Shown here: piece by piece, positions 1-64,000 of the stretch | Layout of the letters: the number at the start of each line of letters is the position of its first letter | How positions within the stretch are numbered: the stretch's first letter is position 1 | From: Ostreococcus lucimarinus | Taxonomy: Eukaryota | Strand: one strand, 5' to 3' | Assembly: GCA_000092065.1 (NCBI GenBank) | Contig: CP000598.1 | Length of the DNA: 64,000 nt | Position numbers and translations under genes: made by a program | The notes under the pieces: model-generated | The model's database searches: none | What the model was told of the DNA's origin: nothing | The model's input: the letters and a program-made list of their open reading frames with translations, nothing else

Positions 1-410
1 ATCGCAACATCGCTCGCCTTGAGTTCGGCGTTCGTGGCGTTGAGCGCGTCCAGTCTGCTCGTCATCACGGCACTCAACTCTACTTCCGTGGCGTTCAGAG
101 CGTTCACGCGCGATTCTAAAGCCGCATGCGTCGACTCCACGGTATCAACTCGACTCGAAATGCCCACGCTCGAAGACGCGCCGCAGTACACGTCGCCGTC
201 GACGCGCACCTTTTGTGTCTTCAAGACGATTTCGGCGTCCGTCCCAACGCTCTCCACGTACACGTCGCCGTCGTCGTTGGCGACCGTGACGCGCTTCAGC
301 GTTGAATCGTGCGCCACGGGCTGCGCGGGGCGTCGAAAAGCAAAGAACGCGGTCAGTCGACTCGGGTCGGGCGGTCGGGGCGGGGAGCGAGAGATCGTTC
401 GTTCGTTTGA
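1..410 (-). CDS. Partial CDS, continues beyond the left window edge. Open minus-strand frame reads ...NERTISRSPPRPPDPSRLTAFFAFRRPAQPVAHDSTLKRVTVANDDGDVYVESVGTDAEIVLKTQKVRVDGDVYCGASSSVGISSRVDTVESTHAALESRVNALNATEVELSAVMTSRLDALNATNAELKASDVA. Hypothetical protein with a coiled-coil-like C-terminal part.
   Basis: Hand translation of the reverse strand gives a stop-free frame from at least 410 down to coordinate 1. The ORF track omits it because it lacks a long Met-initiated stretch. The heptad-like Leu/Ala/Asn tail resembles the tails of the 19277..19504 ORF and the fragment at 16205-16290. Confidence 0.3.
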
Positions 411-796
411 CGACGGTCGGTGGCGCCACGCACCCAGCGTTGTGCGCGCACGACGATCATCGCCGCGGCGAAAACGCTCGCGAACGCGCGGATCGATCGC
501 GCCGCGCGCGGCGTTCGACGCGAGGGGCGTCGACGGCGTCGTCGGGCATCGTTCGCGGGGGGACGAAAGACGCTGTGAGGGTTTCGCCGCGCGATCCACG
601 TCGACGCGAAAGAAGCGCGCCGTGCGCGATCGCGCGGCGTCGAACGCATAGCGGACGTACGACGCGCGCTTCGGCGGCGCGCGCGATGATCAGAGACGTC
701 GCGCGCTTCGGCGACGCGCGTGCGGGCGCGGTGGCAGGAGCGGAGAAGAACGGCGCCACCGTCCGTCAGATTCGCAAAGACTGCGTACCGTGAACG

Positions 797-880
797 CACG
801 TCGCGATTTCCCGCGCCGCGCGTCGCGCGTCGTCGGGTGCTGTGGACCGACCCCGCGGTTTTGTGCGAAATGAAACGCGA
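797..880. repeat. About 85-bp GC-rich dispersed repeat, copy 1 (core 'ttcccgcgccgcgcgtcgcgcgtcgtcgggtgctg..accgaccccgcggttttgtgcgaaatgaaa'). Second copy at 28345-28425.
   Basis: Direct comparison of the two stretches shows over 90% identity, same orientation. Confidence 0.7.
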
Positions 881-1240
881 ATGAAATCGGCGCGGACGTG
901 ATTCGGATGCGGTGGCGTTACGTTCTGTTCCGATCCGCGTGCGCACGCACTTTTGTCACGTACTCACGCACATTTGTGTGGCATGTGATTACTCATGTGT
1001 GAAAAAAACGTTCCGAACCGTTCCGCACGGTTGTTCGAGGGTCGTCATCGGCGGAGAACGACGACAAAATTAAGGGGTATAAAGATTAGCGAATATGTAA
1101 ATGTAAGGAGTAACCATGGGCTCCAACGTTAATCGCCTCGAAATGCTTTCCGTTATCGATGACTTGCATGAAAAGTATCAACATTTACACCATAAATCGA
1201 AGCTCTAAACCCTAAACATAGTTTTCGTTTTTTTTGCTCA

Positions 1241-1365
1241 GGTTTCGCCAGGCACGTGTCAAAAATTGGCAAATTCTGAAACTCGTTTTTTGCTAGGGTT
1301 TAGCTTTAACGTCTCCGAACGCTCCGACGGGGAGGCGATGACGCCGCCGCCACTCGTCGACGCCT
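1241..1365 (+). promoter_or_regulatory. Conserved upstream module, copy 1 of 4 ('..gtgtcaaaaa..ctgaaactcg.ttttgctagggtttagc..ccactcgtcgacg'). Contains a telo-box-like AAACCCTA/TAGGGTTT core. Lies about 470 bp 5' of the DUF285 giant gene ATG.
   Basis: Aligned by eye to 14921-15062, 18008-18176 and 19758-19930, all on the plus strand and all immediately 5' of a plus-strand gene. An inverted 'aaaccctaaac' sits at 1207-1217. Confidence 0.6.
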
Positions 1366-1838
1366 CCGTCCGCGGTCGTTCGCGTCGACATAGTTCAAGT
1401 GGTACCCTTGGACGACGGGCCCACCCGTGCGCACCCACGGGTGGGTGAAGTGCGTTTCCGTGGCGCGCCGTCGCCGTTCGGTCCTTCGCGGGCGACCGTA
1501 GCGCAACCGGGCGATCTCCGTGCGGGCGGCGCGACGCGACGCCGGTGCACGCATCGCAAGGGGCACACGCCGGGGGCACGGCGCCATTCGCGGCGAACGG
1601 TACGCCACCACACACGTTCGCAGCGGCGGACGGCATGCGTGGGCGGGTTGGAGGCAACGTTGTATTGAAAATTGCGTACAGCACTGTTGGGCAGACCGGC
1701 TCGTTGAAGCAGCATACGGATCTACGAGCGAAAGCATTTTCTCCGTCGAATATCATAGGGAAACAGCATGATAGATCAGTTGCACGGTCGAATCACAGTG
1801 CTCGAGCATCCTTCAGTTATCATACGTTGAAGGTGAAA

Positions 1839-4800
1839 ATGATTTTAACACTCGTATCCATCGCTATATCCATGGGAAATACACTTGCGAGTGGTAGCAT
1901 AGCGCTCACCGACGCAACGTTTTCTACTGCGATCGCTAGTTGCCTCGAGGAGGCAGCGTCGGATGGCCTGTGTACTTCTTACGGCTTTGCAAGTGGGTTC
2001 GGAGCGATGCCTGATTGGGACACGGGCAATGTCACGAACATGGGTAGTGCATTTTCGTCTAAATACTACTTCAATGCATCCATCGGGAACTGGAACACGT
2101 CGCGAGTGACGTATATGGGTTCCATGTTTCAGTCTGCGTATTCGTTTAATCAGGACATCGGGAACTGGAACACGTCGCAGGTGACGAACATGTATTCCAT
2201 GTTTCAGTCTGCGAATTCGTTTAATCAGGACATCGGGAACTGGAACACGGCGCGAGTGACGTATATGGGTTCCATGTTTCAGTATGCATCTTCGTTTGAT
2301 CAGGACATCGGGGGCTGGAACACGTCGCAGGTGACGAACATGTATTCCATGTTTCAGTATGCGTCTTCGTTTGATCAGGATATCGGGAACTGGAACACGT
2401 CGCGAGTGACGTATATGTATTCCATGTTTCAGGGCGCATCTGCGTTTGATCAGGACATCGGGGGCTGGAACACGTCGCGAGTGACCAATATGGGTTCCAT
2501 GTTTCAGTATGCATCTTCGTTTGATCAGGACATCACAAACTGGAACACGTCGCGAGTGACCAATATGGGTTCCATGTTTCAGTATGCATCTTCGTTTGAT
2601 CAGGACATCACAAACTGGAACACGGCGCGAGTAACGTACATGACCAACATTTTCCAAAACGCGACGGCGTTTCAGGCGAAATATACATGTTCGACCGTTC
2701 AATCTGGACCCATCGCATCGTGTTCGCAGTGCGTTGCAAACTGTGCCGCTTGTAGTAACACTGCGTCGGGTGTTTGTAGTGTTTGCATGACTGGGTACAC
2801 ATTAGACGGAGGAATGTGTGCGGCACCCGCTGCGGCGCTCACCGACGCAACGTTTTCTACTGCGATCGCTAGTTGCCTCGAGGAGGCAGCGTCGGATGGC
2901 CTGTGTACTTCTTACGGCTTTGCAAGTGGGTTCGGAGCGATGCCTGATTGGGACACGGGCAATGTCACGAACATGGGTAGTGCATTTTCGTCTAAATACT
3001 ACTTCAATGCATCCATCGGGAACTGGAACACGTCGCGAGTGACGTATATGGGTTCCATGTTTCAGTCTGCGTATTCGTTTAATCAGGACATCGGGAACTG
3101 GAACACGTCGCAGGTGACGAACATGTATTCCATGTTTCAGTCTGCGAATTCGTTTAATCAGGACATCGGGAACTGGAACACGGCGCGAGTGACGTATATG
3201 GGTTCCATGTTTCAGTATGCATCTTCGTTTGATCAGGACATCGGGGGCTGGAACACGTCGCAGGTGACGAACATGTATTCCATGTTTCAGTATGCGTCTT
3301 CGTTTGATCAGGATATCGGGAACTGGAACACGTCGCGAGTGACGTATATGTATTCCATGTTTCAGGGCGCATCTGCGTTTGATCAGGACATCGGGGGCTG
3401 GAACACGTCGCGAGTGACCAATATGGGTTCCATGTTTCAGTATGCATCTTCGTTTGATCAGGACATCACAAACTGGAACACGTCGCGAGTGACCAATATG
3501 GGTTCCATGTTTCAGTATGCATCTTCGTTTGATCAGGACATCACAAACTGGAACACGGCGCGAGTAACGTACATGACCAACATTTTCCAAAACGCGACGG
3601 CGTTTCAGGCGAAATATACATGTTCGACCGTTCAATCTGGACCCATCGCATCGTGTCGATCGGGGTCACCATTTCAGAATTCGACCGAGTTGAAGCTTGC
3701 GGTCGACAGCTGTTTACTCGCGGATCCAACAGGAAATTGTGATTGCAGAAGTTCTCTGGTCGACTGCCGGGCGGCGAGCGGCGATTCAATATCGAAATGG
3801 GATACACGCTTCGTAACGAATATGAGCTCCTTGTTTGCAGGATCAGATCAATTTAACGCAGATTTAGGTGCTTGGAACACAAGTGCCGTTACTTCGATGT
3901 CGCACATGTTTCATGGAGCCGCTGCGTTCAACAAAGACATTAGTGGTACGTATAATGCGAATATCTTCGCGTGGGACGTGAGCGGCGTGACGGACATGAC
4001 TCGAATGTTCGAAGGCGCTAATAGTTTCGCTCAGGACATCAGCTCGTGGAACGTGGTGAACGTCGCGAGCATGGACAGTATGTTTTCGGGCGCAAACGCG
4101 TTCAACGCGCCCATCGGCAGTTGGAACACAGACGGCGTGACAAACATGTTTCAGATGTTCCACTCAGCACATGTGTTCGATCAACCAATCGGAAGCTGGA
4201 ACACGGAACGGGTGACGAGCATGCAGTGCATGTTCATGTATGCGCGTGAATTCAATCAGGATATCAGCTCCTGGAACACGGTCAACGTGGTAAATATGTG
4301 GGATATGTTTAATAGTGCGGATGCGTTCAACCAGAACATTGGGTTATGGAACACAGAGGAGGTGACGGATATGAGATACATGTTCTATAACGCGGGTGCG
4401 TTCAACCAGCCCATAGGGTCGTGGAACACCGCCAATGTCACGACCATGCGATCTATGTTTCAGGGCGCATCTGCGTTTAATCAGGACATCGGAAACTGGA
4501 ACACGACTTCTGTCACGGACATGTACAGCATGTTTGGTAGCGCGACGGCGTTCAATCAGAACATCACGGGATGGCACACGCCGAATACTGGTATTACTTG
4601 CGATTCATCGCAAACGGCGTGTGGTGATACAGGGTGTTTTGACATCGGTAATTGTGCTGCTGCGATGTTTTCCGGTGCGACAGCTTGGTTAGCGAGGTAT
4701 GCTCGCATGGATGGGAATGCGTCGAGCACCGATGGACCTCCGTCTCAGTGGGTCGGCCCGACACCATTTTTGAGTCGAGACGCTTTAGTCGCGGCGGTTG

Positions 4801-7800
4801 ATAATTGCTTGACCGAGGACGAGACGGGAAGTTGCGATTGCTCTGATTACGACGTCGATTGTGGCGCCGCCGTAAAGCTGCCGATCACGGAATGGGACGT
4901 GAGCCTCATCGTGGATATGAACGAGCTATTTAAGGCTCGAGCAGCTTTCAATCAACCGGTTGGTGTTTGGAACACTAGTAGCGTGACGGATATGAGCGGC
5001 ATGTTTGAGAGCGCATCCGCGTTTAACCAGCCCGTTGGTAACTGGAACACGGGTAGTGTGACGGACATGAGCGGCATGTTTGAGAGCGCATCCGCGTTTA
5101 ACCAGCCCATTGGTAACTGGGCCACGGGCAGTGTGGCGGATATGAGCGGGATGTTTGAGAGCGCATCTGAATTCAATCAGAATATTAGTAGCTGGTCAGT
5201 CGCTTCTGTGGTGAACATGCAATCCATGTTTTCCTCTGCTTCATCCTTCGAGCAAGACATCACTGGATGGATTTCAACTAGTGTCACGACGGACATGGCG
5301 ACGGACATGTTTCTCTCTGCGACAGCTTGGCTGCGAACATTCGCACGCACAGATGGCGAAGACACCCCCCATGGTCCACCATCCGATTGGGGCGAACCGT
5401 GTGGCAATGGGTGGTACGATGAGAAAGTTCAGGGGGAGAAGGAGGATGACTTTTGTGAGCCAAAAGTGAACGGGATTGAAGTGAAAGGATGTGCAGATGA
5501 CTGCAAAGTAAAAACGAACTGGAAGTGCGACAATGTCGACTTGCTACGCCCCGGTGATGACTTCGACAGCTACAATTGTACGTGCGACAACCCGGTGGGC
5601 ACGTATGCATCACCTAATCTTGATAATGATTGTGCTCGCACAGATTGCGTTTATGTCGAACGGTGTCTCGCTAACGGCCTAGGCTGTGCGCCCGGTGCCG
5701 GTGGAATGTGGGACGTGGGACGTGGAACGTGGGACGCGGTGAACGCATGCGGCAAGTGCTTGAGGGCCGCTGATATTGCCGAGCTCCCACTCAACGAACG
5801 AAGTAGGCACAACAAGGCTGGCTATTACAAGACTGGGCAGACGTGCACGGCTTGTCCTGCGACATCAGCCGCGGGACTTTTCGCTGCGGCTGCGGTTGTC
5901 GTCGTCCTCGCTTTTTGTGGTTTCAAAGCCTCTCAATTGATGGGCGCTCAAGCGACGAACAATTTGAAGAAAATTGTCGAGTCGCTGCAGTTCTTCTCTC
6001 TTTCGCTCAGTATGAGTATCAAGTGGCCTGGGCCCGTACTCAATCTCGGTAAATATTTGGAAGCTTTCACGTTCAGCATTGAGTTTCTACGACCCCAATG
6101 CGTCGCTGCGGGGCTGGATTGGCTCAATATATTTTTGTCCTCGGTGTTTGTCGTTCCCGCTCTCATCTTCATAATCATCGTCGTGAACAATAGACGGGCG
6201 AGGCACCGTTACAAAACAACGGTGCGCGCGATCGACAGTGAACGACACGAGGATGGCGAAACGGTCTACTGGATCGAGAAACCAGGGTTCCTGTGGGGTA
6301 CGCGGAGAGCTTACGAGTCCAAGGGCGGAGATAAGATTGTTCGTGAGTTGCAGCGCCAGTATCGGTTTCGAGCCGCGCTTCGATCTTTCGGCGTACTGTC
6401 ACTGACCATCCTGTACCTTCCCATCGTGCGTATGTGCCTTCAGTCATACGATTGCATAAAGATAGACGGCGTGGATGGGCTTCGATTGGAGCATGACATA
6501 GATATCCTCTGTGAAAGCGAAGGGCACGTGATCATCCAGGCCGCCGCCGCGGTGATGTTGGCCATTGTCGGTATCGGCATGCCAATTTACGTCGTTATGC
6601 AAGTTCGTAAGATCCGTTTGAGTGGTAAACTGGATGATCCGCAGACTATCGACTCGTATGGTCCGTTCTACGACGTCTACCGGCGCGAGGAGCTCACACA
6701 TGATCACAAATTGGAGATTGCGAGGATTCGACAAACCGCGGTCGAGTCGTCCTCATTTCGACGAGGCGAAGGCACGAGCGACGAACGTCCTTTCGATGCA
6801 GCAACTGATGATATTGCAGAAGAAATCGCAAATGAAGTCAGGGTCGACACGGAAGAAGATTCAAGCGACGTCGATCGTGTTGACGTCGAGGACGATAGTG
6901 GCACTCCACCACCTCAGAAAGTTTCATCCGGTCTCGGTAAGCTCGCTCGGGCGTTAACGATGACGAAGTCTGCTTTAGGCCGGACGACGTCAGCGAAAGC
7001 GCGCGAACGGGCACATCGAATGCACTGGAAGGACAGGTTCGCGCTTCACTACCTGGCCGTTGAACTAGTGCAGAAGAGTTGCGTCATTTTGACGACGTCT
7101 CCGATAGTGGCCGAAACCGCGGTGAGCGGTTGGGCTCTGGTTGTCGTACACTGGTTTACCGGCGCCTTCGTCTACGTGTGTCAGCCTTGGCGCATCATGA
7201 CGCTCGGCTTCGGCAAATACAAGGTGCGAAATTGCTTGAACAAAGTCGAGTCCTTGGCTGGATTTTTGCAGGGCGTGGGACCGTTCTTGGCAATGATCTT
7301 CCCTGTTCAGAGAAACGAGTTCGGTGAGGTGAAGCAAACTGTGACACTCTCAGCCATAACTGTCCTGCTGACCATCATAATCACCGGGCTGCTTTCTATT
7401 CGTATCATTGTTTTCGTCGGCGAACGCGTCGCCGTCAAACGAAAGAAGATGGATATCGACAAGGATCCCGAGAAATGCATGCAAAATGTTCACAAACAAC
7501 TGGTCAAGCTCGCAACCAACAGAGCGATTGTGAGCATGTTTGCTTTCAAGGCAGATTTCGACATTAAGCGCCGTAAAGCACGCGCGAGGCTGGAAGATAC
7601 TCGCCAAGCGATGTTATCGCGCATCGATATCTTGAAGTCACAACAGACCGACGAGGACCATTCCGATAAAATTACCGCGTTGTACGAAGTGGCGAATGAA
7701 ATGGCACACATCGTGAATACGATCGTACCCCAAGCACCGCCAACAGGTCCAAACGCAGAAGGGTGTATCGAATTGCTGGATGAACAACTGGCATCAATTC

Positions 7801-9368
7801 TCAAGGACGTCGACGTCCGAGCGCAGGCGAACGCGTTAGACGCTCCGAATTCTGCGGCGGTACATATCGTGATGAAGGTCCACGCGTTCGATACAATCAT
7901 ATGTCGACTTGACGAACATTTGCTCGAATTCGCGGCGGCAGAACGTGTGAGTGAGCTCGCCGAGCTGGGTCGAAGACACGCTGAATTACGACATACGCGA
8001 CGTTGTGTCGCGATAGGTTTCGGCGACGCAGAGCTTCGAGCTACTTTCGATGCGCTAAGATCGTGCATCGAGGCACTCCGCCATGCCGTTGAGAACGACG
8101 ACTTCGAAGCTGTATTCACAACTTTCAATGGTGGGAAGGAGATCATTGATTCTCACTTACGATGGTGTCGGGATCAATGTGAATTGTTCAAGAGCGCCGA
8201 GGACGAGCACCCCGATTTCCTCGAGGACGAGCCTCCACTGACGACCGAGTTTTTCAAGGCGACAGTCAAGGTGATACAATCCCATGAAAAGCAACTGTCT
8301 AAATTTAAATCGGAATGTATTCGTAACTGGCCCCCGCTTTTCAAGAACTTTGGCCGCGTCAAGTACATACAAGGCTTTGCTGAGCAACTTCAGAATCAAC
8401 TCCATCTCGATCTCAATGAAAGCACGCCGGAGGAGGCCAAGGCTGTTTTCGATCAGGTGTTGGCCTTCACAGATGGCTTCGCGCTTTGGTGCGGCGATTT
8501 AGTGGCACAGGTCGAAGGCTCAGATGTCTTCATCTTGTTTGAGCCAATCGCCCGCGCGATGGTGGAAAGCTTGAAAGCCATCAGAGCAGACGCTGAGTCG
8601 CAAAGTGCACTCGCGAGGCAAGCATTGAGTACGATAGATTATGTGGTGACGCAACGGGCGTTGGCCGCAACGACGCGGTCGGGCTTGCAGACAGCACTCG
8701 CGGATGGTACGTCTGCGCTTGAAGACCAGCTCGCCGCAGAAATTGCAGACATGGACGCTGCGAAGATTTCTCGAGAGACTACTTTCGAGACCGAAAAGAT
8801 GCGCACCGAGGAAGCTTTGAATACATTAGAGCAAGAGTTGGACGGTAGGCGAGCGGTTTTAGAGGACGACATTCGATCGCAACAGGACACTATCGCGCGG
8901 CTACAAAACTTGAAACGGGAAGAGGCCGCGGCATCGAGCTCTATAAACCCGTTGAAATGGGAGCGTTTCAGTCGAAGCACTGAGCTCGCCGAAGCTGTAA
9001 GTGCACTCCGTATGAGCAAACAAAACTTGAAGAATGAAGAGCTTGCAAATGAGAAGGCCCGCGGGGATGCGCGTAAGGCGGTTCATTCGTTGGAACGGGG
9101 CCTGAAAAAGGACCTGGTCGAATGTGACGTCCGAGCAAAGAAAATCCGAGACGATGTGGCAAAGGAGCTGAAGAAACAAACTATGGATGCTCAGAGGAAG
9201 ACACCCGAAGATGCTAAAGCCCATAAGGCTAGTCTGGCTTCCAGGCGCGCGGTGTTCCAGCAACAACGCGCCGCCGCTAAACTCATCGCGAGCGAAAGTA
9301 GAGAAGCTACGCGAATTCAAGCACAGCTTGCATACTACATGCGAAATTTAAAGGCGCGCGAATCGTGA
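1839..9368 (+). CDS. Giant DUF285-repeat membrane protein. Signal peptide [13 protein letters not shown], then over 30 copies of the '[23 protein letters not shown]' unit (DUF285/PF03382-like), Cys-rich EGF-like linkers, several predicted TM helices (about aa 1430-1950 of the ORF), and a long alpha-helical/coiled-coil C-terminal domain.
   Basis: 7.8-kb uninterrupted ORF. The ORF-track start at 1545 is GC-rich, in-frame upstream sequence; the first ATG followed by a hydrophobic signal peptide is at 1839. The repeated N[WT]NTS.VT.M..MF motif is read directly. The C-terminal domain ([14 protein letters not shown]...[13 protein letters not shown]) is paralogous to ORF 20822..21832. Confidence 0.8.
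1902..3656 (+). repeat. Perfect intragenic tandem duplication. 822-bp unit at 1902-2723 is repeated at 2835-3656 (offset 933 bp = 311 codons), separated by a 111-bp Cys-rich linker.
   Basis: Minus-strand shadow ORFs 1845..2702 and 2802..3635 have identical 270-aa translations. The plus protein repeats '[22 protein letters not shown]...[14 protein letters not shown]' twice. Confidence 0.85.
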
Positions 9369-9685
9369 TATAACGGTCGACTACGAGGAATACACGCATA
9401 GTCGAAACATGAGCACCCTGTCGCAGAAGGAGCTGAGTTTCCGCTTCGTTACGGATGAGATTGTGCGAGAAGACATGCCACATTCAAATTCGGGGCGATG
9501 GCTCACAAATCAGGCAAGAGAAGACAGGTGCACGTGCAAACTCTCAGCGGAACGAGTTGGTCGTCTCGAAGATCTCGGTGTTTGGTGAGACCAAGCCGAC
9601 GCACAGGAGGAGCACTTCGATGCCTGGAGGTACAGAAGATGTAACTCATCTTAAGCGTACGACTATTCAGACCTTGGGGGTTCCG

Positions 9686-10018
9686 CTTAAGATTTCTTCG
9701 GAATGGAATCTCTGAACGCAAGGCGTGGATGTACATTAAACCATGAACGAGGCGGGCCACGGTTCGATTTTTTGGATTACAAGTGTAGGTCTACTTTTAC
9801 GTTTCGTGGACTCTGCTTGAGTCGGCCGATGTCACCATGTCAGTCAGGTGCTTCGAGTGCACTAGAGACGTGACCGCCCATACACAGGACGTCGAGCTCG
9901 GCGTGCCTGATTTCACGACTCGGCGACCATGGTTTGAAACCGAAATGACCATCGGCTTCAGGCCCAGGCGCGGCCGCAATGCTACTTTAAACTTAATATT
10001 TTTTTTTTGAAAAAAGAG
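9686..10018 (+). repeat. Dispersed repeat R1, copy a (about 335 bp). Begins 'cttaagatttcttcggaatggaatctctgaacgcaaggcgtggatgtacattaaaccatgaacg' and ends in a T10 tract plus 'gaaaaaagagta'.
   Basis: Near-identical copy at 16378-16712. The shared shadow ORF peptide MRPRLGLKPMVISVSNHGRRVVKSGTPSST appears in both. Confidence 0.75.
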
Positions 10019-10227
10019 TAGTAAGAGTAATAAAAATAAACTTTTTTTTGTTTGAGTTGGGGCACCCCAACATGATAAAACCGCACATCGCGGCGAGCCG
10101 CGCGACGACGATCACTTCGGTCACATTTCCAGTCAGTGATTCTCGTCGTGTGATTCATCGTGTTTGACGTCGACGTTGATGTACCACATGTAAGATCTCT
10201 TCAGAACCAATCGTGTGAGTGAAGTGT

Positions 10228-10725
10228 TCAGGCCAAGTCGCGTAACTCATCTAGCGTAAATTGATACTTGTCGAGACTGCGCTTTGAAGGCAGCGTGCCA
10301 CGCGCTCGAGCATTCTTGAGGCACGTCTTACGCAGTATTCTTTTCGCGTGCTGCTTGTAATAATTGAGTTGTCTGTAGTTACCATCGCCGCCGTCACGCT
10401 TCGGCGTATATTGGGCTCTGCTGTAGGCTTGACTCTCGTCCACGTTCTCGTGACACGCGTGTTTCTGGCTGCGTCCAGCAGCTCGGGAGTTGAATAAGCC
10501 GTCGCGCTTCTCTCTCATGTATGCACTTTTACGTTGATGGAGCTCTCCAGCTGGAATGTCCTTTTCGAGAACTCTCACGTCCGCGTCGCCAAACGTGAAG
10601 ATTGGATGTCGTGCGTATTTATGCGAGGCAAGGCGCGCTCTGAGCGAACCTGTCGTCGATCCGATGTACGTTTTGTCACATTTCGCATTATCGCTAAACA
10701 TTTCGTACACGCACCCCGTAGGCAT
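10228..10725 (-). CDS. GIY-YIG family endonuclease (165 aa).
   Basis: N-terminal 'GCVYEMF...(11 aa)...TYIGSTTGSLRARLASH' fits the GIY-(10-11)-YIG spacing with the conserved Arg. A downstream acidic/Asn region follows. Identical copy at 22162..22659. Confidence 0.7.
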   Translation of the reverse strand: MPTGCVYEMFSDNAKCDKTYIGSTTGSLRARLASHKYARHPIFTFGDADVRVLEKDIPAGELHQRKSAYMREKRDGLFNSRAAGRSQKHACHENVDESQAYSRAQYTPKRDGGDGNYRQLNYYKQHAKRILRKTCLKNARARGTLPSKRSLDKYQFTLDELRDLA

Positions 10726-11150
10726 TTGTCCTGGTTACCTATCCATCCCTAAGAAAATATTGTTGCCTCCTCCTGCGGTTTGCAGTCACATTCGAGAGAC
10801 CATAGGTACTCGTGTCGCTGCGTGGGGTGCAAGGTCCGGGGTGTAGATATCGAACCGCCTGATTTCACACCTGGACGTTCGTGATCCGACGAGACCTGAC
10901 GAAATGACGAACTTGTTTTGTCGTCCCCAAATTCGTCAGCCCGTCGTTCGGTCACACTTTGTGTGTACCAATGATGAAAATGACGAAATGTTAAAATATT
11001 TTAATGTTTATTTTTATTTTAGATCTATGACAAGCAACAGTGTAGACCTTTATGAAAACAGTTCGTCATTCGTCATTTCGTCAGGATCCAAACCATGGTC
11101 TTTTCGGTGTCTTGTTGAGTCTTCATATTGCAAATGTACGAATCACAAAA

Positions 11151-11726
11151 TTAGTATGAACACCAGACGACCGCCGGCGCGAGCTCCGTCTCCCCCGTGT
11201 ACCCATTGTTCTTCAGCCACTCGAAGCACCCGTCGCGGTCAATTTCCCAATAGACGCCCTTCTCGTCCCTACCTTGCCTCAGGTGGTCCTCTTCCATTGG
11301 GATCCTGTGGCCCTTTTCCTTCTTGAAGAAGTCCTTGAGCTTATTGCCGACCTTCGTCGCGCTATCTTGTCCACGCGCAGCCGCTGGCAACCACGTCTGG
11401 TATTCGATGAAGATGTCACTGTTGCGGATTTTATTTCCAACCCACTTCTCAGGGAATTCAACAGTGACGCAATGCTCAAACCATCGAGTGAACTTGGGCA
11501 TGCAGCCACGCTTCATTTCCGAATACGCGTCGGTCGTAGGTCTCGTGCGCTCCACATGATAACCGGTACGGAGAAGTTTATATTTATTAATTAAAGACTC
11601 GCGCGTGTTGGCGCTAAATGATTTTATTGCTGCCGAGAGACTCAAGTTTGGCCGTCGTTTGAGTCGCATCGATGGGTCGCGCCCGCCGATATAACGCCGG
11701 CGTTTCGGACACGATCTTGAAAACAA
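11151..11726 (-). CDS. Hypothetical protein (191 aa), part of the duplicated block.
   Basis: Compositionally normal ORF, identical (1 substitution) at 23093..23668. No family recognised. Confidence 0.45.
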   Translation of the reverse strand: MFSRSCPKRRRYIGGRDPSMRLKRRPNLSLSAAIKSFSANTRESLINKYKLLRTGYHVERTRPTTDAYSEMKRGCMPKFTRWFEHCVTVEFPEKWVGNKIRNSDIFIEYQTWLPAAARGQDSATKVGNKLKDFFKKEKGHRIPMEEDHLRQGRDEKGVYWEIDRDGCFEWLKNNGYTGETELAPAVVWCSY

Positions 11727-11746
11727 GCACTGGTTGACTTGATTGA

Positions 11747-14272
11747 TTAGGAAACCTTATCCGTGCCTTTTACGCTGAGCCCGGTCATGGACGGCTTCGT
11801 CGGCATGGTGAACGCGGTGTAGTCCGCCGCCGTGGGCACCGTGATGCTCGTGTCGTACGACATCCCGGAGCACGCCGACGCATCGGCGGGAGCAAGCATT
11901 TCGACACCACTTTCGAGTTTCAAGACGTACCGGTCGCCAGTCGATGGTTGTTTGAACGTGGTGCCATCGGGGATCAGGACATCCGGACGGCGATGGTAAC
12001 CATTGTTGTCGTCGCACTCCTCGTTGCCATACTGGTCGACCTCGGGCGCCGCGCGCGAACCAGTCATCGGATTGAAGCAAATGAACGGCGCGTCGCCCAA
12101 CCAACCGCCTTCGTAACGCACGTTGAGATTCACCCCGGAGTAGTCGGTACCGGATGGAGAGCGCAGCAACACGGCGTCCGTGGGTATCTTGCCTTGAAGC
12201 TGGAGAGGCGCATCCATGAACTTCTTTGACGCGGAGTCCGAAGGATCTTCGAGCCACGCCATGCCCTCCCAATTGCTTGAGCTCCACTCGTAGTGCACAT
12301 CCAATTTGTTGGGTTCCTCGCAAACGTCGGTAGTGGCGGTGCAACTCAAAGTGTCGAGGTTCGCAGGTGTAGCTTCGAAGAGAACCATATGAACTTCTCC
12401 CGAGTCAAAGAATGAGTTGGTTGGGTCCATTACGACTTCAGCGCCGAGGGTGCCGGAAACGTCTTCCTTCAACGAGCCGGTATCTTTGTCGAAGACGTAC
12501 TTTTTATAAGTGCTTCGAGCGTCGTTGTATCCGTTCGGCGAGCCGTAGAACTGGCTGTCGTGACTGCTCGCACTCGATAGCTTCGTCTGGTCGATACACC
12601 GCTCGCCGCACGTGAGTGCGAGGTGGCTGCTGAGCGACCCAGGGGGGACGGTTTGCGCGTCAGACACTTTGAAGTGCGTCAGGTTAAGCAAACTCGCAGA
12701 GCCTCGGCCGAAGATGCTTCCCCAGCAGCGTATGATTTGGTTGTCAATGTCAGCCATCGTGAGCGCACGCGGAGTCGTGATTGAGTTCGTGTTCAGCGAT
12801 CCACCGTTCCAAGTTCGCTTCGACGACAACACGAGTGCGTTCGCGTCGGAGTCATACCTGAACTTGACCTCAACTTCTGCAGCGTTAGTGTCATCCCAGA
12901 ACCAGCCTGTGATCGTCGCCCCTTGGTAGTCGCTTGCGCTTCGCACCGTCGCCGTGAACTTGTACAACACCCCGCGTGAGACTTTGAGCCTCTTGTTCAC
13001 GTTCAGTATCGGATCATCCCAATCGACAATTTCCTCTACTACGTTCCCGTCGGTGAACGCGGTTTGAGCGATAGTCTTCTCGGCGGTACTGAGCGCGGTG
13101 TCGGAAATGTAGTCGTAATCGGAAATGTAGAGATTGCCCGGATAGTGCAGATCAGCATTATACGTCTTGCCGTCGCTGCCTGTAGCCTGAAGATGCACGT
13201 AGCTTTGAAGGTTCACCTTCGCCCCGTTGCTGTCGTACGCGCCGTAGCGCTCACCGAAGAACGATCTGTTCTCGAGTTCATCGCAGAATGACTGCCCGTA
13301 CGCCTTCGTCTTGACGAGCGTAGCGGTAGTCACCAATTGACCCGCTTGTGTCGAACCATTATCAAAGTCGATGGTCTGGAAAGAGGCCTTCGTGATGTCG
13401 TTTTCTGCGCGCGATTTAGCACCCGCGGTGAATGAATTGCTGCCTCGTGTCACCTCTTCCCACCACGTGACCCCGGTCGCCGTGCAATCCGAATCCGCGT
13501 CGGTGGTTTCGCACTCGCGACGAACCACACCTTTGATGCGTTGGGACGCGGTCGAGCCAGTCGGCGATTGGTACGTAAAGGTAAAGTTTTTCACCAAGAT
13601 TTTGTCAGACTTGATGGCGACGTCATCGCGCTTGACGATCATTTCCGTGTCGATGTTCGGCATTTCTGGGGTATCGCTGAGGGCTACCCAGACGTTCGTC
13701 TTGAAATCACGGGTATCGCTCGCGTCGTCGATGTCTGGGCCCGTGGCGTTGACGACCCAACGGTACGTAACCTTACCCTTGATTCGGTCGCCGTCGCTGT
13801 TGTCACAGTGGAAAGGATCGATCTCAGCGATGTATGGGCCAGTGTTCAGGTTCGCCGTCCAGTTCACCGAGGCGACGTAGCAAAGAACCATGTTTGGTAT
13901 CTGGAAAATTTCGGTACTTACAGCGTCGACGAACGTCTCCGCCGGCGGCGCCGTGGCGTAGTCGGACGTCGAAGAGAACGAAGACACTTCGAGAGGCGTC
14001 ACCTCGACGAGCGAACGACCATCGATTCGAGACGAACCAGAAGACGTCGTCGAAACACCCTCTGACGGGATCATGGTGACTTTACGCGGCGTCAACGCCG
14101 CCTTGAGCGCGTTCGTCTTCGCCGCGCCCGACAGCCCGCTGACGGTGGTCGGGGTCGGGGCCGGGGCCGGGGTCGCGTCGTCATCCCTGAGCCCGATGCC
14201 GAGGCCGGTGCCAAGGGCGACCACCACGGCGGCGACACCAACGATCGCGATCGCAACGCCACGTCTCACCAT
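11747..14272 (-). CDS. Secreted or membrane-anchored hypothetical protein (841 aa). N-terminal hydrophobic anchor MVRRGVAIAIVGVAAVVVALGTGLGIG, PAPAPTPT linker, large Thr/Ser/Asp-rich beta-type ectodomain with scattered Cys.
   Basis: Long uninterrupted ORF. Duplicated at 23689..26220 (843 aa; extra PA in the linker). Stop is 21 bp upstream of the start of the 191-aa ORF. Confidence 0.6.
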   Translation of the reverse strand: MVRRGVAIAIVGVAAVVVALGTGLGIGLRDDDATPAPAPTPTTVSGLSGAAKTNALKAALTPRKVTMIPSEGVSTTSSGSSRIDGRSLVEVTPLEVSSFSSTSDYATAPPAETFVDAVSTEIFQIPNMVLCYVASVNWTANLNTGPYIAEIDPFHCDNSDGDRIKGKVTYRWVVNATGPDIDDASDTRDFKTNVWVALSDTPEMPNIDTEMIVKRDDVAIKSDKILVKNFTFTYQSPTGSTASQRIKGVVRRECETTDADSDCTATGVTWWEEVTRGSNSFTAGAKSRAENDITKASFQTIDFDNGSTQAGQLVTTATLVKTKAYGQSFCDELENRSFFGERYGAYDSNGAKVNLQSYVHLQATGSDGKTYNADLHYPGNLYISDYDYISDTALSTAEKTIAQTAFTDGNVVEEIVDWDDPILNVNKRLKVSRGVLYKFTATVRSASDYQGATITGWFWDDTNAAEVEVKFRYDSDANALVLSSKRTWNGGSLNTNSITTPRALTMADIDNQIIRCWGSIFGRGSASLLNLTHFKVSDAQTVPPGSLSSHLALTCGERCIDQTKLSSASSHDSQFYGSPNGYNDARSTYKKYVFDKDTGSLKEDVSGTLGAEVVMDPTNSFFDSGEVHMVLFEATPANLDTLSCTATTDVCEEPNKLDVHYEWSSSNWEGMAWLEDPSDSASKKFMDAPLQLQGKIPTDAVLLRSPSGTDYSGVNLNVRYEGGWLGDAPFICFNPMTGSRAAPEVDQYGNEECDDNNGYHRRPDVLIPDGTTFKQPSTGDRYVLKLESGVEMLAPADASACSGMSYDTSITVPTAADYTAFTMPTKPSMTGLSVKGTDKVS

Positions 14273-14404
14273 CGTCGCGCGTTGAAATGCGGCGACGACA
14301 AGTGGCGACGGTGACGCGATCTGCCCGCACGCAATTCAATTCCTTCGGGTCACCTTATCTTTTGGAGCCCCCGGAAACGCGACTGTTTACCAATACGATG
14401 GTTC

Positions 14405-14665
14405 CCGGGTATTGATTACTGGGCCTGTTGGCGCCCCGCGGGTGTGTGTGTGCCAGCCCGTAGGGTTTAAGGTTTAGGATCCGAAATATGGAGCCTCGCT
14501 ATTAAGCCGGGGATCCTCCGCGGGCACGCGCCCCCGCGGGCGTGTGTGTTTTCGCGGTCGGTCGGACGGGAAGCCTGTTGGCGCCCCACGGGTTTGTGTG
14601 TCGGTCCTTAGCGTTTGGGGTTTAGTATCGGACATACGGAGCCTCACTATTTAGCGGTATGACCA
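14405..14665. repeat. Tandem about 150-bp repeats containing degenerate TTTAGGG-type telomere-like units ('ggtttaggatc', 'gggtttaaggtttagg') and 'gcctgttggcgccccgcgggt'. Related array at 17465-17640.
   Basis: Two successive units can be aligned by eye (14420-14530 vs 14570-14660). Shares 'ggcgccccgcgggtttgtgtg..agggtttagg..atcggacatatggagcctcac' with 17520-17640. Confidence 0.65.
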
Positions 14666-14685
14666 CATATATTAATTGATTTATA

Positions 14686-14759
14686 CCATTCATCCCGCGC
14701 ATAAAATCGGGTAGATTACTGTACAGTAATCTACCCGACTTTATGCGCGGGATGAATGG
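14686..14759. repeat. 74-bp near-perfect palindrome/hairpin (37-bp arms, 1 mismatch) with core ATTACTGTACAGTAAT flanked by cccgcgc/gcgcggg.
   Basis: The reverse complement of 14686-14722 equals 14723-14759 except one base. A related hairpin is at 17833-17890. Confidence 0.8.
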
Positions 14760-14920
14760 CATAAATCCCATAGTATATGGGGACCGGACCGGCGGGACGT
14801 GTGATTTTTTACCGTAGGGGTCATGATTGGTCGTTCGGGGGTACTCGTATGAAATAATGAAACACCATACTTTTATTTACATTTTGGTTTATTAAAAAAA
14901 CCCGTACGTGCATTTACTAC

Positions 14921-15062
14921 AGAATTGACCACTTTTCGCGCGGGTTTCACCAGAAAGCTTCAAAAATCGTGCCTTTTCTAAAACTCAATTTTCGCTAGGG
15001 TTTAGCGCCCCCGGTTTTCCGAGGATGCGGGCAGATCTCGCCGTCGGCGCCACTCGTCGACG
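14921..15062 (+). promoter_or_regulatory. Conserved upstream module, copy 2, ending 4 bp before the ATG of 15066..16181.
   Basis: Alignment with copies 1, 3 and 4. Core 'ctagggtttagcgcccccggttttccgaggatgcgggcagatctcgccgtcggcgccactcgtcgacg'. Confidence 0.6.
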
Positions 15063-15065
15063 ACC

Positions 15066-16181
15066 ATGGCCTCCCCGTCGCTCGATGCCGTGCGTTGGAG
15101 CGAATACCGGGCGCTCATGCAAGCGTGGGAAGCGTTTAACCCACACAGGGAGCTCCTGCGTCGGTTTTTACAGAAGCAATCGCACACGGAGCAGTGCCCA
15201 CCCGGCGTCCCGTACGTACCAGATCTGCCGGAGCCGGAGTACTTCGCCGTGAAGAGACGAATCGAGGCCGGGGAAACCGTTCCATGTCCTGGATTCTTAC
15301 GCGAACGCGACAACCGGCGCAATCAATGCCGCTGCGGGGCTCCACTCAGAGTTGATGACACTGGCAATATCTCCTGCACTTCCAAAATTCCCCGTCATGA
15401 GAACTATGGTCCTGTACCTCGTTGCTGTTGCTGGGCCGAAGAAGAGCACGCTCGTAACCAACGACATGACATGCCGCCGTATATTTTAAGGCCGCCACCC
15501 ATAGTGTCCCCCCCTCAAGTACCACCGTCGTCTCAAGTGCTCTTGAGCTTTTTGGAGGGGGTCAGGCCAAGCATGAACGCCAACTACCTGCGATGCGTTC
15601 AAGACATAGACGAAGAGCTCGCTCGTCTGAATGAGCAGCTTGCGGACAACAGCATTTCAACGACGAGGCGTGAAGCGATTCAACAGCATATAGTGAGCGA
15701 ACGCTCCAAACTTGAGGCCAAAGACACACAGTTACAAGATTTTTTTAACACGACGACCGCACTGGCAGAATCCGTGCACACGTTCGAGCACAGAGTGGCA
15801 GAGAAATACCAGAAAGCTGTGGATGCATACATTAAAGCGCAACTGGATGAAGTGGTCGTACCTCCGGATAGTAGAGGGAATCCAAAGTTTAAGGACTCAG
15901 TCGATGGCATCGACAGAGAGTTGGCCAAGTTAGAATCAGAAAATGGAGGCATCTCCAACGACAGCGCTCGCGCTCGCGTCGCCTCCAAACGTAAGAGCGT
16001 GGAAGAGTGTGAATCAGAGCACAAGCGCCTCAAAACCACTTCGGTTGAGTACAACTTGTCTATTTTGAAAGGGAGTTTGGAAAAAGACAAATCTATGTCT
16101 GCTGAAGACAAAAGACGCTGGGAATGCGTCATAAACGCCGTCGGGTTGTTACGAGCAAACGATGCACCAAGAACGCCGTAG
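15066..16181 (+). CDS. Coiled-coil protein (371 aa); paralog of 18177..19220.
   Basis: Shared segment 'LNEQLADNSISTTRREAIQQHIVSERSKLEAKDTQLQ' vs 'LEAQLQDENISETRRSVIPQHIEDTRAKLKEQDNSLN'. Heptad-rich, Glu/Lys/Arg-rich. Confidence 0.6.
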   Translation: MASPSLDAVRWSEYRALMQAWEAFNPHRELLRRFLQKQSHTEQCPPGVPYVPDLPEPEYFAVKRRIEAGETVPCPGFLRERDNRRNQCRCGAPLRVDDTGNISCTSKIPRHENYGPVPRCCCWAEEEHARNQRHDMPPYILRPPPIVSPPQVPPSSQVLLSFLEGVRPSMNANYLRCVQDIDEELARLNEQLADNSISTTRREAIQQHIVSERSKLEAKDTQLQDFFNTTTALAESVHTFEHRVAEKYQKAVDAYIKAQLDEVVVPPDSRGNPKFKDSVDGIDRELAKLESENGGISNDSARARVASKRKSVEECESEHKRLKTTSVEYNLSILKGSLEKDKSMSAEDKRRWECVINAVGLLRANDAPRTP

Positions 16182-16377
16182 CAACAGTATGGGCAAACAG
16201 TTAGGCGTTCTCCATGGCCTCCATTCGCGCGACCAGAGCGTTGACGCGCTCTTCGAGTTCGTCGATGCGGCGTTGTTTAGCGTCGTTCGCGCTCTCTACA
16301 TCGGCGCGACATAGAATAACGATAATCTATATCTGCTATATCTGCTTAATATTCTGCTTAAGATTTCGGCACCCTCG

Positions 16378-16712
16378 CTTAAGATCTCTTCAGAATGGAA
16401 TCTCTGAATGCAAGGCGTGGATGTACATTAAACCATGAACGGACCACGGTTCGATTTTTTTTATTACAAGTGTAGGTCTACTTTTACGTTTGGTGGACTC
16501 CGCTTGAGTCGGCCGATGTCACCGTGTCAGGTGTTCAGAGTGCACTAGAGACGTGACCGCCGATACACAGGGCGTCGAGCTCGGCGTGCCTGATTTCACG
16601 ACTCGGCGACCATGATTTGAAACCGAAATGACCATCGGCTTCAGGCCCAGGCGCGGCCGCAATGCTACTTTAAACTTAATATTTTTTTTTTGAAAAAAGA
16701 GTACTATAGTAC
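16378..16712 (+). repeat. Dispersed repeat R1, copy b. Preceded (16205-16375) by a fragment of a coiled-coil gene 3' end and the 'atagaataacgata' element also seen at 19255-19270.
   Basis: Direct alignment with 9686-10018. The minus-strand frame at 16205-16290 reads ...DAKQRRIDELEERVNALVARMEAMENA* . Confidence 0.7.
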
Positions 16713-16756
16713 TTTTGGTGTTTAAACGTGTTCGTGATATGATTGATAGTCCGTGA

Positions 16757-17407
16757 TTATACGTCGACTTTTGCGGGCGCCTGTTGGACGTAGATGACTT
16801 GCGGCTGCTGCGGCCGCGTCGCCACGGCGGTGGCGATGAGCTGGTCGCGTCGGTACGCGAAGCACCCGCACCGCCCACAGTAGCAGCACGAGACGATGAG
16901 CAACGTCAGGCCGACGACGGTACCAATGATGATGCCCGCGATCGCGCCACCGTCTGGTTTACAGCAGTCGTCACCGCAGCATACGTTTTGGCCGCCCGTG
17001 TACATACTGCACCATTTACCGCCTTTTTTGTGGAGTGGTGGGCACCCGTGGGCGCCGTCCCAGCATTTGGCTCCATTGGCAACTTCCGTGGCGATTTCTG
17101 TTCCACACGAGGTGTAACTGGAAATTGTGTCCGTACACTTGGACGGGCACGATTGGTCGATCGAGTTGCCATACGGTGGCGGTCCCGCGCTGCACCCGAA
17201 ACAGTCTGAGCACACACCGACCGTCACGCCGTTGTAGGTCCCGGTGTTGTAACAGAACTCTTCGCTCGATGCCCAGGGGTTCGCGCTCGCGTAGCCGCTC
17301 GAAACAACGCAGTCGGTGTGGGTTGAACACGTGTCGCCCGCGTCCGCGCGCGCGGTGTGCGCGACGGCGAGGCCGAAAACGAACGGTACGAGGAGGTTCT
17401 TAAACAT
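16757..17407 (-). CDS. Cys-rich type I membrane protein (about 216 aa). Signal peptide MFKNLLVPFVFGLAVAHTARA, Cys/Gly-rich ectodomain, TM helix AIAGIIIGTVVGLTLLIVSCCYC, short Gln/Pro-rich tail.
   Basis: ORF read on the minus strand. Start moved from the track's 17464 to the ATG at 17407, which precedes the hydrophobic signal. Confidence 0.55.
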   Translation of the reverse strand: MFKNLLVPFVFGLAVAHTARADAGDTCSTHTDCVVSSGYASANPWASSEEFCYNTGTYNGVTVGVCSDCFGCSAGPPPYGNSIDQSCPSKCTDTISSYTSCGTEIATEVANGAKCWDGAHGCPPLHKKGGKWCSMYTGGQNVCCGDDCCKPDGGAIAGIIIGTVVGLTLLIVSCCYCGRCGCFAYRRDQLIATAVATRPQQPQVIYVQQAPAKVDV

Positions 17408-17464
17408 CTTTGGCGTGGGTTTATCTCGCAAAAGGATTTCAGCGAGGCTTGAGGTGCGCCGCAA

Positions 17465-17640
17465 AGTGAGGCCCGGAGATCCGGGGATCCTCCGCAGCCC
17501 CGCGGGCGTGTGCCTGGCGTGTGCCCTTCGCGGTCGGTCGGACGAGGGGCCCGTTGGCGCCCCGCGGGTTTGTGTGCCAGCCCCAGGGTTTAGGGGTTAG
17601 GATCGGACATATGGAACCTCACTAATTAGCCGCATGACCT
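17465..17640. repeat. Telomere-like repeat unit related to 14405-14665.
   Basis: Shared blocks 'gatcctccgc..ccccgcgggcgtgtg', 'tcgcggtcggtcggacg', 'gttggcgccccgcgggtttgtgtgccagcc', 'agggtttaggggttaggatcggacatatgga'. Confidence 0.65.
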
Positions 17641-17832
17641 CATACATTAAGTTATTTATATCTAGTCATCGCGCGAAATGGCGTGGGTAAATTACCGTAC
17701 TAGGGTTTCCGTAAATAAAATACGTACCGAAAATAATGAATTAATTTACACGGGCGTGCCACGACGTCGTCGCACGCGCTCGTGAAAATTTGGTTGACGG
17801 CTTGGATTCGAGATTTTGGGGAGGTAAAATTC

Positions 17833-17890
17833 GGCCAAATCCCGCGCATATATTACTGTACAGTAATCAAAGCGCGGGATGTGGCCAAAG
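17833..17890. repeat. Imperfect hairpin with the same ATTACTGTACAGTAAT core.
   Basis: 'ggccaaatcccgcgcatatattactgtacagtaatcaaagcgcgggatgtggcc' folds back on itself. Confidence 0.6.
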
Positions 17891-18007
17891 TCTTTGGGTC
17901 ACAGCCCCTCACTTTGGGGGCTGCAGTGACGGGATGTGGGAATTTTACCGTATGGGTCGTGACTCGTCGTTGGGGGTACTACTATGAAATCCCATAATTC
18001 TATTGTA

Positions 18008-18176
18008 CATAGGGTTTAGAAATTAGGGTTTAGACGTCAAAAATCGCTCGGGTTCCATCAGAAACGTGTCAAAAACGGGCCTTTTCTGAAACTCGATTTT
18101 TGCTAGGGTTTAGCGCCCCCGGTTTTCCGAGGATGCGGGCAGAGCTCGCCGTCGGAGCCACTCGTCGCCGCACACG
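18008..18176 (+). promoter_or_regulatory. Conserved upstream module, copy 3 (extended form with 'tagggtttagaaattagggtttagac' head), ending at the ATG of 18177..19220.
   Basis: Alignment with copies 1, 2 and 4. Confidence 0.6.
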
Positions 18177-19220
18177 ATGACCGATTCAGTCGCGCACGCC
18201 TCACCGACATGGAGAACGTACTCATTAAACCCGTCGCTGCAACCGGACTGGATGAACGGCACGGCGGAGGTAGAGGCGGTCAAAACAGCGGAGGATGATC
18301 TCGAGCGCTCGTACAAGAACAAGCCGTTCTTCAAGGACGCAAGCTACGAGGCATTCGCCAGACAACGAGACGAGTATGACAAACCGACGCCCGACGGCCT
18401 CGAGGAGTTCAAGCGCATCTTACGGTCGAATTATCTTCGCACCGTAGAGCGCATCGATAAAAATATCCAAGTTCTGGAAGCCCAGCTACAAGACGAGAAT
18501 ATCTCTGAAACGCGACGGTCGGTTATCCCGCAGCACATCGAGGACACTCGTGCGAAATTAAAAGAGCAAGACAATTCATTGAACGCGCTGTGCGCCGATG
18601 TGGATGCGGTTATCGCAGATTTGAAAGGCTTGCCCGATAAAATTGCCGACATTAAAGAGCGCGCCTCTGAACAACTTCAGCGACACAAAAGAAAAAGGAC
18701 TAATGCATCTTTGGAACGCAACCTCGAGGAGTTGAGCGATGCGTTGCGCAGCTACGAGGCGAAAAAAGAACAGGAGAGGCTCACCCTTTGTGAACACCAA
18801 ATTCGCCAACAGAATCTGCCATTGTCCCAGTATGTTCGCTACTCAGGGGGAGGAGTTATCGACGTTGTTCATCCTGTGGGTGTCATCGGCTGCGATGGTA
18901 GTAACCTCAGCGTTGATGGTCGTGGTGGTCGTGGTGGTCGTGGTGGTCGTGGTGGTCGTGGTGATCGTGTTCTTTCGGTTAATCGTCAACGTTACTTTGA
19001 AGTGCCACAATGGCGGCCTGAATGGGGACCTGAGAAGCAATTTTGTGCGTGCAAGAGCTTCCAAGAATGGTACAAAGTCGACGCCGGAGACCTTCTTTAC
19101 AGCGCGCTTCGTGGCGTAGAGGGCGCGCTAAAGGCGCTCAGTGGTTCGGGAGATGACACCTCTTCGCTTCGACGGCGCTTGGGCGATGCCAATTTGGACG
19201 AGGCAAGCACAGGGAGTTAA
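18177..19220 (+). CDS. Coiled-coil protein (347 aa), paralog of 15066..16181, with an internal (GRGG)n tract encoded by a (ggtcgtggt)n microsatellite at about 18918-18965.
   Basis: Paralogy as above. The microsatellite is read directly. Confidence 0.6.
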   Translation: MTDSVAHASPTWRTYSLNPSLQPDWMNGTAEVEAVKTAEDDLERSYKNKPFFKDASYEAFARQRDEYDKPTPDGLEEFKRILRSNYLRTVERIDKNIQVLEAQLQDENISETRRSVIPQHIEDTRAKLKEQDNSLNALCADVDAVIADLKGLPDKIADIKERASEQLQRHKRKRTNASLERNLEELSDALRSYEAKKEQERLTLCEHQIRQQNLPLSQYVRYSGGGVIDVVHPVGVIGCDGSNLSVDGRGGRGGRGGRGGRGDRVLSVNRQRYFEVPQWRPEWGPEKQFCACKSFQEWYKVDAGDLLYSALRGVEGALKALSGSGDDTSSLRRRLGDANLDEASTGS

Positions 19221-19276
19221 TATATGTGGACGTATATTTTGTTGTCCACGAATGGCGCGATATAGAATAACGATAT

Positions 19277-19504
19277 CTAGCCGCTCTCCACCGCCTCCAG
19301 TCTCGACACAATGTCACTGAGCTCACTGCGGAGTTCGTCGATTTGCTGATCTCTCGATGCAACGGCGGCCTCTAAATCGGCGATTTGAGCGTCGTGCTGT
19401 TGCTGTATGCGGTCAACTTCCTGTAATGCTGCGGTTGAGAGCGTTGAAATTGCCGATTCTTGGAGGTGCTTGAAATCGGTAACAACCTCACCGTAGACGA
19501 ACAA
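19277..19504 (-). CDS. Possible terminal coding segment of a convergently transcribed coiled-coil gene (75 aa shown; ...DELRSELSDIVSRLEAVESG*).
   Basis: Heptad pattern. The stop is followed by the 'atatcgttattctat' element that also occurs at 16300. Upstream exons not identified. Confidence 0.3.
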   Translation of the reverse strand: MFVYGEVVTDFKHLQESAISTLSTAALQEVDRIQQQHDAQIADLEAAVASRDQQIDELRSELSDIVSRLEAVESG

Positions 19505-19757
19505 TCCGCGCCGCGCGCGCGCCAGTCCGGTGCGGGGTCGACCGAACTAGCCGTTGGTCGTAGTTTCCGACCGTTTGAATTTGAATTCGCTGCGCGCGCG
19601 GCGCTTGAAGACGACCGTTGGGGCCCAACGAGCATGTAAATCTTTGAGGCAGTTTTCGCCGCGCATGACGCGACGTGGTGTGCGTCGGAGTACGTCTCCG
19701 GCCGTCTCGACGGCGCGGAAAGGTTGCAAGAAGTCTCCTCGACGCATTACATTAAAT

Positions 19758-19930
19758 CTAGGGTTTAGAAATTAGGGTTTAGACATCAAAAATCGCCGAG
19801 GTTCCATCAGAAAGTTGTCAAAAACGTGGCTTTTCTAAAACTCGATTTTTACTAGGGTTTAGCGACCTCCGGTTTTTCGGCGGAGGAATTGCGTGCGGGC
19901 AGATCTCGTCGTTGTCGCCACTCGTCGACG
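19758..19930 (+). promoter_or_regulatory. Conserved upstream module, copy 4, ending about 17 bp before the ATG (19947) of the ARM-repeat gene.
   Basis: Alignment with copies 1-3. Confidence 0.6.
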
Positions 19931-19946
19931 CGGCGATGCTCTCAAC

Positions 19947-21832
19947 ATGGCAAAGGTGAAGATAATGCTAATATTGTCGATGGTGTTGATACTGCGCATG
20001 CCGAGCGCACTCGCAGGCGCACTCACACACGCACTCCTCCGTGTGGGTGGTCCACGTGTAAGGCAAGCTGTCGAAAAAGGGATGAAACAAGGCATTATGG
20101 ATTCGTTTCCAGGAGGCGTCCAGGACCTCCTCGCATACTTGCACCGCCACAGAGAGGACGAAATCAAACAGGAGTTTGGGTGCATGGCGCTCATGATCAT
20201 GTGCCGGGAAAACACTGAGAACAGACGCATCGCCGGAGAGCAGGGCGCGATCCAGGCCGTCGTGAACGCCTTGAACCGCCACAGAGAGAACAAGGAAGTG
20301 CAGAGGGACGGACACATGGCGCTCGTGATCATGTGCGAGGACAACACCGAGAACAGACGCATCGCCGGAGAGCAGGGCGCGATCCAGGCCGTCGTGGACG
20401 CCTTGAACCGCCACAGAGGGAACAGGGAAGTGCAGAGGGACGGACAACTGGCGCTCGCGATCATGTGCAAGGACAACACTGAGAACAGACGCATCGCCGG
20501 AGAGCAGGGCGCGATCCAGACCGTCGTGGACGCCTTGAACCGCCACAGAGGGAACAGGGAAGTGCAGAGGGACGGACAACTGGCGCTCGCGATCATGTGC
20601 AAGGACAACACTGAGAACAGACGCATCGCCGGAGAGCAGGGCGCGATCCAGACCGTCGTGGACGCCTTGAACCGCCACAGAGGGAACAAGGAAGTCCAGG
20701 CGAACGGGCACATGGCGCTCGCGAGCATGTGCATTAACAACACTGAGAACAGACGCATCGTAGACGCGTATGGGCAAACAGTTAGTTATTCTCCACAGCC
20801 TCCATTCGCGCGACCAGAGCGTTGAAGGACAGCGGGCGCAGTGATGATGCGCAAATAAACGCACTGTACGCGATTGCAAACGAGATGGCGCACGCTGTGA
20901 ACATGATCTCGATTCAAGGTGTCGCTGAAGGCCCGGGCGTTGAAGAACGAGTAAAACACACACAAGATTTCCTACAGCAACTTTTGTCGGACGTCGACAT
21001 CAAACTTGAGATCGAAGAAAAGCAAAACGCCGAGGCTCTGCGTGTGGTATTGCGAGTGCACGCGTATGGTCGTGCCATGAAAATTATCGAGGATCACATG
21101 CTAGAATATGCGCGCGCTGAACAAGTGGAGGAGCTGGCCGTGCTCGGACAAGAATCTGCGGCACTGTTAGAAGAACAAAACCTCCTTTCCATGGGTTTTG
21201 GCGTCAAGGAGCTGAATATGTCGATACTGGCAATCGACGCGGAGCATTTCACTGTGCACCTAGAGAAAGCTACTTCCCTGGACGAAGTCGGCAGTGCTGT
21301 GGCCATTCTCAACGCCGTCAATTCCATTGCAGTCCGTCATCTCGAGTGGAGAGATGCGAGCGTTGCAACTTTTAGCCACCTTGAAACCGAAGAGTCCATT
21401 GGTATTGAAGTCAAAATCAACAGGGACGTACTATATTCTGCTGCGATGCTTCTGAAAGATCACGAATCCCAGCTGAACCAAGAACTGGCGAGGCGCGCGC
21501 GCGAATGGAAGCTTCTGTTTAAGAATTTTGGAAAAGTGAAATTCAACCAGACGCTTGAAGAAATGGTTCAGGTGGAGCTCACCTCGCCTGAAGGCGCGGA
21601 CGCTGATTTAACACGCCGTGCTAAAAAATTTGTGGATTGGTGCGTGGAATCTTCACAGCAGCTGAGCCGAGGGGAGTTTAACCAGCGTCTTCCTGGGATT
21701 ACGGAAACGGCATATATCAGCCTAAAATCCCTCGCACAGAAGTCTGCCAGTTCGCTCGTTAAGATCGCACAAAAAACAGCTGCATCGAGGCGTAGCAAAA
21801 CAAAGACGTCAATATTCGGGTTTGCGCGCTAA
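19947..21832 (+). CDS. Armadillo-type repeat protein. Five or more tandem 40-aa units 'NRRIAGEQGAIQAVVDALNRHRGNREVQRDGQLALAIMCKDNTE', then a C-terminal domain paralogous to the C-terminus of the DUF285 giant. The reading frame breaks near 20770-20825, at a junction with a dispersed repeat; possibly a pseudogene or unresolved splice.
   Basis: Track ORFs 19893..20825 and 20822..21832 are in frames +1 apart. No GT..AG interval of plausible size restores the frame (checked candidates are 39, 31 and 26 nt). The junction sequence 'tatgggcaaacagttag..tctcca..gcctccattcgcgcgaccagagcgttga' recurs at 16185-16250. Confidence 0.45.
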
Positions 21833-22161
21833 ATCCGCCAACCGAACGCCAGAATTGTTATGTTACGCTCGATGATAACATGGTTGGGTTGGGGCAAATG
21901 CCCACAAATCAGCGTCAGGCGAAGGAAGACAGGTGCGTCTGCAAATTCCAAATTCTCGGCAGAACAAGTTCGTCGACTGGAAGAGCTCGGCCGGTTTGGA
22001 GACAAACCCGCCATATTGGAAGAGCACTTCGCTGCCTGAGGGTACAGAAGATGTAGCTAATCAGAAGCGTGCGACCGTTAAGACCTTGGGGATTCGACTC
22101 GCTTAAGATTTCGGCACCCTCGCTTAAGATTTCTCCAGAACGAATCGTGTGAGTGAAGTGG

Positions 22162-22659
22162 TCAAGCCAAGCCACGCAACTCATCTACCGTAAATTGATA
22201 CTTGTCGAGACTGCGCTTCGAAGGCAGCGTGCCGCGCGCTCGAGCATTCTTGAGGCACGTCTTACGCAGTATTCTTTTCGCTTGCTGCTTGTAATAACTG
22301 AGTTGTCTGTAGTTACCATCGCCGCCGACCCGCTTCGGCGTATATTGAGCTCTGCTGTAGGCCGGACTCCCGTCCACGTTCTCGTGGCACGCGTGTTTCT
22401 GGCTGCGTCCAGCAACTCGGGAGTTGAATAAGCCGTCGCGCTTCTCTCTCATGTAGGCACTTTTACGTTGATGGAGCTCTCCAGCTGGAATGTCCTTTTC
22501 GAGAACTCTCACGTCCGCGTCGCCAAACTTGAAGATTGGATGTCGTGCGTATTTATGCGAGGCAAGGCGCGCTCTGAGCGAACCTGTCGTCGATCCGATG
22601 TACGTCTTGTTACATTTCGCATTATCGCTAAACATTTCGTACACGCATCCCGACGGCAT
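22162..22659 (-). CDS. GIY-YIG family endonuclease, second copy.
   Basis: Near-identical to 10228..10725, with a few substitutions (for example D/N, T/K). Confidence 0.7.
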   Translation of the reverse strand: MPSGCVYEMFSDNAKCNKTYIGSTTGSLRARLASHKYARHPIFKFGDADVRVLEKDIPAGELHQRKSAYMREKRDGLFNSRVAGRSQKHACHENVDGSPAYSRAQYTPKRVGGDGNYRQLSYYKQQAKRILRKTCLKNARARGTLPSKRSLDKYQFTVDELRGLA

Positions 22660-23092
22660 TTGTCCTGATTACCTATCCATCCCTAAGAAAATATTGTTGC
22701 CAAAAGTGCTCCTCCTGTGGTTTGCAGTCACATTCGAGAGACCATAGGTACTCGTGTCGCTGCGTGGGGTGCAAGGTCCGGGGTGTAGATATCGAACCGC
22801 CTGATTTCACACCTGGACGTTCGTGATCCGACGAGACCTGACGAAATGACGAACTTGTTTTGTCGTCCCCAAATTCGTCAGCCCGTCGTTCGGTCACACT
22901 TTGTGTGTACCAATGATGAAAATGACGAAATGTTAAAATATTTTAATGTTTATTTTTATTTTAGATCTATGACAAGCAACAGTGTAGACCTTTATGAAAA
23001 CAGTTCGTCATTCGTCATTTCGTCAGGATCCAAACCATGGTCTTTTCGGTGTCTTGTTGAGTCTTCATATTGCAAATGTACGAATCACAAAA

Positions 23093-23668
23093 TTAGTATG
23101 AACACCAGACGACCGCCGGCGCGAGCTCCGTCTCCCCCGTGTACCCATTGTTCTTCAGCCACTCGAAGCACCCGTCGCGGTCAATTTCCCAATAGACGCC
23201 CTTCTCGTCCCTACCTTGCCTCAGGTGGTCCTCTTCCATTGGGATCCTGTGGCCCTTTTCCTTCTTGAAGAAGTCCTTGAGCTTATTGCCGACCTTCGTC
23301 GCGCTATCTTGGCCACGCGCAGCCGCTGGCAACCACGCCTGGTATTCGATGAAGATGTCACTGTTGCGGATTTTATTTCCAACCCACTTCTCAGGGAATT
23401 CAACAGTGACGCAATGCTCAAACCATCGAGTGAACTTGGGCATGCATCCACGCTTCATTTCCGAATACGCGTCGGTCGTAGGTCTCGTGCGCTCCACATG
23501 ATAACCGGTACGGAGAAGTTTATATTTATTAATTAAAGACTCGCGCGTGTTGGCGCTAAATGATTTTATTGCTGCCGAGAGACTCAAGTTTGGCCGTCGT
23601 TTGAGTCGCATCGATGGGTCGCGCCCGCCGATATAACGCCGGCGTTTCGGACACGATCTTGAAAACAA
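23093..23668 (-). CDS. Hypothetical protein (191 aa), second copy.
   Basis: Identical to 11151..11726 except T/A at one residue. Confidence 0.45.
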   Translation of the reverse strand: MFSRSCPKRRRYIGGRDPSMRLKRRPNLSLSAAIKSFSANTRESLINKYKLLRTGYHVERTRPTTDAYSEMKRGCMPKFTRWFEHCVTVEFPEKWVGNKIRNSDIFIEYQAWLPAAARGQDSATKVGNKLKDFFKKEKGHRIPMEEDHLRQGRDEKGVYWEIDRDGCFEWLKNNGYTGETELAPAVVWCSY

Positions 23669-23688
23669 GCACTGGTTGACTTGATTGA

Positions 23689-26220
23689 TTAGGAAACCTT
23701 ATCCGTGCCTTTTACGCTGAGCCCGGTCATGGACGGCTTCGTCGGCATGGTGAACGCGGTGTAGTCCGCCGCCGTGGGCACCGTGATGCTCGTGTCGTAC
23801 GACATCCCGGAGCACGCCGACGCATCGGCGGGAGCAAGCATTTCGACACCACTTTCGAGTTTCAAGACGTACCGGTCGCCAGTCGATGGTTGTTTGAACG
23901 TGGTGCCATCGGGGATCAGGACATCCGGACGGCGATGGTAACCATTGTTGTCGTCGCACTCCTCGTTGCCATACTGGTCGACCTCGGGCGCCGCGCGCGA
24001 ACCAGTCATCGGATTGAAGCAAATGAACGGCGCGTCGCCCAACCAACCGCCTTCGTAACGCACGTTGAGATTCACCCCGGAGTAGTCGGTACCGGATGGA
24101 GAGCGCAGCAACACGGCGTCCGTGGGTATCTTGCCTTGAAGCTGGAGAGGCGCATCCATGAACTTCTTTGACGCGGAGTCCGAAGGATCTTCGAGCCACG
24201 CCATGCCCTCCCAATTGCTTGAGCTCCACTCGTAGTGCACATCCAATTTGTTGGGTTCCTCGCAAACGTCGGTAGTGGCGGTGCAACTCAAAGTGTCGAG
24301 GTTCGCAGGTGTAGCTTCGAAGAGAACCATATGAACTTCTCCCGAGTCAAAGAATGAGTTGGTTGGGTCCATTACGACTTCAGCGCCGAGGGTGCCGGAA
24401 ACGTCTTCCTTCAACGAGCCGGTATCTTTGTCGAAGACGTACTTTTTATAAGTGCTTCGAGCGTCGTTGTATCCGTTCGGCGAGCCGTAGAACTGGCTGT
24501 CGTGACTGCTCGCACTCGATAGCTTCGTCTGGTCGATACACCGCTCGCCGCACGTGAGTGCGAGGTGGCTGCTGAGCGACCCAGGGGGGACGGTTTGCGC
24601 GTCAGACACTTTGAAGTGCGTCAGGTTAAGCAAACTCGCAGAGCCTCGGCCGAAGATGCTTCCCCAGCAGCGTATGATTTGGTTGTCAATGTCAGCCATC
24701 GTGAGCGCACGCGGAGTCGTGATTGAGTTCGTGTTCAGCGATCCACCGTTCCAAGTTCGCTTCGACGACAACACGAGTGCGTTCGCGTCGGAGTCATACC
24801 TGAACTTGACCTCAACTTCTGCAGCGTTAGTGTCATCCCAGAACCAGCCTGTGATCGTCGCCCCTTGGTAGTCGCTTGCGCTTCGCACCGTCGCCGTGAA
24901 CTTGTACAACACCCCGCGTGAGACTTTGAGCCTCTTGTTCACGTTCAGTATCGGATCATCCCAATCGACAATTTCCTCTACTACGTTCCCGTCGGTGAAC
25001 GCGGTTTGAGCGATAGTCTTCTCGGCGGTACTGAGCGCGGTGTCGGAAATGTAGTCGTAATCGGAAATGTAGAGATTGCCCGGATAGTGCAGATCAGCAT
25101 TATACGTCTTGCCGTCGCTGCCTGTAGCCTGAAGATGCACGTAGCTTTGAAGGTTCACCTTCGCCCCGTTGCTGTCGTACGCGCCGTAGCGCTCACCGAA
25201 GAACGATCTGTTCTCGAGTTCATCGCAGAATGACTGCCCGTACGCCTTCGTCTTGACGAGCGTAGCGGTAGTCACCAATTGACCCGCTTGTGTCGAACCA
25301 TTATCAAAGTCGATGGTCTGGAAAGAGGCCTTCGTGATGTCGTTTTCTGCGCGCGATTTAGCACCCGCGGTGAATGAATTGCTGCCTCGTGTCACCTCTT
25401 CCCACCACGTGACCCCGGTCGCCGTGCAATCCGAATCCGCGTCGGTGGTTTCGCACTCGCGACGAACCACACCTTTGATGCGTTGGGACGCGGTCGAGCC
25501 AGTCGGCGATTGGTACGTAAAGGTAAAGTTTTTCACCAAGATTTTGTCAGACTTGATGGCGACGTCATCGCGCTTGACGATCATTTCCGTGTCGATGTTC
25601 GGCATTTCTGGGGTATCGCTGAGGGCTACCCAGACGTTCGTCTTGAAATCACGGGTATCGCTCGCGTCGTCGATGTCTGGGCCCGTGGCGTTGACGACCC
25701 AACGGTACGTAACCTTACCCTTGATTCGGTCGCCGTCGCTGTTGTCACAGTGGAAAGGATCGATCTCAGCGATGTATGGGCCAGTGTTCAGGTTCGCCGT
25801 CCAGTTCACCGAGGCGACGTAGCAAAGAACCATGTTTGGTATCTGGAAAATTTCGGTACTTACAGCGTCGACGAACGTCTCCGCCGGCGGCGCCGTGGCG
25901 TAGTCGGACGTCGAAGAGAACGAAGACACTTCGAGAGGCGTCACCTCGACGAGCGAACGACCATCGATTCGAGACGAACCAGAAGACGTCGTCGAAACAC
26001 CCTCTGACGGGATCATGGTGACTTTACGCGGCGTCAACGCCGCCTTGAGCGCGTTCGTCTTCGCCGCGCCCGACAGCCCGCTGACGGTGGTCGGGGTCGG
26101 GGCCGGGGCCGGGGCCGGGGTCGCGTCGTCATCCCTGAGCCCGATGCCGAGGCCGGTGCCAAGGGCGACCACCACGGCGGCGACACCAACGATCGCGATC
26201 GCAACGCCACGTCTCACCAT
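23689..26220 (-). CDS. Secreted or membrane-anchored hypothetical protein (843 aa), second copy.
   Basis: Identical to 11747..14272 except PAPAPAPTPT vs PAPAPTPT. Confidence 0.6.
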   Translation of the reverse strand: MVRRGVAIAIVGVAAVVVALGTGLGIGLRDDDATPAPAPAPTPTTVSGLSGAAKTNALKAALTPRKVTMIPSEGVSTTSSGSSRIDGRSLVEVTPLEVSSFSSTSDYATAPPAETFVDAVSTEIFQIPNMVLCYVASVNWTANLNTGPYIAEIDPFHCDNSDGDRIKGKVTYRWVVNATGPDIDDASDTRDFKTNVWVALSDTPEMPNIDTEMIVKRDDVAIKSDKILVKNFTFTYQSPTGSTASQRIKGVVRRECETTDADSDCTATGVTWWEEVTRGSNSFTAGAKSRAENDITKASFQTIDFDNGSTQAGQLVTTATLVKTKAYGQSFCDELENRSFFGERYGAYDSNGAKVNLQSYVHLQATGSDGKTYNADLHYPGNLYISDYDYISDTALSTAEKTIAQTAFTDGNVVEEIVDWDDPILNVNKRLKVSRGVLYKFTATVRSASDYQGATITGWFWDDTNAAEVEVKFRYDSDANALVLSSKRTWNGGSLNTNSITTPRALTMADIDNQIIRCWGSIFGRGSASLLNLTHFKVSDAQTVPPGSLSSHLALTCGERCIDQTKLSSASSHDSQFYGSPNGYNDARSTYKKYVFDKDTGSLKEDVSGTLGAEVVMDPTNSFFDSGEVHMVLFEATPANLDTLSCTATTDVCEEPNKLDVHYEWSSSNWEGMAWLEDPSDSASKKFMDAPLQLQGKIPTDAVLLRSPSGTDYSGVNLNVRYEGGWLGDAPFICFNPMTGSRAAPEVDQYGNEECDDNNGYHRRPDVLIPDGTTFKQPSTGDRYVLKLESGVEMLAPADASACSGMSYDTSITVPTAADYTAFTMPTKPSMTGLSVKGTDKVS

Positions 26221-27354
26221 CGTCGCGCGTTGAAATGCGGCGACGACAAGTGGCGACGGTGACGCGATCTGCCCGCACGCAATTCAATTCCTTCGGGTCA
26301 CCTTATCTTTTGGAGCCCCGGAGATGCGACTGTTTACCAATACGATGGTTCCCTTTTTTCGGTCGCGAAAGCGCGCGGTCGCCGGGTCAACCAACACCTT
26401 CATCTCCGGGGGGGATCGGAGATTGTTTTTTACGGTCGCGCGCGCGGTCGCCGCGGACGCCCCCGCCCTCGTCGACGCCGCGCTGACTGTCGCGCGCTGA
26501 CTGACACGCGCTGACCGACGCGCGCGCGATCGAACGCCGCGAGTGGGGAAAGGCGAACGCGCGACGTCGTCGCGCGCGCCCCCGCGCGTCCCGGACCGAA
26601 CCGCGCGTCGTCGTCGTCGCCGTCGCCGTCGCGCGCGTACGCTTCGGACCGCGAAAATCGTTTTTCGTCGCGGGGGGACTGCGGTGCGGGTCGTCTCACA
26701 CTTCGGGACGCCGACGATGGTGTCGTCCGGCGACGCCGACGTCGACGACGCGGTCGAACGACGCCATCGGCGCGGTCGCGGTCGCGCCGTTCGCGATCTT
26801 CTGCCGTCGTCCTCGGCGGCGCGCGCGAACACCGTCCCGCCGTTTGAAGCAACCGGTCGAGGCGCGCTCCCGAGGTGGTTTTGCAAGAGCTGTCGGAAAG
26901 CGCTCGACGTGTTTCGTGATTTCGACGGGGAGCTGAAGACGTGTCGACTGTGTTTGCGCGCGCGCAAGAAAGACGCGAAACGCAAACGCGCGCTACGGCG
27001 GGCGGACGCGAAAAGGTCGGGCGACGGCGACGGTAAAAAAGGCGCGGCTTCGTAGAGAAGCCGAACGCAGGGAACGACGACGAGTCGCGGATGCGCGCGA
27101 AACGATCGATCTTTGATTCGACACGCCTTCGGTATAGTAGTGTGTTTTGCTCTGTAGCCTCGCGTGTTGTAACTACCGTTGTACATTTACATCAATGCGT
27201 CGTCGCGTTCGCGGCGATTTTACGTCGTCGTTCGTTCGCGACGCTTCGTTGGACATGGCGCTTCGACACAGAAGAATCCGACGCGCGCACAGTCCGTGGT
27301 GTCGCGCGCACGTCATCGCACACGTCTCATTTCTTATTTCTCCGCTCCAACTCG

Positions 27355-27990
27355 CTATCCTTCTGTCATAAAGCACACCCGGTCCGCGTCCGGGACGACG
27401 TCCTTCTCGTACTCGACGTTCGCGCAGTACATGTGTATTCGAAACAGCGCGCACCCCGTGCCGCACATGCCCGCGTGCACGTGATCGCCTCGAAAAAATA
27501 CGACGGCGCCGTTCGGCACGGGCACGAAGTCCGTTGCCTTGGTCGCGTTCATGGGTATCGGCTTCGACACGATCATCGAGATCTGCTTATGGTCGGAACA
27601 CTTTCGACCGTCGAGATCCGTGTGCCAGTCTTGGCGCTTCGTCTTGCTCTCGCCCTTCGGGGAGTGGCAATAGATGACGCTCGCGCCGCGTCGGTCGCCG
27701 CTCTCCTTCAACCCGCTCAAGAGCCACCCCTTGCGCGACGCCCGCGCGCTTCAGCGCGGCGCCGCAGTACGGATGGAACCGACGCGAGGTCTCGGGCGCT
27801 TCCCCGCGCGCGTTCACGACGTGCGTCCAGCGACTCTTCGTCCACGCCCCGCCCTTCGCTTCGCGCGCGTCGGTCGAGGGTTGGCGTCGATGATTTCTCG
27901 ACGGATCGTCTTCATCCGTGCGTCCGTGAGGCACCGCTCGAACACGGCGTAGCGCTCTTTGGACGGATCGAACATGGCCGCGCCGTGTGA
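27355..27990 (-). CDS. 2OG-Fe(II) oxygenase, phytanoyl-CoA dioxygenase (PhyH)-like, apparently split over two or more frames (introns or frameshift). The C-terminal exon at 27355..27720 is clear.
   Basis: 'WHTDLD' (HxD) ... 'VPVPNGAVVFFRGDHVHAG' (distal His) in ORF 27355..27720. A PhyH-like N-terminal stretch 'MFDPSKERYAVFERCLTDARMKTIRREIIDANP' lies in another frame at about 27890-27990. Confidence 0.4.
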
Positions 27991-28344
27991 GGTGCACTGT
28001 TTCCCCTTGATCTCCGCCGCGCTCGCTCCCGCCGCGCGCGCGTGTCCAGACCCACGGCGTACGCGAGACGGCGCGTCGTCGCCGCGCTCGTCGGCTTCCA
28101 CGCGTTCGGGAACCTGACGTGTTTGGGTAACCCACGAACGGCGCGCGCGGCGAGCGCCTCCAGGCGCGCGCGCCGCGCGGGAACTCTTCACCGTGCGCGC
28201 GTTTCCACTCGGCGAACACGCCGAGGGCGAGCGCGACTACGCGTCGACGGTGCGTTCCGCGAGTTCGCACCCGCGCCGGCGACGCCTGATCGTCTCGGCG
28301 CGCGATCGTCGCGGCATGGGACGCGTTGGAGGGCGGGGGTCGGG

Positions 28345-28425
28345 ACGCGTCGCGGTTTCCCGCGCCGCGCGTCGCGCGTCGTCGGGTGCTGCGGGGACCG
28401 ACCCCGCGGTTTTGTGCGAAATGAA
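28345..28425. repeat. About 85-bp GC-rich dispersed repeat, copy 2 (see 797-880).
   Basis: Direct alignment. Confidence 0.7.
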
Positions 28426-28914
28426 ATCGTTCGTCTAACCGTACTGCTGCGAGTAGTCTCGGTCGTTCAAGTAAAGGTGGCGCGCCCAGTGCTGGTCGGC
28501 CGGAAACACCACGCGCGAGGGGAGGGGCGGCTGAAAATTCGGTTTCTGAGGTATTCTCGAGCGCGTGGTTGTCCCTCCCGAGCGCGCGTTTCGCCGTGGA
28601 ATCGTCCTTCGTCGAGTGCTCGTCGAAGCGTGACTCACCGTCGTCCGCTGACGTGGCGTCACGAGTCGATACGCGATTTCGCGGGTCACTCTCCCCGATT
28701 CGTGAACCGCCAAACGTAAATTAATATCTTTGCGCGCGAAAAAAGATCTTTTGACAGCTGTCAAAAAGCCGTTCGAATGCGCGAACGCTCGAATGGCGCC
28801 GCGCCAGCAGTTCGCCGCGCGCGCGACGAGGCGACGAGTCGATCGACCCGATTCATTGATTTCCAAACATCTTTGATTCGCGATAAAACGCTCGCTCGCT
28901 CGCTCGCTCGCGCC

Positions 28915-31488
28915 ATGAGTGAACCTACGGAAACGAAAACGGCGGACCCGTTGAATTGGAAGAATGAGGAAAACGTCAAGCGCTTCGTTCGACCGAGTCG
29001 CTGGTTGTCTCTCGATATCGCGGGCTACCCGGTGCGTGACACATTTCTGTCGATCGAATTTCGCTCGCGCGTCCTGCGCGAAGCGCGCGCGTAGGACGCG
29101 TTTGGGTCGAATGCACCGCGGCCCGATTTTCGAAATTATTTCGCGCGCGATGACACCTTCGTCACGAGTATCGTCGCTTCTGGCGACGTGCGCGCGCAAA
29201 GACAACGAACTGGCAAATACAAAATCCATCATCGACTGACTCGCGAATCCCGCGCGACGTAGATGTTGCGCATCAACTGGGTCTCCGCCGCGCTCGCGTC
29301 CTCCCTGCTCTGGGGCTTCATCATCTGGGTGCTCGTCGACGAGACGGGATCGTCAAGCGAAGTGACGCGTTGGACGAAGTGGATCACGAGTAACTTTACG
29401 TGGCTGTACGTCGTCACGCAGGATGTCTGGTTTATCTTCATCTTGTATCTTTTGGGTACAAAGTACAAAGACGTGAAACTCGGTCGCGACGACGAAGAAC
29501 CCGCCTTTGACTATTACGAATGGTTTTCCATGATGTTTGCGTGCGGTATCGGCGTTGGTCTGTACACTTTCAGCGTCATGGAACCCATCAGCTACTACCG
29601 CGGCGTCGTGTCAAAGCTTCCGATCGTCAACGACGATCAGCGCGCGCAGCAGGCGATCACGCTCACGCTCTTCCACTGGGGCCTTCACGGTTGGATTCCG
29701 TACGTCCTCGTCGCGATGACTTTGGGCGTCGTGTGCTACCGTCACGGACGTCCGATGACTATCCGCTCCGCGTTTTATCCGCTCTTCGGCGAAAATATCA
29801 ACGGTCTCTTCGGCGACGCGATCGACGCGTTGTCCATCGCGACGACGACGTTCGGCGTGTGCACGTCCCTCGGGCTCGGCGTCACGACGATCGCGTCTAC
29901 GATGAACCGCTTGAACAGCGATGTGGATCCAAACGATGACGCCACCAAGATCCTAATCATCTGGTTGATCACTGCCGTCGCATGTACGTCGGTCATTTTG
30001 GGTTTGAAGAACGGCATCAGAAGGCTTTCCAAGATTACGTTCTCCATCGGTCTCATCTTGCTCTTTGGAATCATCGTCGCGGACAACCCTTGGTTCTTAC
30101 TCAACTCTTTCGTGCAATCGATGGGTCATTACGTGCAATGGGTCACGCAGCTCGGCTGGGACACGGACACGTGGCCCGCGTCCGAAGCCATCATGCGCGA
30201 CACGGGCGCTTGGCACTACCTCGCTTGGGGCGCCAAGGGTGAGAGCGATGCGATCGCGCGGACGCTTTCGACGCGTGGCGCCACCGCCCTGACCGACACT
30301 GAGCTTAACACCATGTGGGGCGTGCGAACCGACGACGGTTTCATGAACACGTGGACCCTCTTCTATTGGGGGTGGTGGATTTCGTGGGCCCCGTTCGTCG
30401 GCATGTTCATCGCCAGGATCTCGCGTGGTAGAACCGTCGGTGAAGTCATCAAGGGTGCATTCATCGCGCCTATTTTGTTTGGTTTCTTTTACCTCACCGT
30501 TTTGGGCTCCCTCGGAATCAAAATGGAGCGCATCGCCGAGCTCGCGTTGACGACGGCGCCGGCGGACGTCGACTGGCGAAGCGGCGACGTCAAGTGCACC
30601 ACCCTCGGGTACGCCGCTGACGGGACGCCGACCACCGCCGGATCGATTCAGCTCGCGAAAGAGGGCTACTACGCTCTGTCGTGCCGTCCGACATCGTCGC
30701 ACATCCTTGACATCGTTGAGCCTTACGGCAAATTATCGACGCTCTTTCAAGCGATGATTCTCATCGCCATCATCCTGTACTTTATCACGTCGTCGGATTC
30801 TGGATCGTACGTCGACGACTTGATCTCCGCCATGGGCTACGAAAATCCGCCAGTGTTGCAAAAGGTTTACTGGGCGTGCACCGAAGGCGCGCTCGCGCAA
30901 GCTTTGGTGACTTCCGGCGGCTTGAAAGTGGTGCAAGGCGTCTCCATCGTCTGCGGTTTGCCGTTTACGTTTGCTCTCAACTTTATGGTCGTCTCTCTCT
31001 GGCGCGCGCTGAAGGATGAATTCAACGACGAGGCGCAACAAAAAACTCGCAAGGGGTTCAATACGTGCATGCTGGACGTCCTCGAAGGGTACGAGCCGGA
31101 AACCGCAGGCGCGAACGCGCCGGATCGCAAAACGCGCGTCGTCGCCGCATTGAAAAATTTCATCTACCCGTTCGACGCGATTCGCAAGGCGAAGATCGCC
31201 GTGGGGACGGATGAAAAATTTGCCTCCATCAACGCCGCCGTGGTCACTGGCGTGCTGTGGACTGCGATCGGTCTCCTCGCGTCCACGAAAGCCGGCGCGG
31301 GCGCGCACTCCGTGGCGTGGCTCTTCTACCTCATCTTGATTTTCTGCATCGCGAACATTCGCCGAGAAGTTCGCGCGTCCAGAAACATTCTCGGTAACAT
31401 CATGGAGGATTACACCGCCGCTGCTTTGTATCCGCTCGCGCTCGCGCAGATGGAACACGAGGCTGAATCCGACCCGAAGCTGGCGTAG
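28915..31488 (+). CDS. BCCT-family (betaine/carnitine/choline) transporter, about 780 aa. Exon 1 is 28915..29031 (MSEPTETKTADPLNWKNEENVKRFVRPSRWLSLDIAGYP), intron 29032..29262 (GTGCGT...AG), exon 2 is 29263..31488.
   Basis: Exon 2 carries the BCCT signature region 'WFSMMFACGIGVGLYTFSVMEPISYY' and 12 hydrophobic segments. Exon 1 ends in phase 0 at a GTGCGT donor, and the AG acceptor immediately precedes the in-frame exon 2. A (CTCG)n microsatellite (28891-28913) sits just 5' of the ATG. Confidence 0.65.
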
Positions 31489-31844
31489 TAACGTCGACGC
31501 CGTCCAAGACTTCTTTTTTCCAAACCGTCCTTTTATTAATCGAGCTCGATGACGACGAGTCGCAGACTTTTCGTTCATCAAGAGCAATCAAATCACGTTG
31601 GGTGAGCGATCACCGTTCACGGGCCCGCGAGGCCGGTGAGCTTTTACCATCGGTTGACCTGCGTCGTCGTCACCCGTACGCGTTGGAACAAATCATACGT
31701 GTTGTGCGTGTTGTCCACCGTCGCCGCTCGAACTGCATCCAGCGTCGACGGTGCTCGTTGTTGTGTTTGACTTTATTACATTTCTCTCATCGGTCCTACG
31801 TAATACTTTGGCTGACATGAATTAATTTAATAACCACAAGAAAT

Positions 31845-32471
31845 TTACTTTACGAAACCGTCGTCGTCCGCGCGCCGCGTCCGCGCGTTCGCGTCGTTCA
31901 TCTTGAAAACACCCGCGAGATACCGATAGATGAATCCAGAGTACGGTACCACCGCTCGCCGGTCTCTCGCTCGCGACGCGTCGCCGACGGCGGTGGACGT
32001 CGTGCGACGTTCTGCGTCGGGAACGCGCATGGCCTCCGACGCGCCCGGGACGTAGTTTTCGTCGCGCGTCGTCTTCGTGTCACCGCCACGTCCGACCGAT
32101 TTCTTTGACGCCTTCACCGACTTGAGGAAATGCTTTTGCGCGTGCGATCTGATTTGCGCCGCCGTCCTCGTCCCGACGTGTGTTTCGATCCGTTTCCAGT
32201 CGCGATCGTACAACTCGAGCGCGCGTAAAAACTTGTCGTGTTCGATCCTCGTCCACGGCGCGCGCGTCTTCGTTCGCACGTACGGTTTTCGCGGTTTCTT
32301 TGAACGCATCAGCGGCGCGCGCGCCGTGGTGGCTCTCGCCCGCGCGGCTTCGTTCTCGCTCGCGATTTTTCGTACGGCGGCGTCGACGAGCGCCCGCACC
32401 GAGAGCGACGACGACGACGACGGCGACGTCGTCGCGTGTTTTTCGCTGTTTGGGCGGTCGTCGTTCGTCAT
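31845..32471 (-). CDS. Single-repeat Myb (SHAQKYF/REVEILLE-CCA1-type) DNA-binding protein (208 aa).
   Basis: '[48 protein letters not shown]' matches the Myb/SANT SHAQK[YH]F class. Confidence 0.7.
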
Positions 32472-33773
32472 CGGCGACGGCGCGTCGGCGTCTGCCGCGT
32501 GACGAACTACAAACGCCCGATGAGACTCCGAGAAGACGACGACGCGCGCGGACGCGCGTCCAATCTCCAGGGCGCGTCGTCATACAACCACTTTATATAG
32601 AATAATTCGAATTATTATACTGCCTCAAAATCAATATAATGACGACACGCATACCAGTTTACCGTAGAAATGGTAATAGCCCTTTCGCCAATCGAAGCTC
32701 GCGGGTAAGGTCGGTCGATACACACACGTCACGTTTCCTCAGGCTGAGAGCGCCACGCCTTTTGACGCGAGCGATACTGCCTTGAGCCTTTCTTCACGAG
32801 TTTCACCGTAGCGCATCGCACAAGAAAACACAAAAACTCAGCCCTGCGTAGACAGACGAGGGTGGCGCCGGAGTATGACGGCGAAACGCGCCGCACGAGT
32901 TCAACGGGTTTCTCTCCAGAGCACTGGAACGGCGCGTTTTTTGTCGCGAATCCACGCAGCCCTTCTCTACCGCCGTAAAAGGTAAGTGCTTGTTGAAAAG
33001 CCGTGATTGCTTGCTGCTGCGTTGTCGCGTCAGCCGCTTCGCGCACGTATAAGCCCGCCGCGAGCCGTGAAAGTAAACGGGTACTCCGTGATGAGCGCTG
33101 TTTTTGGAAATCGGGATCCTCGTGGCTCCCAACGTTGTTAGCGAAAGGATGGAACGTGCATTCAGACCGTCGCCGTGTTCGGCTCCCGTATATTTGCCAC
33201 GCACTCGTCGTGCGTATACTTCACCTTGTAGTAGGGGTCGTTTTGCTTGCGCTGGTTCGCAACGAAACCCCGGCCGCGACCACGTCGAGCACACGATCGT
33301 TGCCGTGATAACCTGCGATGGTTGCGCGTAAAATGCGAGCAGCGCACCGCAGCGAAGGCAGCACCGCTCAACGCGTACCGGAGAAAGGTATACGAAGCGA
33401 TCGCCGCGGGCGTCGCGAGATACGTTTGGTATCCTAGTTTGAGCGGTCTATCGGCGTCGTAGAAAACTTCCGGGGCGGGGAGTATGGAGTTCATTCAGCC
33501 AATGCTTACTCGCCGTAGTCGGTTCATCTGTCGACATGCGTGCTGTGACTCAGGATGCGCGGCAGTGGCGCGTATCGTTAGACTTGCGACGGTGTGTCTC
33601 GCCAGAAATCAAAAGCACACATTTATTGAGTCGGGATGGCGTGGTGTTGTAAGTATTTACGTGGATTTAGCTCATGGCTATTAAATGCACGCCGAGGAAG
33701 TATGCCACACATACGACGCATCGTGAGTGCGACAAATCTAACATTGCTACCGCGAGAACGTTCGAGTGTGTCT

Positions 33774-34730
33774 TCAAATCAGCGCGACGCCAGGAGACCA
33801 CGGAAAGCGTCCCGCGAATCGTCGCCGAGGACACGCGTCTAAATACGTCCAAAACGATTTGAGTGATTTCACCGTTGAGCTATATGACGCGCGTTCGTTG
33901 AACGGATCCAGTGCTTGCCCCGTCGACCCGACGTCGTTTCGACACCCGTACGGATCGCGCGCGAACGCATCGCACGCTTTCGCTTCGCGCGTCGCCAGTT
34001 CGTTTTCGTTCACCGCCGCGGTACCGATGTAGGTCATATTGCTCCAGGAATACCCCATCGCGTCGAGATGAAGCTTTTCGAACCGCGCGCGCTCGACGTG
34101 AAACCCGACGACGGTGATCTTTGAAGGAAACTTTCGAGCGAGTTGAAAGAACCGACACACGCTGAATAACGCGTGCTCGAACCCGTCGTTCGCGTGTTCT
34201 TCCGTGAACGTCCTAGACTCGACCTTCGCGTCGACGCCGAACCAATCGTTCGCCCTGGCGACTTGCCAATACGAGCTCGCCCGAGTCATCACCGCGCCGG
34301 CGTCGATTGATTTTCCTCCACTGAAAACGAGCACTGCGTGTGGGTTCCTCGCTGCCTCGCGAACACCGATCTCGATGTGTTCGACCAGCGACCGTACGTA
34401 TCCTTCCGACGACGTTTGATCGCGCTCTAAAGCCCAGTCGCCCGGGTCTTCCGCGGCTTTCGCGAAATCGCTACCCAAGTAAACCGCGCGCGCGGGAACG
34501 ACGACGAGCTCGTCCACGTCCGTCACCGCGGGCACTATCTTCTTCTCCTGTGCGCTCAGTCGCATCACCGTGTGCGTGATCGCTGCTCGCGGCGCATGAT
34601 TCGTCCTCCTGAGCGCTTCTATCGTGACGCAACACACGCACAGAAGAAACCAGAGCGAACGTTCGAGGTTAAGAATCCTCGTCGCGCGCTTCGCCCACAT
34701 CCGAGCGTATCGAGTGAACGCATACGTCAC
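33774..34730 (-). CDS. DUF218 (YdcF/SanA/ElyC-like) domain membrane protein (318 aa).
   Basis: N-terminal TM (SLWFLLCVCCV). 'HAVLVFSGGKS' and surrounding pattern resemble the DUF218 core. Assignment by eye only. Confidence 0.4.
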   Translation of the reverse strand: MTYAFTRYARMWAKRATRILNLERSLWFLLCVCCVTIEALRRTNHAPRAAITHTVMRLSAQEKKIVPAVTDVDELVVVPARAVYLGSDFAKAAEDPGDWALERDQTSSEGYVRSLVEHIEIGVREAARNPHAVLVFSGGKSIDAGAVMTRASSYWQVARANDWFGVDAKVESRTFTEEHANDGFEHALFSVCRFFQLARKFPSKITVVGFHVERARFEKLHLDAMGYSWSNMTYIGTAAVNENELATREAKACDAFARDPYGCRNDVGSTGQALDPFNERASYSSTVKSLKSFWTYLDACPRRRFAGRFPWSPGVALI

Positions 34731-34928
34731 GCGATCGCGGACTCGCGATGCGTACGTCGACGCGTTCGGCGCCGCGACGTCGTCGACTCGTCGGCGGACG
34801 CGCGCGCGTGTCCTTCGTCGCGCGCTGTGCAGGGCCGGAGTTTTTCACGCCCTCGGCTGCGTCAAACAAAAACCCGTCCTCCGAAACACACCGGCGTCCT
34901 CACACCGCCGCGCTCGCGGCGTCGCCTC

Positions 34929-37266
34929 GATGCGTCTGCGCGTCGCGTCGCTCTTCTCCGGCATCGGCGGTCTCGATCTCGGGCTCGAGCGCGCCGGACA
35001 CGACGTGGTGTTGCGCGTCGAGCGCGACGCGCACTGTCGCGAGTTGCTTCGACGGCAATACCCCGACGGCGCGCTCATGGACGACGTCGCCGCCGTCATG
35101 CCGCGCGATCTCGACGGCGTCGATCTGCTCGCCGCCGGGTTCCCGTGCAACGATTGCTCGTTCGAAAACGCGGCGCGACCGGGTTTGGAACACGGCCGCG
35201 ACACGCGTCTCGTGCGACACGTCTTTCGCCTGCTTCGCGAGAGACGCGTGGAGTGGGTGCTCCTGGAGAACGTCGTCGGGCTTTTGCGTTGGCACAGGCG
35301 GCGTCGTCGGAACGAGCGCCAGGGAGAGAACACGTCGCGGTCGCGCGATGCGCGTGCGCGGCCGCCGGCGATCGATCACATCGTCACCGAATTCGAAAAA
35401 CTCGGCTACCGCTGGGCGTATCGCGTGGTCGATTTGCTCGCCTTTGGCGTGCCGCACAAGCGCCGACGCGTCTTCATCGTCGCGAGCGCGCACGGCGACC
35501 CGCGAGACGTGCTTCTGAGTCAAGACTCGCAGTGTCAAGGCCGGTGCGAGACTTTCGCGGCGCACGCGCGCGTCCACCGCCGTCGGTGTTACGACTGCTT
35601 CAACGCGCCGCCGCGCGACGCCGCGACGGTCGAAGCCGTGTCCATCGACGTCGGCGAGAACAGACGACCGCCTCTGCGCGACATTTGCCAGTGCTTGACG
35701 ACGTCGAACGGGCGGCGGACGTGCGTGGTGACGCGCGCGGCGAACGACGCGCGCGAGACGTCGACGACGCGCGCGCTCGCCGTCGAGGACGCCGAACGCC
35801 TGATGGGATTCGAGCCGGGGTACACCGCGTCGTGCTACCCGATCGCCGACGCCAACGGGCGCGCGCCGATGAGTTTCAACGTCGACGCGCAAACGCGCAA
35901 ACGGTTCGCGTTGTTGGGGCTCGCGTGCGCGGTGCCTCAGAGTGCGTGGCTCGGCGAGCGCCTGCGAAACCCGTACGCCGTCAAGTTTCCGTACGCCGCG
36001 CTGTGCGCGCCGTTCCGCCGCGCGTGTCCGGGCGGGGACGACGACGACCAGGAAGGCGCGTGGCCGCTCGCAGCGTACAACGTATTCGAGCTCGACGACG
36101 CGGACGAGCCGAGATGGAAAAGCCGCCGACGCGCGCCGAAGACGCTCTCGGAATCCCCCGTCGTGCGCGCGTTCGTGCCGCTGGGTGAGTTTTTGAAGTT
36201 TCAACGTCGCGCGCGGGACGTCGATCCCGAAACTTTGCGCACGTACGCGCGGCGACTCCGCGCGAGCGGCCACGACGACGTCGACGAGCTCGTGCGTCTC
36301 GCGTTGCTCGGCGACGAGCGACGCGATGGCAAGCGTCGGCGGATCGCGGCGCCGCACGTCGGTACTACCGTTCGTCGCGCCGAATCCGTCTGGTCGTCGA
36401 GCGACGACGAACGCGATGATTCCCGAGACGACGATGCGATGCCGACGTTCGGCGCGCGCGCGTGGGTGCGGTGGCGAGGCAAACGCGGCGACGTGGCGAC
36501 GCGTTGGCCGTGTCTCGTGCTCGACGCGGGCGAAGATGGGGTGCGAGGCGTGACGACGCATCGCCACGTGGTATTTTTCGACGCCGCGCGTTCGCACGCG
36601 CGCGTCAGATCGACGGATATCGTCGGCCGATTTGGTGGAGACGACGACGACGGCGACAATATATCAGAACGCGCGGACATCGTCGGCGCGATCGAGCGCG
36701 CGAGGGTGTGGAAACGCGACGATCGAAATCACGAGTACGACCCGATCGCGTGGTCGTTTCGCGAACCGACGGCGTGTCTCGAGTGCGCAACGTGTCGCGA
36801 AGACGCGCCGCCCGCGGTGTCGACGCCCGATCGCAGTCGCGGCGGCAACGACGGTGTGTTGTCGCGAAGTCTTCGATCGAGCTTTGCGTCGGATTCAAAA
36901 ACATCATCATCATCGAAGTGTCCGCAAGCGACGGAAATAATTCCTCGCGCGCGCCTCGGGCACGTCGGCGCGACGCTCGCGTTGCGCCGCGGCGACGCCG
37001 TCGGACGAAGACTGCGCGTGTTTTGGCCCATCGAAAACGCGTTTTTCGCGGGCACGATCGCGGCGTTCGACAAACAAACGTACACGTTTCGCGTCGATTA
37101 CGACGACGGCGACGTCGAGGTGGCGTTCAAGCCGTGGATGGAGTCGGTGTGGCCGCTGAGGGGTGAAGATGAGTTCGCGACGTGTGGGGTGAAAACCCCT
37201 CGTGCGATCACACCATTCAATCAAAACACGCCAGAAATCTGCGAAGCACCAAAGACTCACTTTTAA
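34929..37266 (+). CDS. DNA (cytosine-5) methyltransferase (about 779 aa) with C-terminal PWWP-like ('WVRWRGKRGDVATRWPCLV') and Tudor/Agenet-like ('FWPIENAFFAGTIAAFDKQTYTFRVDYDDGDVEV') modules.
   Basis: Motif I 'LFSGIGGLDLG', motif IV 'GFPCNDCSFENAARPG', 'ENVVGLL' (motif VI), later 'QLGNAV'-position block. Start set at the ATG (34929) immediately preceding motif I; the track ORF extends upstream through GC-rich in-frame sequence. The whole gene sits in a CpG-dense island. Confidence 0.7.
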
Positions 37267-37382
37267 ACGCTTTGGTTGTGGCGTATAACCAACGATGGAG
37301 GAAACTTCAACAACACGTCAACTCTGCTCGCGCGTTGTTTTCTCAAAGCGCTTTGACGAAGACTATCTCAATGCGAAACTTG

Positions 37383-38300
37383 TCAGCAGTTGACAAAAAA
37401 TAGTTTACAAAGATTTCGCGCGCGCTCGATGACTTCCATTTCGTCGTGCGTAGCGGCGAACTCCAATTCAGGCCACGTCACTAGAGGCGCGCGCTTTCCC
37501 GCGTGCGCGTTATGATTCTTTCGTCGTTCGATGGCGCCTTTGAAATCCAAGTCTTCACACCCGATGAAATGAGAACGCGCGCATAACATTTCGAACAGTT
37601 TTGAATCGTTCGCGTCCTCAATTTTGAACCAACATTCCGCCGCTTCGTATCCAAGATTTGTGTATGTCGTCCACCACTCTAAACATTGCACGTCGTGTCG
37701 CAAAGAGTTGAAAACGCTTATGTTGACCTCAAAATCGCGACGAATGTCCTTACCAGCCATTTCAGAGTTGAAATTTGTATCAAATTGCCACTTCGTTCCT
37801 CTGCAGCTGCGTATCACTTGGAGCGGATGTCGAACGATGAGGAAAGTATTCGTGAATACTTCGATTGATCTAATGGGAAATTGTGGTGAACTCGCCAGCC
37901 AGTTTGAGCTTCCGTTCACTCCGAATGTCTCGTGACCTATGTCTACGCCAACATCGCGAAATACTTGAGATACAAAGCCGGTTCCTGAATAGCCGGCTCC
38001 GGTTATGAGAGCTGCGGACGCGATTGCGGATTTGTCGCCCACCCGTACCGGTTTTGAACGACGTCGGAACGACGTCTCGCTGAGAGCATCTTCTGAGAGA
38101 CATTGGTCTAGGCATGCGGCACAAACCGTTTCTGATGCAGTAACAAAGAACGAATCGTTCAAATTAACGTACCCCGTTAGCAATAAGGCGAGAATAGTCG
38201 ACAGAAATCCACCGACCCTGGTAAAGCGCTCTCTGACTTTGACGAGCGAATACTCGTCACGAGTGACTCGAACTTCACACGCCAGCGGCGATTCGATCAT
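37383..38300 (-). CDS. Type II membrane protein, sulfotransferase-like (305 aa).
   Basis: N-terminal anchor GGFLSTILALLLTGYV. 'ITGAGYSGTGFV' resembles the 5'-PSB loop and 'IVRHPLQVIRS' resembles the 3'-PB 'RDPxxRxxS' motif. Weak, motif-level only. Confidence 0.35.
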   Translation of the reverse strand: MIESPLACEVRVTRDEYSLVKVRERFTRVGGFLSTILALLLTGYVNLNDSFFVTASETVCAACLDQCLSEDALSETSFRRRSKPVRVGDKSAIASAALITGAGYSGTGFVSQVFRDVGVDIGHETFGVNGSSNWLASSPQFPIRSIEVFTNTFLIVRHPLQVIRSCRGTKWQFDTNFNSEMAGKDIRRDFEVNISVFNSLRHDVQCLEWWTTYTNLGYEAAECWFKIEDANDSKLFEMLCARSHFIGCEDLDFKGAIERRKNHNAHAGKRAPLVTWPELEFAATHDEMEVIERARNLCKLFFVNC

Positions 38301-38818
38301 TTGAGATCACCACACATTGCCATAGCCATAAAATCGTCAGTGAATGACGCACACGAACGGTTCTGTGTGACTTGCACGGCTGCACGGCCCAACAGGGGCG
38401 ACGGTTCGATTGTTTTTACAGCTTCATTTATTACATACGAAAAGAGGCAGCTTTGCGTTGAGGCGACTTGAACCTAAGCTTTTCATCTCCACTAGGCCAC
38501 ACCAATGTTCGCGTCGCAGTAGACGTGCAGGACAGACATTCGAATCGGTGCAACGTCGCGCTGTGAGTGGAAAGAACGACGCGGAGTGGTACGCCTCGAT
38601 GAATCGTCACACTCTGTCTTATGATGCGCGGATTCACGCGCTGTCGGCGTTCATCGCACGAGTTCTGCTCGCACGCAAATGCGAAGGCGTACCAAAAGCT
38701 ATTTCGTGTAGCCCTTTGACAACGACTGGAGGATGGCTGTGCGACCGTTTGGCGCTCGACGCGATTTCCAATTCTGTGTCGATCACCCTAAGTAAATCGT
38801 AATCTTCTTGTGGGAACG

Positions 38819-39928
38819 TCAGGAATACGTGCTGCACAATTCTGTGACTTGTGCTTTTGCAGACGCGTCGTGAAGTGGATTCACCTTTAACCAATGCTTG
38901 CAGCGAGTACAGTAAATGTCGGTTTGGTTGTCGGTTGTTTTGGCGTTCCAATCTCGTTCCAATCTCGCGCCGATGTCCAGTTCTTCTGTATCTGAAATCG
39001 ATTCAACGAAATCTAAGAGTAAATAACATTTGTACCCTTGAAGTCGGATGATTTCCTCCATTAACTCAATCGCTCTGTGAAGACTAAAGCTCGTGCGCTC
39101 GCGATACCACACCGCGGTGTACTCAAAAAACACATTTTTCACCGTTTTCGTTCTGAAGATGCGCATGCCGGACGACAAGACGCTCAGTTCATTACCTTCC
39201 GTATCTATGGCCAATATTTCAACGTCGTCATCATTCAAAGGGATGTCATCGAGCGCGATTGACGACACGATTTTGTGTCCAGCGCCGACGCCTTCGGCGT
39301 GTGTGTGAAACGTGCCAGAGCAAGTGTTGATCGGGGTGTCGATCGCGATCGGCACATCGCTGACGTAGTTGTTATACAACGAAACCCGTCTGACGAACTG
39401 CCGTGGGTACAAGGAAAACGTTTCCTGAATGCCAGAAACACAGAGAGGCAGAGGTTCTACGGCGTACACTCGGTACCCGCTGAGCATGAAAATCACGCAG
39501 AAAAAGCATTCATGCGCTCCGATGTTTATTGTTGCACCTCTACCACGGGACACACTAGAAATCGCATTAGATTTGTATTCGACTGGCGTCGAAGCCAATA
39601 GATTGCGCAGAATTTGTTGAATTTTCAATTCGCCTCCGTTCACTGGTAACCACTCAAACGTGTCTTCCCTCTTCAGCACGATAGGGAGATTTACGTAACC
39701 GTACACTTCAGTTTTTACGTCCGCCTTGTCTTTGACGAGGGTATGCGTGTCTTCGACGCCGTTTAAGGTGATTTCGCTGATGTTGGTGTGGCGAGGCGTG
39801 AAAACGACCTCTTGTTCGGGGCTCGCTGACACGCTGTAGTTGACACCACGTCGGAGCAGCGTAGGAATAATAAAGAGCGAAAGGAGAAGCGTATGTTTCG
39901 CACGCACTGAAACTTGCAGACTCTGCAT
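38819..39928 (-). CDS. FkbM-family methyltransferase domain protein with N-terminal membrane anchor (369 aa).
   Basis: 'GATINIGAHECFF' and 'VEILAIDTEGNELSVLSSG' match the two FkbM signature blocks. Anchor HTLLLSLFIIPTLL. Confidence 0.6.
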   Translation of the reverse strand: MQSLQVSVRAKHTLLLSLFIIPTLLRRGVNYSVSASPEQEVVFTPRHTNISEITLNGVEDTHTLVKDKADVKTEVYGYVNLPIVLKREDTFEWLPVNGGELKIQQILRNLLASTPVEYKSNAISSVSRGRGATINIGAHECFFCVIFMLSGYRVYAVEPLPLCVSGIQETFSLYPRQFVRRVSLYNNYVSDVPIAIDTPINTCSGTFHTHAEGVGAGHKIVSSIALDDIPLNDDDVEILAIDTEGNELSVLSSGMRIFRTKTVKNVFFEYTAVWYRERTSFSLHRAIELMEEIIRLQGYKCYLLLDFVESISDTEELDIGARLERDWNAKTTDNQTDIYCTRCKHWLKVNPLHDASAKAQVTELCSTYS

Positions 39929-40225
39929 GACCCAAGCGTCGTTCCGGTGAGTGACGTTCGCTGTATGTCGAGCTGTTCTATGTTAAGTCAAACTGATATG
40001 AAGCTCATCAGTTATCGCGTCCTTGAAGAAAAATCTAATAATACGTCGAATAAACCAGTCACGGCTCGTTGCGTATCGGTACTTGAAAGTGCGCGCATAT
40101 ACAAGTGTACTTTACACTTCAAAATGTTTTCAACGCCTGGAGTGATATTGCTACAAAATTCACCTACTAGATCAGCCACTCGCCTCGTTTGCGAAGCGAG
40201 AGCTTTCGCCGGTGTCTGCGAGCAT

Positions 40226-41548
40226 CTAACGCTCTCCTGGTAGTATCGTTGCGCGTTGATCTATCGCTTGCCCTGTTGGATCCCAGGAAGGGTATCTCGT
40301 CATATTCGATAAGCGCAACGCCAAGGGCGTGTAAAATTGCTCGGCGTTCTCACCGGCTTTGACGAGCTCGTCGACCCTTCTCATGCGCGCGCCATACGCG
40401 CGTACTGGATCGTTCAAACAAAACAATCGCAATTCTTGCATCGTTTGTTCACAAGTCTTATTTGTACCGCTCTTAATGTTTCCTATGAAGTCATCGAATC
40501 CACCGTATTCCGTCGCCGTCATCATTTTTAGGATATACTGAGGCGGGAAACAATAATTCGTCGCGTGGAATCCTCGACCGAGAACGTGTTCCATGCGCCC
40601 TCGAGGAAGGAGCATTTGGTCGAGGCGATTCGCTACGGTCACACCGGGATCACCGAGCGTCCACGGCATGTTACGCGCCGGAAAGTCGGATCGAAATGCG
40701 AAATTTAGGTTTCCGTACGGAAACCAAATGCCGAAATTACCCGGCAACGCCGTTTCGCAGCGCGCTGCTTTCCAAACGTCTTCCCTCGCCGGTATCTCGT
40801 CCACGTGACCAAAAATAACGAGCGTTTTCTCGTCGTAGCGTTTGGCGAGTTCCCGCGCTATGGCGCTCTCTTTCTCTGCTTCGAATTGGAAATTGACCCC
40901 GTTCGGCGCCGCGGCGCCGGCTTGCGCGTGTTTGAAAATTTCCACCTTGTCGCGAATCGATTCAAACCTCGCCGTCTGTAATAATGATTCAAGCGCGTCA
41001 AAAGTGGCTTCGCCTTTGTGCGTGACGTTCGACGTCACGGCGATAAACTTATCGACGACAGGGTGTAATTCGTACAGACGAATCTCCAACGTATCGACTT
41101 CGCCGCCGCCGAAGAGGAAAACATCCACAATATTCCTAGGTTCGTCTAAAGTTTTGCCAGCGTCGCACTCGAATTGAACGCTTGATGCGGGTTGTAATGC
41201 TATGGAGGAATCGTCATAATCTGTGGGACTCAGAGCCGACGGAAACTGCGCGCGCGTGAGCAGTTCGATCACCCGACGGTGATCGCTCGATATGCGAACC
41301 AACTCTTCACACAGATCACTCGATGGCGCTAACGGTTCATTGAACGCACGAGGCGTGTTCTCATCTGCCGTTTCGCTCACGCTCGCGTCGATCGATTCAC
41401 TCTGGTCACCTACTGTGCCGTTCACCGTGACTCCTGTGATGCGAACCAACTCTCGTGGAAAGTCGAAATCGACGTAGAGGTGCACGTACGCGTAAGTCAG
41501 CGTGACGACGACGAAAGCGACGATCTGAAACGCGCGCAGCTGTCTCAT
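40226..41548 (-). CDS. Glycosyltransferase family 17 (GnT-III-like) type II membrane protein (440 aa).
   Basis: 'IVDVFLFGGGEVDTLEIRLYELHPVVDKFIAVTSNVTHKGEA' matches the GT17 'F.F..E.D.LE.RL.EL...VD.FV..ES..T..G' block. N-terminal anchor FQIVAFVVVTLTYAYV. Confidence 0.55.
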   Translation of the reverse strand: MRQLRAFQIVAFVVVTLTYAYVHLYVDFDFPRELVRITGVTVNGTVGDQSESIDASVSETADENTPRAFNEPLAPSSDLCEELVRISSDHRRVIELLTRAQFPSALSPTDYDDSSIALQPASSVQFECDAGKTLDEPRNIVDVFLFGGGEVDTLEIRLYELHPVVDKFIAVTSNVTHKGEATFDALESLLQTARFESIRDKVEIFKHAQAGAAAPNGVNFQFEAEKESAIARELAKRYDEKTLVIFGHVDEIPAREDVWKAARCETALPGNFGIWFPYGNLNFAFRSDFPARNMPWTLGDPGVTVANRLDQMLLPRGRMEHVLGRGFHATNYCFPPQYILKMMTATEYGGFDDFIGNIKSGTNKTCEQTMQELRLFCLNDPVRAYGARMRRVDELVKAGENAEQFYTPLALRLSNMTRYPSWDPTGQAIDQRATILPGER

Positions 41549-41764
41549 GGTGCATGTATGTGACTTGAACCACTTAAATCGAGGACGTTACCTTCGTCGA
41601 CGGTGCGTCCTCGATCGAGCCCCCGAGTGCGGCAACGCGACCGCAGGTCCGCCACTTCGCGGCGTCAACTTGACGCGCGAGAGTCGAAGAATAAGCGCTT
41701 CACGCGTATCGATCGTTGTGTGAGGTAGTGGCTTAAACAGAAGACCAGGTGCGCTGGCAACTGA

Positions 41765-42787
41765 ATGGCTGAACTATCCACGGGGAAAGTCGAAACCGGC
41801 TTGGTGAGCCCAACGATGGGCGTTCGAACCGCCTCGCTGGCGTCGCGAAAGCATCAAGCGCTGGCGCTTTTCATCTTGACGATCCAAAACACCGCCTTGG
41901 TGCTCGTGACGAAGTTTTCGTATAGAAAATCTGCGACGCCTTACGTCGTGTCCACAGTCATCGCGAGCGCCGAGCTCGTCAAACTCGCTTTGAGCTATAT
42001 TTTGTTGGTCGCGTCCGACGGACAAAGCGCCGCCCGGGACGCGCTCCGCGAGGTGCCGTCCAACGCGACGCGGCTCGCGGTCCCATCCGTGCTGTACGTA
42101 ATACAAAACAACCTCCTTTTCGAGGGCGTGCGGTTGCTGAGCCCGACCGCATACATGGTGTGTTCGCAGAGCAAAATTCTCACGAGCACGATTTGTAGCG
42201 TCTTGCTCCTAGGAACGCGAATCACGCGTAAACAATATGTAGCGTTGTTGGTCCTCGCGTGTGGGATGATCATGGTACAGAACGAAGAAGGACGTGGACG
42301 CGATTTGCCGTCGGATAGAGCGCAGGTGAGACAAACTGTGCGAGGTATGGTCGTCGTGCTCACCGCCGCGTTTACGTCTGGCTTCGCGGGGGCGTATTTA
42401 GAGAAAATGTACAAAGAAGTGGGCGCTCAAAAGCGATCGGTATGGTTCCGCAACGCACAACTGGCGTGCTTTTCACTTCCAGTGGCGTTGATCGGATCAG
42501 TGTGGCGCGATGGAGAGCGCTTGCGCGCGAACGAAAGCGTGTTTCAAGGATACGACGGCGTCGTGTTGCTCGTCATCGCGCTACAAGCCGCCGGTGGTTT
42601 AGTCGTCGCGGCGGTGTTGCGATACGCGGGAAACGTGCTCAAGTGCTTCGCCGTGTCTATTTCTATATGTAATTGCGCCCTCGCGACGACGGTGTTTGCC
42701 AACGACGGACACAACCTGAGCGTTACGGCATCTCTCGGCATAGCGCTCGTCATCGGGTCGACGTTTCTTTATTCAAACGTAGTGTAG
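41765..42787 (+). CDS. Nucleotide-sugar transporter (SLC35A / UDP-Gal-CMP-Sia transporter family), 340 aa.
   Basis: 'LYVIQNNLLFEGVRLLSPTAYMVCSQSKILTSTICSVLLLG' matches the NST signature. About 10 hydrophobic helices. Confidence 0.7.
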   Translation: MAELSTGKVETGLVSPTMGVRTASLASRKHQALALFILTIQNTALVLVTKFSYRKSATPYVVSTVIASAELVKLALSYILLVASDGQSAARDALREVPSNATRLAVPSVLYVIQNNLLFEGVRLLSPTAYMVCSQSKILTSTICSVLLLGTRITRKQYVALLVLACGMIMVQNEEGRGRDLPSDRAQVRQTVRGMVVVLTAAFTSGFAGAYLEKMYKEVGAQKRSVWFRNAQLACFSLPVALIGSVWRDGERLRANESVFQGYDGVVLLVIALQAAGGLVVAAVLRYAGNVLKCFAVSISICNCALATTVFANDGHNLSVTASLGIALVIGSTFLYSNVV

Positions 42788-42924
42788 TGATTATATCATT
42801 CTGTGCGTTTAAACAAGAAAGATCAGGTATTTTCAAACGAGTGTAGCGGCGCGTTTTTATGCCTTCTATCTTCAAACGCGGAGCTAGAAATACCAAATCT
42901 CATCGACGCTACTAGAGTTCCTCA

Positions 42925-43761
42925 TCAGACTGATCGATATTCATCCGTAAATTCGATTTGACTACCGACTAAACTCGATGCTAGAGACCGCCGTGCTACA
43001 TCGCACGGTTCCGTTTGGCAGTAATCGCGTCGAATTGACAAACACGCCGAGTCTTCACATCGAAATATGGTACCTCGATAAACTTCGCCCGCTGCAGTGC
43101 TCAGTTTACCGACTTGGTAACTCGCAGACGCCATCTGTATTCTACACTCCGACCACGACCAACGATCGCCGCATGTATTCTCGCTCGGTGGGTGGGTACT
43201 GATACAATTTTCGTATGCATTTGCCATCGTAGCGAAACTATCCAAGGCTTCTCTCGGTATGATGGTGAACGTGTCCGTCATAAAAGAAACTTCTCGACCT
43301 GATCCAACACTATTCCCGTCCACTTCGTCGCGATAGATCACCATTCCATTGAGAACAAGATTTCTTTTAAGCCCATACCACGTCTCTCCAGGCGGCAGTC
43401 TAGCGTAATATTCTATGTCTGTCCTCGTCAGGATGAAGTGATCGAACTCAACGTCACTTCGATTTCCGTACGCTTGTACGTCTCGCAAACACTCGCGCTG
43501 TCGATAAACTTGGGGATACCCTGCAGAAACGCACCCTACCTCGCCTACGCGCCCGTGTGGTTCCACGTCGTAGACGCGCAGAGATTCTAGCGAGAACCAA
43601 GAACGTAGCTCGGTTTCGACGTCGACGTTCACGCCCTTCTTATCAAGATGTAGAAATACGTGGACTTTTCCGCCGATCAAAAGTGGAGCAAGTACGGCGT
43701 CGTATATATGATCTTGGATATCCTTGCGCACGAGAGTGCGCACCTGACCAACGATGCACAC
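42925..43761 (-). CDS. Hypothetical protein (278+ aa); the N-terminus may lie further upstream.
   Basis: ORF only. No family recognised. Confidence 0.3.
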   Translation of the reverse strand: MCIVGQVRTLVRKDIQDHIYDAVLAPLLIGGKVHVFLHLDKKGVNVDVETELRSWFSLESLRVYDVEPHGRVGEVGCVSAGYPQVYRQRECLRDVQAYGNRSDVEFDHFILTRTDIEYYARLPPGETWYGLKRNLVLNGMVIYRDEVDGNSVGSGREVSFMTDTFTIIPREALDSFATMANAYENCISTHPPSENTCGDRWSWSECRIQMASASYQVGKLSTAAGEVYRGTIFRCEDSACLSIRRDYCQTEPCDVARRSLASSLVGSQIEFTDEYRSV

Positions 43762-44137
43762 CGCGAAAGTCGGCGCGTGTGCTTTCGGCGCGTCGTCTGC
43801 TGTTCGATCGCCCGGTTGGTCAACGCGCAGGTGTGAAGAACCGCGACGTCCATGGTTTTTTCACCCGAGCGGCGAGCGTTAACGCTCAGCTTCCGATCAT
43901 GAGCATTAATCCGTCGTGCGCATGCGAATGCCGTCTCAAAGTGGAGGCGTGGTATCTACATTCCGACTGGTTAAACGTGCCGCCGACTCGTAATTCGAGT
44001 CACGTATCATCGGCCTTTTTTTCTTCTCTCAGCAAGGGCGTGCAAGGCACGTCAGTCGACGACGATCGTTTTAAAAAACCGCACACTGCGCACGCGTGCA
44101 TGCCACTAAATCTCTATCTTCGAAGCCGCGCGCGCGC

Positions 44138-45181
44138 ATGGGATCGCGTAAGCAACGCGTCGCCGTTGTCCTGGCGCTCGTTGCCCTCGTCGCTGGAGGT
44201 GGACTAGTGAAACAGCTGGACACGCGCGGGTGTTCGAAAGATACTTCAGCCGCGACGGTAAGTGGCGCTTCGTCATCAGCTCAACCACGCTCGACGGGAG
44301 CTGAATCGCGAGACAATAAACGCGAGACGCCACCTATCGATGCTGTCTCCGCGACGAAGATTGATGATCGAGCTGAAAAGTACGCTATAATCGTCCCTAT
44401 GCACGCCGTCACGCAGCTCGAAGTCATGAAAACCACGTGGAAAATATTTCCACCTTGCGCTGCCGATGCGCGAGCCGCACAAATAATTGATTTGATTTTC
44501 TTATCCGACGTAGACCTCTCGTCGCTCGACGTCACAGGGGGTCACTGCTTTCAGCGAGTGTATCGCCTGCGACCGTTCATCCCGAGCTGCTACAACGTAT
44601 ACGCACAAGCACCACCGTATTGCTTCTTCACGATGATACTTCATCTCGACTTAGACCGTACGTACGACGCCATACTTCAAGTAGAAGCTGATTCCGTGCC
44701 CGTGAAATCCAATTGGTTGGACGCCGCCGTGGAAAACATATTAAAGCCGACATCGGGCGAAGTGTGGATACACGCAGCGAAAAATGAACGCGGTGGAAAC
44801 AATTTCAACGGTAATGGCGCGTACAACTTGCAAAATGACGAATTTCGTCAATTCATAATAGGTTACAGGGAATGGTTTTACACAAAGGCGGTCAACTCTG
44901 GCGACACGGCGTTCGATACAAACATGATTACGTTTGCAAAAGAAGTGGGGTCTTTCGGAAATTTCTCCAACACGCATCTGCGTGCGTCGAAAAGTCTTCG
45001 GAACTGCGATCTCATGTCCCTGACAGCGTGTCGGTCGGCGGTGGATGCGTCCACGTGGGGCGGCGCGACGCCTGAAGCTCTTTTCGTTCACAGTCACGAT
45101 CTGAAAGATCCTTCGCGAGTGAGGAGTCAAATCTTGGTGGAAATGCTTGGTAGAGACGATGGTATACGGCAATTCAAATGA
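44138..45181 (+). CDS. Type II membrane protein, possible Golgi glycosyltransferase (about 347 aa).
   Basis: The first in-frame ATG (44138) gives MGSRKQRVAVVLALVALVAGGGL anchor followed by a large lumenal domain. No confident family. Confidence 0.4.
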   Translation: MGSRKQRVAVVLALVALVAGGGLVKQLDTRGCSKDTSAATVSGASSSAQPRSTGAESRDNKRETPPIDAVSATKIDDRAEKYAIIVPMHAVTQLEVMKTTWKIFPPCAADARAAQIIDLIFLSDVDLSSLDVTGGHCFQRVYRLRPFIPSCYNVYAQAPPYCFFTMILHLDLDRTYDAILQVEADSVPVKSNWLDAAVENILKPTSGEVWIHAAKNERGGNNFNGNGAYNLQNDEFRQFIIGYREWFYTKAVNSGDTAFDTNMITFAKEVGSFGNFSNTHLRASKSLRNCDLMSLTACRSAVDASTWGGATPEALFVHSHDLKDPSRVRSQILVEMLGRDDGIRQFK

Positions 45182-45193
45182 GTATGCTTGCGA

Positions 45194-45508
45194 CTATTGA
45201 GTTTTCGACATGCTGATGATTTCTTCGTACAGGGCGTCCCACGCCGCCGGAAGCGCTCGCCCGCACTTATCGAGAAGAGTGTACGGACAGCGGACACCCA
45301 TGGCAACATTATTCACGCGTATCGGACGCAGATCTGCATCAAACAAATCTTTATTCAACGCATAACGATTTACTTGCCGCTGCTGCATGGTCACTTCTAA
45401 TTGACCGATGCGTAGGACCTCCTTGAAGTTTGGAGTCTCTGTATGCAAGAACATCGTGTCGCCGCAGTCGCCCAAAACGCCAACTTCCACATAACTCTGC
45501 GCTCTCAA
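45194..45508 (-). CDS. Hypothetical ORF (104+ aa), frame open further upstream; possible terminal exon.
   Basis: ORF only. Convergent with 44138..45181. Confidence 0.2.
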   Translation of the reverse strand: MRAQSYVEVGVLGDCGDTMFLHTETPNFKEVLRIGQLEVTMQQRQVNRYALNKDLFDADLRPIRVNNVAMGVRCPYTLLDKCGRALPAAWDALYEEIISMSKTQ

Positions 45509-45699
45509 AATCGAGCGGACGTCCTCCTTCGGTCGCGCGATGGTGAAAATGTGAACCTATAAAACCGCGCGTGTGCGTCGTACGACGCCGAAGTGCTAGT
45601 AAATGTTGCCCACTCCGACTGCACCGGTCGTTCTCACGCGTCCATCGACGCCGATACGCGCCGCGTCGCGGTATGCGTTTATCGAAAAAGTCTGAATGA

Positions 45700-45990
45700 C
45701 CCCCTGAAATTTCAGGGGGTCTATGAGTCACTAGACCCCCTGAAATGTCAGATACTTTCTAGACCGTCTAGAAAGTGTCTGCGAGCTATACCTTATAAAT
45801 TGTGATCAATCGGGCCTAGTGCGTCGATAAGTGATGATGATTACAAGGAGCTATCATTGATTAGTTCATTAATGAGTGTTAACTCGTCAATTAGTCATCC
45901 TAGGTTAACTAGGGGAAGCTATACTTCATATTTTACTCTTCAGATTTCTAACAGTGTCTGACATTTCCAGGGGGTCGAATCAGTAAGATC
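45700..45990. repeat. Cluster of palindromes and inverted repeats: perfect 20-bp palindrome 'ccccctgaaatttcaggggg' (about 45706-45725); 'ctttctagaccgtctagaaag'; inverted pair 'gaccccctgaaatgtcagata' (45735) / 'gtctgacatttccagggggtc' (45960). Includes the 85-bp arm 45781-45865 whose inverted partner is at 61842-61925.
   Basis: Reverse-complement comparison by eye. 85-bp arm 'gcgagctataccttataaattgtgatcaatcgggcctagtgcgtcgataagtgatgatgattacaaggagctatcattgattagt' vs revcomp of 61842-61925, about 90% identical. Confidence 0.7.
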
Positions 45991-46127
45991 CGTGTTCATG
46001 CCTAGAGATTTGAGCGCTCGGTGACAGCGGCAGCTTCCTGAAACGCTCCTCCAGACCCGGACGAGAGCGAGCCGTGAAGCCGTGCGCAAAAGTTCGGCGG
46101 TCGTCGATAGGTCTGGCAACGTCGGTC

Positions 46128-47060
46128 ATGCGTTGGTTGAGGGGACGTGGTGTCAAGGCGATAATGTGCGTCGCCCTTGTCGCAGGTTTCGCCAAGGTAC
46201 CAGATCTGCACGTCAATAAGTATACTATGACACAGACACTGCAAGGCGACGGCTTTGGTTCACAGTTTCAAAATATCACATCTACCGCGGCTGCTCTGCA
46301 CGTCAATAAGTGTACTATGACACAGACACTGCAAGGCGACGGCTTTGGTTCACAGTTTCAAAATATCATATCTACCGCGGTTTTCGCTCAAACCTTGAAC
46401 AAACACTTTTGCGTGACCCCTATCGAAAGCATGGAGCACAACTACGACAATCGCTCAACGTTCCTTCGAGAAGTCAGCGAACTGATTAATTTACCAGTAC
46501 TTTCAAGTCAAGAGGACATGGACATTGAAAAGTGCGAGGTTAAAAAAGGCTGGCTGGATAGCTACATAGTTCAGGAAGCAAATCAGTTGGACGTTCGTAC
46601 AAAATTGGGTAACATTCGAAAGCAGTTCTTGGGTAACAAGCGCTCGTTGTCGGAACTTCGTAAACACGCTGCCGTGCACATCAGGAGGCAGAATTCTTTT
46701 GATAATCGAAACACTGTTTCTCATGATGAAGTCGTGTGCTTTGTGATGAGGGAAATTCTCACTCAAAACAGCAATATTCAGTTTCATGTATTTAGCCAGG
46801 GCGATATTTCGGAGTTTTGGCGCTACCAGAACGATTCAAGAATCGTCCTACGTCTCGACGAACCCATCAACGTGACGTTCACTGAAATGGTTGTCGCCAA
46901 AATTTTGGTCACAGCCACGTCGTCATTTAGCTATGCAGCAGCACTTCTCTCAGAGGGTGAGATATGGGCCCCAAGACCGTTCTGGCACAACTACCCTTCC
47001 TTCTGGAAGACATATCAGCTTTCTCGTACATTGTCTAACTTTGAGACATGCCTACCATGA
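46128..47060 (+). CDS. Membrane-anchored hypothetical protein (about 310 aa) containing a 90-bp perfect tandem duplication (about 46210-46299 and 46300-46389, peptide HVNK[YC]TMTQTLQGDGFGSQFQNI).
   Basis: Track ORF starts at GTG 46074; first ATG is 46128 (MRWLRGRGVKAIMCVALVAGFA). The tandem repeat is read directly. Confidence 0.4.
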   Translation: MRWLRGRGVKAIMCVALVAGFAKVPDLHVNKYTMTQTLQGDGFGSQFQNITSTAAALHVNKCTMTQTLQGDGFGSQFQNIISTAVFAQTLNKHFCVTPIESMEHNYDNRSTFLREVSELINLPVLSSQEDMDIEKCEVKKGWLDSYIVQEANQLDVRTKLGNIRKQFLGNKRSLSELRKHAAVHIRRQNSFDNRNTVSHDEVVCFVMREILTQNSNIQFHVFSQGDISEFWRYQNDSRIVLRLDEPINVTFTEMVVAKILVTATSSFSYAAALLSEGEIWAPRPFWHNYPSFWKTYQLSRTLSNFETCLP

Positions 47061-48372
47061 TACCAGTTTTAATTGTGGGGTGTTAATGCTATCGTTTGTG
47101 AGACACACTCGAGCGCCCTGTAGACTACTCGACTCTATCGCAGTACAAGTTCAGACAACACCAGGCAGAGGGCGTAGGCTAAGCCCCTTTTGCCCGTTCC
47201 CTCTGCCGCACTCTAAGAGCCTACTGCTGTCACAATGGTGCACGCGCTAGTAAGTATATTTTTCCTTCGGGGGTAACCTAGGCGAGTTTTTCTTATTCTA
47301 AAGCTAGTTAGTCAGAGTACTTTTTTATTTTGTGATGGTGACCGAATACAGCGAACACGGTGAAGTCGTCACGTGTGCAAGTCAGTGGCAGTGGCGGGTT
47401 AATGACTTTTCTAGATGAATTCTTTAGTTTGTACAATTCATTGGACATCGATGACCATGTTGATTGGCAGATGTTTAGCACTGCATTACACGAGTACGTG
47501 TTGCTGCTTTGAAAACAATCGGTGGTGACGATTTGTGAGACGAAACAAGGAGCGTATATCTGTGACGTCAGAATACGACGATGCACGGCATAACATCTTG
47601 GAAATTGAGCGCACGTGAACTCTCTGACATAGCACTGCATCGCAAGAATCTCTTAGTCGTCGTTGAGCGTTGTAAAACACCACACGCGCGTCAGCGTACA
47701 TTGTCTGTACAAACTGTCAAATTGTGATTGCGTGAGTACTTTGACGCTCAAGTGAAATCGAAGAAAAAATCCAGGTCCAACATGTTATTCAAAACAACTT
47801 ATTCATGCGTGTAAGTGCATGCAATGGCCGAAAGAGTCAGCGTTGCGGAATCCAGTCAAAGCAAGTTCAGGCTTCCTCAAAACGTTTAACATAATTTTTT
47901 GAATTCTATTCCCGGGTCCATTGGGCGTGAGGGTCGGCGCCACGTTTGCGAAACAGTCAAAATCACGCATGTCGACGAATCATGACTCATCACGCAGTCC
48001 CTCCGCCCCAGCATGATGTTCTGAAATCTGTGACGATCTTTGACGACCGAGTGCGCCGTCGACACGTGCTGCACACCGCTGGAAATCGGTGAACGATGTT
48101 AAAACGAGTGTTGAACGCGTGATCGTCGTTTCACAAGCGCGTGCACGGGTCGTGTGCGATCGCTCGCTCATCAGATGACGCATTTCTGAAAATGGGCGAA
48201 ATAATGTGCGTGTATGTAACCAGTCACTAAAGTGCCTACCTAGGTTACGATTTTGTCAGTTTCGGATCAAAACCGATTGCTGATGGTGATCTTGATTATG
48301 AGCGCGCACAGAGCTGATTCTACCATCATAACGAATCATCCTGACACTTTCTTCACCACGAACTGTCTGTCT

Positions 48373-49344
48373 CTACAACCCCTGGCAGAGCACTTGAGCA
48401 ACATGCCGCATGTGGCGAAATCGCATGTTCAAGAATAAATCGTCGGCGCAATCATGATTCAAACCTCTTGGGAGGTATTCAAAGCCCAACGAGGTGATAA
48501 AGTCGCGAAGTTCATGCTCGCCATGCTGATCAGCGTAGCCGGTAACCACTAGCTCCGGTTGAATCCAGACAACTCGTTTCGATAGCCAATGCCGAGCCCC
48601 TTTGATAATCTCTAAGTCATGGCCCTGTGCGTCAATCTTCAACATGTCGATATATTGGACGCGGCCACCTTGAACACCTAGAGACTCTGACTTTGGAACT
48701 GACACGGACCAAGGCAGAAGGGTAAAGAAATCATGAAGATTCCAAACAGGGACCTGAATTTCATTCTGCACGTCAAACTTGACCGGTTTGTGTAAGCTTG
48801 ATGTCCCTGGATCACCAGCGGTCGCGTAAAATGTCTGCAAGTGTAGAGGAGAAGAGCCCATCGCCACACAAGATAAAAAGTAGCGTTTGCCAACTAAGTC
48901 CAACGGCACACAGAGGTCTCCTGTGGAGCAAGCACAACCCTTCAGTATGTTCTTGCAACTTGTCGGATTAGGCTCAAACGCAAAAACTGTCAGCTGATCC
49001 GGATCGGAAGTGCTGCTGAACCATAAGGCGGAGTTTGGAGCGTTGTAAGACTCACCAATAGATATTTTCACACGCCGCGTATGCCTCGGCAGTGCAATTT
49101 TTCCACGCCGCAGGTGCACTGGAAGTAAGGCACGCGTGGCGTGACGAGTGCGCGAGATATCTTTGATACGTTCGGCCCCTACGAGTGGATCACTTTTTGG
49201 TTCTTCACAGCTACTCCCAAGTGAGTCGCTGTACGATTCAGTCACAGGAAGTCCGCGTGCTGACGCAAACGCAAGGAGTACGAGCGAACCCAGCGAACCG
49301 AGCAAACAGCCCGCAACCAACCTAAATTTCATACTGAATTTCAT
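48373..49344 (-). CDS. FkbM-family methyltransferase domain protein with N-terminal signal/anchor (about 324 aa).
   Basis: 'MLKIDAQGHDLEIIKGARHWL' matches the FkbM C-terminal block. Start placed at ATG 49344 preceding MKFSMKFRLVAGCLLGSLGSLVLLAFASA; an upstream in-frame ATG at about 49398 is an alternative. Confidence 0.55.
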   Translation of the reverse strand: MKFSMKFRLVAGCLLGSLGSLVLLAFASARGLPVTESYSDSLGSSCEEPKSDPLVGAERIKDISRTRHATRALLPVHLRRGKIALPRHTRRVKISIGESYNAPNSALWFSSTSDPDQLTVFAFEPNPTSCKNILKGCACSTGDLCVPLDLVGKRYFLSCVAMGSSPLHLQTFYATAGDPGTSSLHKPVKFDVQNEIQVPVWNLHDFFTLLPWSVSVPKSESLGVQGGRVQYIDMLKIDAQGHDLEIIKGARHWLSKRVVWIQPELVVTGYADQHGEHELRDFITSLGFEYLPRGLNHDCADDLFLNMRFRHMRHVAQVLCQGL

Positions 49345-50080
49345 TCTGACAGGGACTCGCACGTTCTCGTGTCGCTTAAAGCCCGTATTTTGCTCCATCT
49401 CTTCGCGGTCTAAATACTGTATAAAGTGGGTGTGTAGTACGCTCTTTTCCGTTCTTCGGCCTGGGTGTTCAGTATGCTGTTTCCGGTCTTCAGTTTCTTC
49501 ATCTCGACGGCTTCGGGGCGACCACTTTGGCCGGCGACGAGTTTGCCCTGTACCATAGGACATCGTGGCCGCACACAGCATTTCGAGGCCTATATATTAT
49601 AATATCTCTTGTTTTTGTCAGAGGCCTATTTCTCAGAAACATCGTGTCCTTATGCGAAAATGAGGTGGATTAAGAGATGCGAAATTCGAAAATAGAATCG
49701 GCGATTTATTCCGATAAGGGCCGTTTTTTCCCACATCGGAATGAATCGGGCCTTTGTATTCCGAAAAGATACTTGTCAAAATAGCGCGACTCGTCACGTG
49801 ACGAGTTAATTTTAGGGGGTCCTATTCCGACAACGCTATTCCGGCTATCTCTTTTGAAAAACTAGCGACGCGAAATGAAGACGCGCAGTCGCCCCACTAG
49901 TGCGCGTCACTTGTTGAACTCGTTCTTCACCGAACGGGGTTTTAAAGACGTACATGTGTCCTCAGGGAACCGCATGCGGATTGTCGTCGATCTCCTTTGA
50001 CCTCGGACGCTGAGGCCTCGGACCTTAAAGTCCCCGCTTCCGACGTAAAAAGTTCTGTCAGTGCGAGTTTTAGCCACGCT

Positions 50081-52366
50081 ATGAACTGGAGACTGAGTAT
50101 GTCGGAGTCGAAGTCGTTGTTGATTCTTCTCGTTGCATATGCATTTTGCAGCTCGACTCTCTTGATTCTCAATAAAGTTGCGTTGCAGACCATAAACTCG
50201 GGTACATTTTTGCTCCTACTACAGTGCGTGTTCACTTGTATGGCTCTTGGGACTCTCGACCATTTTGGATTTACTTCGGCTATTTCGCCTCTGGAGGCAG
50301 CCGAGCGCGAGCGATTTACTGTGGTGGTTGCCCTGTTCGTGACAACTCTATTTGCCAACATGAAATGTCTACAACTCGCAAACGTCGATACCGTTATCTG
50401 TATCCGCATGACGTGTCCTTTGTTAGTGAGTTTGCTCGATTATCTCTTTCTTGGAAGGGAGCTGCCCACTCGCACTTCAACCCTAGCATTGGTTGCAACT
50501 TGTGTGAGCTTTGCCTCATTTTTACTCGTTGAACAGAACTCTTCATGGATCACAATATTTTGGCTATCATTTTGGTACTGTGCTATGGTATTTGAGACCG
50601 TATTCGTCAAGTTTGTTGTCAGTGACTCGTCGCTTTCAACAGCGGCACAGTCCTTCTATCAAAATTTACTTGCGATCCCGGTGTTGACAGTGATATGGTT
50701 TTCCACAGAGATCCCAACTAGTGTTTTTGAACAAATTTCTTTGTCTACTTCGGAATTCTCCTTGGTTCTGTCCACTTGTATTCTCGGGTTAGGGATGAGC
50801 TACTTGTCGTTTGCTGTGCGTGAACGGGTATCGGCGACGAGCTTTTCAATGCTTGGTAATACGTGCAAGTTGATAACAATTCTAACGAATTATTTACTAT
50901 GGGAAAAACATGCTACAGGTGTTGGAACTTTTGCAGTCCTTTTCTGTCTTGCATCCAGTACCTTTTATCGCCAGGCGCCGTTGCGACATCCTATTAATCA
51001 TAAGGCGCAGTCATGGTTTCCCGCCCCTTGTACCATCAAGGCTACTGAAGAAGTCAATATGAGGATCATTGCAGCTGGGTTACTCGGTATCCTGGCGCTT
51101 GGCTTGCACTTTACTTCATATTTTCGTAGTTCTGTGAACTGGAACCTTGAAGAACAAACAGGTGTTTCTGGCGTTTCAGGAAAATTATTTACTGGTGCAC
51201 AAGTGCGGCAGTATTTTCCTTCGCATGACGATCGTCCTTCCAAGAAAAATCGTTCGACCTCTTCTCCCTTCTTTTCTGATCATATGTCTTGCGAAAATTG
51301 GGCCGTTTGTACCACCATCTTCGTCGAGTCAGACGCAGTGCGTGACGTTTGTAAAATACTACCGTCGTACTGCCTACTTGTCGTCGCAGATAAGAAAGGT
51401 CCACTAGAATACTTCATCGACGGGAACTGCACGTTCGCATACTTATCTGTAGAGCAACAAGAAGACATGTTAACAGACTCAGACTTCATCACAGAAACGC
51501 CGTGGAATCACTTTGGGCGGAAAAATCTAGGGTACTTGTTTGCAATAGCGAATGGTGCGAAGATGATATGGGATTTTGATGATGACAATCAAATAATCAG
51601 TTCAAAATTTTTTCTCGATCAGGCAGGAGAGCACCAACTAGTTACAGTCGAACCAATTACTTCGATGCTGAATCCTTACCCCTTACTTGGTGCCGAAAAG
51701 TTTTCCTGGCCTCGTGGTTTTCCACTCGACGGTATAAAAAACGAGGCATCACAACCAAGCGTTGACGATCTACGAGTTTCTGTCGTCGACTTCGAACGTG
51801 TCGGAGTACTGCAATCACTGGCGAATAATGATCCAGATGTTGATGCTATTTACAGGCTTCAGAGAGACCTGCCTTTCAGCTTCAAAGGCTGGTCGAGTCC
51901 TGCAAGTGTTTTCGTTTTGCCAGGCGCTTCTTTTGCTCCCTGGAATGCTCAAGCCACCCTTTTCAGGATGCGGGATGCACTCTGGGTTTCGTATTTACCT
52001 ATCTCTATTCATGGTAGGGTATCTGATATATGGAGATCATACATAGCGCAGCGACTTTTGCGGAACGTGTGTATTCACATCGCCTTCGCTGTGGAGCCAC
52101 TTGTTGTGCAACATCGAAATCAGCATTCCTACCTTGCCGATTTCGATGCGGAGCAAGATTTGTATTACAAATCAGGTAAACTGATCGAGCTTCTTGGAGA
52201 GTGGACCGCAAAATCTTCCTTTCCTCAAGAGCAGATTGTGGAGCTCTTCAGGATTCTGTATGAACATGATTATGTTGGAATCAAAGATGTTCGAATGATC
52301 GAACTCTGGATTTCAGAGCTCAACCGAGCGGGATACATCTTTCCAAAGAGCTGCAGTGTCCGCTAG
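50081..52366 (+). CDS. Single ORF fusing an N-terminal TPT/EamA-type (nucleotide-sugar/triose-phosphate transporter-like) 10-TM domain to a C-terminal STELLO-like (DUF288) putative glycosyltransferase domain (about 761 aa).
   Basis: N-terminal 320 aa is hydrophobic helices with the 'LQLANVDTVICIRMTCPLLVSLLDY' TPT pattern. An internal hydrophobic segment MRIIAAGLLGILALGLHF follows. The C-terminal 'CLLVVADKKGPLEYF...NHFGRKNLGYLFAIANGAKMIWDFDDDN' matches the DUF288/STELLO core (KN.GYL.AI.HGAK.I.D.DDD). No stop codon between the two parts. Confidence 0.55.
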   Translation: MNWRLSMSESKSLLILLVAYAFCSSTLLILNKVALQTINSGTFLLLLQCVFTCMALGTLDHFGFTSAISPLEAAERERFTVVVALFVTTLFANMKCLQLANVDTVICIRMTCPLLVSLLDYLFLGRELPTRTSTLALVATCVSFASFLLVEQNSSWITIFWLSFWYCAMVFETVFVKFVVSDSSLSTAAQSFYQNLLAIPVLTVIWFSTEIPTSVFEQISLSTSEFSLVLSTCILGLGMSYLSFAVRERVSATSFSMLGNTCKLITILTNYLLWEKHATGVGTFAVLFCLASSTFYRQAPLRHPINHKAQSWFPAPCTIKATEEVNMRIIAAGLLGILALGLHFTSYFRSSVNWNLEEQTGVSGVSGKLFTGAQVRQYFPSHDDRPSKKNRSTSSPFFSDHMSCENWAVCTTIFVESDAVRDVCKILPSYCLLVVADKKGPLEYFIDGNCTFAYLSVEQQEDMLTDSDFITETPWNHFGRKNLGYLFAIANGAKMIWDFDDDNQIISSKFFLDQAGEHQLVTVEPITSMLNPYPLLGAEKFSWPRGFPLDGIKNEASQPSVDDLRVSVVDFERVGVLQSLANNDPDVDAIYRLQRDLPFSFKGWSSPASVFVLPGASFAPWNAQATLFRMRDALWVSYLPISIHGRVSDIWRSYIAQRLLRNVCIHIAFAVEPLVVQHRNQHSYLADFDAEQDLYYKSGKLIELLGEWTAKSSFPQEQIVELFRILYEHDYVGIKDVRMIELWISELNRAGYIFPKSCSVR

Positions 52367-52743
52367 CAAGGTTTAGGATCGGTAAAAATAAAATTACACG
52401 CGTGTCGGTATTCGTTTCGTCGCTTCCGTCGGTTGCGCGCCACCGCTGGGCATTTGAAGTTAGCACTTCTCGATCGCCACGCGCGCGTTGTGGCGTCGTC
52501 GCGACTTATTAGCACTTCCGACGGCGCGCACGTATTAGGGACGTGGAGTGGAATACATACGTAGTTTTCTAATAACGAAAGAAGGAATTCGACTCACAAA
52601 TAAAACAAGTCATGAACACAAACACTTGGACGCGATGCGATGAACCGCAACGACCGTGGACGCCGTGTGGCTCACGCGTCGTATATAGCACTTCGCTTCT
52701 CTCAACGACGACAATGAGAACCGCGGGAGCATCTACTTGTTTT

Positions 52744-53988
52744 TCACTCTGGAAACAAGGTACGCGTTTTTCTTCTCCAGTGCTTCAAGATATCGGCAAT
52801 TGTGTTTGTGATGTTTGGGTCAGGAATCCACCCCGTCAGCTCTCGTATTTTCCTATTATCTGACAAAAGTATCTTCTCATCGTAAAGCCGCTCACGTGCA
52901 CCATCAAACAGCGTCGTGATGTCTGGTCTTGTTGACAGTGAAATCGCTGTGTCTAGGATGTCCTTCATTGAAAGTGCGATGCCACTACCGATGTTGTACG
53001 ACTCTCCAGGCTCTCCAAGGTCTACAAGTTTCGTTACCACTCGTGCAGAATCGCGGAGGTCAGTTATGTCCCTTTTTGTGGTAATGCGCCCATGTCTCAC
53101 CACTGGGCTTTGCAATCCGAGCTCGATCATTGCTATCTGCCGACAAAACTCTTGAGGTGCGAGACTCTCAGTCCCACCCGCTGAAACTTGGATAAAAAAT
53201 CGAGCGGTGACGACGTGCATGCCGTGGCTGTGCACATATTGCTGAGCAAGTAGGTCTGCTGCAACCTTGCTTACTCCATAAGGAGACACGGGCGCCAATG
53301 GTGCTTCTTCAGGTATGGCCCCTTCCCACGTATCAGCAGTTTTTCCATATTCTGTGCTTGAACCAGCCAGCAGAAAGCGCGTTTTGTTGGAGAGTCCTGC
53401 AAATCGCACTGCTTCTAGCATGTTGAAGGTGCCTTTGATGTTGGTATCTAAAGTCAGCTCAGCGGAGTCATATGAAACCCCGTTGATTGCTTGTGCAGCA
53501 AAATGGAAAATAACTGTTGGGCAGATTTCTGCGACCACCTGTTTGACACGAGTTCCGTCCAGAATGTCTCCACGAACGAGCTGTATGTTGTTCAATTCGC
53601 CTGCCAAATTTGACAGGTCAGATCGGTATCGCACAAGACCGTGAACCTCATACTTTCCTTCCTGTATCAACTGTTTCACAACGTAGCTGCCTATCATTCC
53701 AGACACACCTGTCACGAGAGCTCTTGGTCTTGCAGATAGAGCACTCAAGCAAGGCGTGTAATCTTTACTCTTTGCATTAAGATTTGTAGCAAAAGAGGAT
53801 TCCTCACGGTACATATGAGTTTTTGAAGGTTGAACATTGTATCGTGAAGTAACCGGGCTTGAAAGTCCTGATTTGAATTGCACAGCCTGATATGACGGAT
53901 GTAACACAACAGCTGCTAAAACAAACGATGAAACAGCCAATATTCGTGCAGTCTTTCCCAGCGTGTGCTTGAAGCGACTGTCGCGCAT
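52744..53988 (-). CDS. GDP-mannose 4,6-dehydratase-like short-chain dehydrogenase (GMD/Rmd family) with an N-terminal membrane anchor (414 aa).
   Basis: 'ALVTGVSGMIGSYVVKQLIQEGKYEVHGLVRYRS' (Rossmann plus GMD-type N-terminus), 'AGSSTEYGK' (catalytic S/T..Y...K region). Anchor ILAVSSFVLAAVVL about 60 aa before the Rossmann fold. Confidence 0.6.
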   Translation of the reverse strand: MRDSRFKHTLGKTARILAVSSFVLAAVVLHPSYQAVQFKSGLSSPVTSRYNVQPSKTHMYREESSFATNLNAKSKDYTPCLSALSARPRALVTGVSGMIGSYVVKQLIQEGKYEVHGLVRYRSDLSNLAGELNNIQLVRGDILDGTRVKQVVAEICPTVIFHFAAQAINGVSYDSAELTLDTNIKGTFNMLEAVRFAGLSNKTRFLLAGSSTEYGKTADTWEGAIPEEAPLAPVSPYGVSKVAADLLAQQYVHSHGMHVVTARFFIQVSAGGTESLAPQEFCRQIAMIELGLQSPVVRHGRITTKRDITDLRDSARVVTKLVDLGEPGESYNIGSGIALSMKDILDTAISLSTRPDITTLFDGARERLYDEKILLSDNRKIRELTGWIPDPNITNTIADILKHWRRKTRTLFPE

Positions 53989-54469
53989 AGATAGCTGTCC
54001 TTAGCAAGTGATGACTATGTTATACTTCGAAGGTGTGCGGGACAAAATTCGCGACTGCCCTTGAGCGGCACGGAATGAGTTCAACAAGTGAGGCGCGCTG
54101 GCAGGGCGACGGCGCGCGTATACGTGTCGCGTCTCTTCATTTGCCATCATTTTTTATGTACAGTACAAGGGGGCTAGTAGTACTTTAGTAAAGTAATTGT
54201 ACTAATTGTAGTCATGATTGGTCGTTGTGCAGCATTGAGTCATGATTCGTCGTTTTACCCCTCCCAAACGTTGGCGGTATTTAGCCAGATCCGAATGTAC
54301 ACAGTCAGACGGTCGCTCTTGGGTCATGACTTGTCAAATGGGCTCAAAAACTCGCCCCGGCCGTGATCACCACAATGCCCTGACGCTCACTTTTTCGCTC
54401 AAAACGCTATCCTATGCCAAACGATGCCCGCACAACGGAGGACGCAGTCAAACGACTACAAACACTAGC

Positions 54470-55663
54470 ATGGCGTCCGTAGCGTCCGTTATCGCCGCCA
54501 AGCGCGCTGGCTTCATCGGTATGGGTCGTCTGGGATTGTGTACCGCCCTCAAGTTTGAGCAAGCGGGTTGGGATGTCTGTGGGTCTGACGTCTTTCCGTC
54601 GTACGTTGAAAGTATCAACGACAAGAGTCTTCGAAGCAAAGAGCCCGGAGTCGAAGAGGCTTTGCGAAAGAGCACGCGTTTGCGAGCGACTCTGAATCTC
54701 CTTGATGTCCTAGAGCATGCCGATATCGTTTTCATTCTCGTCGCGACTCCAACCAGCGCGGGCGAAGAGGCCTACGACACGACAACTCTGAGCAGGGTCT
54801 TGAGTGATATCGCTAAATTAAGGCCGACAAACAAACACATCGTGATTTGCTGCACAGTGTTGCCTGGTTACATCTCGAACATCGGTAGTTACCTTATCGA
54901 AAGTTGCACTGGATGTAGTTTGAGTTACAATCCAGAGTTCATCGCCCAGGGTGAGATCATGAAGGGCCTCAGTGAACCCGACGTGGTGCTCATAGGGGAA
55001 GGAAGCGAAGAAGCCGGTGATATTCTACAGTTTTTATACGAGACCGCGACGTCCAATGAGCCTCGGATCTGTCGCATGTCTCCGCAAAGCGCTGAGATAA
55101 TGAAACTAAGCGTAAACTGCTTTGTTACCACGAAGATCAGCTTCGCCAATATGATTGGTGACATTGCTGACGCGACGCCTGGTGCAGACAAATTCGACAT
55201 CCTTAGAGCCGTTGGTCAGGATACACGTGTCGGCCACCGGTGCATCCTTCCAGGTTACGGCTTCGGAGGTCCTTGCTTTCCACGTGATAATAGAGCACTC
55301 GGAATGTACGCACGCAAGGTTGGAATCACTCCTTCAATTTGCGACGCGACGGATGAATACAACCGACTTCACGCGGACGCCATGGTAAAGGCTCTTTTGG
55401 AACAAAAACTAGAGCATTATACCATCAGTGATGTTGCTTACAAGCCACAGTGTCCGGTGGATATTATTGAAGAGTCGCAACCACTCGAAGTGGCCAAGAG
55501 ACTTGTTCAAGCAGGCAAGCGAGTCGTTATACGCGATCGACCCGCCATCATCGAGCTCGTACGCCGCGCTTACGGGCGTATGTTTACCTACGGAGCATAC
55601 AAAGTACCTAACGAAGAACCAAATACTTCTGCTGGCAACCCGTTATCAAGCTACGCGAGGTAA
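54470..55663 (+). CDS. UDP-glucose/GDP-mannose 6-dehydrogenase family (UgdH/WecC-like nucleotide-sugar dehydrogenase), about 397 aa.
   Basis: 'GFIGMGRLGLCTALKF' NAD-binding start, 'NPEFIAQGEIMKG', 'GFGGPCFPRDN' catalytic Cys block. Start moved to ATG 54470 (MASVASVIAAKRAGFIGMG) by analogy with the paralogous fragment at 58817. Confidence 0.7.
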   Translation: MASVASVIAAKRAGFIGMGRLGLCTALKFEQAGWDVCGSDVFPSYVESINDKSLRSKEPGVEEALRKSTRLRATLNLLDVLEHADIVFILVATPTSAGEEAYDTTTLSRVLSDIAKLRPTNKHIVICCTVLPGYISNIGSYLIESCTGCSLSYNPEFIAQGEIMKGLSEPDVVLIGEGSEEAGDILQFLYETATSNEPRICRMSPQSAEIMKLSVNCFVTTKISFANMIGDIADATPGADKFDILRAVGQDTRVGHRCILPGYGFGGPCFPRDNRALGMYARKVGITPSICDATDEYNRLHADAMVKALLEQKLEHYTISDVAYKPQCPVDIIEESQPLEVAKRLVQAGKRVVIRDRPAIIELVRRAYGRMFTYGAYKVPNEEPNTSAGNPLSSYAR

Positions 55664-56407
55664 GCTCAACCATGTTCACGTTTCAACGCTGTCACCAACT
55701 CACCGCGTGTCTGATGCGCTGGTGGCCAGATCTTTTGATTTAATATCTATCCATGATATAATCACAGATCTTTCACATCTTAGCCACCGTGCTCGTCGTT
55801 TCCTCGGATCTCGCACGAAGTTGAGATAAATTTCATGTATAAATTACTCACCCTAATATCATACTGCATACACTTTAAGTGCGTCGATAAAGAGCTTTGA
55901 GGTCGTGACAACGGCTGGAATCTACGAACCTGTTTCACGCATCAAAGTCCACCATGCTTTGAACCCTGCGGTTTGTGGCGCGTGATGAGCAAGTAGCAAG
56001 TGCCACCCAAACCTGCGTTCTATGGTGCGCACGAGAGCATCCGGCATAGCCGCGAACCACGGCTCTTTTTTGTATGTGTACGATGTATATGATTTGTATG
56101 TGTATGATTTGTTCGGGCGTTTTTTCCTTCGACTAATTTTGTCATCATCATCGAAACGGAACGTTTAATTCGAGCTCTCCACATTTTAGGGCTAATTTTG
56201 GGAAAAGTGTGACTGTCCATGTATAGACACAACACCAAACTCGATTAAAAAGCTCCTCAAAAAATGTGCGGGAATTGTCTCGAGTGTGTGGCGCTTGCGA
56301 TTGTGGCACGCGTTGAAGCGACTCGCGGTACGGCACGTACGTAGTCTTGAACACGAATATATGTGAATACGATTCACGTTCGAACGCTCTTGGAGTTGCG
56401 CTTCGAC

Positions 56408-57961
56408 ATGCTACTGAAAGTAGCTTGCGATTCCGGTACTATGGCTCGCCGAACGGTCATTCTGTTTGCGGTTGTGGCCGTGTTGCTTTGGAGACTGTTC
56501 TTGTTCGATATTGGTGACAGCAGATTTAAAAGTATCACACCACATCCATCACCGGAGCAAAGACGACAACAAAATCACCGAGCAAGATTTTTAGAGCTCA
56601 CACATAACGAAACCTACAAAACCGCAAATGTCGAAGAGAGGAACGATGAACATTTCAAGATGGAACGATATGAAGAATCACCTGCAAGATTACAAGCGTC
56701 AGCTAATTTGGATACACAGAGCACCCGCGTCTTGGTTTTAAGTTGGCATGGTGGTACCGCGAAAGACACAGCGATGCAACTTCATAACGCTGGAGTTCGT
56801 CGCGAAAATATCGTGTGTGGAGGCATTATTTGGTACGAGAAAGTCCTCGATTCTGCTCCTTGCGTAAGAGATCATGCATTATCTGAGGCTTTGAATCGAT
56901 TGACACAGCGTGTAAGAGGTTTTCCCATGGCTATCGATCCAGCAGACGAGAAATGGTTGGATGATTTCGCAGCTGAGGCTAGCGAGATGCTATCTACGTT
57001 CCATGTGCTCTGGGCGGACTTTCCTACCGCCCTTTGTCTTCTATTAAACAAGATTGCCCCACATAAATTGATAGTACGCACAACGCATCGTTTTGATCAC
57101 CAGGTGGCTCATTCGAAGATAAATCACACGTCATTTGTACGTAAAAGCCTCATGCGCGTTCTACGCGAGGCGCCAATACTTCTTGCTGGGAGCGAGTACG
57201 ATCGGGCATACATGAAGTTCTACACATGTCGTGAACCTGAACGTCTATTCATAACATGGCCAACACAGTATTTGGAGAGTTTGGGCGCATCGCGTACACT
57301 TACGAACGAGTCATGCTTCATCTTGTGGGGGGGGTCGAACAACGAAGGTAGTTCAAGCATATCGATTACATTTGATAGAATACGAGTCCTCGGGCGCACT
57401 ATGGAGTCACAAGTTCCCATGAAAAGTCGCCCAACGAGTTTTGCTCACGCTTCGGAATTTGCAACAGAGCAAGCCGTAGTATATTTCCCATACAGTATGC
57501 CGAGTTCCGCATTTCATGAACTTTACGCGAGTGGTGTCCCCCTTTTCGTGCCATCGTTGACTTTCATGCTCGATGAGTTTTCAAAAAACCGTGGCTATCC
57601 TCACAAAGTAGCTGGTAATGTCCCTTGTGCTTCACCATCTTTTTACGAAAACGCTGAGGCAGTGGAGTTCTGCTGTCTTGACGATACTGGGGTATGTCAT
57701 GATCCAAATTCATGCGATCCTGAAGCGCTGAAACAATGGGTATCATTAGGTGACCTTTACACCACCCCGCATGTGACGTATTTCGACAGTGCCGAGCATG
57801 CTGTGGAACTCATGAGCAACTGGATGAAGCATCCAGACCAACGGGATCGAACGATCGAGGACATGGAGTCACACAACGTTGCTAACCTTCGATGGAATGC
57901 TCGTGTCGTTCAAGCCGCAATTCGTCATGTCAAACAAAGCAGCGCGCTTGAACTGGATTGA
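56408..57961 (+). CDS. Type II membrane protein, possible glycosyltransferase (about 517 aa).
   Basis: Anchor RRTVILFAVVAVLLWRLFLF. Long ORF. Its last 46 codons are duplicated at 61462-61599. Confidence 0.4.
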   Translation: MLLKVACDSGTMARRTVILFAVVAVLLWRLFLFDIGDSRFKSITPHPSPEQRRQQNHRARFLELTHNETYKTANVEERNDEHFKMERYEESPARLQASANLDTQSTRVLVLSWHGGTAKDTAMQLHNAGVRRENIVCGGIIWYEKVLDSAPCVRDHALSEALNRLTQRVRGFPMAIDPADEKWLDDFAAEASEMLSTFHVLWADFPTALCLLLNKIAPHKLIVRTTHRFDHQVAHSKINHTSFVRKSLMRVLREAPILLAGSEYDRAYMKFYTCREPERLFITWPTQYLESLGASRTLTNESCFILWGGSNNEGSSSISITFDRIRVLGRTMESQVPMKSRPTSFAHASEFATEQAVVYFPYSMPSSAFHELYASGVPLFVPSLTFMLDEFSKNRGYPHKVAGNVPCASPSFYENAEAVEFCCLDDTGVCHDPNSCDPEALKQWVSLGDLYTTPHVTYFDSAEHAVELMSNWMKHPDQRDRTIEDMESHNVANLRWNARVVQAAIRHVKQSSALELD

Positions 57962-58094
57962 AAATGCTGGTCGATACAAAGAAGCTGTGGGGGCGATACT
58001 TTGGACATCGTATTCAATATCTTACTTGGCGTACCTCGCCATGTAGAGTCTCACGCCTAGCGTATGTACGCGAAGTGAAAATAGATTTGAGTTT

Positions 58095-58817
58095 TCATTT
58101 AGTGTAACTCGATAGCGGGTTTTCCATGGTGGTGTTCGGGATGGGCGCTACTCCCCCTGCCGTAGTATCGCATATTTCGTAATCGAACAACTGCCCGTAC
58201 GTTCCTCGCACTAAGTGAACAATCGCCACCCGGTCGAAAACTGTCACTTTCTTCCCCCGTCGCACGAGTCGTTTCGCGATTTCGAGCAGCTGGGACTCTT
58301 CGATGATATCCACAGGACAATTCGATTCATATGCGACGTAGGATACCTTACACCTATCGAGATCTAGCCAGGTAACACCGTGCCTCAAATCATCAAGTGT
58401 TTGTTCTCGGGGTTCAAGTCGCTAATATCACTCAAAAAACCGACTGAGCGCGCTTGTGTCGTACGCTTGATCTCCAGAGTCAGTGGGCGTGGCGACGAGG
58501 ATGAAGACCATATCGACGCGATCGATCACTTCACGCAGCTTTAAAGTTGCGCGCAGATGTTTGCTCGATCGAAGCGCTTCCTCGACTCTTGGCTCAGTCA
58601 AACGAAGCGTGATTTCGTTGATGCTGTCCACGTGCGCCGGAAAGACATCCGAACCAACGATATCCCAATCAGCTTGTTCACACTTGAGAGCCGTACATAG
58701 TCCGAGTCGGCCCAGACCGACGAATCTGGCGCGCGTTGTTTGCAAGATCGATCGAGTGGTAGCCATCTTCGCTCTGCGACGTTGCAACGTCAGAGACGGC
58801 GACTGGCCCAAGATCAC
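58095..58817 (-). pseudogene. Internally deleted paralog of the nucleotide-sugar dehydrogenase. N-terminal about 110 aa (58428..58817) and C-terminal about 80 aa (58095..58388) are recognisable; the central catalytic region is missing.
   Basis: 'MATTRSILQTTRARFVGLGRLGLCTALKCEQADWDIVGSDVFPAHVDSIN' and '...CPVDIIEESQLLEIAKRLVRRGKKVTVFDR...ENPLSSYTK*' align to the ends of 54470..55663. Confidence 0.6.
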
Positions 58818-59560
58818 TCCACTCTCTTAAAGCATGTCTCTTTCTGGACTTTATTATCCCTGGTACTTTGTTAGGTATATGTCGTAGGAACGCAACCGCG
58901 GACCACAGCCTCGGTGTTGACTCACCACTGCTTTCCTCTGCGTCGAAACTACCGCAACAACGCTCTTGACACGCGCACTAACATTAAGTACACCGGTCGT
59001 GAGCGACGCCATGCGCGAGTCGAATGAGTTCGTGAAAACGTTTTACGATGATCGCCCTTGTAACATTCGGCTCGAAGGAATACTTTGAAGAAGTGACGCG
59101 GCGTAAATATTTCGTCGAGAACCACACTTTGGCATTCGCAAGTCTCGACGCGTACGAAAACAATCTGTTCTCGAGGTTGGTTGCGGTATAGGGACCGCGA
59201 CACAAAGTTTTACTGAAGCTGGCGCGGTTTACACAGGCATCGACGTTTCCTTGCGAAGTGTAGAACTCGCTGAGAAGCGACTCAAACTGTTCAAACTCAA
59301 TGGTGAGGTGCGCGTTGCAGATATACAGACCGATGAATTCATGCACGACCATTTTGATCCTCTTTTTAGTTTCGGAGTTCTGCATCACATCGCCGATGTA
59401 CAACCCGCCGTGAAGGATATTTCATGACTCTCAAACCGGGAGGCGAGTGCAAGCTGATGATGTACGCAAATAATTCTTGGAAAAAAACTTGGAAAAAGAC
59501 TTTCGTCGACTCGGGATTGGACCAATTTGAACCACAATCTGGAGTTCCAATCACTCACAC

Positions 59561-60750
59561 TTACAAAGCCAGTGTCGTGCAATCATCAAGCTCGTTTGTG
59601 AAATCAAACTCGAGCGATCGTCGTCGACCGTCCGCGCTCGCCGAAGGGTGCGGGCGCAACGCAGGTGAGAATTCGCCCCAGTAGGCGCTCAAGTCGTTAT
59701 TCGAGTACCAACGCACGGTTTCCGCGAGACCGACGTCCCAGGACTTTTCTTGTCGCCATCCGAGCGCTAAAAGCTTTGAGCAATCGATGAAATATCTTCG
59801 GTCGTTGAAGGCTCGATCGCTCACGTGCTCGATGGTCGTTTCCGGGTCGCGATCGAGGAGCTTACAGACATCCCGAGCGACGGACAAGATCGTCCGCTCT
59901 TCGCGCGAGCCGATGTTATAAATCTGCGCCGTCGTCCCGCGGTGGAGAATGACATCGAACGCCGAAGACGCATCGTCAACGTGCATGTACGAACGCGTCG
60001 CGTCGCCGTCGCCGTGTATCGAAATCTTTTCCCCGCGTTTCGCGAGGATTGAAAACTTTGGAATCGCCTTCTCTGGATACTGATTCGGCCCATACACGTT
60101 GTTTCCGCGAGTGATGATGTACGGTAGTCCGTACGAGCGTCCATACGCCATGACGAGCATCTCCGCGCCCGCCTTGGTCGCGGCGTACGGGTTGGTGGGC
60201 GTCAGGAGCGACGCGTGCTCGGTGTTTGAATCCATGAGATTTTCCCCGTATACCTCATCCGTGGACACGTGCAGGAATCGTCGAATTTCGGTCTTCTGCG
60301 CTCGCACGCACGCCTCGAGTAACGCGTGCGTGCCCTCGATGTTATTCTTCGTGAACTCGTACGAGTTCCCGAAAGAGTTGTCCACGTGACTCTGCGCGGC
60401 GAAGTGCATGACGGTGTCGATGCGCTCGCTTTGCAAGACGTAACTCAATAAATCGAACGAACGCACATCGCCCTTGACGAACCGCACGTTCGCGCATTCT
60501 TTCGCGCGCTCGAGATTTTTCAAGCTCGAGCAATAGTCGAGCTTGTCCAGGATGACAATCTGTCGAGCGCGACGAGTCGTTCGCGGTCAGTCGTTCGCGC
60601 GAGAGATGGGTGCAAAGTCCGTGCGTTGTTCGACGCACGCGCACGGGGTCGAAATCGTGCGCGCACCGTGTACTCGGGATGCCTCGACGCGAGGCGCTCG
60701 GCGACGTGCGAGCCGATGAAGCCGGCGCCACCGGTGAGAAGGATGCGCAT
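59561..60750 (-). CDS. dTDP-glucose 4,6-dehydratase (RmlB) / UDP-glucose 4,6-dehydratase family, two exons. Exon 1 is 60667..60750 (MRILLTGGAGFIGSHVAERLASRHPEYT), intron 60560..60666 (GTGCGC...ACAG, 107 nt), exon 2 is 59561..60559 (IVILDKLDYCSSLKNL...).
   Basis: Exon 1 contains the GGAGFIGS Rossmann motif. Exon 2 has 'HFAAQSHVDNSF' and 'YAATKAGAEMLVMAY' (catalytic YxxxK). Joining the exons restores the expected 'Y.V..LDKLDY' continuity in frame. Confidence 0.7.
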
Positions 60751-61239
60751 GCGGGCGGACGGGCGTCTCGGTCGAGCGCGTCTAGATTTTCGCAGATTAT
60801 CTCGACGACATGCTCGCGAATACCGCGCGCGCCTCGAGGGCGTTCGCGAGTGCTGCGCGCGATGTCCACGCGACGCCGCGCCTTTTGACGCCACTCGCAC
60901 CGGCGCGCAGAAAACGAACGGCGGTTCGGCGGGGCGCGAAAGTGATTACTCCTTCGGGGGTAACCTAGGCGAGCTTCCCGTATTCATGTACAAATTACTC
61001 ACCCATATATCATACCTGGTATTGATCCGACACGCGTCAGAGATAACGGGGAGAATAAAACCACAGAAATTCATGTACACGCGGCACTTCGACAAAGTCT
61101 TTCGATCGTTAAAGCACTGGTGACCCCTCTACCCTCCACGTTCTGTCAGAGGCTAGTTCTGTGAGTCTCTCAGTCTGTATTCTTTTACACCGAAGGTCGC
61201 TCCGAGGACGAAACTATCTTGTGTTTATTTTTGGATCTG

Positions 61240-61830
61240 GTCTACTGCATACACTTTAAGTGCGCCGATAAAGAGCTTTGACTTCGTGACAACGGCTGTC
61301 ATCTACGAACCTGTTTCACGCATCAAAGTCCACCATGCTTTGAATCCTGTGGCTTGTGGCACGTGATGAGCAAGTGCCACCCGAACCTGCGTTCTATGGT
61401 GCGCACGAGAGCGTCCGCACGAGAGCATCCGGCATGGCCGCGAACCACGGCTCTTTTCTGGATGAAGCATCCAGACCAACGGGATCGAACGATCGAGGAC
61501 ATGGAGTCACACAACGTCGCTAACCTTCGATGGAATGTTCGTGTCGTTCAAGCCGCAATTCGTCACGTCAAACAAAGCAGCGCGCTTGAACTGGATTGAA
61601 AATGCTGGTCGATACAAAGAAGCTGTGGGGACGATACTTTGGACATCGTATTCAATATCTTACTTAGCGTACCTCGCCGTGTAGAGTCTCACGCCTAGCG
61701 TACGTACGCGAAGTGAAAATAGATTTGAGTTTTCATTTAGTGTAACTCGATAGCGGGTTTCCCATGGTGGTGTTCGGGATGGGCGCTACTCCCCCTGCCG
61801 TAGCATCGCATATTTCGTAATCGAAAAGTT
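61240..61830 (+). repeat. Composite duplicate: 61240-61460 copies 55860-56070, and 61462-61830 copies 57822-58190. Carries a truncated 3' fragment (61462..61599) of the 56408..57961 gene, a pseudogene remnant.
   Basis: Direct alignment. ORF 61354..61599 ends with the same 'WMKHPDQRDRTIEDMESHNVANLRWN.RVVQAAIRHVKQSSALELD*' as 56408..57961. Confidence 0.75.
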
Positions 61831-61841
61831 AACGTGCCCAT

Positions 61842-61925
61842 CGAGTACTAATCAATGATAGCTACTTGTAATCATCATCACTTATTGACGCAGGCCCGAT
61901 TGATCGCATAGTATTAGGTATAGCT
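61842..61925. repeat. Inverted partner of the 85-bp element at 45781-45865.
   Basis: The reverse complement aligns at about 90% identity. Confidence 0.65.
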
Positions 61926-62812
61926 CGCATTTCGAAAATAATGTATGAGGGTAAAATAATGAATTTAATTAACGTCGACGTTTGTCGCGCCGTCGCGCGC
62001 CACTTCGCGCCGCGCGCGCGTCCGGGCGGCGCGGAGTCAACCGATGTTTCCGCGTATCGTGATATCCGACCGTTTAAGTTTGAATTCTGTGCGTGGGTGT
62101 TGACGGAACACGACCGTTGGAGCTCGATGGGCACGTTAACTTTTGGGCCAGATTCTGTCGCGTATGACGCACCCTCGCGCGCGCCGAAGCGCGTCTCCGA
62201 CCGTGTCGACGGCACGGAAAGGTTGTAAGAAGGCTTCTCAGCGATCTTCAGCCTCGCTGGGAGGAGCAGAGGCAACGACGGCTCCCGCTTGCGACGACGA
62301 AGACTGGCGCGCTCAAGTGGCCAAAGATGCTCGTGAGGTTGCCGTTTCTTTGCTCGCGAACAAACGTCGCCGGGAGGTTTCTGTTTCTGATACTATACTA
62401 TACTTAGGGCTAGCTCATTCAGGCGATGTGAAACGTCCGTGACGACGCGCTCATACGTAAATTCTTGCATGAATGCGCGAGCATTTGCTGTGATTTCACG
62501 CAACCTCGTTAGCGATTCGCCATCGGTGTTCGCCACAATCTTCGTTTTCTCAGCCAAATCGTGCAAATCTTCGGATATTCCGATGAAGTGTATCACATCT
62601 ACTAGCTTGTCGCTGTAAGTGATCGATTTCTAAAAAAGTTGCACGAGGTAAAAACACCCCGGCGGAGTCCTCACCCTTTACCCATACTCTTGAGTCATGA
62701 ACGGCCAAAACCGAGCTAAATTTAGCGAAGCCCGGGCGAACCACGATTCATTCCTCCGTGAAGGACGTCCGCGTGCCCGAAGATTCCGACGCCAGCATAC
62801 ATCGCGGAGTTG

Positions 62813-64000
62813 ATGGGACGGTTAAAAAGTATCCTCGTCCTCGATCGCCGAAGAGCGAGAACTCTGATCTCGTTAGTCTCGTTAGTCTCGCTAGTCTCGT
62901 TGTGTTTCGCCGCCCTGCTATCGGTGAACAAACATGCCGGTTGGCCGCGAAAAGGCGATCCTCCCACGCCCTCGTTGGACTCGATGAAAGATATCGAGTC
63001 AGAACGTTTCGACAGAACGGCCTATTCTGCTGAAATCAAAATCGCGATTGTCTTCGGTACGCGACCAGAGGCTGTGAAAATGGCTCCGGTGATTCAAGCG
63101 GTGGCCAGATCGTCGACTCTGAGTGCGATACTGATCTCCACGGGTCAACACAAACAGATGCTTGAGCAAGTTCTGCGCCAGTTCAGCTTGCAAGATAAAA
63201 TTCAACACGAGCTAGCGCTGATGAAGCCAAATCAACAGCTCGCAGAGCTCACATCGAGCGCGGTGCGCGCGGTAGACGGCGTGCTACGTTCGTCAAAACC
63301 AGACGCGGTGCTCGTGCAGGGCGATACAACGACAGCGTTTATCACGTCTTTGGCGGCGTTTTACTTGAAAATACCAGTTGGACACATCGAAGCGGGTCTT
63401 CGTACGCGTGATATCTACTCACCCTTTCCCGAAGAAGTCAATAGACAGTGTATCTCAGTTATGGCGACGTATCACTTCGCACCCACCGAACACGCGGCAA
63501 AAAATCTGTACGACGAGGGTAGACGCACGAATGTGTTTACAACCGGTAACACTGTTGTCGATGCCCTATATGCAATTTTAAAGACTGAACCGAGTGATCG
63601 AGTGATTGAGCTATCCAAAGTCGTGAAGACTGTATCCACTCTGCGCGACGTGAGGCTGTTACTTCTCACCGCTCATCGACGTGAAAACCTTGGCGAACCC
63701 ATACTCAACATCTTCACAAGCATAGAGAAGCTTCTGCAAGAATACCCTGACGTCGTCGTGATTTATCCCATTCACTTGAACCCTATGGTGAAGCACTTAG
63801 CAGAACAGCACTTCGGCGTTGATACATTCCACAGCCTTGTACAGTCGGACCACGCGCCGCCAACGACTACGCACTTACGGCGATTGCTGATAGTACCACC
63901 TCTAGACCATGCAGATTTATTATTCATGATGAAAGAGAGTTTTTTCGTCATGACAGATTCGGGAGGTATCCAAGAGGAAGCGGTCACTCTAGGAAAACCG
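62813..64000 (+). CDS. UDP-N-acetylglucosamine 2-epimerase (WecB/MnaA type, non-hydrolysing), partial (runs off the right edge), with an N-terminal membrane anchor encoded partly by a 9-bp x3 tandem repeat (SLVSLVSLVSL).
   Basis: Hand translation from ATG 62813: MGRLKSILVLDRRRARTLISLVSLVSLVSLCFAALLSV...KIAIVFGTRPEAVKMAPVIQ...GQHKQM...PDAVLVQGDTTTAF...HIEAGLRT...PFPEEVNRQ...HFAPTE...TGNTVVDAL...LTAHRREN...VMTDSGGIQEEAVTLGKP. The ORF track omits it because no stop occurs before the window end. Confidence 0.75.
   Translation, partial: MGRLKSILVLDRRRARTLISLVSLVSLVSLCFAALLSVNKHAGWPRKGDPPTPSLDSMKDIESERFDRTAYSAEIKIAIVFGTRPEAVKMAPVIQAVARSSTLSAILISTGQHKQMLEQVLRQFSLQDKIQHELALMKPNQQLAELTSSAVRAVDGVLRSSKPDAVLVQGDTTTAFITSLAAFYLKIPVGHIEAGLRTRDIYSPFPEEVNRQCISVMATYHFAPTEHAAKNLYDEGRRTNVFTTGNTVVDALYAILKTEPSDRVIELSKVVKTVSTLRDVRLLLLTAHRRENLGEPILNIFTSIEKLLQEYPDVVVIYPIHLNPMVKHLAEQHFGVDTFHSLVQSDHAPPTTTHLRRLLIVPPLDHADLLFMMKESFFVMTDSGGIQEEAVTLGKP

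Follow-up and report, generated by a model that had tools for sequence, protein, structure and literature searches.

Predicted N-terminal membrane anchors on two bacterial-type sugar-nucleotide enzymes of Ostreococcus lucimarinus suggest conversion of rare sugars in the Golgi lumen

Two sugar-nucleotide enzymes that are soluble in bacteria bear predicted N-terminal membrane anchors in the tiny marine alga Ostreococcus lucimarinus, and one of them is fused to a sugar-transferring enzyme. We suggest, with a probability of roughly 0.7, that both are bacterial-type enzymes refitted with a Golgi type II module, their catalytic domains being lumenal and their genes part of a glycan cluster. Synthesis of rare sugars probably takes place within the Golgi, at the site where cell-surface glycans are assembled.

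The window (the whole 64,000-nucleotide stretch of contig CP000598.1 that was analysed) lies on what we take to be chr18, the small outlier chromosome of this species. Five of its ORFs are identical to CCE9901 proteins ABP00661, ABP00660, ABP00650 and ABP00612, all on one 149,386-bp contig; the gene for ABP00650 is duplicated in the window, so that this protein is matched twice. The region from 37 to 64 kb is a glycan-building gene cluster of the hypervariable small outlier chromosome, in which the two enzymes are accompanied by nucleotide-sugar transporters, an anchored GT17-like enzyme and FkbM methyltransferases:

40226..41548, minus strand: GT17-like glycosyltransferase (PF04724), N-terminal hydrophobic segment at aa 4, exact match to O. 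lucimarinus ABP00661
41765..42787, plus strand: nucleotide-sugar transporter of the SLC35A type (PF04142, E 3.9e-71), six hydrophobic segments
48373..49581, minus strand: FkbM-type methyltransferase (PF05050), one hydrophobic segment (aa 88) before the domain
50081..52366, plus strand: multi-pass EamA/TPT-like transporter (PF00892, N-terminal half) fused to a STELLO-type glycosyltransferase domain (PF03385, aa 674-784 of a 789-aa ORF), nine hydrophobic segments
52744..53988, minus strand: Rmd-like NDP-sugar SDR, 414 aa
54470..55663, plus strand: NDP-sugar dehydrogenase of the UGD/WecC family (PF03721 and PF00984)
56441..57961, plus strand: type II-like protein of 506 aa, N-terminal hydrophobic segment, no match in Pfam or NCBIfam
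59561..60750, minus strand: RmlB-type NDP-glucose 4,6-dehydratase (Pfam, sequence read directly), no anchor
62813..64000, plus strand: first 396 codons, by translation, of a fusion of type II anchor, non-hydrolysing UDP-GlcNAc 2-epimerase (WecB) and GT-A domain

The SLC35A-type transporter may bring UDP-GlcNAc or other donors into the Golgi lumen. The NDP-sugar dehydrogenase probably starts at Met77 of ORF 54242..55663 (397-aa versions occur within its protein cluster); it scores 222 bits against TIGR03026 (cut-off 189.8) and passes no NCBIfam equivalog model. A hydropathy scan found no N-terminal hydrophobic segment in it, and the enzyme is therefore presumably cytosolic. In the RmlB-like gene, what looks like a frame break is an intron of 107 nt with GT..AG borders (60666..60560) between exon 1 (60750..60667) and exon 2 (60559..59561), the latter reaching 316 bits against TIGR01181 by itself. 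Translation from the first ATG gives MRILLTGGAGFIGS, and the stretch upstream of it holds no hydrophobic segment, which bears out the first-pass annotation, where this enzyme was said to begin directly, in contrast to the other two.

The SDR reads from the first ATG after an in-frame stop and is divided as follows:

53988..53944, minus strand: basic tail, aa 1-15
53943..53902, minus strand: hydrophobic segment, aa 16-29, with the run ILAVSSFVLAAVVL
53901..53728, minus strand: stem, aa 30-87, including the conserved Cys80
53727..52747, minus strand: catalytic domain, aa 88-414, followed by the stop at 52746..52744

An extension with a hydrophobic run does lie ahead of the Rossmann fold, as had been claimed, but it measures about 88 aa and not about 60. 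Pfam and PDB matches start at aa 88-91 (PF16363/PF01370 from aa 90), and the AlphaFold2 model has a helix at residues 10-29, pLDDT <50 at 36-54 and 56-69 in the stem, and a confident fold from about aa 88, with pLDDT >95 from about aa 90. The tail has a charge of +5 and the C-flank +2. The triad Ser210/Tyr237/Lys241 is invariant, the GxxGxxG motif is present, and strand 2 is followed by Arg120 and Arg122, presumably the NADP-binding pair.

The accompanying label of "GMD-like dehydratase" has to be dropped. The SDR scores 132.2 bits against the NCBIfam gmd model (TIGR01472, cut-off 415) and passes no NCBIfam model, while its best PDB match is the RMD 2pk3 (E 3e-54, aa 88-406); among characterised relatives it is closest to the RMD reductases. 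In GMD the catalytic Glu stands two residues past the catalytic Thr/Ser (Glu135 in E. coli). The dehydratase acid residue is replaced here by Thr212, which aligns with Glu of the dehydratase 7us5 and with the acid residue of the RMDs (Glu in 2pk3, Asp in 6x3b); Thr occupies this position in 79 of 81 long and all 16 short family members. Dehydration by the enzyme is unlikely. The closest characterised relatives are NADPH-consuming reductases, though no lumenal source of NADPH is known in the Golgi.

The WecB gene opens with an ATG at 62813 and continues for about 1.18 kb beyond the window end:

62813..62860, plus strand: tail, aa 1-16
62861..62926, plus strand: hydrophobic segment, aa 17-38
62927..63037, plus strand: Pro-rich stem, aa 39-75, variable between alleles
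63038 onward, plus strand: WecB domain, from aa 76

Translation yields exactly MGRLKSILVLDRRRARTLISLVSLVSLVSLCFAALLSV, with IAIVFGTRPE following at aa 77-86, in agreement with the start described by the first-pass annotation. Again the tail charge is +5 and that of the C-flank +2 around the core at aa 17-38, and the catalytic domain is matched in PDB and NCBIfam from aa 74-76 on. In both proteins, then, the extension has been added to a catalytic domain of bacterial type, as had been proposed, and it resembles a type II signal anchor in having a basic tail, one hydrophobic segment and a stem. The WecB domain, with the query ending at the window edge, scores 336.5 bits against TIGR00236 (cut-off 210.15); a hydrolysing NeuC identity was rejected (81.9 bits, cut-off 235.9). 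The closest PDB matches are 5enz and 1o6c (E ~1e-78), and VQGDTTT, GHIEAGLR, PFPEEVNR and TAHRREN each align with the corresponding motif in 5enz. The catalytic acid/base and His residues of E. coli WecB are Asp95, Glu117, Glu131 and His213.

A metagenome contig (L008), identical over all 1188 overlapping nt, provides the complete ORF of 789 aa, and the complete fusion is likewise present in L011, L012, L014 and L015. The anchor and 2-epimerase are followed, outside the window, by a C-terminal domain of ~320 aa with invariant cysteines and a DDD motif invariant in 39 sequences. This domain had no Pfam match in ten fusion proteins and no PDB match by sequence. Its AlphaFold2 model (pLDDT 89), searched with Foldseek, returned only GT-A transferases as top PDB matches (heparosan synthase, GnT-I, EXTL2 and ppGalNAc-Ts; E ~1e-7, TM-score 0.4-0.5); as modelled, it is a GT-A glycosyltransferase outside described sequence families. 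Some wild alleles are broken by a premature stop (L010) or rearrangement (L013), and some members of the population can therefore do without the gene.

The extensions are very likely translated from the first ATG, with which each ORF begins in our reading. We consider it improbable that they are untranslated, with true starts at Met58 (WecB) and Met59 (SDR), which would make both proteins ordinary cytosolic enzymes behind a 5' UTR left open by chance. Such starts would agree with the GenBank model of WecB (P0121), which begins at Met58, and with the extensions having denser amino-acid variation than the catalytic domains do; short Logan contigs, moreover, stop at a repeat boundary and not at a demonstrable transcription start. 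However, P0121 lacks the entire GT-A domain as well as two in-frame stretches that are conserved in the WecB fold, and is unreliable for that reason. In two natural SDR variants (P0002 and P0010) Met59 is changed to Ile, by which the only alternative start before the Rossmann motif is lost. The SDR core ARILAVSSFVLAAVVLHPSYQ is unchanged in all nine variants read (seven of full length, 414 aa, and two of 405 aa), and indels in the extensions keep the frame. A related haplotype (P0241) encodes the same SDR with its own anchor replaced by the anchor and stem (aa 1-69) of the neighbouring 506-aa protein; the first 69 aa of the latter are 83% identical to the P0241 N-terminus, and the swapped-in anchor is retained. 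Similar extensions occur in dozens of homologues from other eukaryotes, including complete transcript ORFs. We estimate the chance of an open frame of 75-88 codons upstream of the domain at ~0.03-0.05 (stop-codon frequency ~4%); the ATG, basic tail and hydrophobic run, taken together with the same layout in dozens of unrelated homologues, are not due to chance. The Met59-losing variants and the conservation pattern contradict the downstream start codons that the first-pass annotation had raised as an objection.

Hydrophobic segments and topology were judged by hydropathy, flank charges and the one AlphaFold2 helix. At least 29 aa precede GxxGxxG in 81 of 121 SDR homologues, and a strong hydrophobic core was found in 68 of the 78 long homologues starting with Met. 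About 20 of the best 149 WecB relatives have such a core, nearly all the top-scoring ones among them, with representatives in Tritrichomonas foetus, Mastigamoeba balamuthi, Spizellomyces punctatus and an MMETSP transcript (algae are among the sources). The N-terminal hydrophobic segments of the SDR and WecB relatives are unrelated in sequence and are conserved as a feature only. A wide range of eukaryotic homologues in the two families share the predicted anchoring, which is not peculiar to this genome. The earlier statement that anchored lumenal conversion is not known for these families stands insofar as the literature searched contained no description of anchored WecB or Rmd-type enzymes, but the trait itself is widespread in their eukaryotic homologues.

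The same relatives bear on how the segments act. Signal peptides that target the ER and are then cleaved, at least from the SDR, would yield soluble lumenal or secreted enzymes. This would fit the SDR hydrophobic run of just 14 uncharged residues and the many homologues with classic short h-regions from residues 1-5 (e.g., MLSSLLLALLLGAPGRTSA and MWLVLAALVATLILPACRAAA), but we regard it as rather unlikely, given that the WecB segment of 16-22 uncharged residues behind a 16-aa basic tail is typical of a signal anchor, and that Mamiellophyceae-like SDR relatives have cores of 17-23 aa after tails of 10-30 aa. The short SDR run itself may be a cleaved signal peptide rather than an anchor.

It is very improbable that the catalytic domains lie on the cytosolic face of endomembranes, or that the extensions are organelle-targeting peptides, so that conversion stays cytosolic or plastidial. 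Such a placement would settle the NADPH supply of an Rmd-type reductase, and two partners in the cluster, the NDP-sugar dehydrogenase and the RmlB-like enzyme, are themselves unanchored. Against it, the N-flank is the more positive one in both window proteins (+5 vs +2), a bias that holds family-wide (57 of 68 in the SDR family; 13 of 20, with 5 ties, in the WecB family). Several relatives have signal-peptide-like N-termini, with which the protein can only be lumenal. Cys80 of the SDR stem is kept in 65 of 81 long homologues, the stem Cys being conserved in the extended forms only, and fusion to a GT-A domain whose cysteines are invariant agrees with a lumenal location. Green-algal transit peptides, in addition, do not typically contain uncharged hydrophobic runs of 14-22 residues.

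We infer, for the SDR and the WecB-GT fusion alike, a lumenal orientation, Golgi residence and the following substrates and products. The type II module (basic cytosolic tail, one hydrophobic segment and flexible stem) would place the catalytic domains in the Golgi/ER lumen, with the cluster's transporters supplying the substrates. The WecB domain would convert imported UDP-GlcNAc to UDP-ManNAc, which the fused GT-A domain would use at once, pulling the unfavourable epimerase equilibrium and keeping a rare donor out of the cytosol. The SDR would act in the lumen on a GDP-hexose or another NDP-hexose, using 4-keto chemistry to epimerise or reduce it. The enzymes without an anchor are one that would need free cofactor turnover (NDP-sugar dehydrogenase) and one that would feed cytosolic pools (RmlB-like dehydratase).

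Part of the WecB membrane segment is repetitive and polymorphic:

62868..62901, plus strand: 9-bp tandem repeat TCTCGTTAG (3.8 copies, 92% matches by TRF), encoding the (SLV)n part of the segment

Wild alleles have 3, 2 or 1 repeat copies, corresponding to hydrophobic spans of 22, 19 or 16 aa (one unit fewer in L009 and L010, two fewer in L011 and L012), and the reading frame is always kept. A comparison of haplotypes, whose homology begins ~110 nt upstream of ATG 62813, shows all indels in the extension to be multiples of 9 nt; its pN/pS of 0.34-0.78, from 6-13 substitutions, is indistinguishable from neutrality. We put forward only as a doubtful conjecture that the 9-bp coding microsatellite and the exchange of anchor-stem modules form a eukaryotic counterpart of bacterial phase-variable glycosyltransferases, in which the length or identity of the membrane segment shifts Golgi cisterna or retention. 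If true, variable membrane segments would redirect ManNAc or other rare sugars to different surface glycans, and the virus-receptor landscape across the population would become more diverse as a result. It would also follow that many protists, chytrid fungi and algae produce ManNAc-containing (non-sialic) glycans in their Golgi.

Glycosyltransferase, epimerase and transporter clusters on the small outlier chromosome of Mamiellales have been tied to virus resistance (Yau et al. 2016, PMC5082852; Blanc-Mathieu et al. 2017, PMC5498103). As far as the portions of these papers that we searched go, their clusters resemble ours in having glycosyltransferases, NAD epimerase/dehydratases and FkbM methyltransferases on the same chromosome type, sugar transporters, some of them glycosyltransferase-fused, and frequent rearrangements; in the same portions we found no mention of anchored nucleotide-sugar enzymes, an epimerase-transferase fusion, anchor exchange or repeat-encoded membrane segments.

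The bacterial WecB/MnaA enzymes (TIGR00236; 5enz, 1o6c, 1f6d) are soluble proteins of ~365 aa. The Ostreococcus WecB is 45-51% identical to Firmicutes enzymes, passes the equivalog model and has all of the GDT, HxEAGLR, PEE and AHRREN motifs, but differs by an N-terminal addition of ~75 residues that includes a membrane segment and by the GT-A domain of ~320 aa. The SDR shares with RMD (2pk3, 6x3b) and GMD (1db3) the extended SDR fold, GxxGxxG, the Ser/Tyr/Lys triad and the Arg pair; unlike them, it carries a putative targeting extension of 88 aa that includes a conserved Cys, falls far under the GMD cut-off and has Thr212 in place of the Glu/Asp of 7us5, 2pk3 and 6x3b.

The plant and animal Golgi type II enzymes UXS, GAE and MUR4 consist of a basic tail, one hydrophobic segment, a stem and a soluble-type catalytic domain; their substrates are delivered by nucleotide-sugar transporters, and their chemistry can proceed with a bound, recycled cofactor or none. 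Both Ostreococcus enzymes share the tail, single segment, stem and complete catalytic domain. They differ in that WecB has a two-domain Rossmann-like epimerase fold, not an SDR fold, and is fused to a glycosyltransferase, and in that the SDR belongs to the GDP-sugar GMD/RMD branch. The anchored SDR and WecB-GT would thus extend the known lumenal type II sugar-nucleotide enzymes to other enzyme families.

Five large ORFs of the window match four O. lucimarinus CCE9901 proteins identically (one gene is present twice in the window), all encoded on a single 149,386-bp contig, which we take to be the small outlier chromosome, chr18. In O. tauri, a chromosome of the same type is hypervariable and linked to prasinovirus resistance, with many genes for glycosyltransferases, NAD epimerase/dehydratases, sugar transporters and FkbM methyltransferases (PMC5082852; PMC5498103). 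The window at ~37-64 kb fits this picture, and most of the products encoded there carry a single N-terminal hydrophobic segment. The cluster contains:

41765..42787, SLC35A-type nucleotide-sugar transporter
50081..52366, transporter fused to a STELLO-type glycosyltransferase
52744..53988 (-), Rmd-like NDP-sugar enzyme, 414 aa (SDR)
59561..60750 (-), RmlB-like NDP-glucose 4,6-dehydratase
from 62813 (+), 2-epimerase fused to a transferase domain, 789 aa (WecB-GT)
within ~37-64 kb, GT17-like enzyme
within ~37-64 kb, two FkbM methyltransferases
within ~37-64 kb, several proteins without an assigned family

The first-pass annotation had described enzymes of this cluster that are normally cytosolic as carrying N-terminal membrane anchors. 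It credited the SDR with an extension of about 60 aa containing a hydrophobic helix; the helix stands, while the length needs revision. The 414-aa ORF starts at the first ATG downstream of a stop and aligns with Pfam and PDB entries only from aa 88-91 onward, so the extension is ~88 aa long: a basic tail covers aa 1-15 and the hydrophobic run ILAVSSFVLAAVVL aa 16-29, and a stem follows. In the AlphaFold2 model, built with 121 homologues, residues 10-29 form a helix and 36-69 a linker of low confidence, while the Rossmann domain is modelled confidently.

Translation of this extension, and of that of WecB-GT, was argued by comparison of variants and homologues. Two Logan contigs of ~1.5 kb (L005, L006) were considered as transcripts and not used as 5'-end evidence, because they run colinear with the genome, lack poly(A) and stop at 54166, which is also the breakpoint of a metagenome haplotype (L002). 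Natural variants of the SDR (cluster at at least 90% identity) retain Met1 and an invariant hydrophobic core, with substitutions falling in tail and stem; two of them (P0002 and P0010) have Met59 replaced by Ile, which removes the only alternative start ahead of the Rossmann motif. One relative, P0241, is identical to the window SDR from ~residue 67 up to the last few residues, and its first 69 residues share 83% identity with the anchor and stem of the neighbouring gene at 56441..57961, which has no assigned family. Judging by this alignment, its anchor has been swapped for that of the neighbour, not dropped. At least 29 residues precede GxxGxxG in 81 of the 121 homologues, and nearly all of these long forms, which include complete transcriptome ORFs and dinoflagellate proteins, have an N-terminal hydrophobic segment, the sequences being unrelated; the 16 short forms are bacterial-looking. 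A Cys lies ~13 residues before the Rossmann motif in 65 of the 81 long forms. A conserved intramolecular disulfide for Cys80 of the SDR was unsupported, the extended forms having no second conserved Cys. On a contig of another eukaryotic genome, which also encodes CFAP91 (L007; GCA_014466275.1 contig JACKZZ010005924.1), an anchored SDR of 63% identity (P0244) has as neighbours a Gly_transf_sug glycosyltransferase and genes resembling methyltransferases, so such a glycan-cluster setting is found beyond Ostreococcus.

For WecB-GT, translation from the ATG at 62813 yields exactly the sequence first proposed: a tail MGRLKSILVLDRRRAR, a 22-residue uncharged segment (aa 17-38) and a WecB domain starting at aa 74-76. 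The GenBank model of this gene (P0121, 389 aa) starts at Met58 and stops before the GT-A domain, leaving it with neither anchor nor transferase domain. It also splices away two conserved in-frame stretches of the fold, and because these pieces are deleted too it carries little weight on the start site; an exact look-up of this model matched no contig. The uninterrupted 789-aa ORF is the better gene model, and the case exposes faulty public gene models. In wild alleles recovered by a metagenome scan the ATG and frame are preserved, the sole indels being the loss of one or two 9-bp units, and homology between haplotypes starts only ~110 nt upstream of the ATG. Among intact alleles, pN/pS was 0.34-0.78 in the extension, where counts are too small to prove constraint, versus 0.08-0.14 in the catalytic part. 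Each of the more distant relatives, at 52-64% identity (P0123, P0124, P0127 and contigs L014-L016), likewise combines a basic tail with a hydrophobic segment. Among the top-scoring representatives of an exhaustive HMMER search, almost every one was extended and had a strong N-terminal hydrophobic core; named sources were Tritrichomonas foetus, Mastigamoeba balamuthi, Spizellomyces punctatus and an MMETSP transcript.

The hydrophobic segments of the SDR and WecB-GT are each flanked by charges of +5 on the N-terminal and +2 on the C-terminal side, and the N-flank is the more positive in 57 of 68 SDR family cases and 13 of 20 WecB family cases (five ties). By the positive-inside rule the more positive flank stays cytosolic, so that the N-terminus would face the cytosol and the enzyme the lumen. 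The signal-peptide-like N-termini of several relatives lead to the lumenal side too, and the short segment of the SDR could be either an anchor or a cleaved peptide. Sequons are present at N542 in WecB-GT and at N201 and N392 in the SDR. For the SDR and WecB-GT alike, we infer start sites, topology, localisation and activities.

The initial reading of the SDR as a GMD-like dehydratase had to be abandoned. It scores 132 bits with the GMD model against a cut-off of 415, and Thr212, nearly invariant across the family, occupies the position of the catalytic Glu in the solved dehydratase 7us5; the two solved RMDs have Glu or Asp there. Among solved structures, the RMD reductase 2pk3 comes out as its best relative (E 3e-54). 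The Ser/Tyr/Lys triad is retained, as is an Arg120/Arg122 pair, presumably a mark of NADP binding. The predicted activity, on sequence grounds, is 4-keto chemistry on an NDP-hexose, with a dehydratase unlikely; an epimerase with a recycled cofactor would suit the lumen better than a reductase.

The WecB domain scores above the cut-off of the equivalog model for non-hydrolysing 2-epimerases, and its catalytic motifs are retained. Contig L008, which matches the window at each of the 1188 bases they share, extends the ORF to 789 aa, so that the C-terminal domain is the same gene continuing beyond the window; tblastn found no partner for this domain within the window. Its 320 extra residues have no Pfam match and no PDB sequence match. 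The DDD motif is invariant in its family, and the fold of its confident structural model (pLDDT 89) matches GT-A glycosyltransferases only, a comparison that by itself identifies it as a predicted GT-A glycosyltransferase. The same anchor-WecB-GT-A layout occurs in a 61%-identical Tara lineage and in many distant eukaryotic relatives. Such a fusion is mechanistically sensible, because the WecB equilibrium, at roughly 9:1, favours UDP-GlcNAc and immediate consumption of UDP-ManNAc by the fused transferase would pull it. Two relatives from outside the window (P0514, P0516) are stand-alone GT-A proteins with an N-terminal hydrophobic segment of their own and, after it, a remnant of the C-terminal end of WecB (…MSG…GDG…), as though a fusion had lost its epimerase domain by deletion.

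The RmlB-like gene does start directly at MRILLTGGAGFIGS, as the first-pass annotation had it. Its reading as a frameshifted pseudogene was rejected, since a clean 107-nt GT..AG intron (60666..60560) restores PEYT/IVILDKLDYCSS. Between it and the SDR lies an NDP-sugar dehydrogenase that lacks a hydrophobic segment; its start is probably Met77. Its reading as a WecC-type UDP-ManNAc dehydrogenase was unsupported (88 and 57 bits versus cut-offs of 750 and 459), and only a generic subfamily model passed. At 58095..58817 (-) and 61354..61599 (+) lie decayed partial copies, two ORF fragments of this gene and the C-terminus of the 506-aa protein encoded at 56441..57961, which are remnants of segmental duplication. 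The L002 haplotype joins window 61929-62225 straight to 54166; the missing 54167..61928 (~7.8 kb) holds the dehydrogenase, the 506-aa protein gene, the pseudogene fragments and the RmlB-like gene.

Variation also reaches the membrane segment of WecB-GT. The TCTCGTTAG repeat (62868..62901) encodes its (SLV)n part, and the 9-bp unit is present in three copies in the window, two in wild alleles L009/L010 and one in L011/L012, with hydrophobic spans of 22, 19 and 16 residues, respectively. The population also carries broken or rearranged alleles: a premature stop ends L010 after ~134 codons, and L013 diverges completely past residue 222. Repeat variation, broken alleles and the L002 deletion agree with the known plasticity of the outlier chromosome; any further reading based on the repeat-encoded membrane segment and anchor swapping is speculative. 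In the FkbM methyltransferase ORF at 48373..49581, the hydrophobic segment (…LVAGCLLGSLGSLVLLAFASA…) holds a short 9-bp repeat (GSL-GSL; 49283..49307, -), a hint that the cluster may hold further membrane segments encoded by repeats. A type II-like ORF with no assigned function (46128..47060) contains a 90-bp unit in tandem duplicate (97% identity; 46205..46380, +).

Elsewhere in the window, tandem repeats of 75 bp (25 aa) make up most of a 2577-aa ORF (1635..9368, +); several hydrophobic segments lie in the C-terminal half of the product, which is probably a repeat-rich surface protein. A ~4-kb segmental duplication (~10000..14300 and ~21900..26250, offset ~11.9 kb) carries in each copy an ORF of 841 or 843 aa (ABP00650 family) with an N-terminal hydrophobic segment and identical short repeats. 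A GC-rich island at 26-37 kb (58-65% GC versus ~50% elsewhere in the window) holds a 778-aa ORF (34930..37266, +) whose start, MRLRVASLFSGIGGLDLGLERAG, resembles motif I of cytosine-5 DNA methyltransferases.

A scan of viral contigs with both proteins, by a method that detects close relatives only, returned no close homologue and one weak 24% match to the SDR; recent virus-host transfer of these genes is therefore unsupported. Since they lie on the chromosome linked to prasinovirus resistance, the genes offer, through their anchors, allele structure and swapping, concrete and testable handles on surface-glycan diversification in Ostreococcus. Recruitment of both families predicts that surface glycans of eukaryotes contain ManNAc or derivatives of it, and possibly deoxyhexoses of the D-rhamnose type, in places where such sugars have yet to be sought.

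To our knowledge, lumenal interconversion of activated sugars is textbook matter only for a few plant and animal UDP-sugar SDRs. The initial suggestion that anchoring is not known for the families at hand agrees with our finding no report of anchored WecB- or Rmd-type enzymes in full-text literature searches; the sequences themselves are already public in databases, under plain enzyme names. In many lineages of eukaryotes, two more enzyme families seem to have been brought into the secretory pathway, and one of these is non-SDR and transferase-fused. The architecture of the SDR and WecB-GT is like that of the Golgi type II nucleotide-sugar enzymes UXS, GAE and MUR4; unlike these, however, the two proteins come from other enzyme families, and WecB-GT is fused to a transferase.
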